A model generated the notes under the pieces. It was not told the origin of the DNA. It saw nothing but the letters and a program-made list of their open reading frames with translations, and did not search any database. Shown piece by piece: positions 1-64,000 of a stretch of DNA of 64,000 nt; positions within the stretch are counted from its first letter, which is position 1, and every line of letters starts with the position of its first letter. The position numbers and the translations under genes were made by a program. The stretch spans positions 558,001 through 622,000 of the forward strand of contig CP120455.1 of the NCBI GenBank assembly GCA_034226945.1, written 5' to 3'. This DNA comes from Picochlorum sp. SENEW3 (Eukaryota).

Positions 1-84
1 TTCAGTAGAAAATGATTGAAAAACATGTTGGACTGTAGTTTCGGACACCCATACCAGAGGCCAGTCACAGACAATGCAAAAACA

Positions 85-806
85 AAGTAACTGAAGTAAC
101 TAAAGTAACTCTGCATCATTGGAGTGTAAGCCATCGCATTCCAGTAAATATATGGACTCGAAGACAAAACTTGAAGATATTCGAAGTAACCCCTAAAGTA
201 ACTTCAAGTAACTGCGTCATTGACAGTCCAATATATATCAAACATGCCCATGTTCATGCATCTTTTGGCAGACTTGGATGCATGCATGGACTGTTGAATC
301 AGTCCAGCATTTTTTGAAACAAGCACGATTGATATTCCGAGTATATGGATATATAGGCTTTGGGAGATGTATGCCAGTATATTGCCATATGGTTCCTTCA
401 TGTTTTTGTCAAGTAGTAGAAATTTGGTGGAATCAGTAAAAGTGGTAAGAGAGTTGATGTGATAGCTGGGCACTTCTACCATTTTTACCATTTCTACCAG
501 TTTTTTTTCAAAAAGTTTTTTTTTCAGGGATATATATGTTTATATATAACATATAAATGTAGGGACTTTTCCCCCCAAAAGTGGTAAAAGTGGTAGGACT
601 GAGGCTAACAGGTCACAACAACTGGAACAGCCTGCCTGACACATGTATGTTGCTGGAGTGATAGTTCGGCGATCCATTTTCAAATCTGGTAGCACTCTCA
701 AAGGAAAAGTCTTTGAAAATTTGATAGAATGCATTGGGTGGCACTCGACTCGAACAGCACATAAAAATCATCCATACCAACAAAATGGTAGGCAAAAGTG
801 GTAGTC
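85..806. repeat. Clusters of short motifs (AAGTAAC x6; AAAAG/ATGGTA in both orientations), possibly transposon subterminal repeats
   Basis: AAGTAAC(T) is repeated at ~86-110 and ~184-213. AAAAGTGGTA/AAAATGGTA occurs at ~438, ~577-597 and ~782-804, and inverted (TACCATTT) at ~477-498. Confidence 0.5.
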
Positions 807-900
807 AAATATGAGGATGCATGACACATAATGCCTAGGTTGTGGGTGCCCCTTTTCATCTCCGCACATGACAGTGCTTATATCGTAAACTTTGGCTACT

Positions 901-2151
901 TTACACATACCATATAGAATCTTTCATAGCTTTCGTCTTGGCTGCTTGTTGTTGTCTGGCCTTGGATGCTTTGATGTGACTACTACCGTTGTTCCAGGTT
1001 GGCTTGACAGGGCCTGTAGATCGAGCACGCTTTCTCTTCGTAGCGTTAGACATATTCTCGTGTTTTCTTGGCGTTAGCATTGGTTGAAACACGTGTACAT
1101 GCTCAGAGTGCACTGTCCTCCACACCTGATGGCCAACTCCACTCTCAAACCATTCAACCAAGGCATCTGCATGATATATGATGCAATTGTATTGTCAATT
1201 GATGTATTGATGTGGTCCATTACTGTTCATGTAGTCTATTTAATATGATATCACGCACCAGATACACGGAACCCCAGTTGTCTGTACGTTTCCAAGTGAT
1301 TGTACTGATGATCCTGCAATGCTACTGCTACATGTGCAATCTCACATGGGACCAAACAGAGGAAAGGGTCATCGCGATGTACCAGTGACCTCCATTCGCC
1401 ATAATGTTGTTTCGTCGCGTGTTCGCTGTCATTGTTGTATTTGAGACTCGCAGCAGCAATGGAAATCTTAGCTGCTGAATTCCCATTCTCAGCTCCTCCT
1501 CCTGCATCATCTGCATTCCACCCCATCAACGAGACTTCCCCATCATCTGTGGCCCCTTCAATATCTAGAATGGAATCTTGGGAATCTTCTACCGCCAGTG
1601 CAAGGCTAGATGGAGCCAAGGATGATGATGGTGGTGGCACTTTCTTGTCTTCTCCAACTATTTGCACATCCAATTCAGCTGCATCAGATGCAACGTGCTC
1701 CTCTACCGTTGTGCCATTTCCATCCGTAGCGTCCTTGTCGACCTGATCACAAACCTGATTGGTTGGTACATCGGTATCGTCCTTGTCCGCAAGAACGTCA
1801 TTCAACACATCACTGAGGTGTGCTTGAAAAGACTCCTTCAAACCTGGGGAGCCCACAATCTCCACAACCTCTGCAGCAAAGAAAACTCTTTCAGATGCAT
1901 CCATGACAAGTATCACAATGCACCAAAAGGCACGCACCATGCACTTGACCGCTCCTGTTCTGTCTGAGAGCTTTGACCAACAGCACATACTGCCCACCTT
2001 CAAGTGTGGACATCTTCCTCCCGAGAGTGTGCTCAGCAGATTTGGCAACTCGTCTCAGGTGCTTCAGAGTCTTGGTGACAGGTTTCGGACGGTGGTAATC
2101 ACGCTGGACAATCCTATGTGTGTTTCCATCTTGATCGGGTTCGCTCATCAT
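901..2151 (-). CDS. Hypothetical multi-exon protein (acidic middle, basic C-terminus); 3' end uncertain
   Basis: ORFs 1891-2151, 1251-2048 and 901-1161 join in frame through GTGCGT..TGCAG introns at 1871-1937 and 1167-1258. Confidence 0.55.
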
Positions 2152-2729
2152 GCTTCAAGGGTCCACAAGTCTTGGTCTGCAGTGGAAGATCAACCCAGGT
2201 GTGAACTCTACTACCGCCACACGTGCGCCAACACCAACGCGTGATCGTTAGCCCGTGAAAACACATCATTTCACGTTTTATATACACGTGTACAACTAAT
2301 ATTGTGCCAAATAAATTAATAATCACGTGTTTCCTCTTCCGGGTCTTGTTTTGGCACCCCACGAGCAGAGGGCCTTATTCTAGGCCACTTCTCTGTATGG
2401 TAACGTTGCATATGCACGAGGTAAATGGCCAGAAGAACCATTTCCAAAACAGACTGTAATTACCACAACAAAAGTTTGGATTCATTTTAATGATACAATG
2501 TAAGTATCAATCCCAAGATAACCCCAAATACGCAGGTGAGCAACTCTCTTTTGCTTTGGCTACCCAGTAACCGCTTTTCTTAGATAGTCTACAGTGTCTG
2601 TGCAGGTACCGAGTCTTCCCTTCCGCGTCCGAGACAGAGATACCAAGGTAAGTTTTTAATCTTTGTTTGTGGTGCAGGTCCATGATGACGCGCTGATAGG
2701 GAGACTCTCCGTCTGTCACCAGACGGTTA

Positions 2730-2802
2730 ACGGTTGTAGCCACTGAACCGCCCGGTCCACCGGTAGAGGTGCATCGGGCGGGTACTCAGTGGCTACAACT
2801 GT
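2730..2802. other. Long near-perfect hairpin (~73 nt)
   Basis: ACGGTTGTAGCCACTGA pairs with TCAGTGGCTACAACTGT. Inner stems are CGCCCG/CGGGCG and CACC/GGTG around a 6-nt loop. Confidence 0.8.
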
Positions 2803-3106
2803 CTAATCAATAGCATTCATATTCTTCCATCGTGTAAGAGCAAAAGTAAAAGTATCGAGCGAGCTGCCGGGGGCGAGCTCCGAGGCAAGTGTCGTAATTA
2901 AGCATTAAATATTATCCCGAATTAGTATGGACAATCGGTGTGAAATTTTTTGGCCAGGACCGGCCTTCCTCCGCCCTAAGCTGCCTAAGCTATAGGCCTT
3001 ATATAAGGCCGTCATAGATCGGGTGTAACGATCGATCTCGATATCCGGACCCTCTATACCGTAGGCGCTAGCTAGCCAGGGGGATATTTGGTAATTTTCG
3101 GAAATA

Positions 3107-3334
3107 ATGGACCAAATGAAACCTGAGGACACTAGCATCGTTCCGTATGTGGCCATTGATCCTCGCATCGGAATTGTTGCAATTTTCATCACTCTTGCTT
3201 GGGCCGTAGCCAGACACGGACAGCAAATGGTTCATACTGGCGTTTTCCTGATTACATTCATCATTTCGGTATTGTTTGTGTATCAAACAGTGTACGAAGT
3301 TCTTCATCATCTGTATTACTTGTATTACAGGTGA
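3107..3334 (+). CDS. Possible small membrane protein (75 aa, two hydrophobic segments)
   Basis: ATG-initiated ORF downstream of a palindromic TATATAA element (2995-3010); no recognised homology. Confidence 0.25.
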   Translation: MDQMKPEDTSIVPYVAIDPRIGIVAIFITLAWAVARHGQQMVHTGVFLITFIISVLFVYQTVYEVLHHLYYLYYR

Positions 3335-4385
3335 TCCCAAGGAAGCAAAGGTCAGGGTTCCTTTCTTGGCCAGGGTTGTAAACGTCGGAGCGTAAGATAC
3401 ATAATCTACTGTGCTACCGCTAACTTTTCGTGATTTCCTCAGGATTGCTGAATTTTTGTGTCCGCGAACTCTGCGCGTATAGCAGTGGCCTCAAACACTC
3501 TCTGCTTTGGAACTTTGGATTGTCTGCTGAAGTTTCTGCAATCCCGGCATTTCAATTGTTTTTGATTCGCAAATGTTTGGCGGCAGCCCAGTATATGTAT
3601 ATTTCTTTAGCTGCATGTAACAACCATCATTGTAACGGCAGCACAGTATATTGATGTTTTTTTAATTACAATGAATCACAGTGTCACGTCGACGTCCACT
3701 TTTTATACTGTTGCTGTTAGGCCTTTTGTATTCGTCGCCAGTCTCTTGAGGTCACCGAGGTATGACTCCAGCGGACATGCCTAAGTCTCAGACAGTGGAC
3801 CAAACATTCTCACTTGATGAGCGATGTGACCGAGAATATACATTGCCAATGGTAAATGCATTGCAGGAATTCGGTGCTCAAGAGTGCACGTCAATCACAG
3901 GAGATGTGAGGTTTTTTAGAAGCCAGAGGAGTTCGTCTAAGGCCTCCACAAGCTCCAAGTCGACACCTCCGTAGTATAGAATTGTCGAAAATACCCCAGT
4001 CAAGAGAAATTGCTTCATTGGAGCTGAACCTCCGTGTCCTTATCTCCGATGTCCTTGTTGCCTAGCCGAGCCTTCCTGAGAATCCCTGTCTGCATCTTTT
4101 TTTTCTGGATAATTTCGTTGGCTAAACACATTAATTAGACAATTTCTTCATCTGATGAAGAGGTTTACATGAGTTTTTACCACTTTGGAATGTCCAACAA
4201 GGTTTCCTGCTTGGTAAAGCCACTGTTATTATATCATCTTTAGTTCTCTTCTTAGTAGGCTTTAAAGCCCATTTGTTTTCTTCCGATAATAAATTCCTCT
4301 CGAAAAAGAGCTCCTTTCTAGTTTTGACACTCTCACATTCGCTTCGAAAAAGCCTCTGTAATTTGACGCCGCAGTTCTTTGCGGT

Positions 4386-4644
4386 ATGCAAGACAAGGAT
4401 TATGTGCAGCACCATATTGAAAAGGATGGAAGTCATCTGTGGTCACTGTTGAGCAATAAAAAGAACCCTGGGTACTTGTATATTTGCGGTGATGGAAAGC
4501 ATATGGCAAAGGATGTGAATCGTGTGCTTCATCATATTGTGGAGAAGGAAGAAGGGTGCTCTGGAAATCAGGCGGAGGCGATTGTGAAAAAGATGGCCGA
4601 TCAGGGTCGGTATCTCAAGGACGTCTGCAGACACCAGCTGGTGA
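4386..4644 (+). pseudogene. NADPH-cytochrome P450 reductase C-terminal fragment
   Basis: Sequence KDYVQH..YLYICGDGKHMAKDV..GRYLKDV. No upstream FMN/FAD domains. Removing 4628-4640 restores the terminal DVW-stop. Confidence 0.8.
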
Positions 4645-4764
4645 AGAGGCATTGTTGGAGCGTGTGTCATTGATTTTTTTAATTCATTTGATTTTATTTC
4701 GTACCCTTCTTCGAGTAAAAAGGTAGATACTGAAGTAGAATATAAAATTCCAGTAGGACTATTA

Positions 4765-6423
4765 TTATTCTTCCTCGTCGTCGCTATCATCCTGCGGCAC
4801 ACACTCTACACTAACATCCCACCTGCTGCCAGGAGCGCTAGAGGCCACATATTTGACAAATCTCATGAGTCCTTCATCGCGCAAAACAATGCTGATGGCG
4901 TTAAAGGCTGCAGAGATATTCAGAACGCCAGACTCGTCATCCTGTGCTTGTCGATACACTTCTGCTGGGCCATCCTCTTCTTCATCTGCAAGCAGATATG
5001 CTTCAAACCCGCCGCACTCTCCATCAGCCCAGGACGATTCGTCCATGGATGCTTCATCAACAAAGGTCAACACAACATCGAGACGAGGATCTTTGGTCAA
5101 GATACCATAATGCGCGACTGTATAATCTAATCCTGGTCGAAATCGTCGTATTTCTCTACGGTTCACCCCATCCATGGTCAATGTAGTGAAGCTGCGGATC
5201 AGGTTGGCAAACGGAACACTACATATAACCTTATCACAGAGCTCTCTCATTGTACTTCCTAACCGCCTATGCGTGGATTCCTGTGTTGATGCATCCCCAG
5301 TGAACTCTAGGTAACGTTGCATATGCGCCGGCCCTCGCAATGTCCAACCATCCTTCATCCCGGCATCATAGGCAGGCCTCTTCCCATGACCAACACCATC
5401 CTCTGCATCTATCTGTAGCATATCTCTCTGCACTTTTTCCGCAGTCTCCTCATTCAAAATATTTATTAAATGAATTGACCCATCACATGCAAACTTTTCC
5501 TGAATCTTTGCGGTTCCCCTTCCATCCAAGTACATGGGATTGATCCACTGCTTCAAATACTCGGCATCCTGGGCAGAAATTGTATACGGCTCATCATCTC
5601 CAACCACACGTTCAGTTCCAGACACGGACATGAATTCATTATACTCTTTAACAGAATTTCCTTTATCACCTCCACCACGCGATTGAAGCATTTGCAGAGT
5701 AGGCAACGCCGCATTCTCCTCCTTATCTGGCAATGGCCCATGAAACCAGCCCTGAAGACTCATCCGTGGCTTTTCATTCGTCATGACTTCCTGAATCGAA
5801 TGAAAGCTCTTCCCCGGCTGCACTTTAAACATTGCCATAGTATTCCAAATAGGTAACGCTGTAGCTGTCGGAATAGGATACGGCACCTGGGGTGCCTCTG
5901 GATCCTCTGGGTACAGCTCCAATGCGCCCCCATCCTCCTCACTCCAACCTTTATCAGGATCTGTCAGGTAAATAATATACGACACACGCCGATCCCCAAT
6001 CACATCATCATGACACAGCAGATGACCACCTACAGGATGAATATTACACGCGCAATCTGTCGTATCCGACAACTCACCACACCCTGTAATCTCTGACACA
6101 AACTCTCGAAACTCCTTGGAATATACCGCATCCCGCAACGCCAGCAAATTAGGAATCTTCTTTTTCTTTTCATCATCCAATGCATTTAAATTCGCAAGAT
6201 CCACTGTCTGTAACATTTTGAACAGATCAGTCTCCTTGTACGTAGCATCAAAATTCTCAATAATTTCCTCCCGAACCCTTCTCAGAATAGCATCATCACA
6301 AAAGTCTTTAATGATGCAATGTGGGTATGGATCATTCTGGCCATAGGCGTCTTTCATACTCCTGTACTCGTCTGAATTCCTATCAAATATCCCTTGACGC
6401 ATCACATGCGTCGCATCCATCAT
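4765..6423 (-). CDS. OGFOD1: Prolyl 3-hydroxylase OGFOD1/Tpa1 (2OG-Fe(II) dioxygenase acting on ribosomal uS12)
   Basis: Motifs HLLCHDDVIGDRRVSYIIYL, SFHSIQEV and RMSLQGWFH. C-terminal Ofd1 domain (RRFRPGLDYTVA, VLRDEGLMRFVKYV). The ATG at 6423 is preferred over the TTG at 6468. Confidence 0.9.
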   Translation of the reverse strand: MMDATHVMRQGIFDRNSDEYRSMKDAYGQNDPYPHCIIKDFCDDAILRRVREEIIENFDATYKETDLFKMLQTVDLANLNALDDEKKKKIPNLLALRDAVYSKEFREFVSEITGCGELSDTTDCACNIHPVGGHLLCHDDVIGDRRVSYIIYLTDPDKGWSEEDGGALELYPEDPEAPQVPYPIPTATALPIWNTMAMFKVQPGKSFHSIQEVMTNEKPRMSLQGWFHGPLPDKEENAALPTLQMLQSRGGGDKGNSVKEYNEFMSVSGTERVVGDDEPYTISAQDAEYLKQWINPMYLDGRGTAKIQEKFACDGSIHLINILNEETAEKVQRDMLQIDAEDGVGHGKRPAYDAGMKDGWTLRGPAHMQRYLEFTGDASTQESTHRRLGSTMRELCDKVICSVPFANLIRSFTTLTMDGVNRREIRRFRPGLDYTVAHYGILTKDPRLDVVLTFVDEASMDESSWADGECGGFEAYLLADEEEDGPAEVYRQAQDDESGVLNISAAFNAISIVLRDEGLMRFVKYVASSAPGSRWDVSVECVPQDDSDDEEE

Positions 6424-6924
6424 AGCGTTCTTCTCGAGAGTCAAAACCAGTCTTTTTTCTCGTGCCAACCTCGGCGCAGAATCTCGCTTCTCTTTGATTT
6501 ATATATCGTTTTGAAATATATATCAACTGATATCGTTCACAGTGATTGATGAGCGTTGAAGAACCGAACAAAGCAAAGCACGCAACAACACAAATGGCAT
6601 GCGCTTCGTCTCACGCTATCTTCTAGCCTTGATACAATCTCCTCAATTCAAGAATCCCTGATGAATTTTAAATAAATAGTTTGCAATATGTATTCCAAGG
6701 GGCTGGTGTATCGCTGTTACATGTCTCCATCGACTCGAGACACAAATCTGCTGGATGGGACACGTCACCTGTGTCAAACAAAGCTCTGTTTTGCGGAACA
6801 GAGTGTCATGCTGATCTCTCAGGCAGGAGAAAGCCAGCATCCTATGCTCTTTCTGAGATTTACAACACCATTAATGCTACTACTGGGGTGCCTTTATGGT
6901 ATAATCAATCTAGAAGAGTTTTCC

Positions 6925-8065
6925 CCTCATGCATGATCATGATGGTGCATGTACGTGTGCTCGCAATAATTCGGGATCCCGAATTGATCCGTCCCGGTTT
7001 GAATTTGTTGCATGGTAGTTACGTCGCGTTTGTGTCTCGAATCGCCATAAACACTATTATATATTTAACAACTTTTCAATATGACTGATGCTATTTTGAT
7101 TGATGTTATTTTGGATAAAAGCATGAACATAAACCTTCATGACTTTATGCGATGGCAAGATTCTACCTCATACCTGCGCTCGAGTGTCGCGGATCAGCTT
7201 TTCAAACTTGGAAACAAGGTGGCATTCGTAGAAGCGCAAGCAATCGCCATGGTGAAGAAGGTCTGTGCTGAGTATGTGAAACCAAATCATGGGAACCTAA
7301 ACGCTGAGACCATAGTGCGGCTGGAGTCCGAGGAAGGATGGGACTGGACAGATGGTGGCAAGGAATATCTGGCCGACCGTCGTAAGTATTTGGCCCTCGG
7401 CACGTGGATTATTCTACAGAGACTCGAGTATGCATCGACAAATCATGGCCGCCTCTCCGCATGGCATATTCAAAAGCTCCAAAAGCTTCGTGGGTGGAGA
7501 TGGTCTGGTAATTTTAGACTTTCCGAGATTAATTTGATGGGCTCCTGGATAGAAAAGCAGCGTCGAGAGTACGCCAAACCCAACCACGGTCATCTATCCA
7601 AAGTAGACGTTCGGAAACTGGAATCATTTCCAGGATGGACATGGAGCGGTCCACTCGGCTGGAGAGAAGAAGCAACACGCACTCAGAAATGAGAGCACAG
7701 AGTTCTTCTTCTTTCAAAGAGTGAATTCAACTATGTCTGTCTGTATTTCGTCTTCATATGCGAGCATATGAGGATTATATATGTTTCAAAGAGAGAGATG
7801 TGCAATGAAGATTCCACCACTGTGGCGGTGAGATGATGAACCAAGAAGAGAACACCATGCATGCATGAACGCCGAAGAATACATCATGCAACTGAGGCAA
7901 TATACCTCAGCAGAGGATTTCATATCTTTTTACTCTATCCATGAATGCATGAAATTTGTAATGAAATGAACGACGTTAGTGTTACTGTCAACCAAATGTG
8001 AATCTGTGGCTGAATAGACATTCTCTCTCAATTCTGTGGCTGGGGGAACGCCGCTATGGACTCGC
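6925..8065 (+). repeat. Direct repeat copy 1 (~1.1 kb), left border of the NRPS island
   Basis: 6956-7053 is identical to 20811-20908 (98 bp). Similarity continues through the ORF and ~370 bp of 3' sequence. Confidence 0.9.
7081..7692 (+). CDS. Helicase-associated (HA) repeat protein, copy 1
   Basis: Three repeats of W-I-x-x-QR-x-EY...NHG-x-LS...KL...GW-x-W, resembling the HA (PF03457) motif. Intronless, with no helicase domain. Confidence 0.7.
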   Translation: MTDAILIDVILDKSMNINLHDFMRWQDSTSYLRSSVADQLFKLGNKVAFVEAQAIAMVKKVCAEYVKPNHGNLNAETIVRLESEEGWDWTDGGKEYLADRRKYLALGTWIILQRLEYASTNHGRLSAWHIQKLQKLRGWRWSGNFRLSEINLMGSWIEKQRREYAKPNHGHLSKVDVRKLESFPGWTWSGPLGWREEATRTQK

Positions 8066-8200
8066 ACAAATCTGGTGCTGCTAGTCGACGTGCATAGTGT
8101 ATCTTCATGCATCACAATCCCACTGATAAGGTTCTCTTATACGTCTGATGTCGAGAAACCCTGTTCTTTGAAAGGACTCTAGAGATGCTCTTTTCCACAG

Positions 8201-11200
8201 TTAGGGATCCTGCAGAAAGCACATATACCTCATGAATAAAGGGCATAAACTCCTCGATGAAGCAGAATGAATGCACAGAAATGTATAAGACGGACTTGTT
8301 AGAGATATGAGCTCGTCTGAATGCTTCAAACTCATCGTCTTTTCCAGAATTCTAAGATTTAGAATCTTCAATCTGGCATATGGCACTGCTGGAATACCTT
8401 TCCAGCAGTTCGACCTTTCGATCCTTTCGCCCTGCACGAATGACAAATCAAAATTCAAGATTTGGCTGTCACATTAAAGAAGATAGCATTAGGCTGGGGG
8501 CATCGTACCTTCAATACCAGGGATAAATGATCGACCTGAGAGTCCGCAGACATGCTAGAGCCAGGTAAAAGTGTTGTCCGTGATCCAACCCATGCTTGAT
8601 TTCCTATTTCTGTTTTGATGTGTTCAATTACCTGATTTTCAAGTGTATGTCCACTTATTACTGATTCTTGTCCAATGATGGATCTATCGCCGATTTGGAG
8701 GAGGTCCATTTCAACCCGACGGAATGAGAAATAGCAAACATTCTCACCGATTTTTGCCCCCAATAGGCGTGCCCACCAAACAAGCCAGACGGATCCCCCA
8801 AGTTGATTAATCAATGAACATTGAAGCATAACATTTGTCAAAAGAATCCAGGAAGTATAATGGTAGGAATAAAATGGATGGACTGATGTTGTATATTTCC
8901 CTGCAAGTATCCATTTCAGACAGAACATGATGAATGCCTGCACGAACTCCCCAATGACAAATACTGGAGGAAAAATGAGAAGATACCAATATATTGAAAC
9001 CCTTCCATCCGCAAGCATTTTTCTGAACGCCCACAAAAGCAAGAATATCGAGACAACAGAGCAATATGTAAGCACAGGTTGGCAGACAGTCAATGCCACC
9101 TGTGAAACCCAATATCTGCGAAGCAGATCTTTTGGAGGCGTCTCTTCTTCCTCTGGTATATTGTTTTCCCGTAAATGCTTTGCTGGAGCACCAACCCAGA
9201 CAGTTCCAGATTTGAACCTGCTATTGGGTGATGCATATGTCATATCACCAAGAATGGAGTAACTTTCAACTGTCACTCCTTTTTCTATGACAGCAGAGTT
9301 AGTAACAGCAACTTTGGAGCCCATTGTTACACCCCATTCGAGGAGCACATTTGCCGCTATTTCAGTGTCATCTCCAAGACATATCAAGTCTGGCTCAGCG
9401 CAGTGAGTGAGTCTAAGCATGGGTCTCTTCCCTATTTTTGCTCCTAGCAATCTTAAATACAACGACATCCATACCGTGCCACTTAAATGAACCCATAAAA
9501 CTTGTATAGGTGCATCGCTCATCAATCTCGTCATGGCCCAATGTCTAAAAACTGTCCATGATGTAGGGACCTTACTCCTGGGTGGCCTACCAAGGACCAG
9601 ATGTTTAAGCAGAAGAAATTGAAGGTAGAAAACGTGCGGCATAAGGTAGAAGACAAATATTGGCATTAAAAGCATGATTGAAAGCCAAAACGTTTGTCCT
9701 ATGGGTGCTCGAATCAAATCAATGAAATTTCCCTCAACCTTGACACCATTGTCATATTTTGGCATCAGGCCAGTGTATAAGCCATAAGCACAGGCACAAA
9801 CAGTGCACAGGCAGATGACATACATGCATGTCAAGACGATCAGAAAGGTACATTGGAGAATTTTCACCAATGGAGACCGCAGGATTTTGGCCTCAGCTGT
9901 CAGTTCAGTCTGGACATTTGCACCTGAGCCAGCAAGTGCTTCATCATATTGCTTTGCATTTGCCGTTGACATCGGAGGAACCGCTGTGTTTTCTGGGACC
10001 CGAGAACCCCCTGGGACGAAGCATCTTTTTCCCAAATAGCAACCTTTGCCAATTTGAATCGGCTGAATTACCAGTAAACCTCCAGCTTCTATAGTTGCAG
10101 GCTCAATGGCAGCACCAGAATCAATTATGACGCCATCTTCAATGACCACCAAATCAGGCTCGTATATTGTTGCCCAGCTCTTCATCGTCACATTTTTACC
10201 TATTCTTGCACCAAAAAGTCTTAAAACGGCCGAGTGAAAGCACGTTTCTTGTAAAGAATTCGACCAAAAGTGCACAACATCCATGACTCTTTTAGACATC
10301 ATCCATCTGCAGTAGTAGAAACTCCAAAGAGGGTATTTACCCGGCTTGATTCGACCCCACATGATAATTCTCAAAATAAGCCAGCAAACAATAAACAGCA
10401 ATGGAAGGTCTATCATTACAACGGCGATTGCAATTCCTATTGCAGGCCAGGGGCCGAACCATGCCCAGCATTGCAGTATGACTGTTATAGATGGTAGGAC
10501 TACAGCTACCTGAATGGTCGGCCTAATGAAGAAGGACACAAACTGCATAATAATTGGCAGTACAGAATTCGAATCATTTGAAGACCATGCAGAAACAGGC
10601 TTGATTTCAGCTGTAGACTTTCCATCTTCGATCCCAAGGGTTTTCATTAGTGCCGCCAGCGACCTTACAGTTGGTGCATCATAAAGAGACGTTGAAGGAA
10701 GCATATCTGCATCCATTTCTGTTCGAATTGAACTGATCAAAATACCGGCAAGTAGTGAGGATCCTCCTATTTCCCAGAAATCATCAGTGACCCCAACATC
10801 AGTCACGTCAAGAATGTTTTCAAAAAGTTTCTGTAGCTTCTCTTCCAAGGCACCCTCAGGAGCAACATATTCATTTTTACCTTTCGCTGCTTGAACATCA
10901 TCCCATTTGGGCGTTGGAAGTGCTTTTGTATTTGCTTTACCTGCATTTCAATATCTCAATATAATAACTAGGAATGCAGTGAGCGAGATTGGCAGACCAG
11001 CAAAATATCAAACTTGCCTGTGGGAGCGAGGGGAATTTCATCCAATGTGATCATGACAGCCGGGACCATGTATACCGGAAGTTCTGCACGCAAATGCTGC
11101 ATGCATTTGTCTACTTCTATCTCAGACTGCAGGTATTAGAATATGTGACGGCAAGTTGTACAATGTCTCGTTTAAATCGTTTCTCGGCATACCTTGGGGG

Positions 11201-14200
11201 AACAATAGACAACAATTTGGTCTTGACTTTTTGGATCTTTTTTCACAAGTGCAACTACCTGTTTCACACCATTGCATGCACTTACAACAGACTCAATCTC
11301 CCCTAGTTCGATTCTGTAACCTTTTATTTTCACCTGATTGTCAATACGGCCCAAGAATTCAATGGAGCCTCCAAATCTCCATCTGACTAAATCACCAGTT
11401 TTATAGCATCTACCACTGTGAAATGGGTTATCGACGAATTTTTCAGACGTCAATTCCTCTTTCTGAAGATATCCACGTCCAACACCATCGCCGCCAATGA
11501 TCAGTTCACCGGGTACACCAACTGGGACTGGCATCAAGAATTTGTCCACAATATATGACTTGTAGTTTGGCATTGGGCCTCCAATAAGAACAGATGTATC
11601 ACTGGGTAGCTGCACTTGTGCGTTGCTACCGACTGTTGTTTCAGAAGGTCCATACGCATTTATAAAGCAGGGCACAGCGGCTGCCCATTTCTGCATGAGT
11701 GCAAGGGAACATGCTTCCCCAGCAGTCACCACCACTTCCAGACTTGGGTACATGTGGGGGTCCATTGTTCCTAAAACAGATGGCACGGCCCCAAGATGGG
11801 TCACTTTATATCTTTTCAAAGCCTGAGTCCAGTCTGGTGGTGTCCACAATATCAATGTAGCCCCTACCGCCAGACAAGGTAAGATATCCCCTGCATGAAA
11901 GCAAACAAAATACTTGGTAATCTAAAGGCGAGCTTTGCATCTATGGCATTGCACCAAATGGAACGTGTTATATTATGTTCAAAGGCGATGCAGTAGAACA
12001 GAAAAAGGTGAAGAACAAATCGCCACTTGCCTTGGGCCCCATCAAATCCAATTTTGAAAAATTGGAACTGCCTGGCATCTTTATGGATCCTGTACGTGGC
12101 AGATAGAGCGTGAACCATATTTATCGCGTTACAATGCTCAATCATCACTCCTTTGGGCCTTCCAGTGGTTCCACTTGTAAAAATTACGTATGCCAAATCG
12201 TTTTGAGTGGGCTTCACATGGCTCAACAGACCTGTACACTTTTCCTCTTCCTCAAAAATCCTTTCGACATCGAGCAGGATGACCCCTTTAGATATATCTG
12301 AAGACAGATTCCTGAACATATACTTCGAGGAAATCAAGAAGTTTGTCTCGATGTCTTCCATGATGTACTTGATCCTTTGCTCAGGGTAAGTTGGATCGAT
12401 CGGGACAAAGGCAGCACCTGCTCTTAATACTGCTACCTCTGAAACGATAAACTCAATACTTCTGTCTAGCAGGATACCGGCTATTTTCCCTGGCCCGATG
12501 CCGTGTTTTATTAAGACATTAGCAAGCTTGCATGACAATCTATCCAGCTCTCCATACGTAATCTCTCGACCATCATGTGCAACAGCAGGGTGATCAGGTC
12601 TGGATCTAGCTGCATCAATGATGACTTCATCCAGGGTTTTTTCATAAGAAACACTGATATGGTTATCATTCCACACATTTAAAACCAAATTTTCTTCCTC
12701 TTTCGTCATTATAGGAGCAGCCTCTGCTTTGATTGCTGGATTTGAGCAAGTCTCAGAAAGGAGCACATTGAAATGGGATGCAAACCGCTCAATAGTGTCC
12801 TTGCTGAAAAGGTCTGTGCAATATTCAATGCGACATTTTAGCCTATTTTCATACTCTGTTATCTCAAGTGTGAGATCAAATTTTGATGCAGTACTAGATG
12901 TCACCTGGAATCTTGAAAACTCCATAGTATCACTCACCCTTGTGGGCTGAGACTCTGCACGTTCTTGCAGGACCATCATGACTTGGAAAATAGGTGGATG
13001 TGAAGGGTTGCTGTCCCCCAACTCCTTGGCAATATGTACAAAACTGATGCCTGAATTCGAGAAGAGATCCAAAATAGTTCCTTGTACCCTTCTGAGGACT
13101 TCAGTAAACGAAGGATTTCCATTCAGGTCGGCTTTCACTGGTAGGGGGTTGACAAAATATCCCAATGTCTCCTCCACACATTTATGGTGGCGACCAGAGG
13201 TTGGAGTTCCAACAGCAAAGCATTTTTGCCCCGAATATCTAGAAAGCTGTATCTGAAAAACAGACATCAGGGCCACAAAAAGAGTAACCCCGTTCTCTGA
13301 AGCCACCCTTCTTATCAAATCTACGACGTCTTCTGCAACTTCAAAAGCATACAGATCACCTGAAGTGGATTGAATGGATGGCCGGGGGAAATCAATTGGC
13401 AGCTGCAAGGTCTCTATATCGCTAAGCTCCTTCATCCAAAATTTCATTTGATTTTTCATCACTTCAGAATCCAGAAGCTTCCTCTGCCAAAATGCAAAAT
13501 CAGTGTAGGAAACTCTCTCTGCTCGAAAAGCAAAAGAAGATGGATTACGAAGTCCATACAAACAGGCCAAATACTTTTGTATGAGAAACATGGACCAGCC
13601 GTCCGTGGCTATATGATGCATTACCAAGAGAAGGATGTGGTGGTTTTCACCAAGCTTTAGCAGTGTTGCTCTCACTGGTGGACCCAATCCCAAGTCAAAG
13701 GGTTTAGAGGTCAGTTTGGCAATAATCTGATGCAGAACCTTTGTGTCATATGGATTGACAGAAATAGTCGTAACATCCATTCCTTGGTACTCATCTGAAC
13801 TCAGAACCACAGGCTGATACCTCCCAGATGTTAGACTGAAGTATGTCCGGAGGGTCTCAAAGTTCATCCCAAGGAATTTTAAGCAGTCCTTCAATTTCTC
13901 GGTATCCAATGGCCCTTTCATATCAATACCAAAAGGAACATTATACGAAGAAGATTTAGGATCCAAGTGATACAGAGCAAGCATCTGTTCCTGTCCAAAA
14001 GACAAGACAAACTCCTGTCCTTGAAACGACTTTGCTACCTCTACTGGAGATTCATACTGTAATTGATCACCATTGATAACCCATGCTGCCAGATTTCGAA
14101 TTGTTTTGTTCCTTAAAATATCCGCGACATTGATCATCTTGTTTTTAAACTCTTCTTGCATAGCATACGCTAATCGAGCAGCTTTGATTGAGTTCACCCC

Positions 14201-16033
14201 AAATTCAAGTATGTCATCTGTTACACCAATGTTGGTCAGACCCAGCTCTTTCTCCCAGATTCGTGTGATTGACTCTTCCAAAGGGCCTTGGGCAGGCACC
14301 AAACTCTTCTTCAAGATTTTTCTTGCATCCAATGTAGTTGCATCGATAATCGGCCTCACCCCACTAGACACTAGTGATGAAAAAATAGACATACGGATTA
14401 TTTTATTGGTCGATGACCTGGGGAGCACTGACACATCATCAATGACATAAATTGAAGCCGGGACTTTGAAATCAGGAAGCATTTTTTTGCAGTACGATAG
14501 GACTGAATATGCCAAATTAGAATAATCATCGCCGTTACGCTTGGGCACTAGCACAAGTCCAACATCTTGTCCAAGCCATTGATCTGGTATTGAAAAGCAG
14601 TACGACTCTGCAGCACATTGACTCATATAGACAGTGTCTTCGATTTCAGTTGGTGAGATTTTCTCTCCTCCTTTATTGATAATTTCCTTTACTCGTCCAG
14701 TAAGTGTTAGATATCCTGCTTGGTCCAGATAGCCGAGGTCACCTGTTCTAAACCATCCATTGATGAAGGCATTTTTGTTTACTCCGTGGCCATCATCCAG
14801 GTAGCCGTCAAATACACTACCACCTTTGAGACAAATCTCACCGATCTCCCCAGTTTCTTTCTCCTTAAAGTCGTTTCCGCTATCAAGATCTAATATACAA
14901 ATTGAAATGGATCCTACGGGGATTCCCACAGAACCTGGGACTTTCTTTTGTGGCGTGAGGGGATTGGAGCACACAACAGATGCTGCTTCTGACATTGCAT
15001 AAGAGTTGATCACTCTAATACCCATTTTACTCTCGATTTCCAGTTCAATAGTTGAGCTCAAAGGTGCTGCAGCACAGCGAAGAAATCGTAACTTGCTTCC
15101 TTTGGGCATTCGAGACTGCTTGGACATATCAATACTCCATCTATCCAAAAGTGCAATGTAAAATGCTGGCACTCCTGTAAACCAAGTGACCCCCCTGCTG
15201 ACTACTTGGTCCCAAAATACCGATGAATCAAAAGATACTGGAAATACCAATTTGCCCCCTGAGCACAGGGTTGTCATCAAAGCAGGGCCAAGACCGCCAA
15301 TGTGAAAAAGAGGCATGCAGTGTAGATGGGCATCCTCCTGTCCAAGATGATAAAATTTGGCGAATGCCGTGACAGCGTCTGAAAATGCCCTGTGAGTAAT
15401 AGGAACTCGTTTAGGCTTGCTGGTGGTCCCACTGGTCAGAAGAAGAATTGCAACATCGTCCCCTGACGAAGTCCCCTGATCCAGGAACTGCTCCATTTCC
15501 TCTGGAAGTGCAGTCGTCAGTGCTGAGTATTTCCTGGTCAAACCACGCCTATTTACCTGGGACGTGCTTCTAATTAGGCTTTTGGATTTATAATTTCTAT
15601 TACCTTCTGTGCACAGAGTGATGGGCAGTATAGGATCTCCCTTCAAGATCAATCCAGCCCGTATCACAGGAATGCCCAGCCTTTTGGCTGCCTCAACTCC
15701 ATTATGCACATTGAGGGAACTTTCATCGGGTACAATCAGACAAGCCGCGTTGTAGTCATTCAGAGTATGCAGAAAACTCTCTTCAGGTATGGCATTGTTG
15801 ATTGGGGCGTATACATGACCCATCACCACGCCTAAAAATACGACAACGTCCTCCACGTGGTGCCCTGGGGCAGTGGCTACAACCTGTCCAGAACTTATTC
15901 CATATTCAAGCAACTGCTGATGGATAGAGCGAGCTAGATGGTTCAACTCCATATATGATAACGATATTTCGCCATTATCAGTTTCAATTGCCACTCTTGG
16001 CGAACACGTTATCAGGCTAGCTACAGAGGTCAT
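8201..16033 (-). CDS. Multimodular NRPS (~2490 aa): acyl-CoA-ligase-like A1-T1-C-A2-T2 plus Pls/PosA-type terminus (3x TM + left-handed beta-helix)
   Basis: A1: TSGTTSKPK, PLFHIGGL, YAMSEA, GWFRTGDLG, GGEKISP. T1: GVNS. C: HHIATDGWS. A2: TSGTTGRPKG, NAYGPSET, YKTGD, QVKIKGYRIELGEIE. T2: GGSS. Terminus: three LxGAKIG/hexapeptide blocks ending WxGxPA. Introns at 11891-12030 (GC-AG), 11127-11192, 10941-11017 (GC-AG) and 8432-8508 all restore the frame. Confidence 0.9.
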
Positions 16034-16389
16034 ATTGTAGCAAAAATCACCTTCCCAATCGAACTAGCAAAACAGTCGTAGTCCGAACGCCACCAGTGGA
16101 TCGAATATGATATATTGACGGGGACTTAAGACGTGATCTAAATCCAATGTCTTCGTATACAAACGTGATTGCTCTTTGGGAGCGAGATTTCCTGCAGGAA
16201 ACCAGCGAACGCGCTTGTGGATAAAATTCACCGTGCAAACAAAAATGGCCATTTGTGCACCATATCAGGCATTATAACACAGAAAGATTACCTTTTCGAC
16301 TATTATTATATTATGAATTCTAATGCATCGTCTTAGACACATGACGTAAATTTGCAAACCACGCCACGACTGATGACGTTATGCATCGA

Positions 16390-16411
16390 CGTGCCTAGCA
16401 TGCTAGGCACG
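16390..16411. promoter_or_regulatory. 22-bp perfect palindrome plus an adjacent CACGTG in the divergent NRPS/tyrosinase intergenic region
   Basis: CGTGCCTAGCATGCTAGGCACG followed by CACGTG. The regulatory role is inferred only from position. Confidence 0.35.
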
Positions 16412-16619
16412 CACGTGCACGAGCCATCCGTTTACAGGATGGCCTGCGAGTATGATTCATGGACAAAAATGCATAGCACTGACTCGAAATGTGACATGCT
16501 CTATTTCATATCTAATATCAATTCTTTAGTCAAAGGCGTTAACTGGAGTTGTCCAGACTCGGTGCAACCTTTGAGGTTTCCACTGCGGAAGTGATACGTT
16601 CTCAGCGTTTGCGTTCCAT

Positions 16620-18455
16620 ATGAAGATGGGGCCTTCGTCAAAGTATGCGTCTTTTGCTTTGATTTCTTTGTTATTTGCAGCCGTCTTTCCCATTGGAGGA
16701 GAGACCCAGGCAGCCTCTGTCTCGAGGCCGACTGCAGGTCTCTGGCCAAGGGATATTTCTCCTCGTTTGAATATCCTTACCATGCTTGAGCCGGAGCATA
16801 AGGTTGAGTTTGATTTGCTGGTGCAAAGCTTGACTGCCATACAAAACATGTCTCCAGAAGATCCCAGGTCATTCTTCGCCATTGCTGGCATTCATGGCAT
16901 GCCATTTGAGGAGTACAACTCATCAACAGTGCCCGGATTTCAATGGACACCAGACATGCCTCCACCTCAGTGGGGGGGATACTGCCACCACGGCGATGTT
17001 CTGTTCCCAACATGGCACAGAGCATACATGTTACAGATTGAAAATTCCATTCTGGAACAGGCAACTTTGATCGCTAGGACATATCAAGATGAAAACGTGA
17101 AGAGGGACTACTTGGAAGCAGCAAATCGGCTTCGATTCCCATTCTGGGATTGGGCAGATGATGTGACAGCAACAGAGGGTATACCTGATGTATTTACAAA
17201 CAAGACGCTAACAGTGAATCTGCCACCATATAATCTGCCCACGCCAGTAGCCAACCCGATGCGTGCCTTCTCGTTTACAAAGAGTGTTGGGACACCTTTT
17301 GGAGTTGGTGATCAATACAATCCTCAAAATGGAGCCTTATACACAGTGCCGCCTGGCCATATTTATATGGCTCCAGGATATTCTACAGTAAGGCAGCCTG
17401 TATTTGGATATGCAACAAATGATACAATGTTGAACGAATCAGTGAAGATTTCTGCGGCAACCACCTTCATCCCAGGCCTGTACGATCTGTTCCAGGTTCC
17501 AGATTTCAGGGTGTTCTCGAACCATTATGCCACTTCGCCAATCAAAGGAAATCAAAATGCAACCCAATTTTTATACTACGCGTCTTTGGAGGGATTACAT
17601 GACAGTATCCACAGGGCTGTGGGTGGATTGGGAGGCCACATGAGATTCAACACCATGGCTGGATTTGACCCAATTTTCTTTTTCCATCATTCTAACGTCG
17701 ACAGAATTTTTGCTTTATGGCAGCGTATGTACCCAGATCAATGGATAAAACCATCAACTGCTATTCAAGGGACATTTACTGTGCCATCAGGGTCCACTGT
17801 TGATGAGAATACAGCATTGATGCCATTTTACGCCCCATCAGGCAGTTACTATGTCTCAACTGATCTAAGAGATGTTACACAACTAGGTTATACCTACCCA
17901 GAACTTATGAATGCTGATTCGAAGGGGATTGGCTCTGTTGAATTTCGCAAGGAAATATTGAACCAGTATCGACCAAATAAGGAAGACGCGTTCACCACTC
18001 GCTGGTATCTGGGATTGAGGGATGTTACAGCAAAACAGCTTCCTGGTGCATTTAGCATCCACGTTTTCATAAATCCAGATGAAACTCCGACAATAGACAC
18101 TTCATTGCAGAACAATCCAAATTATTGCGGATCTGCTGATTTCAGTTCCGGCAAAACTACTGCAGTCCAGAAGTTTGATGGTCAGGTATCTCTCACCAAG
18201 TGTTTCGTCAACCTATATTTGACAAAGTATCCAGTTATTGGCAACCCAAGCACAGCAAACATCACAGATGCTCTTGCTACTTTGGCAGGCTACCCATTGC
18301 TTTATTCAGATCTCTACTATGTGATTGAAGGCTCTGATGGATCTGACTTTTCTGAGTACGTCACCATGTCTGACAATACCATATTTTATGTTTACGAGCG
18401 AGGAGGTGAGACATATAGAAATTCAGTTCCCAAAAGGCCAAACGTTATTGGCTAG
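16620..18455 (+). CDS. Secreted tyrosinase (type-3 copper oxidase) with C-terminal shielding-type domain
   Basis: N-terminal signal peptide. CuA: AGIHGMP, YCHHG, FPTWHRAY; also PFWDW. CuB: LHDSIH, FDPIFFFHHSNVDR. LGYTY motif. Intronless. Confidence 0.92.
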   Translation: MKMGPSSKYASFALISLLFAAVFPIGGETQAASVSRPTAGLWPRDISPRLNILTMLEPEHKVEFDLLVQSLTAIQNMSPEDPRSFFAIAGIHGMPFEEYNSSTVPGFQWTPDMPPPQWGGYCHHGDVLFPTWHRAYMLQIENSILEQATLIARTYQDENVKRDYLEAANRLRFPFWDWADDVTATEGIPDVFTNKTLTVNLPPYNLPTPVANPMRAFSFTKSVGTPFGVGDQYNPQNGALYTVPPGHIYMAPGYSTVRQPVFGYATNDTMLNESVKISAATTFIPGLYDLFQVPDFRVFSNHYATSPIKGNQNATQFLYYASLEGLHDSIHRAVGGLGGHMRFNTMAGFDPIFFFHHSNVDRIFALWQRMYPDQWIKPSTAIQGTFTVPSGSTVDENTALMPFYAPSGSYYVSTDLRDVTQLGYTYPELMNADSKGIGSVEFRKEILNQYRPNKEDAFTTRWYLGLRDVTAKQLPGAFSIHVFINPDETPTIDTSLQNNPNYCGSADFSSGKTTAVQKFDGQVSLTKCFVNLYLTKYPVIGNPSTANITDALATLAGYPLLYSDLYYVIEGSDGSDFSEYVTMSDNTIFYVYERGGETYRNSVPKRPNVIG

Positions 18456-19206
18456 ATGACGTTACCCTAATTAAAGGTAAAGGAGCTTCACGCTTGAAAA
18501 GGCATCCCGTGGTTCCTCAACCCATCCCACAAGAGATGGGTGACAGGAATTGTCCTGCAGATGTCCCTATCCCTGCAGGCATGTTTATCAAGATGCCACA
18601 GAAATGATAGTGCATGGCATCTGAAATTTTATTTCCCAATAATATATCAACGCATTTATGAAAACCTTAAATTGCCAAAAGATTCGAATGATGATGCAAA
18701 GAGATTGATTACACGAGAATTTACAACTATACATGATCCTCCTCAAGTGCATGCAGCATGGCTGTCACAATGGTGCTGTTAGCCAACATGAAACATATCA
18801 GGCTTCCATGTGCAGAAAGATCGATCAAACTGGTCTAGACCTGATGAGATCCGTATCTAGATCGATCCAGCATCATCGATCGGATATACGATGATGCCAG
18901 CTGGCATCCCTAGCCTGCAGGCTAGGGAGGATCCATATTTCATTCGAAATGCTCCATTTAATGGATCATATATTTCTTGTCGGATTTGAACCTGCGAGGG
19001 CTGAAATTGCTCCTGATTTTTTCACCATATCGTATTGATACTATAGGGTTGTTCTTTGGCGGACAAAAAAGGCATTTAATCTGCCAGAGTTTCCGTTTGG
19101 ACTGCACATCGATCGAGCCTCTGACGGACGGAGGACTTTCATAGTGCATTTGGCCTCTCTTGGCCACGATTAGGTTTTGGGTAGTCGTGGATTTGATTTT
19201 ATAGAG

Positions 19207-20624
19207 ATGATAGACTCATCACTGGCCACGGACCACCACATGCAGCTTGATCCAGTGACAGCTCAGTTGCTGGACACAACTGACACGCCTACCGAGCGGG
19301 CTATCAAGGTGAAAGAGTTCAACGAGTACTGCAACAAATGTATTAATGACATAAGAAAGTGTTTGTCGCGGCAGTTGGAGAATATGGCCAAAAAGCGCAA
19401 GGAAATGTTCGGTGAGGACCACTTGGGCAAGGTGAGAATTCATGATGTGGTCTGCCATGTCATCCATCCCGACGGTCCGAGCGCCGTTTTCACGAGTTCC
19501 GCGTTTGACCACGGTGCGTAGTTTGATAATTTCAACACCATCAATACGGAAAGTCCGTGAGGTGCTTCTGACAGTTGCTTTGGGTGATTGCAGAGTTGGT
19601 CAAGGAGCGCATGGTGCAGATTACCAATTTCCTGCGCTCTTGGCAAGAGGTGTACACGACCATTCTTTTTCAAGGAGAAGAGAGATTTGTGGGTAGTGTC
19701 TCTGATCCTGCCGAGATGTCGGACCACGAAGCGCTTGCCAAGCTGCTGAGGGAACAGAAGATGAAGTTGGAGGAAGAGGAGATGCAGAAATTAAAGAGTG
19801 ATCAGAGTATACGGACTGGTGTGGAACTCTTCGGTACGCAGCGCGCCATATGCTGACCGATATTAGTGTATTAATACAACCTATATGAACGCAATGAATC
19901 GTTTTCATATTATTGTGCAGTATCTGCGGGAGTGGGAAAGGATGAAAGTGTGCCGTTTCAGAGTCGAGTTGAACAACTGGCTACAGTCCTCTCAGTGGAA
20001 CCGGCGGATATCGAGGGCGATGCCAAGCGAACGTTGAAGTACGGGGTCACTAAAAACCTTTATAAAGTTGCTGCACAGAAATCCGTTGGTTTGGACTTCC
20101 ACAAGACGATGGGCGAGTGCCCATTGTACAATGAGACAGCAGATGGTCAGGAGGACAAGTGTGAAAAGTGCGCACGCGCCAGGAGACTTGTTGGCTGGCC
20201 AGGCAGACTGAAGCGCGAATATGTGAACCCAAAGCACGGGGAAAAAGCATACGAGTACAAATACATTCCCTTTATTTTCCCCTCAAAGCTGAATGCGACT
20301 GTCAAGCAGATGCTGGTTCAGCATTTCAAGAAGGAACTCCCCAGTGTGTGGGCGGCATGCAAGGGTCTGCACCACGATGGGCAATCTCCTTCAGCGGATG
20401 ATAGTATGTCAGTGGAGGCTACACATGGGGATGGAGGTGACGTTATCAGCAAAAATCGACAACAGATAGGAGGAGGAAGGGAAGGGAGGATCCCAGATGG
20501 CCGGCAAGGGCCTCGGGAGAAGGAGCGATCACCCAACGATGCGGGGCAGGGGTTGGAAACGATGTCTGAGAGAAATCATCAGCTTTTAAGAAAGGCAAAG
20601 CGCCCCTTGGAGGAAGGCCAGTAG
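19207..20624 (+). CDS. Hypothetical 3-exon protein
   Basis: ORFs 19177, 19575 and 19932 join in frame through introns 19514-19593 and 19834-19920. Cys cluster (CPLY..CEKC). Start uncertain. Confidence 0.6.
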
Positions 20625-20794
20625 TGTCCGTGGCGAGTGCACAGCAATGACAGTCCTTGGTTGTTCGCTCGTCACTGTTTTGAGCAATGCATTCATAGTT
20701 ATTCAATGAAACTTGTAATGAAAGGCTTGGAAGGGTGAGTCCCACCTCCTCTTTGAATATGACAATATCAATCAGAACGTTGCTGGCAAAGCCA

Positions 20795-21910
20795 CCTCAT
20801 GCAAGATGCATGTGCTCGCAATAATTCGGGATCCCGAATTGATCCGTCCCGGTTTGAATTTGTTGCATGGTAGTTACGTCGCGTTTGTGTCTCGAATCGC
20901 CATAAACAGTTTTATATACAGTATATATTAAATATATTGCAACTTTTCAATATGACTGATGATATTTTGGATAAACGCGTACCAATATTCCATCGTAATA
21001 CTGCGCTCCGGCACGGTTCTACCCCATACCTGATCTCGAGCGTCACGGATCCGCTTCTCCAACTCGAAAACGAGATGGAATTGCAAGAAGCGAAATCAAG
21101 CAACCTGGCGAAGATCGCCTGTGCAGAGTATGCGAAACCAAATCATGGGAATCTAAGCGCTGAGATCATAGCGTGGCTGGAGTCCAAGGAAGGATGGGAC
21201 TGGACAGATGGTTGCAAGGAGTATCTCGCCATCCGTCGCATGGACCTGTCCTTCGGTATGTGGATTAATCGACAAATGCTCGAGTATGCATCGACAAATC
21301 ATGGCCGCCTCTCCACATGGCATATTCAAAAGCTCCAAAAGTTTCGTGGGTGGAAATGGTCTGGTAATTTTGATACTGACGACATGGAGCCGCTGGCCTC
21401 CTGGATAGAGAAGCAGCGTCGAGAGTACGCAAAACCCAACCACGGTCATCTATCCAAAGTAGAGGTTCGGAAACTGGAATCATTTCCAGGATGGACGTGG
21501 TCCGGTCCACTCGGCTGGAGAGAAGAAGCAACGTGCACTCGGAAATGAGATTACAGAGTCCTTCTCTTCTTTCGAGGAGTGACATCAAATGTGTCTGCAT
21601 CCCGATTGCTTTTGTAAACGAGAAAATAAAGAGTACATATTCAAGAATTACAGATGCGCCGAAAGGAATCAATGTCATGATGACGAACCAAGAGAACACC
21701 ATGGCATCCAACATGCCTGCATGAATGCCAAAGAGAACATCATGCAACTGAGACAATATACCTCAGCAGAGGATATCATATCTTTTTACTCTATCGATGA
21801 ATGCATGAAATTTGTAATGAAATGAAAGATGTTAATGTAAATCAGATGTGAAACTGTGACTTAGAGACTCCTCTCAATTCTGTTACTAAGTGAACGGCTT
21901 GATAGACTTG
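20795..21910 (+). repeat. Direct repeat copy 2, right border of the NRPS island
   Basis: Collinear with 6925-8065. Shares the AATTCGGGATCCCGAATT palindrome and the 3' block ATGAATGCATGAAATTTGTAATGAAATGAA. Confidence 0.9.
20952..21548 (+). CDS. Helicase-associated (HA) repeat protein, copy 2
   Basis: Paralog of 7081-7692 with a near-identical C-terminus (EYAKPNHGHLSKVxVRKLESFPGWTWSGPLGWREEAT). Confidence 0.7.
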   Translation: MTDDILDKRVPIFHRNTALRHGSTPYLISSVTDPLLQLENEMELQEAKSSNLAKIACAEYAKPNHGNLSAEIIAWLESKEGWDWTDGCKEYLAIRRMDLSFGMWINRQMLEYASTNHGRLSTWHIQKLQKFRGWKWSGNFDTDDMEPLASWIEKQRREYAKPNHGHLSKVEVRKLESFPGWTWSGPLGWREEATCTRK

Positions 21911-22321
21911 CCTAGAGAAGAAAGATGCTACTGCTATTTCCCACACAAACGATACTGAAGGGTTTTATATACCATGATTCAAGATACCAGCCCTTCTAAT
22001 CGCTTCCATGCCATTTGAATGAAAACAAAGACAGGGAAGAAGTTGCCTCTACTGAATTACTTTGTCCAAAGTCGTTCAAATTTGAATACACCATGGGAGA
22101 TCATGGCATGCATATTTCCCACGAATGTCCACATTTTGATAGTATTAATCAAGATAACTAAACATACGAGTGATCCTGTGGCCGGATAGAGTGGACGCTG
22201 AGGGAGACTGCGTCGGAATTTGAACTGCTCGACGTGATTCAAGCTCCGTGCATTGCATACACTCAACGTGTGCTAGCAGCGTTTGTTATTTTTCATATTA
22301 TATTTACATATAAAAAGAAAT

Positions 22322-24427
22322 ATGGTGGAGACGGAGCGTTCTGAGGTCCTGACTGGCGTGGCCATGGGGACCCGAGGTGGCGTGGTGCGTCGTTGTTCGT
22401 TTTCCAGTGCCGTTGGTGCTGAATTAGCAGTAGATGAGTGGATTTAAATCATATAGATGCATTCATGTCGTCATATACTTGAGAGACTGGCAATTTTGGG
22501 ACTGAATGTTTCTTTGCGTGATGTGCAGATGGAGGGAAGCATACAACTTAGTTCAAAAGGTATCGTGTGGAAGCGAAGCGGCGGAGGTAAGACGGTCGAA
22601 GTGGCATCTGACGATATCAAACGTATGATGTGGACAGAGATGCCGCGTATCGAAAATTCTACAGGGGTGAAATCAACGGTGCTAGTGGTAATTCGAAAGG
22701 ATGCCAATGGATCTGTGAATTTCATAGGATTTCCAAAATCCAAGCTAGCCGCACTTCAAACCATGGGACTAGGTGAAGCCAAAGAGACAAAGTTAACGAC
22801 CAAAGGCGCCAACTGGGGCTCTATTGAGATGCAAGGGGCGAATGTCATTTTTAAGAATGGGGACATGCCTGTTTTTGTCGTCCCTCTGTCAGATGTGTTG
22901 CAAGCACAGCATGGGCGTGAAGAAGTAACTGTTCAGCTTCCAGTGGATGATCAATCTGTGGATCGTAATGATGACGCCTTGGCTGGATTGTCCTTCTATG
23001 TGCCCAAGGCATGTGAAGATTTTGGCAAGGCTGAAAAGGATGGTGAAGAGTTGCCTGCTAGTAAAAAGTTTTATGATGTTTTGAAATCGTACACCATGGA
23101 TGTTGGGGCAGGTGATATCATCGCATCGTTTGACTCTGTTGGTGTGCAGCTTCCAAGAGGCAGATTTGATGTGGAGATGTATCCATCAAGTTTTCACTTG
23201 TTGGGTCAGGCACACGATTTCAGAGTGCAGTACAGCTCTATATTGCGTATTTTCATCTTGCCTCGATCAAATGCACCGCAGACTATTGTGGCAGTGGCGT
23301 TGGATCCACCATTAAGAAAAGGACAAACAACATACCCCATGGTCCTGTGTCAGTTCCATAATGATGAAGAAATGACCATAGATTTGCAATTGAGCGAAGA
23401 ATCTTTGAAGAAATTGAACGATAAAGGAGCCAAGTTGACGAAAGAAATGACTGGTCCCTCCCCGGATGTGTTTGCCAAGACTCTGAGGGGTCTGTCTGGA
23501 GCCAAACTGACACGCAATGGTGCATTCAGGGATGCAACAGGGGAAGGGCATGCAGTTCGTTGCTCGTACAAGAACGACGACGGTCATTTGTATCCTTTGG
23601 AAAGAGCGTTCTTTTATCTGTTGAAGCCACCCATGTTGATTCCATACGACGATATTCGAAGCGTGGAGTTTATGAGGCAGACAACAGGTATATCTGCTGC
23701 CAAGACGTTTGATCTTCTGATAAAGATGAAAGGTGTTGCTGATGATGTACGGGAGCAGCAATACTTATTCCGAAGTATTCCTCGATCAGAATGGACCAAC
23801 TTGTTCGAATGGATTCAGGCCAAGGATCTCAGAGTCGAAAATCTGAAAGAGGTGCAGAATGGTCCATCAGCTCCAAGCCCCTATGGAGAAGGCATGGTTG
23901 GCATCGATCCTGCTCTTGCGGCAATTGATGCACAAGAGAGTGATGAAGATGAATACGAGGAGCCAGACGAAGACTTTGAGGCTTCAGAAAGTGAGAGTGA
24001 TGGTGACGATAGTGTTCTGTCTGATGAGGAGGGAGCACCAGATGTTGTTCCAGAGACCAAACCAAAGCGCAGCAAGCCAGTGTCAGAGAGAGAGGGTGGC
24101 AAAAAGAAGCGCAAAAAGAAGGATAAAAATGCACCCAAGAAGGCATTATCTGCGTTTATGTGCTTCTCGAACAGCGTGAGGGAGAAAGTCAAGGAAGACA
24201 ACCCTGGTATTGCATTTACCGATGTTGCCAAAAGGATTGGAGAGATGTGGAAAGAGCTGAGTGACGCAGACAAGGCTCCATATGAAGCTATGGCCAACGA
24301 AGACAAGGAACGATATGCCAAGGAAATGGCCGCATATAACGCTGGGCAGACCGAAGCAAAGCAAGAGGAACCGAAAGAAGAGGTGAAGACTGAGCAAGAG
24401 GACTTTTCCATCAAGGATGAACCATAA
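22322..24427 (+). CDS. SSRP1: FACT complex subunit SSRP1
   Basis: Motifs GANWG, PRGRFDVEMY and LDPPLRKGQTTYP, an acidic tract and an HMG box (DKNAPKKALSAFM). Intron 22385-22528. Confidence 0.95.
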
Positions 24428-24444
24428 CTTCCTACACTTCATCA

Positions 24445-25781
24445 TTACATGCCAAAATGTTTTAATATATTTTCCAATCGTTCATGGTCATCTTTATCAG
24501 TACATCCTTTGCCAAAGTGATGCGCATTCACGCCCCACACGCTTGCAGACAAGGCATCCTTCTTCCTGAGACACCCCACTGTCCCGTCAATGGAGACGCG
24601 GGCATCTGCATACTCTGTCTTATAATTACCAGCATGAGTCACATTGACATCAACCTTTTCAACAGTGGAATCTTCTAATACAATTCTATCTGCCTCTTCC
24701 TGAGAAATACAGTCTCCGCCAGTGTATAAAATATCCCTGTCATCCCACACACCACCATTCCAACCACAGGACTGAATACTTGGAGAATGCACAAACAAAC
24801 ACTCCTCCTCCACTCTTTTAATCTTCCACCCATCCTGTAGCAGCTCTTGAAACATTAAACCATCATTATGGGATTCGTCAACACCATAATCATAGGTCAA
24901 TTCACCAAAGTACCGATACTCTTTCATCAGACGAGTCCTGTTGATGGCCACAGACCCCAGATCAACTTGGCACCACACCATGTTGTTCCGTTTACAGTTA
25001 TGCCCATGGTTATACTCTGGGGTAAATCTATCACAAGGAGGCATCGTGGGACGATTAAATCTGCTATAAAAATCAAAACTCACCAAGTCTGTATCCTCAT
25101 CCGCTGTTGCAAGGATGGTTGAGATGAAACTACGACCATAGAGGTTATCCCCATTCGTCACCACAACCCATGTCGTCGATGGACTACAAAGACGAATCGC
25201 ATCATCAGTCATATTATACAGGGTACCATGGTATCCATTCGCCCAAGCACCATCAATTTTGGGAGTATAGTCCTCACCAATCTACACAAGTAAAGACACA
25301 TCACATGATTTATAGTATAGTATGTACTTGCCATCGTCTCGATACGTACCCACTCAGCGAAAACCCACGCCCTTGTCTCGTTCATACTCTCAAGAATAGT
25401 GTACATCTCTGGAAAAGGCTTCTTGTCAGCAACCACAAACACAGCTTCCCAACTGCATTCAACAGACCATGGACAGTAAGATTGACACATTCACACTCCC
25501 ACGACAGCACCAAGCACCTACTTTTGCTCATCCTGATCTTGTAAAGACTTCAAGAATGATCGTAATTCACCCCCATGCTCATCTCCATGTCCCCAATACG
25601 TCCTCACAACGAAACACACAGATGGTGGAACTGGACCACCCACTGGCCCGCCAGTCTCCACAGCGCACGATCCTGGCCCTTCAGAAGATGCAGAGCACGT
25701 ATCGTTATTACCACTAACCCCGTTAAATACAATAAAATACGTGAGAAGAAGCAGAATCTGGGCATAAAACAGTCGACTCAT
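24445..25781 (-). CDS. Secreted/type II membrane glycosyltransferase-like hypothetical protein (multi-exon)
   Basis: Hydrophobic N-terminus, VCFVVRTY first strand and a WVVVTNGDNLY DxD-like motif. Three ORF pieces are separated by short introns. Confidence 0.55.
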
Positions 25782-25904
25782 CGTGTTGTTGACCCGCTTG
25801 AACAAATTTTTTGGATTGAATTTTGAACCCTCAATGCATATCTATCGATGTAGTGATGCTCTGTACTACGTTTTTAAATAAATTAAATTATTTCTATCAA
25901 GGAT

Positions 25905-28900
25905 TCAGCCATCATCGTCCGGGCCAGAGTCATTTGAACTTTGATCGAGAGGGAAATGGTCAGCAATAAATTCCTCATAGTCCTTGTCAGGATCAGCAAC
26001 GATGAAATCTTCCAGATCTGACACATCATCGTCCAGTGCATCGCTTCCTCTCCTACCTGATTCTTGTACGATGGCTCTGACAAAGGGGTTCTGGATATCT
26101 TTCACTGTTTTCCCCTTGGCATTGGTGCTACGTTTTGAATGCCCGTGGCTGTCCTTGTCAACAATAATAATATCTGGGGTGTTTTGTATTTCCTTGATCG
26201 CTCTTTTGTAGATCTCAGATTGTTTATCCATCTTTTGGATGGACTCCATGATGATGGTCATTCTGTAGTGGGTCTCACTCACAATAGCCTGCACTGGGGA
26301 CATGAGGGTGTCAGGGATGGACTGAATCTTCTTTGGGTCCATGGCATTGACGACTGAAAGATATGCTTGGCACGCTTCAGCAATATCCATTCCTACAATG
26401 ATGGATCCAGCATCTGGAAATTCATCATTCGACTCATCCCATCTTCCCAGGACAACATCCTCCCAGTCTTCTGCAAGTCCACAGTAAATTTCACAGAGTG
26501 CTGAAATGACAGAGAAAAGACTCAGGTTGAACTTTTTCTGCTGGCATATGTGATATATTCCAGTATCAGTCTCTGTACTTGTATGCGATCCCGAAAAGAT
26601 GGAGAAAATATCAATGCATAGCGTTGCACACAAAGAGGAACAGGCCTGCAGGGCTCCATGAATATTGGAAGAATCTTCAGCAAGTTCTTGGATCTTTCTG
26701 GAAATGAGCGACAAACTACTCGTCAGGAATTGATACTTTGCTGGTATACGTGCTGTTGATACGGGGTGAGACCACACGTCAAGATTTTCGTCTGTGAGCC
26801 AAAATGCTTCAAGCTTCTTGTTCTGTTGGAGAGACTGCCATACAACCCAACAGCAAGAGGCTGTGTAGCACAGCACTTCGGTTTCCTCGCCAAGTCCACA
26901 TAGATCAGGGATGTGAGCAGCTGATTTTGAATCAATTGTACTTCCTAAGAGAGGCGGAAATGTCATGCAAGAACGGACCATACCCTGTACCAGGTCAAGG
27001 GGGTGGACTGACAATCCACCCTTATTTGCATGCATCTTGCTTTCGTGAATGTCTTCAGTGGCTAATGAATTGCATGTGTGAAGCAGATCCATAAACGATC
27101 CAACCATGAGATCAATCGAGTGCCGTGTTGTATGCATCGCAACATGCCGGAATTGAAATGATACATACAAGAGGCAACCAACTGAAGGGGAGCTCTTCAC
27201 AACATTGCAACAGTTTTTCCATATGGATCGGCTATAGTCAGGCTGTAGTAGTTTGAGTGATGCGCTGACGGCATGTTCCCGTGATTTATCTCCAATAATG
27301 TGATACAGCATACGATCTTTGGCTCCAGTGTTGGGTGCACAGTTGACAACGTGGGATGCTAGCATGACAACTCCAGAAATCAAAGACTGCCATGGGAAGA
27401 GTGATGATACGTCGATGAGGCTCTTGGGGACATCATCAACTATGACTCCATTTTTCATTTCAAACTCTGAATCATTTTGGGCAGTTGATTCCCCAAAAAT
27501 TGCGTCAAAGGCCACGTCCATGCCACTCTTTCTACGAGAGGAAGGTCTCTCAGTCTCATCATGCCACTGATGGTAGTTCGAATCCTGCAGATTGTTTATT
27601 ATGAAAAAAGATCTCATTTCGTTTCACTCGAGCAAGCTTTCATTTTTTTAGTATTCATCAGATTGAAAGGTTTCGAATAAACCGACCAACACATCAAATG
27701 TAACTCACCCCTAACATTTCGACCAGTTTGTCTTTATCCTTAATGTAGGCCTGCCATAGAATTTCCCGGGTCTCCGAGTCTAAATTATACGTTGCAGGCA
27801 TTATTACGCGTCCTTTGTGATGATAAGAAGACACATGTGGCTTTTCTTCAACCTTGATAGCGCCAATACCCTCGCTGCTGCTCGGTTTGCTATCAATCCG
27901 CTCTGGTTGAATTTTTTTGGGTCGCTTCTCCTGAGGTGCATCACTCCTGGCAGAATCCTTCGCAGATATCATTGCTAGCAATTCGTCCACATCTTGATCG
28001 TGCTCTGCAATAAGATCATTCTTCTCACTCTCGGGCTTCTCATCAGAATCCAGGCCATCTTTTTGAGCAAGCAGTGCTCCAAATCTATCATCTCGAGAGA
28101 AACCCACTCGAGTCCTTTGTGCAAGATTGGCGAACAATTGCGTCGACTCCGCAAATAATACCTTTTTAGGAGCCATCAAGCCTCTAATTGAAGCCTCTAG
28201 AAGAGGCTCAAGCAGTATGAGCATCTCAACAGACTCCTCATCCAACTCTACAGTTTTGGGACGCTTGCCTTGTCTCGTCATCATGTCCAGCACCAAGGTA
28301 ATCTGAGGCGGCGTCATCAACAGCGTCTCGGAAGATTCGACAAAAAATGGCAAAAGCCGAAGCCCAATATCCAGAGGCCATTGCACTGCTCGAAGTTCAC
28401 TGTACCCAACAGCCCGTGCAAATTGCCCCAACTCCCAGCGAATTATGAGTAATTTAGAAATCATACGGTGGACTTTGATCCAATTTGCATCTCCAATCTG
28501 GGGTCTCTCTTCCTCATCCATCACATGCAAGATGGAGACTAAAAGCTGCATCACAAGTTCAACAGAAGCTACCGTAGAGTCCAAATTCTGAGCTACTGTC
28601 TCCTGATCAAGAGAATCTGTGGTGATTGTTCCTCCAGCAATGGACATGACAACCCACTCTGGATTCACAAACTTGTGACTCAAGTTCTCAATCATAGGTA
28701 AAAATATCCCATATGCATCCTGCAATACATCAAGCGACCCTCGAAACCTTGAATCAAGCAGAGGCAAACTTGCCAAGCCAAGCGCACACGGCCACCAACT
28801 ACCACAACAGTCAGACGAATCCATGGATTCCTTCAGTCTGGAAATACTTCTTTGGACGCAAATACTTAATATCAGTTTATACTCTGTTTGATATGCAACA

Positions 28901-29476
28901 GGAGCACGCCCAACAGATTTGAGCATCATATCATACAACTGGATACAGCCCCTCTCTTTGCCATCAACCTCCAAGGCATCAAATATAACCTGCACTGCAT
29001 CTGGCTGAAGCTGCAATTCGACAGCATACGTTCTGAAAAGTACGTCTATAACCCAAGGAATCTCCTCCACGAGTATATCCCTCACATGCTTGTTCAATGT
29101 CTGCAACACAAAGATTATATTCATGTTCTTGTCTTGCTCTCAACCACCACTACTGGAGCAATATGCACCGCACCTCTCGAAGCTCTTCTGATCGCACTCG
29201 ACATATGCGATCCAATAAAGACACAAACGATGGGAGCAGCCGCGACAAGTCGTCACCGGAAGATGGTCTCTTGTCTCCAAGTTTTCGCTGACTTGAAATT
29301 TTCTCACTCAACCCGCGCAAAGCAGCCAATATACTTGCATCCTGTACATAATAAAGGTTAAATAATAATTTAAATCATACACAGAACCTATTTGACTCTA
29401 GATTGTCCTCACTGACCTGTAAACTTGAAATCCGCTCCCTCAGAATTCCAAGTTCCTCTTCGCGCGAATTCTCCAT
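25905..29476 (-). CDS. Large hypothetical multi-exon protein with acidic C-terminus
   Basis: Long same-strand ORFs 27694-29124 and 25905-27617, plus upstream exons from MENSREEE with splice-like junctions. Confidence 0.65.
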
Positions 29477-29766
29477 CTCTGCTGCTTTCTTACGAATACA
29501 TTGTTTTATAATTATTAGCAAAAAAGGATATTTATTATAATTGGTATGGCATCTATCAGCTCCGCGACACCACGAGTAGTAGTTCAAATTTGAAAACCAA
29601 GGTTTGAATTGAATTCACCTTCAAGGTGCGCACAGACCTAAAAACATGTACATCCATACAACAATGATGCATGCCAATTACATACTATTTCTTATCAAGG
29701 TGAGCATGTCATCATCACAATCAGTACTCGTCCTAGTAGGCTAGTGGACCAACAACAGCTGTTTGT

Positions 29767-30719
29767 TCAGTTGTTATTGGTTGTCCGTCGCAACTGTCTT
29801 GCAGGCCGTGCCTCCTCCTGTGGGGTCAGAGGAGGTTCCTGGGTCGTTCCAACTGCCTGAACAATTGCCTGATCTTTCATCGTAGCATGCCTTGTAAATT
29901 CATCCAACGCCCCAGTAAAAAATGCCCGAACATTATTGAGCTCCATGGCTGATAAATTGTTCAATTTCACTGCAGCTGCCTCTTGCAGGAGTGACAACCC
30001 CTGTAAAATTTTAGTCTGTCGGGTCTTTTGAATAAGATTTACTAAATCTCTCACGCGTGCTTCTTCATCGCCGAATACCTCTTTCGGTAATGACTCTTGT
30101 GTACCAGCTGTAAACAAAAATTGGGCAATTTCCTGATAATGGAATGGAAGTGGCTGAAAATTCCCAGGCTCGCTTCGCTCCAATTCCAGCACAGCTGCAA
30201 TCATGACATCATGGATGAAACTACATGGTATACCACACTGGTGCATGCAAAGCAAAAGAAAAACATCACCAACAACATACTCTGCAAAAATTCAGGCCTC
30301 ATCCACTCTGGCGCTTTGATTGTGCACTTTTTCCTCTTCCACAAAGCCAAAGCCATCCACAAAGGAACTTGACACTCTCTATTGGGCTGAAATGGGCCAA
30401 ACTCTCCCTGCATCACATCACATCATGAGCCCATGAGACGTGCGTTGCCACCACAAGAGGAAGAGAAAAATACATGGGAATTGCCATACCATGATACATT
30501 CAAACGTCCTGCGAGGCGTGAGAATTGAAAAGTTTGGTACTATTGTAATCAGCTCATCTTGTGCGAAAAAATCCACCTGCATATTTTTTAAAAAAGAAAC
30601 AAGACATCAGTCACTCTGCCCCAGCTGTTTGAGCTGTCAACAAGAGAGACAAAGCACAGCTCCATACACACCTCTCGCGGTGTAAATACGAGGTTATTCT
30701 GCCCTGATAACGTATTCAT
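29767..30719 (-). CDS. PSF2: GINS complex subunit Psf2 (4 exons)
   Basis: Motifs FFAQDELITIVPNF, GEFGPFQP..VPLWMALALWKRKKC, FQPLPFHYQEIA and LNNLSAMELN. Confidence 0.92.
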
Positions 30720-31254
30720 ATCGTTATCAGACCCTTATATACACGTCAATGGTCTCAATCGAGCGCTCTTGGAATGTTTTCGCTCATGGTTTCAAAAACC
30801 AATTCCTCTCCACATGTCTATCCATCTTCCAAAACAATACACGAATGTCCAAATACAGTCCTATAAAAATCAAATATTACATGTAGATGTACAGATGGAG
30901 CGTGTCGATGCCTAGGCCAAATTCAAACGCACGCCTGTCGATCGATATCCGACTGGCCCATTAAATCAACCATCTGATGGTACGCATAGTTTCTCAAGAG
31001 TATGGCATCCGCATAGTAATAGTCTTGCATGGATTCAGAGCATGATGAAAAGAATTCTATTTTTAAAACACAACTGCATATAGGTTATTCTCCTTGCTGA
31101 TGCCCTACAGGCTGCACAAGTGTCATGCCAGCGTGGAACGCAATTGAATTTCACAAGAGCAGGGAATGGCATCTATATGCAAAGGAAAACGATTGAAAGT
31201 ATCTATAGAATTTTACAAAAGAGGTGGACGATAGATTGGAGGTGTAGAGAGGCG

Positions 31255-34200
31255 ATGATGGGGACACGACGTGTTGGTGGGCACCCTGTGGGTGGTGGTC
31301 GAGTAGGGGCTGTGGATGCTCTGTGTATCAATCCACGGGTCAAGTCGATGATTGGAAGGGAGCGTATATATACCGGTGGTGGACGGGGTTTTCAGGCGTG
31401 GCGTCGAATGATGTCTGTGAGTAGTGATGTTGAATGGGTTGATGAGCAGGCAGAAAGATACGGGGTTGATGATGAGAGAGCACCCCCGCAGTATTCCAGC
31501 CAGACGCACGTGTCGGTGGAGGGGAAGATTATGAAAGTTCAATATAGATCAAGTGAGAGTGGGTATTCCGTTCTCAAGGTGGGAATAGATCCAGAGAGGG
31601 CAACAGATATTCCCAATCTTGCACTTGAGGGGTCTGGATCAAAGTTTCGGTATGGTCAGAAGAAGAGGCGGCGAGATTTTTCGATTACTGTTGTTGGTAT
31701 TTTGCCAGTGTTGCACGTTGGACAAGGGGTGACTGTGCAGGGAAGTTGGACAACACATCCTACGTATGGGATGCAGTTGAAGGCACAGCAGGTTGAGACA
31801 AGGACACCGAGTGGACATGAGGACCTTGTGTCGTTCTTGTCTGGGGGTGCGATTCATGGAGTTGGACCATCGACGGCGGTTCGGATGGTGGAGGTGTGGG
31901 GAACGGATATTCTTGATGTGCTTGATTCTTCAGATGCTGTTGTGAAATTGCAACAGTGTGATGGCATTGGGAAGAATAAAGCTGTTGCGATCAAGTCTGC
32001 GTGGGATTGTGGGAGAGATGCTCGGGATGGAGCAAAGTTTTTATGTGAAGGTGGTATCCCGGCTGGTCCAGCGCAGAGAGTGGCTGAATTGTTTGGAGGG
32101 GATACGCAAAGCAAGGTTGATGCTGATCCGTACTCAACATTGAGTCGTTTTGGGATTTCTTTGGATGCTATTGAAGCGTTTGCAGTCAAGACGGGTGTCA
32201 TGTCAGACTTTGTGTCTCGTATTTCATTGGTTATAACACGGTGTTTGATGGCATCGTCAAATCGAGATGGACATGCGTATTTGCCATGGGGGGGACTGGA
32301 AGGCCTTGCGTTGACAAGATTAGAGACCTTGTCGCATCGATTTGGAGGTACGGAGTATATATCATTTGGATGGAGTATTATACAACAGGAATAAGAAGAC
32401 CGAGTTCCATTTTTATTGTTCATGCAGGTGATTTTAGAACAGTGACCCCTGATCAGTTGAAACGAGTTGCCTGGCATATGTGTCACAAGGGAACATTAAT
32501 TTGTGAGACGGGGGACTTGTTTCATGGATCGAATTCAAATGTTGGGAGTATTTCTGTTCCTTCTGTATCTGTTGATGAAATGCGAGGGATCCTGCATGGG
32601 GTGACAAAGAGGCAAATGGAATCATTGCTGGATACGCATGGTGAGAATTTGGTTGGGATTCTTTCCGGTGATGAGGAAGAGGCAGTCGACTTGCTGAAGA
32701 AATGCCCTGGCATTGGGCCCAAAACTGTGGAAAAAATTTTAAATGCATGGAAAGAAAATAGGCCTGACACTCAGGGTAGAGCATTGTTGCATGGTGTATC
32801 AATCATTGAAGATTTGGAAATGGCAAACATAGATTCCCCATGTGAATGGACAGACTCTGTGCGGTGTTACTTACCGCAATTTCATAAAGCAGAAACAACT
32901 ATTGTAGATTGTATCACTGGAAAATCTTCAATCTCACAGGATATTTCACCTCCTAGATCTCAAAAGATCAAGCAATGGATTGACATGAATCAAGAGACAA
33001 CAAACGTTGTTCTATCCAAGGGGCAGCGTGCTGCAATCGAATTGGCTTCAGATGCACCGATTCTTGTCATAACAGGGGGTCCTGGATGTGGTAAAACTAC
33101 AGTATTGCAGTATATTGTCAAATTATGGTGTGCTCAAGGAAAGATGGTGCATATTTGTGCTCCAACTGGTCGAGCAGCTCAGCGAATTGGTGCAATTCAG
33201 AACGTGGAACCGAGTACAATACATCGATTATTAAAGTATAGACCAAAGAACTCGTCAGAAGCACAGTCAGGAATGTCCTTGGAATCTTTGGATGAAGATG
33301 AGATAGACTGGGGAGAAATGGACTGCTTTGAGCATGGTTTGACAAACAAACTTGAGTCCGATGCCGTTTTAGTTGATGAAGCGTCAATGCTCAGTCTTCC
33401 TCTTGCGGCTGCATTGATGCAATCTCTAAAAACCGAGACCCAGCTTATTCTTGTCGGGGATGTTGACCAACTTCCCCCTGTAGGCCCTGGTGGTATTCTA
33501 GATGCCGTAATATCATCTGGTGTTGTTCCTGTTGTCGATCTTCGTGAAATTTTCAGGCAAGAAACTACATCGAACATTGTTACATCTGCTTTATCTGTGC
33601 GAAGTGGAAACTATCCACCAGTGCCCGAGTTACATCTAGATGGAGGGAATGCTTTCGATCAGATTGTGCATCAGAAGGGATCATTTATTGTCAGAACTGG
33701 TGACAATATCATCGAGTCGGTTGAGCGCATTGTCGAAACCATGATCCAAGAACCTGGAGCGGATATTAGTGACACACAGATCATTAGTCCAATGAGAAAA
33801 GGTCCCGTTGGCGTTGGGGTATTGAATCCAAGGATCCAGGCTATTGTAAATCCTCCCGAGCTTGGAAAACTAGAAGTCTCTAGAGGGGATGTGATCCTAC
33901 GAATGGGAGACCGAGTATTGCAGCTACACAACGACTATGACAAAGATGTCTACAATGGGGACCAGGGAACCATTGTGGATGTGGATCCAGTGCTCAAAAA
34001 GGTATGGGTGCAATTTTCCAAAGGTTTTGGTGGAGACAGCCAATTGCTTGAATATTCAGGCATGGAGCTGTCTCATCTGGATTTGGCATATGCGGTGACT
34101 GTTCATAAAGCCCAAGGTGGTGAAGCAAAGAATGTTGTTATGGCACTGTCACATCATCATGGCAGGCTTCTGACACGCCCTTTGCTATACACTGGCATCA

Positions 34201-34751
34201 CACGAGCACGGGAGACCTTGGCCATGGTGGTTGGATCGACTTTGATAGACCCGGTCTCGGTTGCTATCAACACAGTGGGTATGGAGACACGCTTGTCATC
34301 TTTGGTTGAACGGCTAGTTTCCAAAGCAACAGCGCTGCATATTCCCCACCATGAGGTTGCAAGCTTTTTTGATGAGCAGGAAGAATGTGGCAATGCCAAC
34401 TGTGGTGTCCAAGAAGTTCTGAATGAATTACAAGTACGGAAGAACACAGCAGACAAAATAATCAAAATATTCGAGTCTCAGAATCTTCCTTGCGTGGATG
34501 TAGCGATGCTTCAAGCCAACATTCAATTGGTGTCCGACATTTGTACATCTGGACAAGCCTCCCCTGACCAAGTGCTCGAATCTGTACCTTTTCTTATGGT
34601 CGCTTCCCAAGACTATCTTAGCAAGAGTCTAGAATTTAGCACGAAAATACATGATGGCATCATGTCCTCATCTCCAGGACAGGATGATGACAGCAGCAGT
34701 CTTGTCATGCAGCTTGCACACCTCAGACATGCTTGGCAGGACAATCAATAA
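31255..34751 (+). CDS. RecD2-like SF1B ATP-dependent DNA helicase, probably organelle-targeted
   Basis: N-terminal OB fold (HPTYGMQ) and HhH motifs; TGGPGCGKTT, APTGRAA, VDEASM, GDVDQLPPVGPG, IFRQ, AYAVTVHKAQG, YTGITRAR. Intron 32348-32427. Start approximate. Confidence 0.9.
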
Positions 34752-34761
34752 TCTTATTCGA

Positions 34762-36612
34762 CTATATCCACTCTTCTCTGAGAATCATTGTGCTGAAAAT
34801 CTGACATATAGATTCCATTGTAAGCATCTCATACAAAGATTCGAAATCTGCTTTCACACCGGCAACCGACATGCACTCCAACTCCTGTGCCCATTGCTCT
34901 GCTCCAAATGCTTTCAGGACGCCCAGCAAATTTTTCGACAGCGAATAATCCCGTTTCGTCATTTCTTGCAACCCACCTTCGACACTTAATCCCTTGATGG
35001 TTGACATGCGCAGGCCTAACCATTGCAAATCTGGCAATGTAAACTCCTTTGATTCTGGGGAATTTTCAGATCCAAACTTGTACTGAGCCAAGATATGCAA
35101 TCCATGAGGATTCCAATCCACCAGTCCCACCATAGGAATTGAAGGATATGTATCATGCAGCTTTTTTAAAAAGGCACGCGTCGCGATATCTGGATACCCT
35201 TTGGCAGTGACGAGCAAACAGTCCTTGAGCATTGGTGAAGCTTGAACAAATCGCTGAAACATGGTTTCCTTCTCAATAACCAGAATACACGACGCACGAC
35301 ACCTCATAGTCGACTTCCAAATCAATGGTATGCATCCTGGTATAGAGTATCCTCTTTCGAGCAGAGAGCAGTCCACAGAAGGCATGAGTGACCCTGTAAA
35401 CTCCATCACTAATGGCCCATACACCAGTCCCTTTGAGCAACAATCTATACCCAGACTGTACCTTGGAACCTGTAATACACGGCACGCATTCCTCAACACA
35501 TCTGCATGTTGAGTTGCCTTTAGCAAAGGATCTCGAGCCTTGCTGGCGTAATATAGCTCCCTTTGGGTACTCCTGTGACCAGTACACAGCAACCTTTCAT
35601 GCGCCGTGTTCAGCATGGATACAAAGAGTGCAAAGCGATCCAAAGACGATACATTCCCAGGATCAATTCCAAAAAGAACTTTCTGCCTCTGTGATACATC
35701 AGCAGGAGAAGAGAAAAAAACAGGAAGCTGCCCCATGGACAGGGTCGACAAGATGAATTCGACACAGCATTCAATCCTCTCAATCACTTCTGATGCATTC
35801 AAACCCTATAAGAACAACATAATCATATGATGATGATTGCATATATGTGTATATATCAGCGCATACGAGTACCTAATAATAAAACCCACACGCACCATGT
35901 TCAGCATCCCAGACCCTACTTTGACCCCATCATGGTCATGCCTCATTTTATCATGCTCAATACCACCAACGGGCTGACACACGGTCAACTCTTCCTCCAA
36001 CCCATATTCAAACACACCATCATCATAGTCTTCTTCTTCTTCTTCTCTTTCTCTATGCATATCTCGCTGCTGTGGAGTATGAGTAGCATCCCCAGAATCC
36101 GCACAAGAGGGTCGTTTCCTACACTTCCTTCCATGAACCATTCCAACATCCCCGACACATTCCGCCATCAAACCACTACTACGAGGCCCCCTCTCACTCC
36201 ACGTTGGAATCACTGCATAATACTCTTGAATACCGCAAGACCCAGTATCATGCTCTGACACCCCACTGGTGTCCTGGCATAAGACATCTTCACGTGGCCT
36301 CTTTGACGCCACAAATTCATCCTTGAGCTCCTTCAGCGTCTTCTCCTCCGCAGTATCGGCACAAGAGACAAGAATCCTCTCATAATACCGCTGCGGAGCA
36401 GCAATATTCCATATCTTTGCACAACACGCCAGAGGACTCTGAAACACCTCTCCACAAGAAGACAACTCATCACACCATCGTATCCGTCCATCCTCCAATA
36501 CATCCAAAACATACTCTCTACTTGGATCATTTGTACTCGACAGTCGCATGACACCCTCTCCAACCGGCACCACCCCCGCCCGAACCATATCCCGAAACAC
36601 ACACCCAACCAT
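34762..36612 (-). CDS. SPO11-2: Meiotic SPO11-2 with a spliced N-terminal RAMA-like domain and acidic linker (~586 aa)
   Basis: Catalytic TQRELYY; IEKETMFQR, TAKGYPDIATR, and VDWNPHGLHIL (SPO11-2-type). The core ORF begins at a TTG and joins in frame to the upstream exon through intron 35806-35895. Confidence 0.85.
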
Positions 36613-36659
36613 TGATTGATTACTACGCCAAGTGCGTTTTACTTGCTCTTGTCTAATAA

Positions 36660-36904
36660 TATTATTATTATATGTATTAAATAATGTATAATTGTATATG
36701 CGAGTATACAGCAAATGCATGAAGACATGCGTGGATGACCATATCGAGGCAGAGCCACAAACATCCACTTGCATGAGGACCTGCATGGCATTGGCTGGCG
36801 AGCAACTCATGCTGATGAATACAACCAGACACCACGGATGGCATAATGATGGGATTTTATGATCAGCATAGAGGAGATTGAGTGATTATTAATCCCGTCA
36901 CCAT
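36660..36904 (+). repeat. Direct repeat A, copy 1 (~245 bp)
   Basis: A ~98-bp core (36770-36868) is near-identical to 39411-39510; the flanks are more diverged. Confidence 0.9.
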
Positions 36905-36959
36905 ATAGATTTAAAAATACAAACAGATGTATGTGTGCTAATGATCTCAAGTATGAGCT

Positions 36960-37341
36960 TGCTGGGATCCCTCGATGAATATAATCTGGCAGAGAAGACG
37001 ACAACGATAACGATGAAACTACGGATGATGAGGACAGTGCTAGTGAGTAGTCAGAGTATTCCGAAACAACATCATCCTCCAGTGGTAGCAGTGATGACCC
37101 TGAAGTACCAGAGGAATCAGAGCCTGATCTCGTGAATGAGTTCGCCGAACTGAATACATGTGATTCAGATACTTTTACTCAATGTATGGATCATATGGTG
37201 GCCAAGAAAGTCTCAGATCAGCGCCGAATAGCCATGGACCGACAGGTTGTCGCCAAGGCATCGAGGAATGCCATGAAGAACAAAGGCAAGCGCAAGGGGC
37301 ATACATCTGGCAATAAGGCAATCAGCGCTGTCATTGGTTGA
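36960..37341 (+). pseudogene. Gene 3' fragment resembling a RIO2 kinase C-terminal tail, with an in-frame stop
   Basis: Acidic tract with TAG at ~37048-37050, then QRRIAM..ASRNAMKNKG, which recalls plant RIO2 tails. No kinase domain. Confidence 0.4.
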
Positions 37342-37860
37342 TAGACATGATAATTTTGTGTTTTATTGCTTTGTAATACAGCATAGGATCCGGTGGTAAG
37401 GGGTGACTTGCAGAGAGCTGATGTGCTCTCTCTGTTAACAGAGGCAACGTTGCCAATCGCAAGATTTTGTGTGGATCGCCTTGTCGATCCTCCAGGAGGT
37501 CACCATCTCAAGGCAAAAATGCAATGAGGGGTTTTGCCGCGATGTTGAACTACTGCAGTGTAGACAGCGGGGATACACCGTGATTAGGCACGGCAGTACA
37601 CTAGTGTTGCAAGAGGAGTAGTGCTCACTCGTGAAGCCTAGGCCTTTGGGTAGAAATGAGGGTTACGCGGCGCATCGGCAAGAGTAGCGTAATCGAGGCT
37701 GGCGTGTCAGAACTACGCGGTCTCATCCAATCTTCTTGTCGCACACGACGAGAAGAGGAAAAAATTTTATATTACAGACAATATCTCTCTAGATTTTCAT
37801 GCACGACGTCTGCTTCATGGAGACGAGTGCAAGTCGATTTTCAGAGGAGTCAACCAGGTA

Positions 37861-39058
37861 ATGGTTCACCGGCCGAGAATACTTGCAAGAACTGCTCATG
37901 CTGTCGTCACGTTGCTCTTCGTCGCAAATCTCGTGGTAGGAGGACAAAATGATTCAATAGCATCACTAGCATCTGGAGGACGGCTCTCGACGCTGGGTGG
38001 AACGTGCTTTGACAGCACAGTGAGTGACGAGGCAGTGCTCAGAGACCTCAGAGGGCAGCATGTGAAGTTCAATCTGAAGAAGAGGTATGTCAAGAATGAA
38101 TATTGTTCTCACTCATACAGTGAGTATCTAGTGTGTGTATGGTGTGAATCCATGACATTCTGGGCACAATATACTTGAGTGCAGCATGTATAGAGATGGT
38201 GACATTATTGCTGTGTACAAGTTGGACAGACCAGGACATGGCAGTCTAGCTGGATGTGCGGATGCCTGTCTGTTGAATTGGAGATTAACAAATGATATGA
38301 GTCAAGCTTTGGACACAGACTGCTCTTTAGATGAGAACAGTCACTGCCCCATGACATCTGGAATACTTGTGGCAGACAGAAAGTGTCAGGCATTCATGTT
38401 CAATCGAATCACAAGTGTGTGCACTTTATTATCAGCAGATCGATCCTTAAAGCTTACTGGAAGCAGCAACTTCTGGTCAGGGAAGCTTATGTGCGAGGAT
38501 ATGAATAATATTCATGACTGGGCAGAGAGCATTGTTGGCAGGGTCAGTCCACCACCCCCACCTCCTGCAGACGCCAACATACTTCTTGGATGGCCACTTT
38601 ATAATACCATAGGTGGAGGCCAGCAAGATGTTAATAAAAATCAAATGAAGTCATTGGGAGCTGATATTGCAGGCAGTTTCCCTCTTAATACAAAAGGAAT
38701 TATTTATGAAAAGGGTGGAACCGGATACGGCACTGTTATCTACATGGTCAATGGGACACTATACGTGCAGAGTGGGGCTGGTAATGTGCAAGGTGGGACC
38801 GTGGAGTTGTCCTACACGCCAACATCTACGATTTCAAACATGAAATTTGCAATTGACTTTACAAACCAAACGTACATACTGGCTGTGAATGGGGCCGTGG
38901 TAGACAGAAATACAAATACATATGACAAATTGGCATGCGGGACCAACACTGGTGGCACAAGCAATGAATACGGGGGGTCCACAGCAGTACGTCGTGACAC
39001 ACAAAAAGCTCTTCTCAATGGATTTGTGACATCTTGCAGTCTATATTCATATGGCTGA
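37861..39058 (+). CDS. Secreted protein: PAN/apple-like Cys domain, poly-Pro linker and LamG/ConA-like C-terminal domain
   Basis: Signal peptide; CADAC..CQAFMFN..CTLLS; SPPPPPPA; GIIYEKGG..YILAVNGAVVD. Intron 38085-38184. Confidence 0.65.
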
Positions 39059-39299
39059 TTGAATTTGACATTTCAATTTTTGAATGTTTCTATTGAACTG
39101 CGCATATATTGTAGTCAGAATGTAGAGACAGCATAACACTATGTATTGCATGAGACTGTATAAAGCTTCTATGAAACTTTAAGAATAAATATCTTGCATA
39201 TCTTGCATGCCTTGGCTGAGGATGCCTTGTCCAGAACACATCGTACTGCAGCTTTCAAAAATCCGTTCTCCTGCTGTTCTTTCTAATCTGATGATGATA

Positions 39300-39542
39300 G
39301 TATTATTATTATTTTATACATGCAATACTGCATTAAAAGGCATTGGTATACGAGAGTACTCAGCATGTGCATGAATGACCACCTCGAGGCACACCCATAA
39401 TCATCCACCATGCATGAGGACCTGCATGGCATTGGCTGGCGAGCAACTCATCCTGATGAATACAACCAGACACCACGGATGGCATAATGATGGGATTTTA
39501 TGATCAGCATGGAAGAAATGCAGTGGTTAATCCCGTCACCAT
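39300..39542 (+). repeat. Direct repeat A, copy 2
   Basis: Collinear with 36660-36904. Confidence 0.9.
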
Positions 39543-40397
39543 GTACGCTATCCATATCATTCGGTGCATCTCCTTCTTCTTCTGGAAGAATCTCTGTGGA
39601 AGTTGTATCTCCCTGATGCAATTCCTGATCAATCACTTGAACGAAGATGTAGAAAACTTTAAAGGATAGATCATAGAGGTGTATTGCATGGTAAACGCTC
39701 TGCTCGATCTGGCACGAATATTGTACAACATTGACAACAACAACACCGTGGATCTGAGGCACTTCCTGCCCAATTGACACGATCGTTGAATGTGATGTCG
39801 TACTTGTATCCAGCAAAATTTTTGGGTCTGTCGCTTCAACTAGATTGCAGATTCATACCTAAATACGTAGCCTGTTCGTAGATGATGCAGTCACTCCACC
39901 TTGGCAGTAAGCCTGCCAAGATGAAAAGATTCGGATATGGGGGCAGCGATGATCACTTGACACAGCTATATGGCCTGCATCGCCCTTTCAACACTGCTAT
40001 GCTGGCGCATCACATACATCAACCGAATGAGGCTGTAAAGTATGCCTCTTCTGTTCAGTCAGCATCAAGAACAGTACACGTCTGATGTGGGTTCGGCAGT
40101 CTTTACTGCGACTACCCCGACTTCCACAGCTCTGGGTGTCGTATTTTGCTGTTATAGTACCAAACAAAATGGTCTTACTCCTAGCGGAAGTATGAGATCA
40201 CAGTCTGCAACCCTGTTCCGATCCCCTAGAATGACTAGAGATCTCTAGAGATGACATTGTGCGTGTAACGTAATATGATAACGCCTGGCCAGGGACGATG
40301 ATGTAAAAGCATGTACATAGAAGTCATCTGCATGGCCACACGGAATAAAATCAACTCGTGTTGTACATGCCACTTTCATTTCAACGACAATTCGACA

Positions 40398-41171
40398 ATG
40401 ATGATGCGTCTCAGCCACAGGTGGTTGTGTTGGGTTGTTCTAGTATTCGCGGTGCCGCACTGCCGGGCAGCTTGCTGCGCAGGTGCTACGAAATACGACT
40501 ATGATTGCTATCGATTCCTATTTAACGGAATACGCTTGACTCGTTGCTCCAAGATGTCTATCTGCCCTGACTGCACGGAACTAACAGGATGGCACTGTGG
40601 GAGGGGACCATGTAACGTTTTCGGCTGCAACTGCGACGGAGGATGTCGGCAAAGGCCAGCAGGAGAGACAGGCCCTCGGCAGAGCTACTGTGACAAATAT
40701 GGGCTGCCACCTCAATGGAGAGAGGGATTCTCGAAGAGACTCCTGATGGAGTCAGGCAACATGACTGATACAGCATCTTTGACGACTGATGACACCACAG
40801 TGTCACCTTTCAGGGCATCTGTACAGGACTGCCTGGATGAAGTGGTGGCCAAGTACAACACCTCATCTCTGACCGAGCCTCAGGAGATCAGGGACTGGCT
40901 CCGATGCTTTGACACAGATGCAAATAGCATACTCTCGGCCGAAGAGATCTGCTCAACCCTCAACTGCACCGCATTGGGCATGACATCAGGCCAGATTATA
41001 TCCCAGATGGATGCTGACGGGGATGGCAGCGTGAACATGGCAGAGTTTGACAGCGATCTCCAGAGCTACGGGACCAGCACAGCGCTACCTGCGCTTGGTG
41101 TGCGGAGATTGATTGGTCTGTGGATGGCAACAATAGTAGCATGGGCATCCTGGGATGCAGGGTCTCTCTAA
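40398..41171 (+). CDS. Diedel-like cysteine-rich domain plus EF-hand pair, with signal peptide and hydrophobic C-terminus
   Basis: ACC..CPDC..CGRGPCNVFGCNCDGGC. EF loops DTDANSILSAEE and DADGDGSVNMAE. Intronless. Confidence 0.75.
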   Translation: MMMRLSHRWLCWVVLVFAVPHCRAACCAGATKYDYDCYRFLFNGIRLTRCSKMSICPDCTELTGWHCGRGPCNVFGCNCDGGCRQRPAGETGPRQSYCDKYGLPPQWREGFSKRLLMESGNMTDTASLTTDDTTVSPFRASVQDCLDEVVAKYNTSSLTEPQEIRDWLRCFDTDANSILSAEEICSTLNCTALGMTSGQIISQMDADGDGSVNMAEFDSDLQSYGTSTALPALGVRRLIGLWMATIVAWASWDAGSL

Positions 41172-41596
41172 TGTCTTTGGTTGCCTTCCAGCATGCTTTG
41201 TTGTTGAAGCTGCGCATCATCCGATTGTGTTTGTTTCATCGACGTGATTTCTATCCTGTTTGATTGTACCCGCATCCATGCGATGGAATACAATGATGTG
41301 ATCATGGCTGAAGGCAGATTCATCTGCTACAGGGTGATACAATTGTCAAATATCTGTGATAATGATCCCGACACCATATATACATGTATAAGCAAGCATG
41401 CGTGTGCTGATGATGACGAGTAGTATCACCATCATGCATCATGCAGTAATGTTCACTCACTAGTGGCTGCGCAGTCAGGATTTTAAAATACAAAATCAGT
41501 GTCTCCGCTTAATCTCATAGTTCCTTCGTACAAACAAATACACTTTACTAGATAATAAATAAATAAAACAAGACGGATAGTAAATAATACTGTAAC

Positions 41597-42210
41597 ATGG
41601 GCATGACATCCACAGACGTCGTTACTTCGTTGTCATTGGCACGTGAACATGGCTACGTTCTCGTCGTCTGTCTCGCCTCCTGGTTCATCCATGTACGTTC
41701 TTTTTTTCATGCGAAATGTATTGGTATTGATGAATATCATACGCACTGCGAAGCGACGGTGACCAAAAATGTTGTTCATCATCATCATCATGACTGGTAC
41801 TACACATCCATCTGCAGCATATGTATCCAATGGGAGTCGGAGTGATGAATGCGCGTAAGAAATATGGAATAAAATACCCGACGCTGTATGCGACGGCAGC
41901 ATCGGGGAAGAAGGATAAGGAGATTGAGGCATACAATTGTGTTCAGAGGGGGCATCAGAATTCATTAGAGAATCAGCCAGTGTTTTTAATCAACATGGTG
42001 TTGGCTGGTGCAAGGTACCCAGTGTGTGCGTCTTTAGCTGGATGTATATATTTGGTTGGGCGTGTGGTGTATTTTATGGGGTATTCGAGTGGTGTGGCTG
42101 ATAGGAGATTGTATGGGTTGTTTTTTTATTTTGGAACGCTGTGGTTGATTGGCATGGTTGGTAGGTTTGCATTCGAACTCCTTACTGCTTCTGGCAGCAG
42201 CAGCATGTGA
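41597..42210 (+). CDS. MAPEG family microsomal glutathione S-transferase 3-like
   Basis: Motifs ARKKYGIKYPTLYA, YNCVQRGHQNSLE and GRVVYFMGY. Intron 41693-41817. Confidence 0.92.
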
Positions 42211-42269
42211 TGATGGTGATCATTGTCGTCATGGAAAGCAAGCATTGCTTCTAAACTCATACAGATATA

Positions 42270-43612
42270 TATACGTTGGATACTACTACTATCGAAAGCC
42301 TCAAGAATGTTGCATGCAGTATATCATCATGGTTGGATGAGAAGAATTCATTCAGCACTCTTTTTCGAATCACCATGATGGTCATTGGTACTACTCAAAA
42401 AAAAGTGAAAAAAAGTACCATACCAAGGTCACAGTCGACCAAATCATTGAAGAACGGTTCAGACAGCCACAAGATGGATGGTTACAGAAGAAGAAAGACT
42501 ACATCGTGCAACTATTTCAAAACAAAACACGTCGACTAGTATTTCAGAGCATTGGGGACTACCTGTTTGGAGAACAGATTTTGAGAAAGGTCTTGGACAG
42601 CAACATGGTCGAAAAACCGAATATCGAAACCAGTACGAATGGGGTGTGGCCGTACTATAAAGTTATTTTAGAACTGATCAAAAAAGTGGACGACTCGCCC
42701 GGTGATTTGAAAGTGTATATGGCCCTGAAGATGTTGGTCCTCTTGGTCAGGGTGCCTGTCAGAGACATTCAACCGGATGTCCAGATGCCTCTGCGTGTAG
42801 ATACCTTATCGCTGGATATCAAAACCAATATTCCACAATCCGTCAGGCTCCCCAAACAAAAGATCGTTGATGATGCTGTACAGTTTATGAAGGAAGAGGT
42901 CATGGGACGAACCAATGTCAATATATCCTATGATCTGGATCAAAACCTGACGGCAGATGAAATTATTATCAATGTGGTCAAGGAATTCAACTCCATGTCT
43001 AGGAAAAAGTATATTAATTTGATATTAGGAACGGATGGGTCTCAAGTAACCAGTATCAGACCTACAGAGCCAGGGAAAGAGATCCATTCCTTGGTGTTGC
43101 TGGGGCATCAGTTGTCCCATGTCGTGGATGCGAAGAAATTGTCCATACCATTGATTCAAAAGGAAGAAGATGTATCCAAAAGTGCGGAACGGTATGCTTT
43201 GATTTCGAATACAGTGGTGGAAGTTGTGGATTATACAACTGCGCCTGTGACAATCACCCAGTACAAGCCAGATACACGTATGGGTATGGGAACTCAGTAT
43301 GTATACATTGGATTTCCCCCAAAACGATTCGATTATACATTGTATGCTGTTTCGGATATACCACCGTCATTCAAACAAGATGTTACAGTGATCAAAAGCA
43401 ACCAAGCCAATAATAATAATTATTATGCCCCAGGTAGCAGTTCTACTACTACTAGAACAACAAGCACAGATATTGGACAAGTCATTCAAGTATCTAGGTC
43501 GCCCAAAAAAACAAAAGTGACTGCTACTGATGTGGGGGTGGTGGGTGCTGCTGTAGGTGTTGGTGCCTTGGGATTGTCCAGTGTAGCATTCCTGTTCAGA
43601 GGAGGCCAGTGA
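42270..43612 (+). pseudogene. Intronless virus-like hypothetical gene with a C-terminal TM segment; 5' part interrupted by an in-frame TGA
   Basis: The frame of ORF 42506-43612 is open back to 42341, has TGA at 42338-42340, then is open again upstream. AT-rich. Confidence 0.5.
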
Positions 43613-44146
43613 TTAGCGTACTCGTGGGTACAGTTTTCCAGGAGCATTGGTAATATCATCAGGTAAAAAGTGTCTTATGATACCATCAGCCCACTCAATC
43701 TGTAGAAATCTGTGGTGACCAAACGACGGAAATCGCACAATATCCTTCGCCCTCATATAGCCACCTATCTGTGTATAGAAATCATTGTCCGGACCAGCGT
43801 ATCTATTTAATTTGTGTGTAACATCCAATTCAAGCAAGCCCCATAATAGAGTGACTGTCGCTTTCCGTATGGTAGACTGCTTCCTGGGACATGACACGAT
43901 GCCCAGGGTATACGTTTCTGCACTGGCATCCAAGATACGAGAGAAATCTTTTGTATGAATCCGTATAGTACCTACACCTCTGGAGTTTATATCTTGGAGC
44001 AGTTCCTTCTCGCTTTCATAGTGTTCCTTTTTATTGGACATCGCGACAGATACGGACACACCATCCACTGTCACCCAGGTATACTTTCTCAATTCTTGTA
44101 ATAGCACCCATACACCTACACATAGAGTAGAAATATAAAGAAACAT
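43613..44146 (-). CDS. Intronless hypothetical protein with N-terminal hydrophobic segment (virus-like)
   Basis: Starts MFLYISTLCVGVWVLL after a poly-A leader. Its stop abuts the stop of the opposite gene. Confidence 0.5.
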   Translation of the reverse strand: MFLYISTLCVGVWVLLQELRKYTWVTVDGVSVSVAMSNKKEHYESEKELLQDINSRGVGTIRIHTKDFSRILDASAETYTLGIVSCPRKQSTIRKATVTLLWGLLELDVTHKLNRYAGPDNDFYTQIGGYMRAKDIVRFPSFGHHRFLQIEWADGIIRHFLPDDITNAPGKLYPRVR

Positions 44147-44549
44147 TTTTTTTTGTTGTGTTTTTTTTGTTGTGCACTTTACTACTACAGTAAAGTAGTA
44201 TCCCCACATTCCTGGACCCGATTCGTTAGGGCGGGAGGGACGTTACGCATTTTTCTCTCTCTACAGTCCATTAAATTTCCTGAAACAAATATATTATTAA
44301 ACCTTATTTCAATGCGCAGATTTTGATATTACTTTGAGGCAAAATGATGCACTGTACGCGAAGAACGAGGCTATCGAGTGGAAATGGCTCCGTTTGCCCG
44401 GTCGCCTCCACCCGTTGATGGGCGTAGATGTCCAAAACGCATAACGCTCAAACCTTTATCGTGAAAACAACAACGATTACCAGCAAAACCATTGTTTATC
44501 ATGCTCTCAGGTTGCCATGGCCAAGAGAACTTTCTAACAGATGTAAAAT

Positions 44550-46848
44550 ATGACCATGACGACGTTGGAGCCCACTGATCTGGAAGTTCAGCTTGCTCTT
44601 GGGTTTGAAAATTTGTGCGAATGTCTTCGGGACACTGTTCGTGGACATGGACTCAACAAGAGCAAATGGGCAGAAAGACTTTATCGAAATGTTGATAAGT
44701 GGTCCGAGAAATGGGAAGACCTGCATCGATGCGTTCTTGACACGGACGACATACCAGGCCTTTTGTCGATTAAGGATCCAAAGAAGTATCGCACACCACA
44801 AAGATGTCGGATGAAAGACCAGAAACAGGAAAAGAATATAACAGATAAGGAATATTATCACGTGTTGCTCGAGGCAGCACGCATGCAGGTGCGTTCTTAA
44901 ACAGGTTGACATCTGCTGCTGAACAGAAGACCATTCAACTTCATCCTTTGGTTTGTGTTGATCGCAGGGTGGCACCGAGATTGATGCGAGCAAGTTTGTA
45001 AATGATTTCCCTCGAAATTTATTTTACAGCGAGAAACCTTGGGTGACAACCACAGTTGAGCATCCTCCACGCAGAGCTGGGAATGACCTTGTCTTTTTCA
45101 AATTTTTCACAAACTACCTTGGGGAAGGAAGGGTACCAGAGCATGTCTGGCTTCAGGTAGGGCTTCGAATGCTTCACATATGACTCCCGGGATCCTTTCT
45201 TATCAGGGTGTTGTATTTGTAGGCAAAATTACATCTCTTTTTGATAGAGGACCACATGCGACAACAGCAAGGAGACTACTGTGAACTTGACCCAACTCTC
45301 ATCGCGATTTGCCTTACTCCAAATGGACATCAGCGTAAAGTAATACGTATAGAAGAAGAGGACGAACTTCGGATACTTATAAGGGACAGCGCAGACTATC
45401 ACATTGGTGCAATGCTTCCGCGTTTGCATGAATGTGGTTGCAATAAGGATAGACATGTTCGAATGCATGATGCGCAAGGTATCTCCGACAGTTTTATACC
45501 TGAACAAGATCAAAGCCAAATTGAAGTAGGTACTACAGTGTATAATGTGAAGAAGAAAAAAATCGGTGTTGTGAGGGAGATTATCAAAGCGCACAAGGGA
45601 GCCAAAGTTGCATGGGAAGGTTGTGAGCACAAAAAGTTGAGGTTATGTGAACTGGAAAGCTTGATTGCAACGCCTGTGAGAATAAGAATTGAACCAAAGT
45701 GTGTCGGAGAGCGAGTAGTTATCATGGGAGCGACAGACTTGGCATACGTTGGGAGGCAAGGAACAATAAAGGCTTACAGCCATGACTTTTGCCAAGTCCT
45801 TTTGGATGGCTCCAAGGGAGAGTTCAGACGATTCAGTAGGCGTCTTTTACACAGTACACAGCCTAGTGAATGTGATGTCTATGGACCGCGTGAAATACTC
45901 GAACTGCCTTATGGAGACAACCATCTTGAGGATCTAGAGGTTGTCAATGATTACCTTCTACAGCAGGGCCACGGATTTCAACTGGTCCACAAATATTGCA
46001 CAAAATTTGATTCGCCGTTACTTGAAGTCACGGATGAGAAACTTGAGAGAGAAGGAAGTTCCAGCGAAGAAGATGAGACTTTGATGGTTGAGGAGTATTG
46101 CAGGATTGCCAAGGATAACTCCAGAGTGAGCAAGGGCTATCCAGATGATCGCCTGAGAGCGTTGAAAACAAACTTCTCCCTCTGGTTGTCTGATTGGGAT
46201 ATCAATGCTTACATTTGGCATATTAGCACTCGGTTGGCAAAAGCTTACAGACTGATGAATTCAAACGATCTTGGGGACCCTTTGCAATATATATGGGTTT
46301 GCCAGAGCTATGTCTATGAATCGATATACAATTGCGAAGGAGACCTCGCCCGTATGAGAACTCTGTGGAATCGCATACCACGCTTCGCTGATTTCCTCCT
46401 GCTTCCTGTTGGTTTATCATCTCATTGGAGCCTGATTCTTATTGGGTTCCCACTTGACCCCCAGGAAACTTTCATACTTCATCTAGATTCCTTGTCGAAA
46501 GAAAGTTGCCACGATGCTCGTATTGATATTGACAACATAAAAGTGTTCCTCTCTGCAGGGAAGTACTTTGAGTGTGGGGAAAATTTGCAGTACGAAGATT
46601 TAGATATTGAATCATGCAATTCGCCCCAACAGCCAAACGGATATGATTGTGGACCATACACTCTGGCGTGTATCAAATGTTTCGTGGATGCTATGGAATG
46701 TAAAACTCCATTTTCCGCCAAAGAGGACGTTGTTTCGCTCATCAACCGATGGGAATTCAGTGTCCAGACTGCTGAAGGAATGAGAACTCGAGTCCATCAG
46801 ATACTCAGTGCTGCCAATTCTGGCCTACCGATAGATACTTTCAATTAA
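44550..46848 (+). CDS. Ulp1/C48 SUMO-type cysteine protease with KOW-like repeats (3 exons)
   Basis: Motifs WLSDWDINAY, HWSL, LHLDSL and PQQPNGYDCGPY give a His-Asp-Cys triad. Introns 44889-44967 and ~45157-45222 keep the frame. Confidence 0.85.
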
Positions 46849-49431
46849 CGATGTTTTTGCTTTTTCCTAGGATACAGAGGCTTGTATGTTCGATCTGTGC
46901 TATATCTTGAGAGTCCTTGTTTCTTTTCCTCTGTAATTGTTTCTTGTGTGAAAGTCTCCATCAGCTGAGGAGGTAAGAATTCTTGCAATTGTGATTCCAG
47001 TTCTTCAAGAAGGTCGCAAGCTCTCCTCTGGTTCTCCTCAGGTATACGTCGACACAACTGCATTAATTTAGCACATTTATTTATGGACATTTTCTCATAG
47101 TCCATTTGAAATTTTGCATGTGGCAGCATTTGAAATTTTGCACACTCCTCTTTTGCCAGGGATGTCATGCCTTTATCAGTATCATCCTTTCTATTGCTGC
47201 AAAGTCTAGGCTGTTGAAAGATTTTTGCGGGAATAGCCGCCTCGGCTTCGATACCAACGTTGCAAAGGTCTACAGGTGCTTCATGGAGTACGGCTAACAC
47301 ATGTGCGCAGATCTGTACCCTCAGAAACATGCCACAACTGCAAATGGCCCTCTCGGCGTCGATGAAAAATGTCTCTGTTCGCTTTCCCATATATTCATGC
47401 AACGCGTCAGCCTCGTGCGTGAGTGCGCTGCCTGACAAAGAGACATGCAAGGACTGTTCAACAACCCTGACCAGAGATTTCTTCCTCAGAAATTGAGCAT
47501 GGTTCAACAAAGTTTGATACTTTAACGCTCGACTCTGGGAGTCTAAATACCTTGAAGCAGCTTCTATGTGGATGCAGGCACCAGAATAATTGCGACAGGT
47601 GCACGATAACTCAGCCATGCAGAACCATTCAGAAAAGTTCTCCCCATTTTTCTGATATTGCACGTATCCTTGGCCAATGGAATAATCAACCAACTTGAAG
47701 TAACCCGTCTCAACCAGTTGGGCTACGTTAGATTCCGTGATCTCATTCAGTTCCTCGTTTTTGGATTTTTCAATGCCTGCCTCAATGTTGGCCCTCCTGG
47801 TCAGATATTGTGGAATGACTTTGAGCACCAAGACTTCTAAATGCTCGTCTAATCGTGTTTTCTTCTTCCTGCAAAACCGCTGGCGCAATTGATTGAAGAA
47901 AGACTCGATCAAATTGTTTGTATTTTGCTGCAAATGCCTGAATTCTGTTCGTCCGAAAGCTGCCCACTTGTCAGCACATGACTCCCAACTTTTTTGGTAA
48001 TATGCCACGAATTCTTCCGCATTCGACATGCCCTTGGGATCAAATAAAAGACTTCTCTTGAATGTTTCACTTCTCACCCGAAACATGCGATCATCCTCAA
48101 TTCTGCGCAGGGTTGTGATATCCTTGTGGATTCGATATTTGAGTGCCTTTTTCTCCTTTGCTCCTAGTCCAGACGAATGATGGTTTAGGCGACGATCTAT
48201 TTCTTGCATCATATGAAAAATACACAACAAGTAATTCCCACCGAGTCTCTTAATTGCTGCTATGAGGGCAGAACTTTTATCAATCATGAATGTGGTTTTG
48301 GAAGGGTCTCTTCCGGCTTTCTGCAGTCAATGCAACATACTATTAACCAGTCCATTTACAGGATTTCAACACGATACTGGCCTACCTTAAAAGCCGATTG
48401 GATTAATAATGTCCATTCTTTAGATGTCTCTTTCTCTGATAGCATGAATGCAACAGGAAATGACCATATTCATCCAAGACCAGTATCGTCATGTTGTAAT
48501 ACCCATACTTTGTCATTCCATGGACCGTGTCAAGGAAAACAAGATCTCCAAATTTTTTCAGCATCAATGCTTGGCATGGGGAACAGATTGCAATATGAAA
48601 TTTCTCAGATGGGTAATGCTGTGACAATCCTGCCTGTGTCGCTTGCTGCAAATTCTTCTTGGAATAAGACAACAAGGGAAAATTCGGTGCGTGTATCATT
48701 TGATGGACAGCATCTCCGTCATGTTGAGAGATGCGTGTTCTTCTCCAATGCTTCTGTTGGAAAGCCTTGATGCGGGGTAATGTCAATGATGAAAATGGGT
48801 TAGAAAGGTCTCCCGGAAGTGCACCTCGCTGAAGATGGTCTAGAATCTGCGCAGGTGTCATACAATCAAAGAGCTGCACAGAGAGAGAACCAACTCTTTC
48901 GTAAGAACTTGCTGACAGGCGGGTCAATTGCATGAAAGAACGCACCATTGAGCAAATGCTCTCAATTATCTGATCATTTGATCGAAGCCATCTCATCTCC
49001 TGATAGTTGGCAGCAGGGTCATGACCAGTGTGACCATGCATCGTGACAAAGTATTTCTTTGAAGGCTCGCTTGCGAATCGTACACACCACATCTCATACC
49101 GGCATGCAATGTCTTTCTTGGATTCCACGGAACGCCTACCGTCCGCTGATTTCCTTGCTCTGGTTCTTTTCTTGCCACGATGGCACATATACACTCGTTT
49201 CTCCAGTAAACGCTCTTTATTCATGATTCTTTGATACACTGTTTCATCTTTCATCTTGACCAGACGGGATACACCACAGTCATCGGAAACGGTTGGCTCA
49301 TCCGTGCGCTCCCGTTCCCACTTATCAATCAGTTCTGCACACCAGAAAGACTTTTTAGTAAATATAAAGTACAATAATTGGCCCAACCATGCCAACGCAC
49401 CGATATACTCGTTCATCGTGCGAGTAACCAC
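46845..49431 (-). pseudogene. MULE DDE transposase with N-terminal zinc finger and two SWIM fingers; frameshift at ~48460
   Basis: Motifs VFLDTVHGMTKYGY, then FPVAFML in a shifted frame, FMIDKS, LCIFHMMQ, TNNLIESF, CTC..CIH and CSC..CAH. Intron 48321-48385. Confidence 0.85.
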
Positions 49432-49778
49432 CCGATGTTCGTTGGTGACTTTCTGCGGAATCGCGCAGGCGTTCTACCAGCCCTACATCTGGTTATAACT
49501 ATTATTATATGTGATAACTTACACGTGAGAATTATGAAGGAAAATAAATTATAGTGGACGACGGGGTGACGATTCTGCGCATGTAACCAACCGTCGGAAT
49601 CTCCTTTTCCCTTCTACACCTATCAAAGGCATGCCTGGACCGTGGATGCAGAGTCGCGCTGGAAACATTTGCTTCGTTCTTCACGTACAGTGCATCATTT
49701 TGCCTCAAAGTGATATCAAAATCTGTATATTGTTCTAAGGTTTAATAATATATTTGTTTGAGGAAATATAATCCTACT

Positions 49779-49905
49779 TCTGTAATTCAACACAATAAAA
49801 AAGTACGACCCTAAATCGCACCAACATTCTGCAGCAATTTGCTGAAATTCACTGTTCCACTGTTCCACTGTTCCACCTGGATTCTGTAATTAAACACAAT
49901 AAATA
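49779..49905 (+). repeat. Short direct repeats (TTCTGTAATT-x-AACACAATAAA x2) around tandem CACTGTTC x3
   Basis: Read directly at ~49778-49799, ~49850-49876 and ~49882-49903. Confidence 0.7.
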
Positions 49906-50000
49906 AAAAATCGTGACCACCCTATGGACAGTCAGGACCCTTTTCTTGTCACGATCTAAAAATATGTAAAAGTCTTAGTAAAAAAATTTGCAGTATTATT

Positions 50001-50960
50001 ATGGATCATATAATACAACAAATCGAAGACGCACTGGTCTCTTTATCCAGGTGTAAGGAACAGGATCAAGAAGCGGACATTGCGCAGTTCGTTCGGACAT
50101 TGCGCACGGAAGGCTTTGTTGTCATTGAACGATCGATATTTCATGGAAAAGAACATAATCCTGCTTTAGATGACGAACCACTGCTGGTGAAAGAAGGTGT
50201 GTGGATGTGTGTTCGAAAAGGGGACATCGCATTGAACATTCACGCGAACGATACCCGAATCGCCATGCATTCCATACATTGGGACAACACCACATGTCAT
50301 TTGACATTGGAAGAAGAACAGGAAATACTCTCCCTGCAGGATATGTCGAATGCCGACTGGGGTATCATAGACGAGCGATCACGGACATTGTTGGATGCCA
50401 TAGACCAGCGCACTGGAACACCCCCACGGAACAGAAAGACAATGGAAACTGTAGAAGATATACCAACAGTGGAAGAATTGGAAAGGAAACTTGCACGATT
50501 GCGTGACATGGCCTGGCAAGACTCTCCCATTCCATCTGCCGGCACGATATTGCGGTACGAACAAAACTATGAGAATGCCCGTCGGAAAACGGAAGGTGTC
50601 AAACGCAAATTTGAGGAAGCCCTCCTGAGGAAGCATGCAGCAATGAGAGATGACCACCTCACCATCGCATCCATCCGTGAGTGTCGTCAATACCAGCAGG
50701 AATACCAATCATCGAGGGAAGACGAATTAGAAGCACAATCCAAGTTACATGATGCGTTGCGTGCCAAAAGGATGAAACCTATCCACGACTTCCAACAAGC
50801 CTTTGCACCCACCAGGATTGGAGAAGTTGAAGAGAGCCTGACACAAGCCAGAGGAACCTTGGAACAGATTGATAGGATCGGTAAGGTCCAAGACATTCGA
50901 AGCAGCACATTCGTGGATTTGACTGTGACCAGTTCGGATGATGAATCGATGGTGATGTAA
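50001..50960 (+). CDS. Intronless coiled-coil hypothetical protein (virus-like) with a C-terminal SIM-like motif
   Basis: 319-aa ATG-initiated ORF after an AT-rich leader; ends FVDLTVTSSDDES. Confidence 0.65.
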   Translation: MDHIIQQIEDALVSLSRCKEQDQEADIAQFVRTLRTEGFVVIERSIFHGKEHNPALDDEPLLVKEGVWMCVRKGDIALNIHANDTRIAMHSIHWDNTTCHLTLEEEQEILSLQDMSNADWGIIDERSRTLLDAIDQRTGTPPRNRKTMETVEDIPTVEELERKLARLRDMAWQDSPIPSAGTILRYEQNYENARRKTEGVKRKFEEALLRKHAAMRDDHLTIASIRECRQYQQEYQSSREDELEAQSKLHDALRAKRMKPIHDFQQAFAPTRIGEVEESLTQARGTLEQIDRIGKVQDIRSSTFVDLTVTSSDDESMVM

Positions 50961-50984
50961 AAAAAATCTGTCCCCTCATAGTAC

Positions 50985-51161
50985 ATGAGCAACCTGAACA
51001 TTGAAGACCTCAAAAGGAAAATACGGCCTGCTGTCGAGAGTTTGATCGATTTTAATGGAATCGACGAATCAATCAGGAAAAGGATAGCATCGCATGATTC
51101 ATTGACCATATTTGATGTTAGATCATTGGTACTACTACTCACACTGGAGGATCACCAGTAG
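50985..51161 (+). CDS. Small hypothetical protein (58 aa)
   Basis: Starts MSNLNIEDLKRKIRP, 24 nt after the previous stop, behind the leader AAAAAAATCT..ATAGTAC. Confidence 0.35.
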   Translation: MSNLNIEDLKRKIRPAVESLIDFNGIDESIRKRIASHDSLTIFDVRSLVLLLTLEDHQ

Positions 51162-51286
51162 GTGGTAATGATAAACACAACAATTCATTCAGATTGATCG
51201 ATTGATTTTATTTCTATTCTTTGATTCTTTCTTTTGATTGTAAGAAGAAGAGCATTTGGAAGAAGAAAAAGAGCGTTGCATGCCTC

Positions 51287-52950
51287 ATGGTGAGACGACG
51301 GAGAAAACAGCCTCAGCAACCATTGCAGGTGGGTCGCACAGGATTTCACTTATAGATATATCCTTTTTTTAATGTGCTAGATCTAGCATGGGGTATGTCT
51401 AGTTTGAAAAGAGGGAAGCATTGAAAAAGAATTTCCTCACAAATGCCCATGCTTGTGTGTTTTTGTTTTTTTTTAATATTCTTCTCTATATATAGCGATT
51501 CATATACCCTCTTGACTTTACTCAATATATGTACATATAAAACCATGAATGAATGAATGAATATCTGTCTGTGCAGAAGGCGAAGAAGAAACCACAGAGT
51601 AGTGGTAGTTCCACTGCTGCTCCTCAAGCAGTTCCTTCGGTATGGATGCCAGCGACAGGAGGGGCGTTGCAGGAGGATGAAGAGTTGCAGTATGATCCTA
51701 CAGCATACGATTGTATGGCGTCTTTGACGTTGGAATGGCCGAGTTTGAGTTTTGATATTATGAGGGATGGGTTGGGTGATGATCGGCGAGAGTTTCCTCA
51801 TTGCTTGAGTTTTGTGGCGGGGACGCAGGCGGGGTCTGCGAAATTAAATCATCTTGCGGTGGTTCGAGTGACAAATTTACACAAGAGTAAGGCTGCAAAG
51901 AAGACTGAAGACGAAGAAGAAGATGATGATGATGTGGTGATGATGAGTGAGGATGACAATGACGATGAGGAGGAGGAGGCTGTGGATGCGGTGCTGCATG
52001 TGAGAAAGATTGCGCATACAATGGGTGGGATTAATAGAGTGAGAGCCATGCCCCAGAATGGGTGTATTGTGGCGTCCTGGTCGGATACTGCACAGGTGCA
52101 GACATGGGATGTGTCATCATTGTATGAAGAGCTTGTGCAGGAAGGCACTGATGATGCGGGACAGAACGCGTCGAATAATGCAAAGAGTAGTAGAATGAAT
52201 TCGCTGCGTGCGCTCCAGGTACATGGTCATGCTATGGAAGGGTATGCGTTGGATTGGTCGCCATGTGTGGCTGGGCGGTTGGCCAGTGGGGATTGTCGTG
52301 CTGGGATTCATGTGTGGGAGCCTGTGAATGGTGGTAAATGGACTGTCGGTGGGGCTATTAAAGGACACACGGCATCTGTTGAAGATATTCAGTGGTCACC
52401 AGGAGAGCCTACGGTGTTTGCGTCTGCATCTGTGGATAAAACAGTGAAGATTTGGGATACAAGGGACACCTCTCGTGGGGCCATGATTACCTTTACAGCA
52501 CACGATACTGACGTGAATGTGATTTCATGGAATAGACAGACAATGTATATGTTGGCATCAGGAGGAGATGATGGGACGATGCGGGTATGGGATTTAAGAA
52601 CAATGTCGCAGCAGGAGACACCATCCCCACCTGTTGCCAACTTTTCTCACCACAAAGGCCCAGTCACCTCAATAGAATGGTGTCCATATGAGGCATCGAT
52701 GCTTACAACAACATCATCAGATGATACGCTTGCAGTATGGGATTTAGCATTGGAGAGAGACCCAGAGGAGGAAGCTGCCTTGGCTCCAGACACAAATGTG
52801 GCCACACCAGAAGACTTGCCACCCCAACTGCTCTTTGTTCACGCAGGGCAAAAGGATATGAAAGAGGCACATTGGCATGGACAGATCCCTGGAATGATTC
52901 TGTCAACTGCCTCTGATGGATTCAATATATTTAAACCGTATAATGTGTAA
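51287..52950 (+). CDS. GRWD1: Glutamate-rich WD40 protein GRWD1/Rrb1
   Basis: Motifs LQYDPTAYD, EWPSLSFD, VAGTQA, GHTASVEDIQWSP and LPPQLLFVH. Probable first exon 51287-51328. Confidence 0.92.
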
Positions 52951-53190
52951 AGAGTAGATGCTGCTCAAGTGATTTTGAACTGCTCAATCTAGAGCTTGGC
53001 CAAGCATGATGCCATATACTATATGGCAATCCAGAGAACAGGTTGGGCAGCAAATATCATTAATTCTACTCATTTGTATCCCAATAAGCAATTTTTATAT
53101 ATATCAAATAGAGAAGCGACATTATTGTATCTCCTAGTTTTTCTTTTGGTGCATGGCGTTCGGCATTGAGCAGAAAGAAACACAAACACC

Positions 53191-56080
53191 ATGGTCAAGG
53201 CGTACCTGAGATACGAATTAGCCGATACATGGGGTATTATTGCCAGTAGATCAGATATATGCCACGATGCGTCAGGGAAATGTGTGTTTACAGCGTCTTT
53301 GGAGCGTGTTGCTGTGTGGGATGTCAAACAGGCAGTCTTGGTATGTTGATGCTTGGTGAACATTCTAGTATTTTCGGTATTCTGATACCCTTCTTGTAAT
53401 TTTTGAATGTAGTTGAGAACGTTGGATCCTCCTGAGACGCTGTCTGTGGGGAAGCGTCGACCAGTGACATGCATGGCAAGGTCACCAGTGTCTGAGCACT
53501 TGGCTGTGGGATACGGAGATGGATCGGTGCGTGGTTTTTTTATGGCATATACATATACATGTAAAGATCATCAATGACCTATTCGATGTGCAGATTCGGA
53601 TCTGGAATACTGCACGGTGGGAGTGTGAGTGTACTCTGACTGGCCATACAGGGGCTGTGACGTGTTTAGAATACTCGGGCAGTGGTGATCGGCTGGCATC
53701 TGGCTCTCAAGATACTGATATAGTTGTGTGGGATGTGTCTGCGGAAAGTGGGTTGTTTAAATTAAGAGGGCATAGGGGTCAAGTCACTGGGCTTGTATTT
53801 TTGACAGGGTCGAGTTATCTTGTGACGGTGTCAAAGGATGAACAGATTCGGGTTTGGGATTTGGATTCAGAAAGATGTGTTCAGACGGTCGTATGTCATG
53901 GGGGTGAATTGTGGAGTGTCAGCTTTGATAAAGAGAATGACAGGGTAGCTGTTGGTGCGTCTGATAGTCAGCTTCGAATATTCAAGGTTGATGGTTCGAA
54001 TGCGAGTCGTGTTTTGGAAGAGTATGGGAGTTTGAAACGCTCTACAGGGGATCGTGTGGCAAAGTGTGAGTACGTGGGAGGCGGTGACGCTGCATGTTTG
54101 GTCTGCCAAGGAGCAGGTAAAGTTGTTGATATTTGGAGGATTCGGTCAGAGAAGGAGGCAGAGAAGAGGAAGAAACGACGAGGAAAACGAAAGGAGGAAA
54201 AGAAGAAGAAGAAGAAGAATAGTAGCAAAGACAAGAAGGAGGAGGATGCCGATGACGAGGTACCAAAAGCAGCAGCAGCAGAAGAAGAACATGAGGAAGA
54301 AGAAGTAAAGGCCATGGATGAAGTTGAACTGATAGAAACAATCCGATGCAAGTCTAAAGTGGCCAGTTTCTCTGTTGATCCTTCACGCAATAAAAAAAAG
54401 TATATATTGCGAATTGTTTTTGTGACGTCACACAATGCCCTCGAGGTATGGGATGTGAAGAAGGTGGATGAGGATATTGAGAGTTCCAAACGTGCCACGA
54501 TTGATGGTCCTGGGCATCGATCCGATGTCAGATCTGTAGCGTTGAGTTCGGATGATTCTCTATGTGTATCTACATCGAATTCAGGAGTTAAAGTTTGGAA
54601 TCCAAAGAAAGGATTGTGCATTTGCAGCATAGAATCTGGGTATGGATTGTGTTCTTCCTTTGTACCAGGCAATAAGCATGCTATCGTGGGAACCAAGGAG
54701 GGCACCATTGAAATCTTAGATATTGGATCTTCTAGTAGACTTGAAGTGATTGATGCTCATGAAGGACCTGTTTGGTCGATATGCCTCCAGCCTGGTGGCT
54801 CTGGTTTTGTGTCTGGATCTGCAGACAAGACGATAAAGTTTTGGGAGTGGACTGTTGCGGAGGAGGACAATGGAGCATCTCATTTGTCTATTGAGTGTAC
54901 TCAGACTCTGACCATGTCGGATGATGTATTGCATGTCAAGTTCACACCGAATGGAGCTCTGCTGATTGCGTCATTGTTGGATTCGACAGTCAAGGTGTAC
55001 TTTGCAGACACGTTGAAATTTTTCCTCTCCCTGTATGGTCACAAACTTCCTGTTCTTACCATGGATGTGTCATCAGACTCGACACTGCTTGTTACTGGAT
55101 CCGCTGATAAAAACATAAAGATATGGGGGTTGGACTATGGTGATTGCCACAAGTCAATATTTGCACATGATGATAGCGTCATGTCTGTGGCATTTGTGCC
55201 GGGAACACACTATTTCTTCACTGCTGGGAAAGATGGATTGATAAAATACTGGGATGCCGACAAATTCGAACATCTGTTAGATTTGCCAGGTCATCACAGT
55301 GAGGTTTGGGCCATTGCTGTGTCTTCTTTGGGAGATTTTATTGTGAGTGGATCACATGATAGGTCCATTCGACGGTGGGAGAAAACTGAAGAGGCATTTT
55401 TCGTAGAGGAAGAGAAAGAAAAGAGACTTGAGTCGCTGTTTGAGGAAGATCTTGAAAGGAAACCGATAGGCGAGGAGGAAGAGCCACCTCCAGAGGATGG
55501 AGTATCAACAGTGGCTGGTAAAAAGACATTGGAAACTGTCAGTGCAGCAGATGCGATAGTCGAGGCTCTTGACATGGCTGCTGCGGAAGAAGAAAGAATT
55601 CAGGAATCAAGAAAAGCACTTGCAGAAGACGATTATGTCCCCAATCCTCTCCTTCTAGGCCTGTCTCCATCAGACTATGTTTTGAGGGCTGTAGGCCAGG
55701 TTCGAGGTGGCGATCTCCAGCAAGCTCTTTTGCTCGTCCCATTCCTTGATGCATTACGACTGTTAGAGTTCTGCTGCGACTGGCTCAAGCAATCGTCCAA
55801 TGTAGAACTCCTCGCTCGTGTCACCATTCTTCTATGCAGGGTCCATATGCACCAGCTGATGGCAACGCCATCAGCAAGAGCGACTCTCCTGCGACTCAAA
55901 GATCTACTTCACTCTCGTCTAGTAGACCTGAAAGATACATGGGGATATAATTCAGCGGCTATTGAATTCCTCAAGCGCCACATGCAGAATAACAAGAGGG
56001 GATCAATTGAGCTTGCCACCACATTGGAAGACCAACAGGCACACTTGGCTGCTGCTTTGAAACAAAGGAAAACATCATGA
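53191..56080 (+). CDS. WDR3: WDR3/Utp12/Dip2 SSU processome protein
   Basis: Starts MVKAYLRY; motifs FFLSLYGHKLPV and WGLDYGDCHKSIFAHDDS; Utp12 C-terminal domain; two 5' introns. Confidence 0.93.
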
Positions 56081-56094
56081 GGATATGAATATAA

Positions 56095-56886
56095 TTACAC
56101 GAGTTTTTTTAACATGGATCTCAACGACTTTCTCTGACGGACAGCCTCAAAGGACATGTCATTTGGCACAACCCCAGCATCCTGCATCCTGTCAATAATC
56201 TCCACTCCCCTCTCTTCATCATTCGTCTTACTACAGACCTCTAACAGAGTATTAAACGTCAACACGGTCGGCACTATTCCATATGTATGTTCCATTGTCG
56301 ACAGCATGGTGGCGATGGATGTCCACCGAGGAGGGTACTCATCTCCATATCCCCGTATCAGAACCATGAATGCCACCTCATCCGGTACCAGCAGCTCCCC
56401 GAACAACTCATCAAAGACATTCTCTGCCATTTCAATTTTATTTGATTTCACGCATGCATCCACCAACGCCGTCGCAGACAACGTATCTGGCTGCACACCC
56501 ATCCGAGCCATATTTGCTAATTCTTTGATAGCATCCTTCACCTTGCCCTGCCTTCCCAAATTCTTAATCCTCCGCGTCACCTCTGCTCGAATTCGAGTCA
56601 TATTCTCATCGTCATCAACGCTGACATCATTCTGTGACAGGGATCTCGCCATCACATCAATTCGTGTAGTATTATGTTGTAGCTTGTCTGGGCAACTAAA
56701 AACCGATGAGCAACTCACGTGTCCATGGACATGCATTCGCATCCATGCTGAATAAGTTTTATTCTTCATAGGCTGGATCATGGAATTGCTAGAAGAATGC
56801 TTGGAGCAACTTGCCCTTGTCGCCAGGACATGCACGTGTGGTTGTGGCTGGACATTCCAGCCACACTTGGAAGAGCAAGAGGGCAT
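56095..56886 (-). CDS. Pentatricopeptide repeat protein with transit-peptide-like N-terminus
   Basis: PPR-like repeats (GVQPDTLSATALVDAC, PDEVAFMVLIRGY, PTVLTFNTLLEVC). Confidence 0.85.
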   Translation of the reverse strand: MPSCSSKCGWNVQPQPHVHVLATRASCSKHSSSNSMIQPMKNKTYSAWMRMHVHGHVSCSSVFSCPDKLQHNTTRIDVMARSLSQNDVSVDDDENMTRIRAEVTRRIKNLGRQGKVKDAIKELANMARMGVQPDTLSATALVDACVKSNKIEMAENVFDELFGELLVPDEVAFMVLIRGYGDEYPPRWTSIATMLSTMEHTYGIVPTVLTFNTLLEVCSKTNDEERGVEIIDRMQDAGVVPNDMSFEAVRQRKSLRSMLKKLV

Positions 56887-57308
56887 TCTTCTGACCTACT
56901 ATATGTATTACTGTAGTAGTTTTCTTTAAATTTAATGCCATAGATTGGACTGATCGTGGATGGTGTCCGAGTATGTGACGAGATGGGTACCCATCAGACA
57001 TAGCGTCCGGTCAATTTGTCTGTCGAGCGACTTTGCTGCTTCCAATGGAGTTTACAACATGGATGTTTCTTTGCCACTTCAGGCAATCAGGAAACATACA
57101 AAAAAGATCAATACATGCTTGGTGTTTGGTACAACTCGTACAATGTGAGAATGCCTTGATCCATACACACAATTGGATTCTTCTTCTTCTTCTTCTTTCA
57201 AGATGGTCTGTTGAGATGAGGGAAATCCTCTTCAAAGGTACAGCGCTAATCTACTATACAAGATCTATGACGAGAGTCATACTGATGATTATTTGAGAAT
57301 GGCAAAGA

Positions 57309-59186
57309 TCACACAAAGGCCATGAGCATTGTGGCAAGAGCAGTGGCCACAGACGAGGCCAATATTGCTGATGCCCCACTGGCAGCTGCCGTTGTGTCTG
57401 TGGACTTGACTTGAGTTGTAGCTCCGACGGTTGGTAAACCAAATGCACCCTTTGGAATAGATGCATGGACACCCCAGTTTCCATCCACCACCTGTGTGAT
57501 GGCAAAGTCCACAGCAACAGTGATGGCTGTAATGGCCTGATCTTCTGTCATGTTTAATGTGTTCATCATCCAATCTCTGGTGTTGTTGTAGGCTACCGTC
57601 ATCGCCTTGTCAATGGAAGATTCGCCGTAAATAGTTGACATAGGATCTTCCAATTCCTCCAAATAGTCAGCATATGTGTACCCTTGGACCACCCATGTAT
57701 CAGCAGTTTCGATCAATGGATACTTCAACTCTTCCACAATGACAGGAAGGTCGTCTTTTTTATGGAGAGTCAGCTTGAATTTACCATTGATGCTGGTCTC
57801 GATACCTGTACCATCCAGCTCGGAATCTCCTTGGGCAGTGTGTGCATCACCAGCTGAAAGGAATGCCCCAGCTACTTCCACTGGAAGGAACAGCGTACTT
57901 CCAATACCGATTCTGCGGTTATCCATATTCCCTCCAGTCACCAAAGGTGGGACCGAGTCCACAGTCGAATCATACTTTGGAGCCAAACCAATGTTACCAA
58001 TGTGGAAATTGGCCGGTACTTTGAACAGACCTTTGATGGATGAATCTTCAGTGCCTGTTGGATGGGATGTAATCAGTCCAGGATAGTCATACCTCCCCCA
58101 TGTTTGAGATCCATTGACACATGGAATTTCATTTCCACTGAAGATTTGATCTGGATTACTCCAATCGAACTCGAATCCTGGAGCCGCTTCAGGCAGGGAC
58201 CCATTCAGGGTTGCACATGGGGTTGTGGGTCCTGGATACCCGGTTGGACCCCCAGCAAATCTGAATTGATAGTCTGGCACCGCATAGTAGTCTCCGTCTT
58301 CCTCAACGACTTCATAAATTGTGATGACTTCACGTGGATCGCCATCCAAAAAGCCCGCACGGAACTGATATCCCCACCATGCAGCAGCATTTGATCCTGG
58401 AGACATACGTCACGCGCAAAATGCATCAGTTGTTGACCTTTTCATGCGGCATTCTCAGCACTCATACATCACATGACTGTATATATTCTCAACATACCGT
58501 AGGTCTTTCCTGTCGAAGGATTTGCTCGTGGCTTCAAGTCCAAGATGTCAATTTGAAGAACATCTCCTGGTTCAGCTCCACATACATAAATTGGGCCAGT
58601 CATAACATGTACACCATCCCCAGAGCCAGACTTGCCCCTCATGTCAACATTTTGGCCTGATGATGCCCACTACATTGAGAAAAAATAAGACAACGGGTGA
58701 ATCAGTATCGAATGTTAGAACACCAATTCCTGACAGGCACATCAACACCGTGACATACCTGGTAAATATCCTCAACACCAGGATCTCCTTTGATCATCTT
58801 GTCATAATCATCTCCAGCATGATGTGTGATCATTTCAATATCAATGATATCTCCCGAGGACGCCACAAGGTTTGGCTCCACCCCATTGAAGAAATATCCC
58901 CAGTGTACTGTACTGGCATTTGCCACCAGAGAAAGCTCTTGGCCACCACTGATGTCCTTGCATGATTCTGGAACATCAATGTCACTGCAAAGAAATTCAA
59001 AAATGATATCAAGATTCAACAGGTGCGAATTCGTAGTAGGGTGCACATGGTTGCCCTAGGGCAACCACAGGCCTGTGCCCCTAGGGTCTAAGTGTTAAGA
59101 TTCATGAACGTCACGTACGCTGCAAACCCCGTTGATAGCAATGATACAAGAAGACATAGTCTCCAAAAGAGTTTGGAAACTTGCAT
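57309..59186 (-). CDS. Acetamidase/formamidase (FmdA/AmdA family), secreted with a GPI-like tail
   Basis: Motifs TVHWGYF, GGNMDNRRIGIG and AGDAHTAQGDSELDGTGIETS. First exon MQVSKLFWRLCLLVSLLSTGFA is a signal peptide. Hydrophobic C-terminus. Confidence 0.88.
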
Positions 59187-59996
59187 CGCGTGAAAAACTC
59201 GACTGGCGGGAGACATGATGGAAAATTGTGCACAAGGGTAACCCTAGAGAGACTTGAGACTGGCAGTAGAATCCTTTGCGTTTGAAGACCACCGCAAAGT
59301 TTTTTGGAATCAATATGTTTTTCTTCCTCAGGAAAAAACCCTAGTTGAATGAATAGTAATATGAACAATTAATTAATGTAACGCCGTCTCACCACCGGTG
59401 GCATCAAGATTTGATTGAGCATATCCCTTGGATGCATGGCTAGCCATGTGGTCATGTTCTTCTTGCTCATTGGATTAGTAGTAGCATTATGGATTTCAAG
59501 GAGAGATTCTTCAATCGTATGTATCCAGTGAAAGGAAAAGAATAGACGAAACAGGAGCATAAGATATATACATACAGAGAGACAGAGCTGCCAAAGACAT
59601 GACCCGGGTGTGAGCAATTGCTTGCAAGCATCGATCGATGATCGCGATCATCGATTGCTTCAATCGTCAATTGAAGCCTTTGCAAAGGGAAGCATCACTC
59701 CATCAGAAGCAAACACATCCGCCAGTACTCCATCATGGCCTCGATCCCCCTTCAAATAGACCAATTATTATTTAAACATCGGAAAAACCAAGAGATCTTC
59801 ACCGTACTATCAACGGTGAGGAACGCCATCGGATTCGCACATGTCTGTGCATGGTTGAAATTTGTTCTAGTTGTCGCAGTCCTCTTGTGCAAATACCACA
59901 TCATACCATTCGCATTACATTTTTAAACAAATCATCTCTGTTTGAATTAATGGCCCTGAGTATAGAATAGGGTGCGGTTCGAAGCGACAACAAAGC

Positions 59997-60350
59997 ATGT
60001 CATTCTTCAGTGCAGCCAGAGTCAAGGAACTCTTCAGAAAGTACGGTAAAGTAGCATTAGGGGTACACATTGGTGTCTATACTACGTTTCTAGCAGGATG
60101 TTATATAGCAGTGGATCAAAAGATGGATGTACGAAGCGCTCTGATTCATATGGGGCTTATGAGGGAACCTCAAGAAGGTGAGGAGCCAGGATGGCTGGAT
60201 AAATCTTTGTCGGGAGGAGGATCCACCATCGTCTTGGCAATCATCTGTAACAAGGCCTTGTTTCCTATCCGTACGCCTTTAACTCTCGGCCTAACCCCCT
60301 ATGTAGCCAGGTTTTTGAGACGAAAAGGGATGATCAAGCCACATGCGTAG
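59997..60350 (+). CDS. DUF1279/FAM210-like small membrane protein
   Basis: Motifs KELFRKYGKVALGVH and CNKALFPIRTPLTLGLTP. Confidence 0.8.
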   Translation: MSFFSAARVKELFRKYGKVALGVHIGVYTTFLAGCYIAVDQKMDVRSALIHMGLMREPQEGEEPGWLDKSLSGGGSTIVLAIICNKALFPIRTPLTLGLTPYVARFLRRKGMIKPHA

Positions 60351-60682
60351 TAATGTGTATAGTTTTCTTCATCCTTCATATGTGATGATGATGACAACAA
60401 TGTAAAGATGAGTGATCTTGTTTTATTTTCCTGTTCAACCATGACGATGGTATTGAACAGTGTGTTGTATTCTACATGAAGAGTGCTTTCCAGATGACTC
60501 GAGCCTCTACTTACTATTACTACTTTTGGCCATATGCACATGATGCCATGATGAGAAAAAAGGGAGGCAGTCAACATCGGCGATCATGCTGAAATCAAAA
60601 TGATTTACGCCGTGTGTACATTCATATCATAATTGTTGAGTTTTATTTGTAGACTACAAACAGGATATCGGAGTAGTGTATC

Positions 60683-61524
60683 ATGGCAACGGGTTTTGGT
60701 ATTTTTCAGCAGCAAGGAGCAGCAACTGCAACTCCTTCAGAGGGAGGCAATGCTGACAAAAAGGCCAAGCTTGCGGCAAAAATCACCGCATTAAATGATC
60801 AGTTTTTAAAGTACGTCCTATCAGAGTGAGATCTCTGCTGTGTACGTCTTTTCAACGATTCTTCTTGTGTTGCAGATGGGTGCAGGGTCAGAATACAAAG
60901 GAATTGTGGCTGGATGGGGTCGAAGACTATATAGAATATGCTAAAGAAATTACGAAAGAATTCAAGGATGTGATTGATGGCAAAGAACCAGAGAAGAAGC
61001 CTGTGACTAGTGGCTTTTTTGATTTTACTGCTCCTCAAGCAAGTGGTGCTCCTCCGCCTACAATCGGTACTGGGGCGATACCAGCGACAACTCCTAGTAC
61101 TGCTGATAACGATGATGAGCAACAGCAGCAGAATGAGGATGAGGATGAGCTGGTGGTGGACACCAGTAAAGCAGATGTTCTCTACTCCATGAAACTACAT
61201 CTTTTAACGCAGGATGCAGCATCCAAGAAGTGGAAGGATAAAGGAACTGGAATATTCTCTCTTCGACAGAGCAAGCCAAGTAGTGAAGGGGAAAAGGCAG
61301 TGTCGTACATTGTGTTTGCTGCAACATCAGGCAAGGTGTTGATTAATGCACCAGTGGTGAAGGGCTTGAAGCCAATGATCAATCCAAAGTCGCCTGCCAA
61401 TGTCGTCATGTTCTTGATATCAAAAGAGGAGGATGGAAGTGAGAAGAAGGAGATGCATTTGTTCAAATGCGGCAGTCCTGACGTGGCCAAGGAGGTGGTG
61501 GCAAAAGTGAGCGAACAAGCATGA
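60683..61524 (+). CDS. Nup50-like protein with RanBP1 (Ran-binding) domain
   Basis: ALNDQFLKWV..DYIEY helix and a WKDKGTG..GKVLIN Ran-binding domain. Intron 60811-60875. Confidence 0.75.
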
Positions 61525-61611
61525 TGAGTACAATGATTATTTTGTTTCTTGCCCTCCATGCATCTATCTATGTAATAACTGATATTAAAAAATCATTCTG
61601 TATATATTTAC

Positions 61612-62448
61612 TTACTGTTTCAGTACCCGTGCAAGTCCTTTGGCAGAGCATTGATATGTTGCCAAGACATTGATTTCTGTGACTTGTACATGAGGAGGCC
61701 TTGTTGCAGCATACAAGACATTGTCTGCGATATCTGCGGCTGTCAATGGATGAATACCCTCATATACCTGATCTGCCTTATCCTCATCTCCTTTATATCG
61801 TACAACACTAAACTCTGTCTTCACAGCACCAGGAGAGATTGCAGTGACCCTAATATCTGTGTCCACAAAATCATGTCTCGCAGCTACTGTAAGAGCATCC
61901 ACGGCATGTTTCGTCCCACAATATACCCCTCCTTGCTTATATGATTCATGTGCAGCAACAGATGATATGTTTATAATGTGCCCAGAGTTTCTCTTCTTCA
62001 TGGAGGCAGAGACAACCTTGGTCAAGGCAACAACAGATGTGATGTTTGTATTGATCATTTGAATTGCATCCTCAATGTCCACATCATCCGTGGTATATGC
62101 ACCCAATGCCAATCCCGCATTATTCACAAGAATATCAACATCTCTAAACTCTCCTGGAAGAGTCTCTGGAAGCCTGACAAGCTGTTCTGTATCCCTGACA
62201 TCCAATATAATACTGTGCACAGGGACTGTTGGATAGGTTTGTTGAATATCCCGTTTCAACGCTTCCAAACGATCAGCTCGTCTTGCTAGGATGATGAGTT
62301 TACATCCTGCATCTGCAAATCTCCAAGCACAGGCTTCACCAATGCCAGAAGACGCCCCTGTGATTAGGACAACCTTGTCCTGGATGCTGTAGGGCTTGTA
62401 AGGCTGTCTCACAGAACTGCCCAGCTGTTGCGATTGTTCCTCAAGCAT
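61612..62448 (-). CDS. NADP-dependent short-chain dehydrogenase/reductase (YdfG-like)
   Basis: Motifs TGASSGIG, LVNNAGLALG and YCGTK. Confidence 0.92.
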   Translation of the reverse strand: MLEEQSQQLGSSVRQPYKPYSIQDKVVLITGASSGIGEACAWRFADAGCKLIILARRADRLEALKRDIQQTYPTVPVHSIILDVRDTEQLVRLPETLPGEFRDVDILVNNAGLALGAYTTDDVDIEDAIQMINTNITSVVALTKVVSASMKKRNSGHIINISSVAAHESYKQGGVYCGTKHAVDALTVAARHDFVDTDIRVTAISPGAVKTEFSVVRYKGDEDKADQVYEGIHPLTAADIADNVLYAATRPPHVQVTEINVLATYQCSAKGLARVLKQ

Positions 62449-62683
62449 TGCTGACGATGCGTGCCTTGTCTACCTTGACGTGTTTTAAATATGTAAATGT
62501 CCGTATCGATTGGACCAAGGGCGTCGTGTGGATGATCATCGCCCATCTAGAAGAAGCAGAGAGTCCGTAAATCAAACAATAAAAAACAAGTAGAGATCCC
62601 TTCAAGGACAAACTGGTTGATTTGTTTTGTCTTCCGCCATCGGACGTTGACTTCATCGCACATTGATTTTAATAGATTATAGG

Positions 62684-63220
62684 ATGAAAGGATTATATAG
62701 ACAATGCATGCGAGTAGGCATGCGTTGTATCGAAGCAGGTAAAGGAGGAAACAGTCTTGTCTCAACGCTTCCAGGCGAGTGGCACCTGGCCCGATCTTTT
62801 GCAGCAAAAGCGAATAAAAGTAGCTCTAGTAGTAGCAGTAAAGACGATTTCAGTGATAAAAAGGGGAAAATGCAGGTTTTGATAGATGCGCTCTCGCCCC
62901 CACAGACGAAGCGGGAGTTTACTGAAGAGGAACTGTTGGATGCGGCTGCAAGGGCCAAGGAGTTTAGTAGGCAGAAGATGAGACAGCATAGAGCATGGCA
63001 GGCGCAGTTCATGGCCAAGGTGAAGCTTCGGGATGCGGCTGTCGCAGCACTGCCAAACCAGAGGCTTCGAGATGCAGCCATGACGATGGATCTCACACCA
63101 TTTCCGTCTAATCGACAGGTGTGGGTGGAGACTCCTCCTCTAGAGACTGATGATTTGAAAACTATGGAGAAGGAGAGTTCTCGAAAGAGAAGACGGAAGA
63201 TAGGAACGAAGAATTTATAA
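62684..63220 (+). CDS. Mitochondrial ribosomal protein mL40-like
   Basis: Presequence-like N-terminus; AKEFSR..AVAALP..LRDAA..DLTPFP..ETPP. Start uncertain. Confidence 0.6.
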   Translation: MKGLYRQCMRVGMRCIEAGKGGNSLVSTLPGEWHLARSFAAKANKSSSSSSSKDDFSDKKGKMQVLIDALSPPQTKREFTEEELLDAAARAKEFSRQKMRQHRAWQAQFMAKVKLRDAAVAALPNQRLRDAAMTMDLTPFPSNRQVWVETPPLETDDLKTMEKESSRKRRRKIGTKNL

Positions 63221-63279
63221 GAGTTGCATAAGATGTTGTCATGTGACATGAGGGGACAATAGAAAAAAATGACTCGTAT

Positions 63280-64000
<721 letters not shown>

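Follow-up and report, generated by a model that had tools for sequence, protein, structure and literature searches.

Accessory genes can be carried by composite transposons and by Starship-type elements. Presence-absence variants can also arise by repeat-mediated recombination (NAHR), as in the RHD deletion between Rhesus boxes and in tandem resistance-gene arrays. The locus described here lies in a window of 64,000 nucleotides from Picochlorum sp. SENEW3 (contig CP120455.1, positions 558,001 to 622,000) and resembles composite transposons and Starships in its patchy accessory biosynthetic cargo, perhaps shared between species. It differs from composite transposons in that its repeats carry PF03457 only, have no transposase and give two DNA matches in the genome, from Starships by the lack of a captain recombinase, and from both by the lack of terminal inverted repeats and of a target duplication, as well as by its single location. 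The explanation that we favour as probable is an optional NRPS-tyrosinase cluster situated inside an array of HA genes, the cargo being lost by recombination between HA units.

Architecture of the island and its cargo

A Pfam profile scan of the ORFs of the window identified the flanks of the repeat-bracketed island as the housekeeping genes OGFOD1 on the left (4765..6423, minus strand; PF10637/PF13661) and SSRP1 on the right (22322..24427, plus strand, with a short first exon). The unique DNA between the repeat copies (8066-20794; 12,729 nt) contains an NRPS gene, a tyrosinase gene and a gene here called U, confirming the original prediction of a cargo of about 12.7 kb between these flanks. 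GC and GC3 of the cargo were similar to those of host genes.

The NRPS gene (8203..16033, minus strand, 3' end uncertain) encodes about 2490 amino acids, with predicted introns at 12030-11891 (GC-AG), 11192-11127, 11017-10941 (GC-AG) and 8508-8432. Pls/PosA NRPSs (TIGR02353) have a single A-T module ahead of their tail. As in these, the T domain of the island protein leads into a tail that matches in three stretches and contains hexapeptide repeats as well as hydrophobic segments (five here), but an extra acyl-CoA-ligase-like A-T-C module lies in front, giving the order acyl-CoA-ligase-like A - T - C - A - T - Pls/PosA-like tail, which does not match the single-module arrangement. The C domain shows the motif HHIATDG, and the last long exon scored 226.9 bits against TIGR02353, below the cut-off of 423.1. 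One relative matched at 85%, the best 150 representatives being otherwise 24-33% identical, and when prokaryotes were searched with the NRPS of P. soloecismus, a single match was returned, from Bacillus (28%).

The tyrosinase gene (16620..18455, plus strand; 611 aa; PF00264) is intronless, divergent from the NRPS gene and the only PF00264 match detected in this genome. The N-terminus of the protein is hydrophobic and it is likely secreted. With low confidence, module 1 of the NRPS may load a carboxylic acid with which module 2 would condense an amino acid; equally tentatively, the Pls-like tail might release or polymerise the product at the membrane, and the tyrosinase might oxidise a phenolic part outside the cell, for wall cross-linking, pigment or defence.

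The HA units as old paralogues

The two repeat copies were delimited by BLASTN and local alignment as copy 1 (HA unit type 1; 6925..8065) and copy 2 (HA unit type 2; 20795..21911), both on the plus strand. BLASTN aligned 6956-8050 with 20811-21896 at 79.6% identity over 1119 columns, and local alignment extended the match to 6925-8083 versus 20795-21936, with a spacing of 13,855. The repeat is about 1.1 kb long, and a genome-wide count gave these two DNA matches only, both at the island. As predicted, alignment and ORF scanning found in each of these same-orientation copies an intact three-repeat HA-like ORF: ORF 1 (7081..7692, plus strand; 203 aa, three short HA-like units) and ORF 2 (20952..21548, plus strand; 198 aa).

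Identity between the copies is mosaic. A 108-nt 5' non-coding block (6956..7063 in copy 1, plus strand; 20811-20918 in copy 2) is 98% identical and includes a 98-nt exact run, the 5' third of the HA ORF is about 70-80% identical, much of its 3' half reaches 90-98%, and a 130-nt 3' non-coding block (7853..7982, plus strand; 21709-21838) is 91% identical. The 5' block, which holds an 18-nt palindrome at 6968-6985, is a candidate crossover or conversion tract; on folding, hairpins in the conserved blocks did not exceed shuffles in both copies (z 0.23/0.07 and -1.95/0.15). The dN/dS ratio between the copies was 1.22, and 2.41 at the N-terminus, neither being significant (Fisher p 0.43 and 0.08). 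In random trials of 102 substitutions, the HA frame stayed open in 51 of 5000 cases, and both real frames are intact. The copies are old paralogues: the geometry of direct repeats of about 1.1 kb was real, but the copies are far more diverged than the repeats of an element would imply. An overall identity of 80% is also low for frequent recombination.

PF03457 was the sole Pfam family on both ORFs, and no catalytic domain was found by Pfam in the HA proteins. The predicted PF03457 assignment held for copy 1 (28.7 bits, above the cut-off of 28.4) and fell short for copy 2 (23.1 bits), both matches spanning the second half of the profile only. Like PF03457 HA (helicase-associated) proteins, these contain three units of the W...QR.EY...HG.L....L....GW.W type, but the units are half-length and come without a helicase. 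An AlphaFold model was unusable (pLDDT 39.9), and ESM Atlas feature matches were HA clusters (0.83-0.87), to be taken as leads only. No matches came from metagenomes, scanned with OGFOD1 and the HA alignment, or from viruses, for which HA and tyrosinase served as queries.

The HA subfamily is distinct from eight other HA loci of the genome, and its relatives are limited to Picochlorum-labelled or nameless records. All nine placeable named members sit at the OGFOD1-SSRP1 locus, so that the subfamily is a local array of variable copy number and not the high-copy dispersed family that had been considered as the alternative. Type-2 HA proteins were found in filled alleles only, and each type-1 copy is 27-34 residues away from them. 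The HA tree, four of whose eight inner branches are unresolved, placed M9434_006303, at the same position in another strain, as the orthologue of ORF 2 (support 99/97).

Filled and empty alleles and the direction of change

The order of locus tags revealed both states of the locus among close relatives. Orthologues of OGFOD1 (M9434_006293, M9435_005366, NNA_002978) and of SSRP1 (M9434_006304, M9435_005369, NNA_002981) were found in BPE23 and P. renovo. M9435 (BPE23) has consecutive tags for OGFOD1 (5366), two HA genes (5367 and 5368) and SSRP1 (5369), and P. renovo shows the same empty order, OGFOD1-HA-HA-SSRP1 (tags 2978-2981), this adjacency being read from protein names and tag numbers, not from DNA. 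M9434 (BPE23) is filled, with OGFOD1 (6293), HA genes 6294, 6295, 6300 and 6303, tyrosinase 6297 and SSRP1 (6304), a state read from the tyrosinase and HA tags, the candidate places for an NRPS gene being 6296, 6298-6299 and 6301-6302. HA copy number at the locus thus ranges from 2 to 4. All five members of the tyrosinase cluster were read, with none from M9435 or P. renovo among them. In the available part of its description (PMC9615354), the BPE23 assembly is phased diploid and based on 18-kb HiFi data, from which we infer that M9434 and M9435 are its two haplotypes. The locus is filled in the genome of this window, empty by its tags in P. renovo and, with two such haplotypes, probably hemizygous in BPE23. 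The predicted presence/absence polymorphism was thus borne out by locus tags, the empty sites keeping two HA genes where an empty site or a solo repeat had been expected. Among relatives other than P. soloecismus, none was found with the NRPS at this locus without the repeats.

A fixed cluster between two old paralogues, with the empty sites no more than errors of assembly or annotation, is very unlikely. The empty sites are known from gene numbers only, and the cargo was present in all four runs examined (separate contig sets X3, X9, X10 and X14), with 30 of 30 bins covered, as a fixed cluster would require. Against this, the same four-gene order occurs in two separate assemblies, the joint absence of a 7.5-kb NRPS and an intronless tyrosinase would be an improbable error, and repeats of 80% identity rarely collapse in 18-kb HiFi data such as those described in PMC9615354. 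Gene numbering could conceal unannotated DNA or assembly collapse at the empty sites. Flank-only strains, proposed from word shares of 0.41-0.46, were rejected: the four runs examined, of 21 listed with no RNA set among them, all had the cargo, and the low share reflected divergence for X14 and thin cover for X10. Lower contig depth of cargo than of flanks (ratios of 1.15-1.39 in X14 and 1.36-1.50 in X3) was not counted as hemizygosity because contig depth is no copy number.

Several observations bear on recombination between the copies, which had been predicted. The first HA protein of the empty set (5367) differs from the third of the filled set (6300) at 3 of 139 residues, the outcome expected of a deletion between HA units. 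A residue private to 5367 and 5368, and a site (20890/7035) with T in both copies of this genome and C in all four X14 contigs over 20890, are signs of conversion. Contigs also contained joints from copy 1 to copy 2, 3' of the HA ORF (7709>21565 in X14, 7845>21690 in X10), and together with the conversion signs they support such recombination. Mosaic copies within a filled haplotype could, however, also account for these joints. No type-2 residues were seen in the empty-site HA proteins, so that no hybrid ORF marks a crossover.

Regarding direction, M9434, M9435 and P. renovo differ from one another by 6-7 residues in OGFOD1 and 2 in SSRP1, versus 8-11 and 5 to the genome of this window. These flank distances, along with the 96.6% identity between its tyrosinase and M9434_006297, point to an ancestral filled state, which looks older in this strain group on the strength of few residues in two genes. 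The likely mechanism is then loss by unequal recombination, not entry of a composite element: close relatives lack the cluster at this locus, most probably through deletion of the cargo by recombination between repeats. HA units would serve as passive direct repeats. Acting on the short near-identical blocks, host machinery would carry out intrachromatid recombination or unequal crossover that alters HA number (2 to 4) and homogenises tracts, and the same process would remove the cargo, leaving OGFOD1-HA-HA-SSRP1. Gene U would be the left-over of a KDZ-type transposon and not a working mobility gene.

Origin of the cargo, mobility and known systems

Gene U (19207..20624, plus strand; predicted exons 19207-19513, 19594-19833 and 19921-20624) is a distant homologue of an accessory gene of a 7.3-kb KDZ (Kyakuja-Dileera-Zisupton, PF18758) transposon family of this genome. 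A genome-wide search matched exon 1 at E 3e-4 to 8e-4, and two-sequence profiles over 1665 frames recovered the first exon at E 3e-7 and the third at E 2e-4, with no match to the second; both introns are in phase 1, as in the KDZ gene. Paralogues of U occur at higher depth in X9 and X3. No Pfam family was found for the two exons of U scanned, and no NCBIfam family or ESM Atlas match for its homologue (P0006 in the NCBIfam search). A MADS-like look of exon 1 was an impression only, without Pfam support. The genome has KDZ elements whose 8-bp target duplications are intact; unlike them, the island has neither target duplication nor transposase (0 of the genome's 15 PF18758 matches lie in the window), and the ends of the 7.3-kb family had no match at the island.

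These data bear on a gain, in which a block of NRPS, tyrosinase, U and HA2 entered the HA array from another Picochlorum lineage, whether by lateral transfer or by introgression and perhaps aboard a now-decayed KDZ-type transposon, later unequal recombination shaping the alleles. The NRPS is 86.0% identical to NSC_06377 of P. soloecismus over 2487 columns and the tyrosinase 87.3% to NSC_06379, the two genes being linked there too, whereas for SSRP1 the clusters beyond the near group do not exceed 76% identity, bar one fragment (a cluster of a single member) with 90%, and the 15 listed of the 17 members of the near SSRP1 cluster include none named P. soloecismus. This excess over the SSRP1 level hints at lateral sharing between species. 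The divergence of type-2 HA proteins and their restriction to filled alleles, the KDZ homology of U in two exons with its intron phases and deeper paralogues, and the intact KDZ elements elsewhere in the genome also agree with a gain. On the other hand, the SSRP1 baseline is an upper bound only, having no identified P. soloecismus housekeeping orthologue behind it, transposase, element ends and target duplication are lacking at the island, tyrosinase divergence from M9434 fits vertical descent, and no HA relative in five clusters is named P. soloecismus. We consider a gain possible but rather unlikely, and doubtful to a further degree the fuller scenario of a cassette moved between distant Picochlorum species on a KDZ transposon and now forming an HA-switched, hemizygous gain/loss locus.

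A live composite or episome-like element, entering and looping out through its terminal repeats with HA as its own machinery, would account for the repeat geometry, the 98-nt exact run, the HA frames kept open against the random trials (51/5000) and the empty sites. Among the 14 ORFs scanned with Pfam there was no transposase or recombinase family, in agreement with the prediction, no tyrosine recombinase (captain/integrase) at an island end and, in the cargo ORFs, no RT or integrase family of an LTR retroelement. Searches for terminal inverted repeats or a target duplication yielded 8-11-nt words at chance level (2.8 chance 8-mers expected), and an 8-mer at 6874/21925 was rejected on these grounds. 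The circle junction from copy 2 back to copy 1 was absent from all four contig sets, contigs being prone to drop rare forms. Since HA proteins have no catalytic domain, empty sites keep two HA genes, repeat identity is 80% and every placeable assembly has a single location, such an element appears most improbable. The predicted entry as a composite or episome-like cassette was not supported: the repeats are old paralogues, terminal repeats, target duplication and circle junction were not seen, the copy-2 orthologue is in place in another strain, and flank distances favour loss.

The locus points to a naturally occurring knock-out, among Picochlorum strains in industrial use, of a two-module NRPS that is uncharacterised and of the one tyrosinase detected, and the product and benefit of the cluster become approachable by plain comparison of filled, empty and probably hemizygous strains. 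Accessory secondary-metabolite variation, known in fungi and plants, is thereby seen in a 14-Mb streamlined green alga, together with a locus-bound, rapidly changing HA-repeat family. Lateral sharing, if true, would mean cluster transfer between microalgal species, and with a KDZ vehicle the island would parallel, in green algae, the mobile biosynthetic clusters of fungi.

With NAHR variants, the island shares same-orientation homologous units around unique cargo, copy-number change, conversion, and the occurrence of both allele states, full and empty, within a single species. It differs from them in that its repeats are whole, fast-evolving, 80%-identical HA genes with short near-identical blocks, its cargo is a microalgal biosynthetic pair, and its empty allele keeps two units.

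HA repeats bounding the biosynthetic cluster

The NRPS-tyrosinase cluster between OGFOD1 (left flank) and SSRP1 (right flank) is a real, repeat-bounded presence/absence biosynthetic cluster, which is a known kind. As the original prediction had proposed, two repeats bracket it: 6956-8050 and 20811-21896 aligned with 79.6% identity over 1119 columns at a spacing of 13,855 nt. Identity between copies was 98% in a 108-nt block 5' of the HA ORF (including a 98-nt exact run), ~70-80% in the 5' third of the ORF, 90-98% in much of its remainder and 91% in a 130-nt block at the 3' side. The intact three-repeat HA-like ORF expected in each copy was also recovered. Copy 1 (type-1 HA unit, ORF 7081-7692) and copy 2 (type-2 HA unit, ORF 20952-21548) encode proteins of 203 and 198 aa, each containing three HA-like units of half length, and scored 28.7 and 23.1 bits, respectively, in a PF03457 profile search with a cut-off of 28.4. 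Both frames have been kept open, an outcome seen in 51 of 5000 random trials, and dN/dS between them was ~1.2, an excess over 1 that was not significant. This pattern is suggestive of proteins that are under selection yet change fast; these are predicted to bind nucleic acids, a property that we assume from the Pfam family.

At the DNA level, the searched genome assembly (G000; 13.85 Mb, 14 contigs), whose nearest named proteins place it in Picochlorum, contained at least these two copies of the repeat. Eight other HA-domain loci were found genome-wide, of which just a single one matched copy 1 as well as E 1.5e-4. On contig C8 (~623,200-625,300; excerpt L003, 871-2982), one 703-aa frame contains eight full-length HA matches in tandem, a type of protein known from giant viruses. 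The search for HA proteins gave five clusters from 95 candidates, labelled Picochlorum or unlabelled. A high-copy dispersed family, placed here by chance, is contradicted by the 11 aligned HA proteins, ten of which (two in the window and eight named) lie between OGFOD1 and SSRP1 flanks, the remaining one being on an unplaced 914-nt contig.

Filled and empty arrangements

The BPE23 assembly, built from HiFi reads of 18 kb, is diploid and phased (PMC9615354). Its M9434 locus-tag set is filled, with OGFOD1 (6293), HA genes (6294, 6295), tyrosinase (6297), HA genes (6300, 6303) and SSRP1 (6304), an order leaving out 6296, 6298-6299 and 6301-6302. The M9435 set, with OGFOD1 (5366), HA genes (5367, 5368) and SSRP1 (5369), appears empty, as does P. 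renovo (OGFOD1 NNA_002978, HA 2979 and 2980, SSRP1 2981); adjacency was read from consecutive locus tags of proteins in all three. None of the five members of the tyrosinase cluster was an M9435 or P. renovo protein. The M9435 contig of the locus is 35,993 nt shorter, a figure to which other differences may contribute. We infer that M9434 and M9435 are the two BPE23 haplotypes, in which case the cluster would be hemizygous in this strain.

The presence/absence claim was supported: the empty OGFOD1-HA-HA-SSRP1 order was found by tags, with two HA genes there instead of a solo repeat. These two genes, neither of which has type-2 residues, speak against simple loop-out, and any crossover with copy 2 would have fallen 3' of the ORF.

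Four of 21 listed runs were aligned over 4500-24499. All 30 bins were covered in all four, so that none displayed a clean empty site. In read set X14, not counted as independent because it could derive from a strain already named, a single 11.4-kb contig spanned NRPS and tyrosinase (~97.4%). Joints from copy 1 to copy 2 were found in X14 (7062>21000 and 7709>21565) and X10 (7845>21690); the latter two (7709>21565, 7845>21690) lie at the expected empty-allele junction site, although they also fit mosaic copies, and joints may be unreliable at such likeness.

Copy 2 and M9434_006303 were sisters in the HA tree (support 99/97), with 11 differences over 139 columns versus 27-34 from type-1 copies, so the HA duplication predates the strain split. 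OGFOD1 and SSRP1 of M9434, M9435 and P. renovo were mutually closer than to G000, and the tyrosinases of G000 and M9434, both filled, were 96.6% identical. Loss would therefore be the simpler history of cluster absence, a reading that draws on few residues. The first HA gene of the empty set (5367) and the third of the filled set (6300) have 3 differences, 5367 and 5368 have a private residue in common, and at one site of the 98-nt block (20890 in copy 2) both G000 copies carry T and all four overlying X14 contigs carry C. These observations suggest that HA units have undergone unequal exchange and conversion with one another.

Cargo genes and the KDZ transposon family

The 12,729 nt between copies hold three genes: NRPS, tyrosinase and gene U. 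The NRPS (minus strand, ~2490 aa) was predicted from sequence alone, with four introns, two of them GC-AG. Its domain order is A (acyl-CoA-ligase-like), T, C (motif HHIATDG), A and T, followed by a tail of the Pls/PosA type. This tail scored 226.9 bits against TIGR02353, below the cut-off of 423.1, and its best 150 relatives were 24-33% identical, apart from one at 85% whose cluster includes the P. soloecismus NRPS. Two more condensation-domain (NRPS) loci occur in G000, C8:373315-377987 and C2:468968-470341, the C2 match containing one stop. The tyrosinase (611 aa, hydrophobic N-terminus) is the sole PF00264 match in G000; two perfect 22-nt palindromes (16390-16411, 18907-18928) flank its gene. 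NRPS and tyrosinase are similar to neighbouring genes in GC and GC3; GC3 of HA and U is higher. Judging from domains, the cluster product is probably an acyl-amino-acid, released or polymerised at the membrane, and the putatively secreted tyrosinase would oxidise a phenolic part.

Identity with P. soloecismus was 86.0% over 2487 columns for the NRPS and 87.3% for the tyrosinase, which lie two gene numbers apart there. SSRP1 clusters beyond the near group reached at most 76%, except one single-member fragment at 90%. The name P. soloecismus was absent from the 15 of 17 near SSRP1 cluster members listed (named ones first) and from all 15 OGFOD1 cluster members. Provided that the collection includes the SSRP1 of this species, similarity is greater for the cargo than for this core chromatin gene, a pattern suggestive of lateral sharing.

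Gene U has three predicted exons, a model backed by a 719-aa BPE23 homologue from a different contig. Its exon 1 found three distant copies in G000, two of them in 7.3-kb elements (C4:977524-984831 and C6:571925-579220) with 96.5% identity. Both elements encode a KDZ transposase and show short imperfect terminal repeats, exact 8-bp target duplications and a convergent accessory gene; a partial copy lies at C6:91745-94177. Exons 1 and 3 of U match this accessory gene, with two phase-1 introns in common, and exon 2 does not. The last exon contains, at 20223-20285, a short insert like the EY.KP.HG part of HA units, present in the BPE23 homologue and absent from the KDZ accessory gene. Higher-depth paralogues of U occurred in read sets X9 and X3.

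The 15 PF18758 (KDZ) matches in G000 are on C4, C5 and C6, none in the window. A mobile composite or episome-like element, as originally proposed, was not upheld: the island ends showed no terminal repeats, target duplication or likeness to KDZ family ends, and no back-joint indicating a circle was listed in the four runs.

Several further features were observed. The N-terminus of P0006, a homologue of U, matches (42%) an ORF that lies ~1.7 kb away from the KDZ end on C4, giving a small coiled-coil family (L040, 8522-8989); by eye, a similar C-terminal motif lies just 5' of the HA gene at C3:399k (L010, 2-838). Near the partial KDZ copy are three tandem 808-nt units, 99% identical (L041, 4151-6796; C6 ~86,150-88,800), each with one ORF of 256-295 aa. 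In the window, a Mutator-like element (44270-49772) has terminal inverted repeats of 102 nt (89%), transposase-like ORFs that are split and match SWIM and RNaseH-like families (46845-49473, minus), a Ulp1 protease gene (45223-46848, plus) and no clear target duplication. A 180-nt direct repeat, 88% identical (36728-36907, 39368-39545), encloses two small genes, and a RecD2-like helicase gene (31084-34751) adjoins a SPO11-like gene (34762-35805), both named by eye from translations.

Proposed mechanism and known systems

It seems rather probable that host recombination between HA units of the local array deletes the NRPS-tyrosinase cluster. Such recombination would also alter HA copy number, and the HA proteins would be unnecessary as enzymes for the deletion. 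Titles and abstract openings in the full-text literature, a scope outside which subscription Picochlorum papers fall, did not report the island. In their accessible portions, PMC12366059 gives NRPS numbers by genus only, PMC12458973 mentions neither NRPS nor tyrosinase, and PMC11092101 does not mention NRPS.

The known systems for comparison are the Rhesus boxes, Starships and the Pls architecture.

Follow-up and report, generated by a model that had tools for sequence, protein, structure and literature searches.

A Picochlorum gene predicted to encode a membrane-anchored two-module NRPS with an acyl-activating first module and a Pls-type terminus

The analysed window, a 64,000-nucleotide stretch of Picochlorum sp. 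SENEW3, carries on its minus strand an intact six-exon coding sequence of 2491 aa (16033..8112), obtained by joining and splicing its reading frames. Four long minus-strand frames (11864-16063, 11172-11921, 8455-10947 and 8201-8473) can be joined via GY-AG junctions, and the initial annotation had combined them into a five-exon gene of 7473 nt, or 2490 aa, with one terminal stop. The gene is indeed intact and on the minus strand, but a sixth exon had been missed, and the stop codon ends at 8112 and not at 8201. Introns make up 446 of the 7922 nt of the gene, which is built as follows:

8112..16033, minus strand: whole coding sequence, six exons, 2491 aa; ATG at 16033-16031, stop ending at 8112; end-to-end alignment with P0278
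12031..16033, minus strand: exon 1, aa 1-1334 plus one base; encodes A1, T1 and C, then the N-terminal portion of A2
11891..12030, minus strand: intron 1, 140 nt, GC-AG, donor GCAAGT, phase 1; interrupts the A2 motif FDGAQ|G
11193..11890, minus strand: exon 2, middle of A2 with code positions 278-331; TIGR01733 match at 1.1e-65
11127..11192, minus strand: intron 2, 66 nt, GT-AG; same position in L002
11018..11126, minus strand: exon 3, C-terminal A2 subdomain as far as PLAPTG; matches P0278
10941..11017, minus strand: intron 3, 77 nt, GC-AG, donor GCAAGT; run X12 has a 9-nt deletion inside it
8509..10940, minus strand: exon 4, A10 lysine, T2 and the bulk of the membrane terminus
8432..8508, minus strand: intron 4, 77 nt, GT-AG; one X10 contig has a 1-nt deletion inside it
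8296..8431, minus strand: exon 5, closing stretch of the third beta-helix plus some of the tail
8210..8295, minus strand: intron 5, 86 nt, GT-AG; overlooked in the initial annotation
8112..8209, minus strand: exon 6, last 32 residues and stop codon; matches the P0278 C-terminus

The six-exon product (residues 1-2491) was aligned to residues 1-2493 of P0278, an annotated, uncharacterised Picochlorum soloecismus protein of 2493 aa with a generic name, at 86.6% identity and with two gaps. In L002, a relative with 72% identity, insertions with GT-AG ends lie exactly at junctions 1, 2 and 3; the first is a 78-nt intron with the donor GTAAGT, and the donor at the intron 3 site is likewise GT. P0283 reads GKFDIF through the GC donor of intron 3. 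An intron at the position of intron 4 is also found in L001, in which the counterpart of exon 6 (77% identity over aa 2461-2491) lies in a different frame from that of exon 5. The intron positions common to relatives and a product matching P0278 throughout support the predicted junctions. The sequencing runs compared with the gene were DNA runs only; the three indels listed against three other runs, at 10956, 10959 and 8496, all fall in predicted introns, the first two in intron 3 and the last in intron 4. A ~98%-identical contig displayed 216 differences, and of the 40 listed, 36 were coding, 19 of them synonymous and 17 not.

Green algae seldom carry NRPS genes, and the closest match to the full A-T-C-A-T-terminus architecture comes from a bacterial MAG, as might be seen if the feature were bacterial contamination, a recent inactive insertion or a row of frames that are separate genes. 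This is highly improbable: the five spliceosomal-type introns break conserved NRPS motifs which splicing restores exactly, intron positions are common to two relatives, and an independent annotation (P0278) gives the same protein. In addition, G+C is even over the window (0.42-0.47 in 2-kb steps), near-identical DNA occurs in 20 listed runs from 8 studies, and the genes around it are of an ordinary eukaryotic type, including the housekeeping kind (e.g. SSRP1, Spo11, Ofd1 and WDR3). Because of the end-to-end match to P0278, the introns shared with L002 and L001, the confinement of indels to introns and the eukaryotic neighbours, we conclude from sequence comparison that this is one real, intact nuclear gene belonging to a Picochlorum-like green alga. 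The 64-kb window holds neither a phosphopantetheinyl transferase gene nor a transporter or tailoring gene, save an adjoining tyrosinase gene.

The order A1-T1-C-A2-T2-(2 TM + beta-helix) x3 read earlier from the sequence was confirmed by Pfam and NCBIfam matches of the exon translations:

14399..15994, minus strand: A1, aa 14-545; oxalyl-CoA-synthetase lineage with a remodelled pocket
14078..14272, minus strand: T1 carrier domain, aa 588-652; Ser615 at 14189-14191 in FGVNS
12692..14017, minus strand: C domain, aa 673-1114; HHIATDG (806-812) at 13598-13618
10936..12586, minus strand: A2, aa 1150-1605, split by introns 1-3; code DGGGVAAVGK
10648..10839, minus strand: T2 carrier domain, aa 1638-1701; Ser1665 at 10756-10758 in GGSS
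8354..10593, minus strand: membrane terminus, aa 1720-2440, split by intron 4; three units of two long helices and a left-handed beta-helix
10345..10554, minus strand: hydrophobic helix pair 1, aa 1733-1802
9607..9873, minus strand: hydrophobic helix pair 2, aa 1960-2048
8902..9099, minus strand: hydrophobic helix pair 3, aa 2218-2283
8647..8649, minus strand: His2368 in SGHTLEN of the third beta-helix; invariant in 39 of 39 aligned termini

AMP-binding was matched at 4.7e-109 (top NCBIfam match a FadD7-type acyl-CoA ligase, 1e-108), Condensation at 6.9e-87 and PP-binding at 1.9e-10 and 1.7e-05 for its first and second matches, and the amino-acid adenylation model TIGR01733 is divided between exon 1 (1.4e-89) and exon 2. 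Both adenylation domains have intact core motifs, and the two carrier serines and the HHxxxDG motif noted before are present as Ser615, Ser1665 and HHIATDG. The C domain is of the ordinary elongation type, its best PDB matches being 5u89, Txo2, Txo1 and TycC (1e-61 to 1e-57), with surfactin starter C domains matching far more weakly (about 1e-21). Domain order, core motifs, carrier serines, the HHxxxDG motif, helices and beta-helices are kept in relatives at 87% and 72% identity.

A1 had been placed with AAE3/Pcs60-type ligases, and its three best PDB matches are all oxalyl-CoA synthetases (6qjz, 1.1e-84; 5ie0, 5.7e-75; 8aff, 4.4e-67), which bears out that placement; malonyl-CoA synthetases follow at 1.6e-47. 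Like AAE3, LsOCS and Pcs60 (5ie0, 6qjz and 8aff), A1 has the P-loop, PLFH, YAM(T/S)EA, GGEKISP and catalytic Lys motifs; unlike them, it is fused to a carrier domain in place of CoA use and has a ~50-residue insertion before the P-loop. The pocket differs as well. Oxalate is held by a Ser and a His conserved only among oxalyl-CoA synthetases (PMC8905533), Ser296 and His326 in LsOCS (equivalent to At Ser289 and His319), and in the PDB-match alignment these are Ala and Ser in A1, while the pocket residues His223 and Cys295 are replaced by Gly and Ala. As two residues found only in oxalyl-CoA synthetases have been replaced, oxalate is probably not the acid that A1 activates. The possibility was considered that it still activates oxalate or malonate, yielding an N-oxalyl or N-malonyl amino acid as an algal counterpart of the plant oxalyl-amino acids. 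The nearest solved structures agree with this, as do a match to the NCBIfam malonyl-CoA synthase model (3.3e-93) and the naming, by source, of some of the closest stand-alone homologues as oxalate-CoA ligase. However, the stand-alone homologues are only 33-36% identical to A1, both oxalyl-CoA-synthetase-specific residues and two more pocket-shaping ones are altered, and these replacements are kept at 87% and 72% identity, as expected of a settled new specificity (the A1 motifs are unchanged in L002). We therefore regard retained oxalate or malonate activation as unlikely.

For A2, the specificity code DGGGVAAVGK was derived from an alignment of 105 A domains, which also returns the published PosA code DMEHNGTVSK and thereby supports the column mapping. 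The alpha-amino Asp is retained, as had been suggested from FDGAQ, a motif that as FDGAQ|G spans intron 1. The same code is found in P0278 and L002, and is thus conserved in three lineages. At code position 3, 58 of 104 other terminus-bearing proteins have Glu and 2 more have Asp; A2 has Gly. PMC10522769 describes Asp as conserved at code position 1, and Glu at position 3, in all cationic homopolymer synthetases, and reports that PosA mutated at the position 3 Glu had no detectable activity. Judged by its predicted residues, the A2 pocket does not fit lysine-like building blocks; lined by Gly, Ala and Val only, with no acidic residue, it probably accepts a bulky substrate rather than a diamino acid. 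A pocket this open might in principle still accommodate a diamino acid, even with no carboxylate to fix it.

Hydrophobic 19-residue windows are confined to the terminus, where they are arranged as three pairs, and an AlphaFold model of this part (pLDDT 87.0, pTM 0.88) has six long helices and three beta-helices. The initial annotation had assigned the terminus to the TIGR02353/Pls family. It does match the model at 4.5e-67, in three stretches (with Hexapep at 7.6e-11), and all three units were modelled, but its score of 226.9 bits, obtained with exon 4 alone, lies below the family cut-off of 423.1, and it branches outside the poly-diamino-acid clade. In Atlas, the closest clusters carry the Pls/PosA family name (0.97). 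The low score, a long branch in the trees (1.15-1.31 changes per column, with a long-branch join to P0175 flagged by FastTree) and the divergence of the three units beyond detection of the internal repeat by BLAST would suit a non-catalytic membrane anchor, the N-acyl amino acid being freed by spontaneous or trans hydrolysis, or even a relic enzyme making no product. Against this stand the confident structural model, the intact core motifs of A1, T1, C, A2 and T2, and a conservation of the terminus between Picochlorum lineages (85-89%) similar to that of the protein overall (86.6%). Moreover, in a 39-row alignment there are 8 invariant and 20 nearly invariant columns at which the terminus carries a residue, one of them being His2368, a candidate catalytic base. 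An inert anchor or relic is, in our judgement, rather improbable.

The relationship of the terminus to known polymerases was also examined by phylogeny. A 45-row IQ-TREE tree contains a split with SH-aLRT 100 that sets 24 Asp/Glu-coded enzymes and one other apart from 20 rows, including the Picochlorum pair, in which Glu at position 3 is absent throughout. A 95-row FastTree tree agreed in placing the terminus outside the Glu-coded clade. These data bear on the earlier proposal of an acylated homopoly(amino acid), according to which the terminus would polymerise the A2 amino acid in the manner of Pls, and A1-T1-C would cap either the whole chain or every monomer. The terminus shares homology with that of Pls/PosA, has the same predicted six helices and three beta-helices and keeps the invariant His, and the characterised members are all polymerases (PMC10522769). 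However, polymerisation by Pls/PosA-type enzymes uses a side-chain amine; A2 departs from the Asp 1 and Glu 3 rule of PMC10522769, with Gly at position 3 and no acidic residue in its pocket, and the terminus lies outside the Glu-coded clade. Growth through alpha linkages would, in addition, be prevented by an N-alpha cap that the C domain had added. The homopolymer is thus disfavoured, and we consider it improbable.

The reading that we favour on balance is a two-module NRPS, self-anchored in the membrane through its C-terminal domain, that would make an N-acyl amino acid released or transferred by the terminus. The previously suggested acyl-capped amino acid at the membrane is the reading favoured by domain order and motifs. 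A1 would adenylate a carboxylic acid, probably larger than oxalate, as its pocket residues are smaller than in the ancestor lineage, and this acid would be loaded on T1 rather than CoA. A2 would adenylate an alpha-amino acid and then load T2, and the C domain would join the two into N-acyl-aminoacyl-S-T2. The Pls-type terminus would replace a thioesterase, removing the acyl-aminoacyl group from T2 and transferring it, at the membrane or across it, either to water or to an amine or hydroxyl acceptor, so that product release would be membrane-coupled. Most likely, the product would be a small N-acylated amino acid or its conjugate, made and exported, and not a cationic isopeptide homopolymer. 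To our knowledge, the only activity ever shown for a Pls-type terminus is diamino-acid polymerisation, and the release or transfer role proposed here is an extrapolation. A terminus acting as an off-loading domain would have precedent, since in 8 of the 11 long relatives that were scanned, P0229 and the proteins of 3717 and 3837 aa described below among them, Condensation is matched ahead of the A-T-terminus unit.

The same AL-T-C-A-T initiation logic is seen in the pyoverdine synthetase PvdL, whose first domain is an acyl ligase; C and T2 each have PvdL as one of their PDB matches. This logic is also found in the bacterial initiation proteins P0301-P0303, which are ~31% identical over A1-T1 and carry the AMP-binding, PP-binding and Condensation families; they differ in that the thioesterase family PF00975 is present in two and also listed for the third, P0302. 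Hexapep was absent from all 120 rows listed in that comparison.

Characterised Pls/PosA enzymes (TIGR02353) are single A-T-terminus units (PMC10522769), in agreement with the initial annotation, and the predicted build of the Picochlorum terminus is that of the PosA model described there, an A-T unit being followed by six helices and three left-handed beta-helix segments of ~180 residues. The Picochlorum enzyme differs in the complete A-T-C module in front, in its A2 code (theirs being DAESIGTVVK-type or DMEHNGTVSK, with Glu at position 3), in its sub-cut-off terminus outside the Glu-coded clade, and in being encoded by a eukaryotic gene with introns.

Extra modules ahead of a Pls-type terminus were also found in bacteria, a dinoflagellate and other protists. 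P0229 (MFH0784194.1, 2443 aa, from a MAG of Pseudomonadota) has the order A-T-C-A-T-terminus, and the P0008 cluster (3837-4817 aa, metagenomes) and P0111 (Biecheleria cincta, 3717 aa) are likewise multi-module, the relatives of 3717 and 3837 aa each having three A domains together with either four or three C matches. All are uncharacterised, carry Condensation-containing modules ahead of the final A-T-terminus unit, lack Glu at position 3 of the code and lie outside the Glu-coded clade. Their identity to the Picochlorum protein is only ~27%, to the exon-4 piece (T2 and terminus), and their termini branch apart from it. In P0229 both A domains are of the amino-acid type (TIGR01733 in two stretches), which suggests a dipeptide line and not an acyl starter.

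Among the relatives compared, the acyl-starter architecture was found only in the Picochlorum lineage, and a literature search found no paper on this architecture with a Pls-type terminus. The earlier remark that the architecture was not recognised from green algae has to be narrowed: the full-length orthologue P0278 was already annotated, and the terminus itself occurs in four other green algae (Apatococcus, Cymbomonas, Pycnococcus/Pseudoscourfieldia). In Apatococcus lobatus P0033 (C-A-T-terminus), Cymbomonas tetramitiformis P0154 and the P0014 cluster of Pycnococcus/Pseudoscourfieldia, chlorophytes as well, the terminus likewise lies outside the Glu-coded clade and the codes are not those for diamino acids (DVLCMGCINK, GVWCLALMTK and GVWWLCVITK). 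They differ from the Picochlorum enzyme in that no acyl-activating first module was seen in them and in their codes and branches, and their termini are only 22-27% identical to that of Picochlorum.

The minus strand at 8201-16063 holds four long frames in a stop-to-stop listing, and reading the DNA at the frame changes gave predicted junctions at which splicing restores conserved A-domain motifs exactly: FDGAQ/GDILPCLAVGATLIL, CSPK/SEIEVD and PLAPTG/KANTKALP (the slash marks the junction). The initial annotation had proposed an intact gene of five exons and 2490 residues. When joined, these exons do form an intact frame of 2490 codons and one stop; at the 3' end, however, that model reads through a fifth intron. 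The C-terminus of P0278, an annotated Picochlorum soloecismus protein, does not match the last 31 residues of the five-exon model and matches a frame further downstream, a disagreement which is resolved by a GT-AG intron at 8295-8210. Except for this last intron the earlier observation is sound. The corrected gene encodes 2491 residues in six exons:

Exons of the corrected gene model
16033-12031, minus strand, exon 1
11890-11193, minus strand, exon 2
11126-11018, minus strand, exon 3
10940-8509, minus strand, exon 4
8431-8296, minus strand, exon 5
8209-8112, minus strand, exon 6

Residues 1-2491 of the corrected product align with residues 1-2493 of P0278 at 86.6% identity and with two gaps. 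P0278 (source EukProt) belongs to the cluster of the best database match and is annotated only as 'amino acid adenylation domain protein'. This end-to-end match indicates that the host is a Picochlorum-like trebouxiophyte green alga, and the window agrees: its G+C is even (0.42-0.47), its genes are densely packed, and the neighbouring genes (SSRP1, Spo11, Ofd1, WDR3 and a PPR protein) are ordinary eukaryotic ones.

Support for the junctions was sought by genomic comparison; two of the sequencing runs used (X10 and X11) behave as DNA, contain no joints and are uninformative either way on splicing. A genomic contig from a third run, X12, is 98% identical to the gene, with 171 letter differences and two deletions (2 and 7 nt), both within intron 3, and the remaining listed indel, in one X10 contig, lies within intron 4. 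All three listed indels are thus intronic, in a 7922-nt gene of which the introns make up 446 bases. The related metagenome locus L002, 72% identical to the gene product over aa 3-2414, carries extra unconserved sequence with GT...AG ends exactly at junctions 1, 2 and 3, while in a second such locus, L001 (89% identical), intron 4 is present and exon 6 is conserved, its frame differing from that of exon 5. Two of the five introns, 1 and 3 (12030-11891 and 11017-10941, minus strand), have a GC donor, GCAAGT; the L002 donors at these sites are GTAAGT and GTATGG, and P0283, a closer relative in which the gene caller read through, shares the GC donor at intron 3. Among the 40 differences to other runs that were listed, of 216, 36 are coding (19 synonymous and 17 non-synonymous), and this partial list lends weak support to constraint on the coding sequence. 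Taken together, the comparative evidence for the junctions is good. Set beside it and the end-to-end match to P0278, the notion that the feature is not one algal gene is hardly credible.

The domain order A1-T1-C-A2-T2-terminus, both carrier serines and the HHxxxDG motif, as first read from the DNA, were all borne out by Pfam and NCBIfam matches and by motif reading. The two PP-binding matches (E 1.9e-10 and 1.7e-05) contain Ser615 in FGVNS and Ser1665 in GGSS, and the Condensation match (E 6.9e-87) has an intact HHIATDG at aa 806-812, which P0278 and L002 retain. A1 and A2 each show the P-loop, (N/Y)A(Y/M)..E, TGD, GR..(D/E) and A10 Lys motifs, so that all the marks of a modular NRPS are found: A domains with core motifs, carrier serines and a C domain with HHxxxDG. 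The best PDB matches of the C domain are 5u89, Txo2, Txo1 and TycC, those to surfactin starter C domains being far weaker, and its sequence is that of a normal elongation-type domain.

The AMP-binding match (Pfam, E 4.7e-109) has two stretches, and the best NCBIfam models for A1 are acyl-CoA ligases of the FadD7 family (1e-108). The resemblance of its motifs to enzymes of the AAE3/Pcs60 kind was confirmed: the top PDB matches of the first 570 residues are oxalyl-CoA synthetases, namely Lathyrus LsOCS (6qjz, 1.1e-84), Arabidopsis AAE3 (5ie0, 5.7e-75) and an 'Oxalate--CoA ligase' (8aff, 4.4e-67), which we take to be yeast Pcs60. Malonyl-CoA synthetases form the next group (1.6e-47). A published study lists the residues of the oxalate pocket in AtAAE3 with their counterparts in LsOCS, and describes Ser289 and His319 (Ser296 and His326 in Lathyrus) as conserved only among oxalyl-CoA synthetases (PMC8905533). 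In an HMMER alignment to 6qjz, A1 has Ala and Ser at Lathyrus Ser296 and His326, and Gly and Ala at the pocket positions His223 and Cys295, whereas its motifs PLFHIGGL, RFLRCAAAPL and YAMSEAASV are kept in P0278 and L002. The matches, the changed pocket residues and the motifs kept in relatives suggest that A1 descends from the oxalyl-CoA-synthetase lineage with its pocket opened, and oxalate is an unlikely substrate. An N-oxalyl or N-malonyl product, which would differ from the N-acyl amino acid favoured below only in the substrate of A1, is brought to mind by the two groups of PDB matches; with the oxalate-specific Ser and His replaced by Ala and Ser, the oxalyl form in particular has evidence against it, and we hold this variant to be improbable. 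A1 differs from the free-standing AAE3/Pcs60 enzymes, which pass the acyl group to CoA, in being fused in one reading frame to the carrier T1 and to C. Its stand-alone homologues, mostly bacterial with some from plants, are all about 33-36% identical, and no donor lineage could be named among them.

TIGR01733 covers A2 in frames 1 and 2 (1.4e-89 and 1.1e-65). To place its pocket, the A domain ahead of the terminus was aligned across 104 proteins with a BLASTP terminus match that starts at residue 600 at least and spans more than 550 residues. Of 420 proteins retrieved, those above 600 residues in length included 141 with some match to the terminus, and the 104 were drawn from these. The ten Stachelhaus columns were read with the window's own motifs as anchor, and the mapping was checked by its recovery, in two rows, of the published PosA code DMEHNGTVSK (PMC10522769); many others carry codes of the DAESIGTVVK type. 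The code of A2 is DGGGVAAVGK. It is identical in P0278, and L002 has the same residues in the code-bearing motifs FDGAQG, THLGAVPS, VVVTAGE and NAYGPSETTVG. According to the PosA study, every cationic homo-polyamino-acid synthetase conserves Asp at position 1 and Glu at position 3 of the code, which hold both amines of the diamino acid, and mutation of either residue in PosA abolished detectable activity (PMC10522769). Position 3 is Glu in 58 of the 104 other proteins and Asp in two. The remaining codes comprise 20 of the HVRY/HIRY type together with a further, partly gapped row that belongs with them (those with names are fungal), five of a G.W type (Cymbomonas, Pycnococcus/Pseudoscourfieldia, Polykrikos, Diplonema and one unnamed), 13 DPLNVGEICK from one metagenomic cluster, and a few singles. 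The A2 code is unique to Picochlorum among the compared proteins, with Gly at position 3 and no acidic residue in the pocket. The early reading that A2 keeps the alpha-amino Asp stands. The Glu of diamino-acid codes is replaced by Gly, and A2 should bind an alpha-amino acid without fixing a second amine. The Gly, Ala and Val that line its pocket point to a substrate with a bulky side chain. The end of the code, V-A-A-V-x-K, presumably resembles aromatic (Phe/Tyr) codes, a likeness that we do not use as evidence.

A group of HVRY-coded proteins of about 1540-1980 aa with a Pls-type terminus (P0034-P0085 and others; P0044, P0047, P0070 and P0100) carries HVRYCASPIK or HVRYAASPIK, codes that lack the Asp of position 1. 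The group, whose named members are fungal, is unlikely to activate alpha-amino acids. Several of its basidiomycete members also list RING-finger families.

The terminus matches TIGR02353 in three stretches (E 4.5e-67) and contains hexapeptide repeats. Hydrophobic 19-residue windows are confined to it, in three pairs (aa 1733-1802, 1960-2048 and 2218-2283). An AlphaFold model of aa 1720-2414, made from a 39-row alignment (pLDDT 87.0, pTM 0.88), repeats three times a unit of two long helices, short helices and a left-handed beta-helix. As in Pls and PosA, six predicted membrane helices thus fall into three pairs, separated by three left-handed beta-helix segments of about 180 residues, and the published PosA model has the same build as that predicted here (PMC10522769). 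The three-unit build rests on the three TIGR02353 stretches, the hydropathy and the model; a BLASTP self-comparison of the terminus returned nothing besides the identity hit. No whole-domain relative was found in the PDB by sequence, nor by fold with Foldseek, where the best TMq was 0.14 and the matches were only to single beta-helix acyltransferases and gamma-carbonic anhydrases. In the third unit, His2368 in SGHTLEN is invariant in 39 of 39 rows. Trimeric hexapeptide acyltransferases use histidine at subunit interfaces, and by analogy, given its invariance, His2368 is a candidate catalytic base. Beside this conserved histidine, we regard a terminus that serves only as an anchor as improbable.

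The assignment of the terminus to TIGR02353/Pls held for the fold and the E value, but its score of 226.9 bits (for the exon-4 translation, without about the last 25 domain residues) is below the curated NCBIfam cut-off of 423.1, as are those of the bacterial protein P0229 (279.5) and the algal protein P0033 (196.5). Pls and PosA are moreover single A-T units, and here a further A-T-C module lies ahead. Trees of the terminus were built with FastTree (95 rows, 10 near-identical members of the metagenomic P0008 cluster dropped) and, under a mixture model, with IQ-TREE in quick mode (45 rows, 44 of them hand-picked to thin the set). With an SH-aLRT of 100, the IQ-TREE tree separates 25 rows (24 Asp/Glu-coded plus P0113) from 20 including Picochlorum, and Glu at position 3 is absent from these 20. 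In the FastTree tree, too, Picochlorum lies outside the Glu-coded clade, with a support of 100. As a caveat to this placement, Picochlorum sits on a long branch, and the pairing with P0175 as nearest neighbour is unreliable. By sequence, then, the terminus appears to be only a partial member of the Pls/PosA family. Some Pls-type termini carry extra C-terminal fusions: an FMN-dependent dehydrogenase in P0175, a 4'-phosphopantetheinyl transferase in P0166 and a carboxylesterase in P0181.

What is established directly is a single intact gene with the order of domains given above, catalytic motifs that are intact, a Pls-build membrane terminus and unusual pockets that are conserved. A1 would load a carboxylic acid on T1 and A2 a bulky alpha-amino acid on T2, C would form the N-acyl-aminoacyl-S-T2, and the terminus, in place of a thioesterase, would free the product at the membrane, either hydrolysing it off or passing it to an acceptor. 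We consider it somewhat probable that an N-acyl amino acid is assembled by A1-T1-C-A2-T2 in this manner and then released at the membrane by the terminus. The earlier interpretation is half right in this respect, as it had proposed either an acyl-capped amino acid or an acylated homopolymer. The Pls build would suit the latter; against it, A2 breaks the published diamino-acid rule, with no Glu at position 3, and the terminus lies outside the Glu-coded clade, and we judge a homopolymer quite unlikely.

The NRPS gene has a tyrosinase gene as its head-to-head neighbour:

16575-18455, plus strand, tyrosinase (first Met at 16620; Pfam Tyrosinase, 5.4e-41), about 0.5-0.55 kb from the NRPS start codon

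Its predicted N-terminus is hydrophobic and signal-peptide-like. The tyrosinase may be a partner that oxidises an aromatic product, or may be adjacent by chance, the genome being compact; L002 reaches only 345 nt upstream of the gene.

A Condensation match ahead of the A-T-terminus unit was found in eight of the 11 long relatives scanned with Pfam, one of them weak. P0229, a Pseudomonadota MAG protein (MFH0784194.1, 2443 aa), has the same order A-T-C-A-T-terminus, but both its A domains are of the amino-acid type. Other long relatives with a Condensation match are a metagenomic cluster (3837-4817 aa), a transcript of the dinoflagellate Biecheleria (3717 aa) and proteins of the form C-A-T-terminus from Phalansterium, from Diplonema and from a green alga, Apatococcus lobatus. 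Pls-type termini also occur in Cymbomonas and Pycnococcus/Pseudoscourfieldia. The search of longer proteins with A1-T1 covered cluster representatives, and the full-length Picochlorum protein belongs to a cluster whose representative is a fragment of 292 aa. This search gave bacterial NRPSs that start with a comparable acyl ligase and are about 31% identical to A1-T1, and no hexapeptide family was found among the 120 matches listed. A metagenome scan with A1 returned no relative, and one with the C-terminal alignment returned the two loci L001 and L002. No acyl starter joined to a Pls-type terminus was seen outside the Picochlorum lineage, in which the combination is present in the window, P0278, L001/L002 and metagenome fragments. 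The architecture had been called unfamiliar in green algae, which holds for the exact acyl-starter form outside Picochlorum among the proteins seen; its outline, however, is known elsewhere, such termini occur in other green algae, and a full-length orthologue is present in public annotation.

No publication on this gene was found, though supplementary tables of algal clusters in the Picochlorum nonribosomal-peptide literature may list it. Searches for 'TIGR02353' found no publication, and those combining poly-L-lysine synthetase and microalga only an unrelated work. The PosA survey network was restricted to 1100-1800 residues, so that longer Pls-type forms were not looked at, and the survey does not mention algae (PMC10522769); a fungal epsilon-PL synthetase is on record (PMC7179176). 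The gene is public under a generic name, yet uncharacterised. It belongs to the few multi-domain NRPS genes that are intact in a small, fast-growing green alga, and the alga could carry an unknown N-acyl amino-acid metabolite.

The interest of the gene lies in its implication for Pls-type termini, all knowledge of which, as far as we are aware, comes from single-module bacterial and fungal enzymes polymerising diamino acids. Here such a terminus follows a full acyl-starter module, and the last A domain fails the diamino-acid rule in three diverged lineages; the gene therefore offers a concrete test of whether Pls-type termini release or transfer ordinary NRPS products at the membrane. If they do, NRPS engineering would gain a new mode of chain release. 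A wider proposal, which we hold only tentatively and consider doubtful, is that the Pls-type terminus is more than a homopolymerase: in a wide section of the family that is largely eukaryotic (green algae, dinoflagellates, diplonemids and fungi, with some multi-module bacterial lines), where it follows A domains unable to accommodate a diamino acid, it would be a general membrane-embedded, export-coupled off-loading domain. The Picochlorum terminus would then carry an N-acyl amino acid, bulky and perhaps aromatic, from T2 to an acceptor in or beyond the membrane, where the putatively secreted tyrosinase could oxidise or cross-link the product.

Several further features were seen in the window:

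7069-7692, plus strand, weak 'Helicase associated' (HA) domain match (1.7e-06)
20874-21548, plus strand, weak HA domain match (9.5e-05), below the gathering score
35806-36885, minus strand, beside Spo11, weak RAMA (restriction enzyme adenine methylase associated) match (6.5e-06), below the cut-off
31084-34751, plus strand, bacterial-type RecD2/YrrC-like helicase

The helicase, unusual for a green alga, extends over two overlapping frames (31084-32394 and 32175-34751), which suggests an intron or a frameshift.

Follow-up and report, generated by a model that had tools for sequence, protein, structure and literature searches.

In Asp-melanin formation, an NRPS-like enzyme and an ER/Golgi tyrosinase suffice for the pigment, according to the available part of PMC5735947. 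For synthetases of the PosA type, section 13 of PMC10522769 describes a terminal fold in which there are three pairs of helices and as many left-handed beta-helices, and section 14 of the same paper places a glutamate at code position 3 in all known CHPA synthetases. Monophenolase-active fungal long PPOs carry a waterkeeper Glu and an Asp as first activity controller (PMC11803259, section 10). Poly-lysine synthetase ends in a domain with neither a solved structure nor a mechanism, and the products of green-algal NRPSs are essentially unknown. Picochlorum, a production alga, is tractable. Here we analysed a window of 64,000 nucleotides of Picochlorum sp. SENEW3 (positions 558,001 to 622,000 of contig CP120455.1), in which an NRPS gene and a tyrosinase gene stand head-to-head. 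We put a probability of about 45% on the reading that they form a two-enzyme phenol-modification module, which would place an acyl-tyrosine unit onto a membrane acceptor for oxidative cross-linking, in the manner of MelA and TyrP with a different synthetase.

The NRPS gene (8201..16033, minus strand, ATG at 16033) encodes ~2,490 aa in the order A (acyl-CoA-ligase type)-T-C-A-T-Pls/PosA-type membrane domain, with no thioesterase among its domains. Its exons (16033-12031, 11890-11193, 11126-11018, 10940-8509 and 8431-~8201, minus strand) are separated by at least four introns, two of them GC-AG (12030-11891 and 11017-10941) and the others GT-AG (11192-11127 and 8508-8432). After splicing, the frame is open over 2,490 aa and the gene is intact. 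Residues 1-2,459 are identical to the NCBI-annotated protein P0354, with the difference confined to the last ~30 aa, so that the 3' end and its last ~30 codons are uncertain. The C, T and A motifs are intact in the spliced translation, including the FGVNS serine motif of the first carrier domain, T1 (14078..14272, minus strand), HHIATDG of the condensation domain (12692..14017, minus strand) and GGSSL of the second carrier domain, T2 (10648..10839, minus strand), and a PPTase is encoded in the same genome.

The first adenylation domain, A1 (14400..16033, minus strand), belongs to the oxalate-CoA-ligase family, and its nearest solved structures are those of the oxalate-CoA ligase AAE3/Pcs60 (6qjz, 5ie0 and 8aff; E 1e-84). 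We annotated the oxalate residues as lost (H216->G, S289->A and H319->S) and the catalytic Lys as retained; with the contact residues taken from the available part of PMC8905533, alignment to 5ie0 places Ala and Ser at the Ser289 and His319 contacts, a change at two of three oxalate-contact residues relative to AAE3/Pcs60. Oxalate was ruled out as the starter substrate by these pocket residues. A separate standalone oxalate-CoA-ligase copy in the genome keeps the oxalate contacts. The A1 pocket pattern, H[IV]GG / xAA, is common to fungal A-T-Pls-end proteins, and H216 is kept in 102 of 102 bacterial-type starter domains.

The second adenylation domain, A2 (10930..12630, minus strand, limits approximate), spans introns 1-3 and has the pocket code D-G-G-G-V-A-A-V-G-K, of which positions 235-239 were mapped via the FD core motif. 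It retains Asp235, as in the amino-acid type. Among the seven codes compared, from the table in the available part of PMC11355689, the best match is the CepA Tyr code DASTVAAVCK (6/10 positions, against 4/10 for GrsA Phe), and the same source reports from GrsA W239S a preference for Tyr over Phe when residue 239 is small. As judged from its code, the pocket is compatible with tyrosine and nearest to a tyrosine code, by an analogy to bacterial domains at ~30% identity in which three Gly positions match none of the listed codes. Compared with a 73%-identical orthologue, A2 is the most conserved domain (84% identity versus 69-73% elsewhere), and its pocket is unchanged.

The Pls/PosA-type terminal domain (8400..10620, minus strand) is predicted to consist of three repeats of a helix pair and a left-handed beta-helix, as seen in an AlphaFold model with pTM 0.83; Foldseek matched LpxA and sugar O-acetyltransferases over the beta-helix only. 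This PosA-type predicted fold would fit a Pls/PosA-type synthetase making a secreted cationic isopeptide polymer, with the tyrosinase unrelated or a later cross-linker. We consider that explanation very unlikely, since the protein has an extra acyl module with an intact C domain, A2 has Gly at code position 3 instead of the Glu of the CHPA synthetases, and TIGR02353 scored 226 bits, under its curated cut-off of 423 (the query being exon 4, without the last ~25 residues). With two modules and no diamino-acid Glu, the algal NRPS is not a poly-lysine-type synthetase. In eukaryotes, Pls-type terminal domains are also found on proteins whose loaders are of the acyl or non-diamino-acid kind, in algae, fungi, plants and dinoflagellates.

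The tyrosinase gene (16620..18455, plus strand) is one intronless ORF of 611 aa, fungal long-PPO-like, whose alignment is colinear with annotated relatives. It matches PF00264 (E 5e-41), and no second gene of that family was found in the genome. All six copper-binding histidines are present (CuA H92/H124/H133; CuB H327/H331/H357), together with the thioether motif C122-x-H124, the waterkeeper Glu E324 and, as first activity controller, D328. The N-terminus is hydrophobic at aa 7-32 (Kyte-Doolittle only) and there are seven N-glycan sequons; the protein is likely to carry a signal peptide and to be of the secretory type. For the shielding domain at the C-terminus, PF18132, there was no Pfam match; a moderate model (pLDDT 61) predicts a beta-rich C-terminal domain and aligns over its full length to latent AbPPO4 (Foldseek E 5e-25, TM 0.51). 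The head-to-head arrangement of an NRPS with an intronless tyrosinase complete in its CuA/CuB histidines, as given in the original prediction, was confirmed, and the proposed combination of a membrane-type NRPS end with a secretory-type, catalytically complete tyrosinase is supported by the TIGR02353 score, the motif alignment and the predicted models. Co-regulation of the pair and export of the NRPS product, which that prediction also includes, are putative.

The two start codons lie 586 bp apart. This divergent intergenic region (16034..16619) contains TGACGT twice, CACGTG and a 22-bp palindrome at 16390-16411, which is unremarkable for this genome and was rejected as a special element, there being four palindromes with arms of at least 10 bp in the window. 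The copper-response core motif GTAC is absent between the two genes. In a gene list picked by hand for the window, six of the 28 adjacent pairs stand head-to-head, three of them at 584-657 bp, so the arrangement is not beyond chance. Two read runs taken at first for RNA behave as DNA, show no splice joints and are uninformative on expression; the words tyrosinase and tyrocidine are absent from the published per-gene expression table and from three further supplements, two of which are short texts.

The commonness of such pairs bears on a serious competing explanation, to which we give somewhat less than even odds: that the two genes are independent passengers, chance neighbours in a variable, repeat-bounded spot, the NRPS producing, as its paralogues would, an acylated metabolite or a decoration of the wall, and the tyrosinase using other phenols. 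Consistent with this, two NRPS paralogues that share this end are located on C2 and C8 amid housekeeping genes and without a tyrosinase, the nearest relatives of the two proteins differ, and orphan ORFs share the block, whose right part is strain-variable. However, a Tyr-compatible A2 pocket beside the sole tyrosinase of the genome argues against it, as do a fungal precedent and identity ladders that run in parallel for both genes (97 / 85-92 / 73-80%). The expected conservation of linkage held in close strains, where the pair stays together at ≥97% identity (~97%), but scans of GTDB, IMG/VR and JGI yielded no such pair.

New in this locus is the position of the pair between 1.1-kb direct repeats, in a block that the data suggest is confined to some chromosomes. 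The left repeat, R1 (6956..8050, plus strand), includes an HA-domain ORF at 7081-7692, and the right repeat, R2 (20811..21896, plus strand; HA-domain ORF 20952-21548), is 80% identical to R1, with the first 98 bp identical. Between them also lie the orphan ORF(s) at 19174..20624 (plus strand), which have diverged copies in related strains and no match in Pfam, NCBIfam or Atlas. The whole sits between Ofd1 and SSRP1, at a variable site bounded by repeats. In read run X12, an unbroken 11.4-kb contig spans both genes at depth 73.8, with flanking contigs at 130-151, although the depth of a contig does not give a copy number, and X12 is perhaps not independent of the phased assembly. Half depth over the block was seen in this one of four runs; the other three, at depth 2-7, had no halving. 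In the phased diploid assembly, Ofd1 occurs under both tag series, and the tyrosinase (5/5 members inspected) and the NRPS (10/10 inspected) occur under one only, with adjacent tags; five tags separate the tyrosinase from the right HA gene, and the right part of the block varies between strains. Read depth and haplotype data together suggest that the block is present on some chromosomes only, and the pair seems to be gained or lost as a unit. Co-loss between repeats would take any genes lying there, including the orphan ORFs. Joints at 7062>21000 (X12) and 7845>21690 (X9) fit an empty site and were not counted as proof, because one lies inside the identical 98 bp and the depth at the other is 2. 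A block carried by some haplotypes only would allow wall toughness, pigment or grazer resistance to be compared between natural variants.

That the two genes arrived together by horizontal transfer, also part of the original prediction, was not supported. The NRPS is a member of a deep family with two further paralogues in the genome, GC3 of both genes is host-like (0.35-0.40, neighbours 0.37-0.49), and neither tree gives a donor. Acquisition of a ready-made cluster from a fungus or bacterium in one event would account for the intronless tyrosinase, for its nearest named non-algal relatives being Gigasporaceae fungi (33-39%) and for the A1 pocket shared with fungal proteins and absent from bacterial-type starters. 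Nevertheless, we regard it as improbable: NRPS introns 1 and 2 occupy the same positions in the 73%-identical orthologue, the terminal domain groups with plant, fungal, dinoflagellate and in-genome paralogue sequences (FastTree only), the tree positions of A1 and A2 are not settled, and locus scans gave no hit in GTDB or IMG/VR and one distant tyrosinase locus among 55 candidates in JGI metagenomes, with neither the pair nor the NRPS architecture retrieved from any of the three. In the tyrosinase phylogeny (125 rows, quick IQ-TREE), a long branch divides the tree and the algal protein is placed on its fungal side, with no firm position relative to AM fungi and Dikarya; it is nested in none of the fungal groups sampled. 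A grouping of A2 with the in-genome paralogues (FastTree, 97) was lost under a mixture model with 30 rows, the careful search being incomplete. The homologue search of 50% representatives was dominated by giant bacterial NRPSs.

In the phenol-modification module that we favour, A1 would adenylate a non-oxalate carboxylic acid and load it onto T1, A2 would charge T2 with a bulky aromatic amino acid, tyrosine or one of its derivatives being the likeliest, and the C domain would couple both units into an N-acyl-aminoacyl thioester. Such a unit, its alpha-amine being capped, cannot chain as in poly-lysine, so the membrane beta-helix domain, with its predicted helices, is most likely an acyltransferase that would pass the unit on, at the membrane, to an acceptor bearing an amine or hydroxyl. 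Once across the membrane, the phenol would be oxidised to a quinone by the secretory-pathway tyrosinase, which may cross-link or pigment wall material or serve defence, both enzymes thus acting in one putative pathway. This reading is favoured by the intact motifs and PPTase, the Tyr-like code and conservation of A2, the monophenolase-type tyrosinase residues, the Asp-melanin precedent, co-inheritance and the parallel identity ladders; it is weakened by the ordinary head-to-head spacing, the tyrosinase-free paralogues, a pocket code read by analogy and linkage only at ≥97% identity. A bolder version, which we think unlikely, is that of a portable, repeat-bounded, chromosome-polymorphic two-gene cassette, in which an NRPS of new design (acyl-A-T-C-Tyr-A-T-membrane beta-helix acyltransferase) grafts acyl-tyrosine or acyl-DOPA on a wall or surface acceptor for tanning by the secreted tyrosinase. 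If true, quinone sclerotisation would have its counterpart in a green alga, and Pls-type terminal domains would be general membrane acyltransferases and not polymerases alone. A two-module NRPS with a non-self-polymerising product is a direct test of the role of this domain.

Compared with known systems, the algal NRPS shares with the Pls/PosA synthetases (TIGR02353; available part of PMC10522769) an A-T unit with, behind it, a terminal domain of ~700 aa and the same build. However, those are single modules, to which the algal protein adds an N-terminal acyl-A-T-C module, at ~20-26% identity. With the fungal type l long PPOs (AbPPO4 and MelB; available part of PMC11803259), the tyrosinase has in common the six His, the Cys two before the second CuA His, the Glu and the Asp, but it falls in a separate nine-member clade and lacks both the PF18132 match and the CxxC that P0024 has C-terminally. 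Several fungal NRPS-like proteins, uncharacterised and called 'coenzyme A synthetase' (P0142, P0146, P0151-P0153 and P0158), combine an A1-like domain having the same pocket change with a T domain and the NRPS-like terminal domain type, but in one module without C or a second A, and at ~20-23% identity to the algal NRPS in the terminal domain. MelA is reportedly soluble, consists of a single module with a thioesterase and acts on an aromatic keto acid, whereas the algal NRPS has two modules, an amino-acid-type A2, a predicted six-helix membrane beta-helix end and no thioesterase. The algal pair would resemble the Asp-melanin system of Aspergillus terreus (MelA and TyrP; available part of PMC5735947) in joining an adenylating synthetase on the cytosolic side to a tyrosinase of the secretory pathway.

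We found that the nonribosomal peptide synthetase (NRPS) and tyrosinase genes are real and intact. Cluster members of the window proteins carry the genus name Picochlorum, which places the host, with its eukaryotic genome of 13.85 Mb in 14 contigs, among the trebouxiophyte green algae of that genus. Removing four introns from the NRPS gene (minus strand, 16033 to about 8201) joins its exons into a single uninterrupted reading frame of 2,490 aa, of which 2,459 are identical to its annotated counterpart P0354, while the last ~30 residues are uncertain; introns 1 and 2 are placed alike in P0365, a 73%-identical orthologue. Two introns are of the GC-AG type (12030-11891 and 11017-10941, common donor GCAAGT), and ORF-based gene callers break the gene at them, which may be why the NRPS has been under-reported. 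Its domains run A-T-C-A-T, followed by a terminal domain. HHIATDG is intact in the condensation domain, each carrier domain keeps its serine and each adenylation domain its A10 lysine; the genome holds a PPTase match, and no signs of decay were seen.

Oxalate-CoA ligases are the nearest solved structures to the first adenylation domain, A1. Oxalate is contacted in the grass pea enzyme by Ser289, His319 and Lys500 (PMC8905533), where A1 has Ala, Ser and Lys, and Gly replaces His216, which, unlike in A1, is kept in 102/102 scored bacterial-type starter domains. These changes argue against oxalate as the substrate, and A1 is predicted to be an acyl loader for another acid. Its pocket signature is common to uncharacterised fungal A-T proteins with the same terminal domain. 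Elsewhere in the genome, a free-standing oxalate-CoA ligase that keeps the oxalate residues (C5:476400-479500) adjoins a gene resembling, by eye, oxalyl-CoA decarboxylase/2-hydroxyacyl-CoA lyase, and the two are likely an oxalate-degradation pair.

The second adenylation domain, A2, has the pocket code D-G-G-G-V-A-A-V-G-K, with positions 235-239 located through the FD core motif. Against the seven codes tabulated in PMC11355689, the best match is CepA tyrosine (6/10), with GrsA phenylalanine at 4/10; W239S moves the GrsA preference towards tyrosine (PMC11355689). The code points, weakly but specifically, to a bulky aromatic amino acid as the candidate substrate, and A2 is the domain most conserved against P0365 (84%, other domains 69-73%).

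The terminal domain scores 226 bits against TIGR02353 (cut-off 423), and its AlphaFold model (pTM 0.83) consists of three repeated units, each made of two long helices and a left-handed beta-helix, with PDB matches limited to the beta-helix (LpxA, sugar O-acetyltransferases). In word-based searches, which can miss relatives, an intact condensation motif with two adenylation domains occurred in 1 of 50 long relatives (the metagenomic P0128, whose two adenylation domains are identical), and a Pls-type end in none of 267 NRPS matches to the N-terminal part; within these searches, the acyl-A-T-C-A-T-membrane design appears confined to this lineage. Two further NRPSs in the genome, 23-29% identical and lying amid housekeeping genes, have the same terminal domain, and HHxxxDG was not found in their condensation domains. 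One (C8:369020-378149) reads C-A-T-C-A-T-Pls-type end, with a ~3.3-kb internal duplication, GC3 of 0.55, well above its genome neighbours, and two nearly identical adenylation domains that reflect either recent duplication or an assembly artefact; the other (C2:464627-472369) reads A-T-C-A-T-Pls-type end, and its search-reported in-frame stop falls inside an apparent GT-AG intron. Other carriers of the Pls-type domain are fungal CoA-ligase-type A-T proteins (P0142, P0146, P0151-P0153, P0158), a large plant oxidase-AMP-ligase-catalase-like fusion (plant rows of P0140-P0165) and dinoflagellate proteins (P0122, P0125), none of which appears to be characterised.

The tyrosinase (plus strand, 16620-18455) is the sole PF00264 match found in the genome. 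Its six copper histidines are present, as originally predicted, together with the Cys-X-His motif, waterkeeper Glu and Asp controller (hallmarks after PMC11803259), a hydrophobic N-terminus and 7 sequons, and its model is closest to latent mushroom PPO4. Nine rows, all close relatives at 58-97% identity and with P. soloecismus among them, make up one clade (SH-aLRT 98); next-nearest are Gigasporaceae fungi (33-39%). The clade lies far from the bacterial-type clade, without a resolved place against fungal groups, and an old fungal-type origin is possible; chlorophyte PPOs of fungal-long type have been noted in general (PMC11803259). In a FastTree tree of 39 rows, with long branches and most plant rows left out, the terminal domain falls among proteins of plants, fungi, dinoflagellates and this genome, and not with bacterial Pls. 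A2, under a better model, has no resolved placement. A single joint transfer, as had been proposed, is not supported: GC3 of the pair is host-like and the trees name no donor.

The original prediction had overlooked two 1.1-kb direct repeats flanking the pair (6956-8050 and 20811-21896), 80% identical, each with an HA-domain ORF, and the sole copies found in the genome. Both begin with an identical 98 bp containing a perfect 18-bp palindrome (6968-6985 and 20823-20840), possibly a recombination or regulatory site. Housekeeping genes flank this block: Ofd1 (4765-6423, minus) and an SSRP1 ORF (22457-24427, plus). Three signs suggest that chromosomes either carry or lack the block as one unit. 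In sequencing run X12, depth is 73.8 over a single unbroken 11.4-kb contig that covers the pair and 70.1 over 19310-20795, against 130-151 in flanking contigs; halved depth was absent from the other three of four runs, which were shallow. In a phased diploid assembly (PMC9615354), Ofd1 appears under both tag series, which we infer to be haplotypes, but the NRPS and tyrosinase carry neighbouring tags (006296 and 006297) of a single series. A P. renovo Ofd1 is present in its cluster (98.6%), but the fully read clusters contain no NRPS or tyrosinase from this species. Each sign could alternatively reflect a depth artefact or missed annotation, and the first two may not be independent.

Elsewhere in the window, a RecD2-like helicase with bacterial-type domains (31177-34751, two overlapping frames) adjoins a Spo11/TopoVI-A gene and a RAMA-domain ORF. 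An apparent Mutator-type transposon lies between short inverted repeats at 44270-44371 and 49671-49772 and consists of a Ulp1/C48 protease ORF convergent with a SWIM zinc-finger ORF (45256-48287).

Literature searches of listings and abstract openings, within non-subscription papers, returned no paper on the pair. Where looked for, tyrosinase is not mentioned in Picochlorum genome papers (PMC6141220, PMC11092101, PMC12458973, PMC12366059), nor were NRPS terms found in the searched text of PMC11092101. A mention may still exist in subscription papers or in the complete annotation and expression tables of several papers. Picochlorum A-T-C-A-T NRPSs are listed in an automated survey (PMC10794256) that gives no terminal domain for them, and "tyrosinase" occurs 0 times in its supplements.

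Most likely, the NRPS would join an acid to an aromatic amino acid as N-acyl-aminoacyl-S-T2 on the second carrier domain, and the membrane beta-helix domain would transfer this unit to an acceptor. If the residue is tyrosine, the secretory tyrosinase would give a cross-linking quinone. We tentatively put the probability that both genes act in one phenol-oxidising pathway at roughly 45%. That they are independent passengers, neighbours by chance, is judged nearly as likely: head-to-head spacing is ordinary (6/28 pairs), the paralogous NRPSs have no tyrosinase beside them, and the linkage is seen in near-identical strains only. Joint loss between repeats is likewise no proof of shared function.

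Among known systems, PosA is modelled with the same repeat layout as the predicted terminal domain. All known cationic homopolymer synthetases have Glu at code position 3 (PMC10522769), whereas A2 does not, and an acyl-capped unit would be unable to extend in poly-lysine fashion. The nearest precedent for coupling a synthetase to a tyrosinase is MelA, which with the ER/Golgi TyrP yields Asp-melanin (PMC5735947).

Follow-up and report, generated by a model that had tools for sequence, protein, structure and literature searches.

In Picochlorum sp. SENEW3, the meiotic protein SPO11-2 very probably carries an N-terminal RAMA-fold domain, joined to its catalytic core by an acidic, disordered linker of ~130 residues. 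In plants, SPO11-2 is the Top6A-like, catalytic-tyrosine-bearing subunit responsible for meiotic double-strand breaks. The gene lies on the minus strand of the window, by which we mean the whole 64,000-nucleotide stretch analyzed (contig CP120455.1, positions 558,001 to 622,000), and its features are as follows.

34762..36612, minus strand: RAMA-SPO11-2 coding region, 2 exons, 586 aa, from reading frames, coordinates, a spliced contig, and the P0001 junction
36613..36642, minus strand: minimal 5' UTR, from transcript-like contigs ending at 36632 (X1, followed by sequencing adapter) and 36642 (X2)
36298..36612, minus strand: predicted RAMA-fold domain, residues 1-105 (helix, three strands, helix, two strands, helix)
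36427..36492, minus strand: most conserved RAMA motifs, D-G-R-I-R-W (residues 41-46) and F-x-S-P-x-A (S59 to A62)
35896..36297, minus strand: linker, residues 106-239, predicted disordered, net acidic (14 K/R versus 29 D/E)
36172..36237, minus strand: conserved linker motif 1, residues 126-147, C-G-I-Q-E-Y ... W-S ... P-R-S-S-G
35977..36051, minus strand: acidic run E-R-E-E-E-E-E-D (residues 188-195) and linker motif 2, E-E-E-L-T-V-C (residues 206-212)
35895..35806, minus strand: intron, 90 nt, GTGCGT...TTATAG, with GT..AG borders, skipped in the X1 and X2 contigs
35446..35637, minus strand: TP6A_N (5Y-CAP/winged-helix; PF04406, 28 bits, cutoff 26)
35548-35565, minus strand: catalytic-tyrosine motif Q-R-E-L-Y-Y, residues 320-325, within TP6A_N
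34825..35286, minus strand: Toprim domain (PF21180, 121.5 bits, E 4.7e-35)
35266-35277, minus strand: Toprim motif I-E-K-E
35101-35118, minus strand: Toprim motif D-W-N-P-H-G

The gene runs from an ATG at 36612 to a stop at 34762. Exon 1 (36612..35896; 717 nt, 239 codons) opens with this ATG and encodes M-V-G-C-V-F-R-D-M-V-R-A-G at its start, and exon 2 (35805..34762; 347 codons plus TAG) begins G-L-N-A-S, with no ATG. The intron between them has a GC content of 33%, in a window of ~45% GC, and its in-frame reading is open up to its final codon, TAG; by computation, translation of an intron-retaining transcript would end at that codon and give a 268-aa RAMA-only product. In one contig each of runs X1 and X2, which come from a close relative, exactly these 90 nt are skipped, with borders that read CT..AC on the plus strand and hence GT..AG on the gene strand; the X2 contig spans 34700-36642 with this single skip. 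We took the two runs as RNA by guess, none of the matching runs being recorded as RNA, and we call their contigs transcript-like; runs X5 and X6, probably DNA, retain the intron. The NCBI gene model of Picochlorum sp. BPE23 (P0001) uses the same splice junction. The joining of exon 1 to exon 2 thus goes beyond chance. The first-pass annotation had proposed a 239-codon exon joined through a 90-nt GTGCGT..TATAG intron to an ATG-less core; all three are found on the minus strand where it had placed them, the peptide strings it quoted are present in the translation, and the splice that it predicted between the exons is borne out by the exact skip in the X1 and X2 contigs.

At the 5' end of the gene, the ends of the two contigs give a weak indication that transcription starts near 36632-36642, weak because contigs are unreliable for transcript ends. 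The interval from 36642 to 36612 is free of any ATG. We rejected the second ATG (M9), annotated as the start in P0001, on the grounds that P0056 and P0002 conserve residues that precede it, and a RAMA match that begins at residue 4 also disfavors it. An Rfam scan of 34000-40000 returned no match.

The identity of the core as SPO11-2, also proposed at first pass, holds up on several lines. Its Q-R-E-L-Y-Y motif aligns with Q-R-E-L-F-Y of NCBI-named SPO11-2, and D-W-N-P is common to the window core and both NCBI-named SPO11-2 proteins. In a 56-row tree, D-W-N-P occurs in 38 rows, all in the eukaryotic clade that holds named SPO11-2 and rows named as plant or green alga, and D-x-D-P-Y-G occurs in 12 (1 fungal and 11 of the archaeal group). 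The core falls in a chlorophyte clade, within Viridiplantae, sister to the land-plant clade with named SPO11-2 (SH-aLRT 91-93, in a tree without authenticated plant SPO11-1 or TOP6A). The best named matches are plant SPO11-2, among the land-plant matches SPO11-2 is the only SPO11 paralogue named, and two Picochlorum genome papers also name the gene spo11-2. Sequence comparison thus supports a SPO11-2-type core that is the probable Picochlorum orthologue of plant SPO11-2. As sex is undocumented in Picochlorum, its putative meiotic role rests on that orthology.

Residues 1-105 are, judged by profile comparison and modeling, a divergent RAMA domain. The Pfam RAMA profile (PF18755) scores the window protein at 24.0 bits (E 3.9e-5), short of the gathering threshold of 35.2, and no SPO11-2 orthologue scored reaches that cutoff either, with values from 16.1 to 27.8 bits (P0001, 16.1; P0002, 21.5; P0004, 27.8; P0056, 19.9). 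The matches nevertheless cover most of the 107 profile positions (17-104 in P0002 and 6-103 in P0004). A Pfam cutoff is a curated score criterion and not a test of homology, and we therefore use the terms divergent RAMA-fold or RAMA-like domain. A profile built from orthologues only (A2) found P0059 among 1.84 billion proteins at E 4.5e-8 and 49 bits, one of four matches; P0059 is a bona fide RAMA protein with three repeats and a Pfam RAMA score of 96.4 bits, and it had no relatives in a word-indexed search. Against the PDB, the A2 profile ranked the MPND RAMA domain first (E 2.5e-4; next match, 0.88), and with P0059 added to the profile, the MPND match (PDB 7ydt) reached E 6.1e-7. The RAMA-like N terminus of the first-pass annotation therefore fared unevenly by sequence, missing the curated Pfam cutoff (24 versus 35.2 bits) but gaining the link to P0059 and MPND through the orthologue profile. 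Six columns of alignment A3 are invariant (D41, G42, I44, F57, S59, and A62), and R43 does not vary in the SPO11-2 orthologues (alignments A2 and A4). The ESM Atlas gave no usable match for residues 1-106 or 107-239.

Predicted structures agree with this assignment. We built one AlphaFold model with P0059 in the alignment (model 1, pLDDT 70.7) and one from SPO11-2 orthologues only (model 2, residues 1-105, pLDDT 57-79); pLDDT per 10-residue block was 57-81 over most of residues 1-105, with one model 1 block at 50. VIA-align matched the models to MPND RAMA (7ydt_A) with Z scores of 9.7 (model 1) and 11.5 (model 2) and to CcrM (6pbd_B) with Z scores of 7.5 and 8.1, respectively, and the next-best structural matches after these two solved RAMA domains had Z scores of 3.6 and 4.6. 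Model 2 superposes on MPND with an rmsd of 2.1 A over 88 of 92 residues, and Foldseek reports MPND at E 6.5e-4 (model 1) and 4.3e-4 (model 2), both with a probability of 1.00. The match of the models to the MPND and CcrM RAMA domains and to no others supports the RAMA-like reading of the first pass, and the RAMA fold of residues 1-105 is, as a prediction, solid.

The same architecture is found in relatives. It is conserved in P0001, P0002, and P0004, and P0056 is an ORF covering exon 1 only, as P0003 covers exon 2 only (both prokaryote-style gene calls). P0001 is 94% identical to the window protein in exon 1 and about 100% identical in the core, and on this identity and the GC content of the window we rejected an origin in Chlamydomonas; P0002, from a second species, has at the same position a 72-nt in-frame intron that is read through; and P0004, from a deeper lineage that may, as a guess from GC content and phylogeny, be Nannochloris, encodes the two parts together in a single unbroken ORF of 662 codons. 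All RAMA-bearing rows of the 56-row tree form one clade (SH-aLRT 99), and the fusion thus marks a single clade made up of Picochlorum and one deeper lineage with the single-ORF form. Identity to the window protein in the N-terminal region is 55% (P0002) and 29% (P0004) versus 85% and 42% in the core, the N-terminal region being the faster-evolving of the two; the fusion persists even between lineages with a core identity of only 42%. Among 15 relatives scanned, Pfam RAMA matches, all of them below threshold as in the window protein, were seen in three, and the other 12 SPO11-2 proteins, one of them (P0005) N-truncated, gave no RAMA match. The exhaustive profile search used representatives at 50% identity, and P0004 was not among the four proteins it returned; representatives can therefore mask fused proteins, and the fusion may in truth be more widespread.

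The linker, residues 106-239, is predicted to be disordered, with a modeled pLDDT below 50 and no secondary structure, and Pfam places no family in it. It does contain two conserved stretches. Motif 1 is 76% identical to P0002 and 41% identical to P0004, with C126, E130, Y131, W138, S139, and R144 invariant in alignment A4, and motif 2 has E206, E207, E208, and C212 invariant. The acidic part of the linker resembles the acidic N termini of other green-algal SPO11-2 proteins (P0006, P0009, and P0010).

In a structural study of MPND, mutation of S113, S115, or W135 abolished DNA binding. By HMMER alignment, S113 corresponds to the invariant S59; S115 aligns with L61, a position occupied by H or R in relatives, and W135 with I80/L81; the equivalents of S115 and W135 being absent, one of the three MPND DNA-contact residues appears to be kept. 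The Picochlorum RAMA domain is also slightly acidic (14 K/R versus 17 D/E, net -3), with a net charge of +6 for both the P0004 domain and the aligned part of MPND (hand count). The same structural study found that MPND binding was the same with or without 6mA and involved contacts to the DNA backbone only, none to bases, and that MPND RAMA together with its acidic region binds histones directly.

The reading we prefer, tentatively and at a little short of an even chance, is that the RAMA domain serves as a flexible tether indifferent to DNA modification. The tether would hold the break complex on duplex DNA or nucleosomal chromatin and so would concentrate the enzyme locally where chromatin is accessible, with no sequence recognition. 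It is modeled on the backbone contacts of the CcrM and MPND RAMA domains and on histone binding by MPND RAMA with its acidic flank. The loss of two of the three DNA-contact residues and the slight acidity of the Picochlorum domain speak against such a tether.

Those same two properties, lost contacts and net acidity, would fit a RAMA fold repurposed for protein interaction or regulation, with histones, a partner in the break complex, or auto-inhibition of the core as its target and no meaningful DNA binding of its own. Direct histone binding by MPND RAMA is in line with this possibility, as are the two conserved short motifs within the disordered linker, an arrangement common in docking motifs. 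However, the most conserved RAMA motifs are kept, including S59 (MPND S113), the domain of P0004 is basic (+6), and no partner is known; we regard this alternative as rather unlikely.

Unlikely, too, and slightly more so, is that the domain specifically reads 6mA, for example, at linker ApT just downstream of transcription start sites, and sends breaks to promoter-proximal DNA. The fold assignment behind it is solid as modeled, and the defining paper named RAMA after the adenine methylases and restriction enzymes with which it is associated and predicted that it tells 6mA apart (PMC4738411). In a pull-down, a 6mA oligonucleotide was bound selectively by MPND RAMA but not by MYSM1 RAMA (PMC6591016). 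The MYSM1 result weighs against the reader function, as does the structural study of MPND, with neither a 6mA effect nor base contacts, and whether a RAMA domain can be equated with a 6mA reader is disputed. Periodic linker 6mA downstream of start sites is reported for Chlamydomonas, prasinophytes, Chlorella variabilis, and Auxenochlorella (PMC12636532), which makes 6mA plausible in trebouxiophytes. Among the top-ranked papers of our literature search, that paper (PMC12636532) was the only one to deal with both Picochlorum and 6mA, and its available part gives no Picochlorum 6mA data. A scan of 26 further long ORFs in the window, which is itself a very small part of the genome, turned up no adenine methyltransferase. 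With 6mA preference contested and one of three contacts apparently kept, 6mA targeting of breaks is best treated as hypothetical. The fuller proposal, that a SPO11-2 with its own 6mA-ApT reader places promoter breaks directly and evolved in a Picochlorum/Nannochloris-type lineage, is marginally more doubtful.

It is also conceivable, if improbable, that the gene is no longer meiotic and acts in mitotic recombination or loss of heterozygosity, or that the extension is a nearly neutral leftover. Sex is undocumented in Picochlorum, a genome paper reports part of the meiotic toolkit as missing, and Picochlorum and Nannochloris are reported to be vegetatively diploid (PMC12636532); the faster evolution of the N-terminal region and the occurrence of transcript-like contigs in ordinary public runs point the same way. 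On the other side, the catalytic tyrosine and the Toprim motifs are intact, the fusion has been retained across lineages with cores 42% identical, and genome papers report DMC1, HOP2, MSH5, MER3, and HAP2 as present in Picochlorum. Least probable by far is an artifact, in which a small RAMA gene and a SPO11-2 gene were wrongly joined or the open frame is due to chance: prokaryote-style calls do split the locus (P0056 and P0003) and intron retention would yield the 268-aa RAMA-only product, but the X1 and X2 contigs join the exons precisely, P0004 is a single 662-codon ORF over both parts, P0002 reads through in frame, and exon 2, which has no start codon, would alone lose a conserved N-terminal helix. 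We rejected two separate genes on this continuity in P0002 and P0004 and on the spliced X1 and X2 contigs.

Our literature search found no link of SPO11 with RAMA, and the available part of the defining RAMA paper does not mention Spo11 (PMC4738411). The partners given there are DUB, DAM, SET, PHD, Chromo, Tudor, Bromo, and BRCT, as well as ARID, MBD, PARP zinc finger, AT-hook, RING, and ankyrin repeats (PMC4738411). SPO11-2 would be an added partner for eukaryotic RAMA architectures. The choice of cut site by SPO11 is central in meiosis and, in the models studied, is indirect, running through separate chromatin readers and axis proteins. The fusion makes it testable whether the enzyme itself can determine where breaks fall, perhaps with a link to 6mA; if 6mA reading were true, a single polypeptide would designate hotspots in place of a PRDM9- or Spp1-type route. 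Picochlorum serves as a chassis for engineering, and no sexual stage has ever been observed in it; an intact and unusual SPO11-2 with transcript-like contigs bears on whether the alga recombines. The RAMA-SPO11-2 clade is small, and the meiotic role of the protein is one we infer.

Set beside known systems, the protein is familiar in its parts. Plant SPO11-2 (P0015 from Ipomoea triloba and P0017 from Telopea speciosissima) and the Picochlorum core have in common TP6A_N, Toprim, R-E-L-[FY]-Y, D-W-N-P, and V-T-A-K-G-Y-P-D-I-A-T-R, with an identity of 36-37% over about 72% of the core length. However, SPO11-2 of plants and of most other green algae has a length of 365-503 aa and no RAMA, whereas the Picochlorum protein has 586 aa, with ~235 extra N-terminal residues. 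For the extension, the RAMA domain of mouse MPND (PDB 7ydt and 7ydw) is the best PDB match both by sequence and by fold. The two share the motifs G-E-G-V, D-G-R-I-x-W, and F-x-S-P, and in each an acidic region comes after RAMA, but their identity is ~24% and the RAMA partner in MPND is an MPN/JAB deubiquitinase rather than a nuclease-like core. The C-terminal RAMA domain of CcrM, the Caulobacter N6-adenine methyltransferase (6pbd, residues 272-356), is the second-best fold match, with an rmsd of ~2.5 A over 79-82 residues, ~20% identity, and a Foldseek E of only 0.12-0.14. CcrM RAMA contacts the DNA backbone nonspecifically. In both CcrM and the Picochlorum protein RAMA is attached to a DNA-processing enzyme, although CcrM is bacterial and its RAMA domain lies C-terminal to the methyltransferase.

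The closest functional parallels may be yeast Spp1, whose PHD finger acts with Mer2, and mammalian PRDM9, in both of which a separate reader protein contacts the axis or the break complex. The likeness would lie in a module binding chromatin or a DNA mark that brings the break machinery to chosen sites. The difference is that in Picochlorum the candidate DNA or chromatin binder sits within the catalytic polypeptide itself.

The gene at 34762..36612 consists of two exons that form a single gene, spliced as predicted, with the following parts:

36612-35896, minus strand: exon 1, 239 codons, with an ATG at 36612
35895-35806, minus strand: intron, 90 nt, GTGCGT...TTATAG ends, 33% GC
35805 to a TAG at 34764-34762, minus strand: exon 2, 347 codons

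The predicted protein is 586 aa long; exon 2 starts G-L-N-A-S and lacks its own start codon. The first-pass annotation had described a 239-codon exon joined in frame through a 90-nt intron to a core without an ATG; its coordinates and frames were borne out, and every peptide string it quoted was found in the translation. The same exon junction is present in the NCBI gene model of the Picochlorum sp. BPE23 protein P0001 (579 aa, "hypothetical protein"), which is 94% identical to the window protein over exon 1 and essentially identical in the core. In P0002, from a second species (624 aa, 46% identity over exon 1), the intron is 72 nt and open in frame over its full length, and it is read through as a 24-codon insertion exactly at the intron position. 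P0004, from a deeper lineage (662 aa, 42% core identity), carries both parts in one uninterrupted ORF. The window intron (35806-35895) is itself open in frame until its final codon, TAG, so an mRNA that kept it would code for a protein of 268 aa, made up of RAMA domain and linker but not the catalytic core.

Public sequencing contigs were aligned to 34700-36700. Exactly 90 nt were skipped in one contig each of X1 and X2, putative RNA runs from one study of a relative ~98-99% identical, and the skipped segment was flanked by CT..AC on the plus strand, that is, GT..AG on the gene strand; X5 and X6, both probably DNA runs, retained it. The RNA status of X1 and X2 is a guess, the aligned runs include no DNA run of the same organism, and an intron-less genomic allele would formally also yield such contigs. 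Both contigs read naturally as RNA because they end 20 to 30 nt upstream of the ATG: that from X2 (2028 nt) spans from beyond 34700 to 36642, and that from X1 ends at 36632, followed by sequencing adapter. Together with the P0001 junction, the skip supports the joining of the two exons in a transcript, as originally proposed. Because no ATG lies between 36642 and 36612 and the residues ahead of the second methionine are conserved in P0002 and in P0056, an exon-1-only ORF, 36612 is the likely translation start.

The window has a GC content of ~45% throughout (46.3% is given for Picochlorum sp. BPE23 in Table 1 of PMC12636532), which, with the near-identity of the protein to that of BPE23, marks the host as a Picochlorum (Trebouxiophyceae) and not Chlamydomonas. 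Outside this gene the window carries ordinary nuclear DNA. Its other genes include WDR3/Utp12, a PPR protein, phosphoglucomutase, and the following:

31084-34751, plus strand: RecD2/YrrC-type SF1 helicase of bacterial type (OB_YrrC, HHH_RecD2, AAA_30, SH3_13, UvrD_C_2)
11172-16063, minus strand: NRPS-like gene (AMP-binding, PP-binding, Condensation); the ORF that follows holds a second AMP-binding part
22457-24427, plus strand: SSRP1/FACT subunit with HMG box
51553-52950, plus strand: RBBP4/CAF1C-like WD40 protein

We infer no functional link between the nearby chromatin genes and SPO11-2. The helicase, whose domains are spread across two frames that overlap (31084-32394 and 32175-34751), converges on SPO11-2 with stop codons only ~10 nt apart; since the spliced X2 contig extends 172 nt past 34700 into the helicase 3' end, the two transcripts probably overlap. 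A 119-nt direct repeat, 94% identical and without an Rfam match, has only two copies in the window (36770-36888 and 39411-39529), 2641 nt apart, the first lying upstream of the SPO11-2 transcript end by ~130 to 250 nt. Two minus-strand stop-to-stop ORFs (36807-37178 and 39448-39852) have their C-terminal ends in these copies; their last 20 residues are nearly the same, and they may thus be two small paralogous genes. The NRPS-like gene, unusual for a streamlined green alga, is adjoined by a tyrosinase-domain ORF (16575-18455).

The first-pass assignment of the core to SPO11-2 was supported. The core scored 121.5 bits against the TOP6A-Spo11 Toprim family and 28 bits against TP6A_N (cutoff, 26), its closest solved structures were yeast Spo11 (8urq, E 2.7e-17) and archaeal Top6A, and among the land-plant matches within the 55 homologues found, "meiotic recombination protein SPO11-2" was the only SPO11-paralogue name. 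Two named SPO11-2 proteins have Q-R-E-L-F-Y in line with the catalytic motif Q-R-E-L-Y-Y of the window protein, and D-W-N-P-A-G at the Toprim metal motif versus D-W-N-P-H-G here; the core appears catalytically intact. D-W-N-P occurred in 38 of 56 rows, all within the eukaryotic clade of named SPO11-2 and plant- or green-alga-named rows; D-C-N-P occurred in 2 rows, D-W-D-P in 1, and D-x-D-P-Y-G in 12 (1 fungal, 11 archaeal), with 3 archaeal rows lacking a pattern match. In a quick maximum-likelihood tree of these rows, the window protein joined P0001-P0003 (SH-aLRT 100), next P0004/P0005 (99), and next P0006-P0008 (98), and the enclosing clade (93), which has green-alga-named rows, was sister to the land-plant SPO11-2 clade. 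By these sequence measures, in a set whose land-plant members named as SPO11 paralogues are SPO11-2 only, the core is probably SPO11-2 rather than SPO11-1 or TOP6A.

The first-pass annotation had also proposed a RAMA-like N terminus. The Pfam check alone falls short: RAMA (PF18755) has a curated threshold of 35.2 bits, whereas window exon 1 scored 24.0 bits (E 3.9e-5), and P0001 (16.1), P0002 (21.5), P0004 (27.8), and P0056 (19.9) likewise stayed under it. The matches covered profile positions 17-104 of 107 in P0002 and 6-103 in P0004; P0004 carries a precomputed PF18755 label, and the precomputed domains of P0001 do not include RAMA. A profile of three orthologous N termini, searched against 1.84 billion representative proteins, gave four matches, namely, three Picochlorum-type fragments and P0059 (E 4.5e-8), which scores 96.4 bits against Pfam RAMA over three repeats. 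Against all PDB sequences, the same profile ranked the MPND chain 7ydt/7ydw first (E 2.5e-4; next match, E 0.88), and with P0059 added it reached MPND at E 6.1e-7 over the whole domain, a gain partly due to P0059 itself being in the profile. Of bona fide RAMA proteins, the one closest to the SPO11-2 domain is P0059, an orphan of 441 aa with three RAMA repeats in tandem, for which a word-indexed search detected no relatives.

Two AlphaFold models, one with P0059 in the alignment (pLDDT 70.7, pTM 0.61) and one restricted to SPO11-2 orthologues (pLDDT 57-79 over residues 1-105), both predicted helix, three strands, helix, two strands, helix. Fold searches gave the following:

VIA-align, model with P0059 (48,161 chains): MPND 7ydt_A, Z 9.7, rmsd 3.2 A, 88/92 residues; CcrM 6pbd_B residues 272-356, Z 7.5; next, Z 3.6
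VIA-align, orthologue-only model (48,161 chains): MPND 7ydt_A, Z 11.5, rmsd 2.1 A, 88/92 residues; CcrM 6pbd_B, Z 8.1; next, Z 4.6
Foldseek, model with P0059: MPND, E 6.5e-4, probability 1.00; CcrM, E 0.14; next, E 0.34
Foldseek, orthologue-only model: MPND, E 4.3e-4, probability 1.00; CcrM, E 0.12; next, E 0.34

These two proteins, MPND and CcrM, are those whose RAMA structures PMC9963953 names. The profile link to P0059, the PDB ranking of MPND, and the fold matches of the models raise the case above a marginal match, and profiles and predicted structure together identify the N-terminal domain as RAMA, in a divergent form.

Residues 106-239 are predicted to be disordered (pLDDT below 50, no secondary structure) and are acidic, with 14 K/R versus 29 D/E. 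Two stretches are conserved, 126-147 (C-G-I-Q-E-Y ... W-S ... P-R-S-S-G) and, after an acidic run, 206-212 (E-E-E-L-T-V-C). As the second resembles the acidic N terminus of RAMA-less green-algal SPO11-2 proteins, the acquired part would be roughly the RAMA domain plus ~90 residues.

How might such a protein work? By analogy with MPND, the RAMA-fold domain, joined to the core through a long flexible acidic linker, could be a modification-indifferent tether that keeps the enzyme at DNA or chromatin; we favor this reading tentatively. As described in PMC9963953, MPND RAMA binds duplex DNA sequence independently via backbone contacts (S113, S115, and W135), 6mA does not alter this binding, the domain also binds histones with the aid of an acidic region behind it, and CcrM RAMA likewise makes backbone contacts only. 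In the sequence alignment, S113 corresponds to an invariant S59, whereas S115 falls on L61 and W135 on I80/L81; the domain net charge is -3 in Picochlorum but +6 in P0004 and, by hand count, also +6 in the aligned part of MPND. Repurposing as a protein interaction module seems unlikely. That the domain is a true 6mA reader, as first suggested, we consider improbable. An earlier pull-down study reported 6mA selectivity in MPND RAMA and none in MYSM1 RAMA (PMC6591016). For other green algae, two trebouxiophytes among them, PMC12636532 reports 6mA at ApT within linkers downstream of start sites; the literature searched held no 6mA report for Picochlorum.

The fusion brings together an enzyme and a domain that are each already known, in an architecture that is new, conserved, and apparently expressed. 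We call it new because no paper in a full-text literature search paired "RAMA domain" with "SPO11" or "SPO11" with "MPND"; the RAMA-defining paper (PMC4738411) lists many eukaryotic partner domains, with 0 occurrences each of "Spo11" and "topoisomerase VI" in its main text; two Picochlorum genome papers list a spo11-2 homologue, treated in the relevant sections as a toolkit gene only; and P0001 is a "hypothetical protein" without a RAMA label. RAMA was found in every member of the six-row clade with an N terminus available (window, P0001, P0002, and P0004), P0003 and P0005 being N-truncated calls and P0056 an exon-1-only call, and no RAMA match occurred in the remaining proteins of the green lineage that were scanned (P0006-P0010, P0027-P0029, P0032, P0033, and P0035). 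A single gain in the ancestor shared by the Picochlorum and P0004 lineages is the simplest reading. Among the homologues, P0042-P0054 are Thorarchaeota-type Top6A proteins of 706 to 788 aa whose core is fused to DNA-binding domains of helix-hairpin-helix and related types; in them the Spo11/Top6A scaffold has independently acquired an accessory module for DNA binding.
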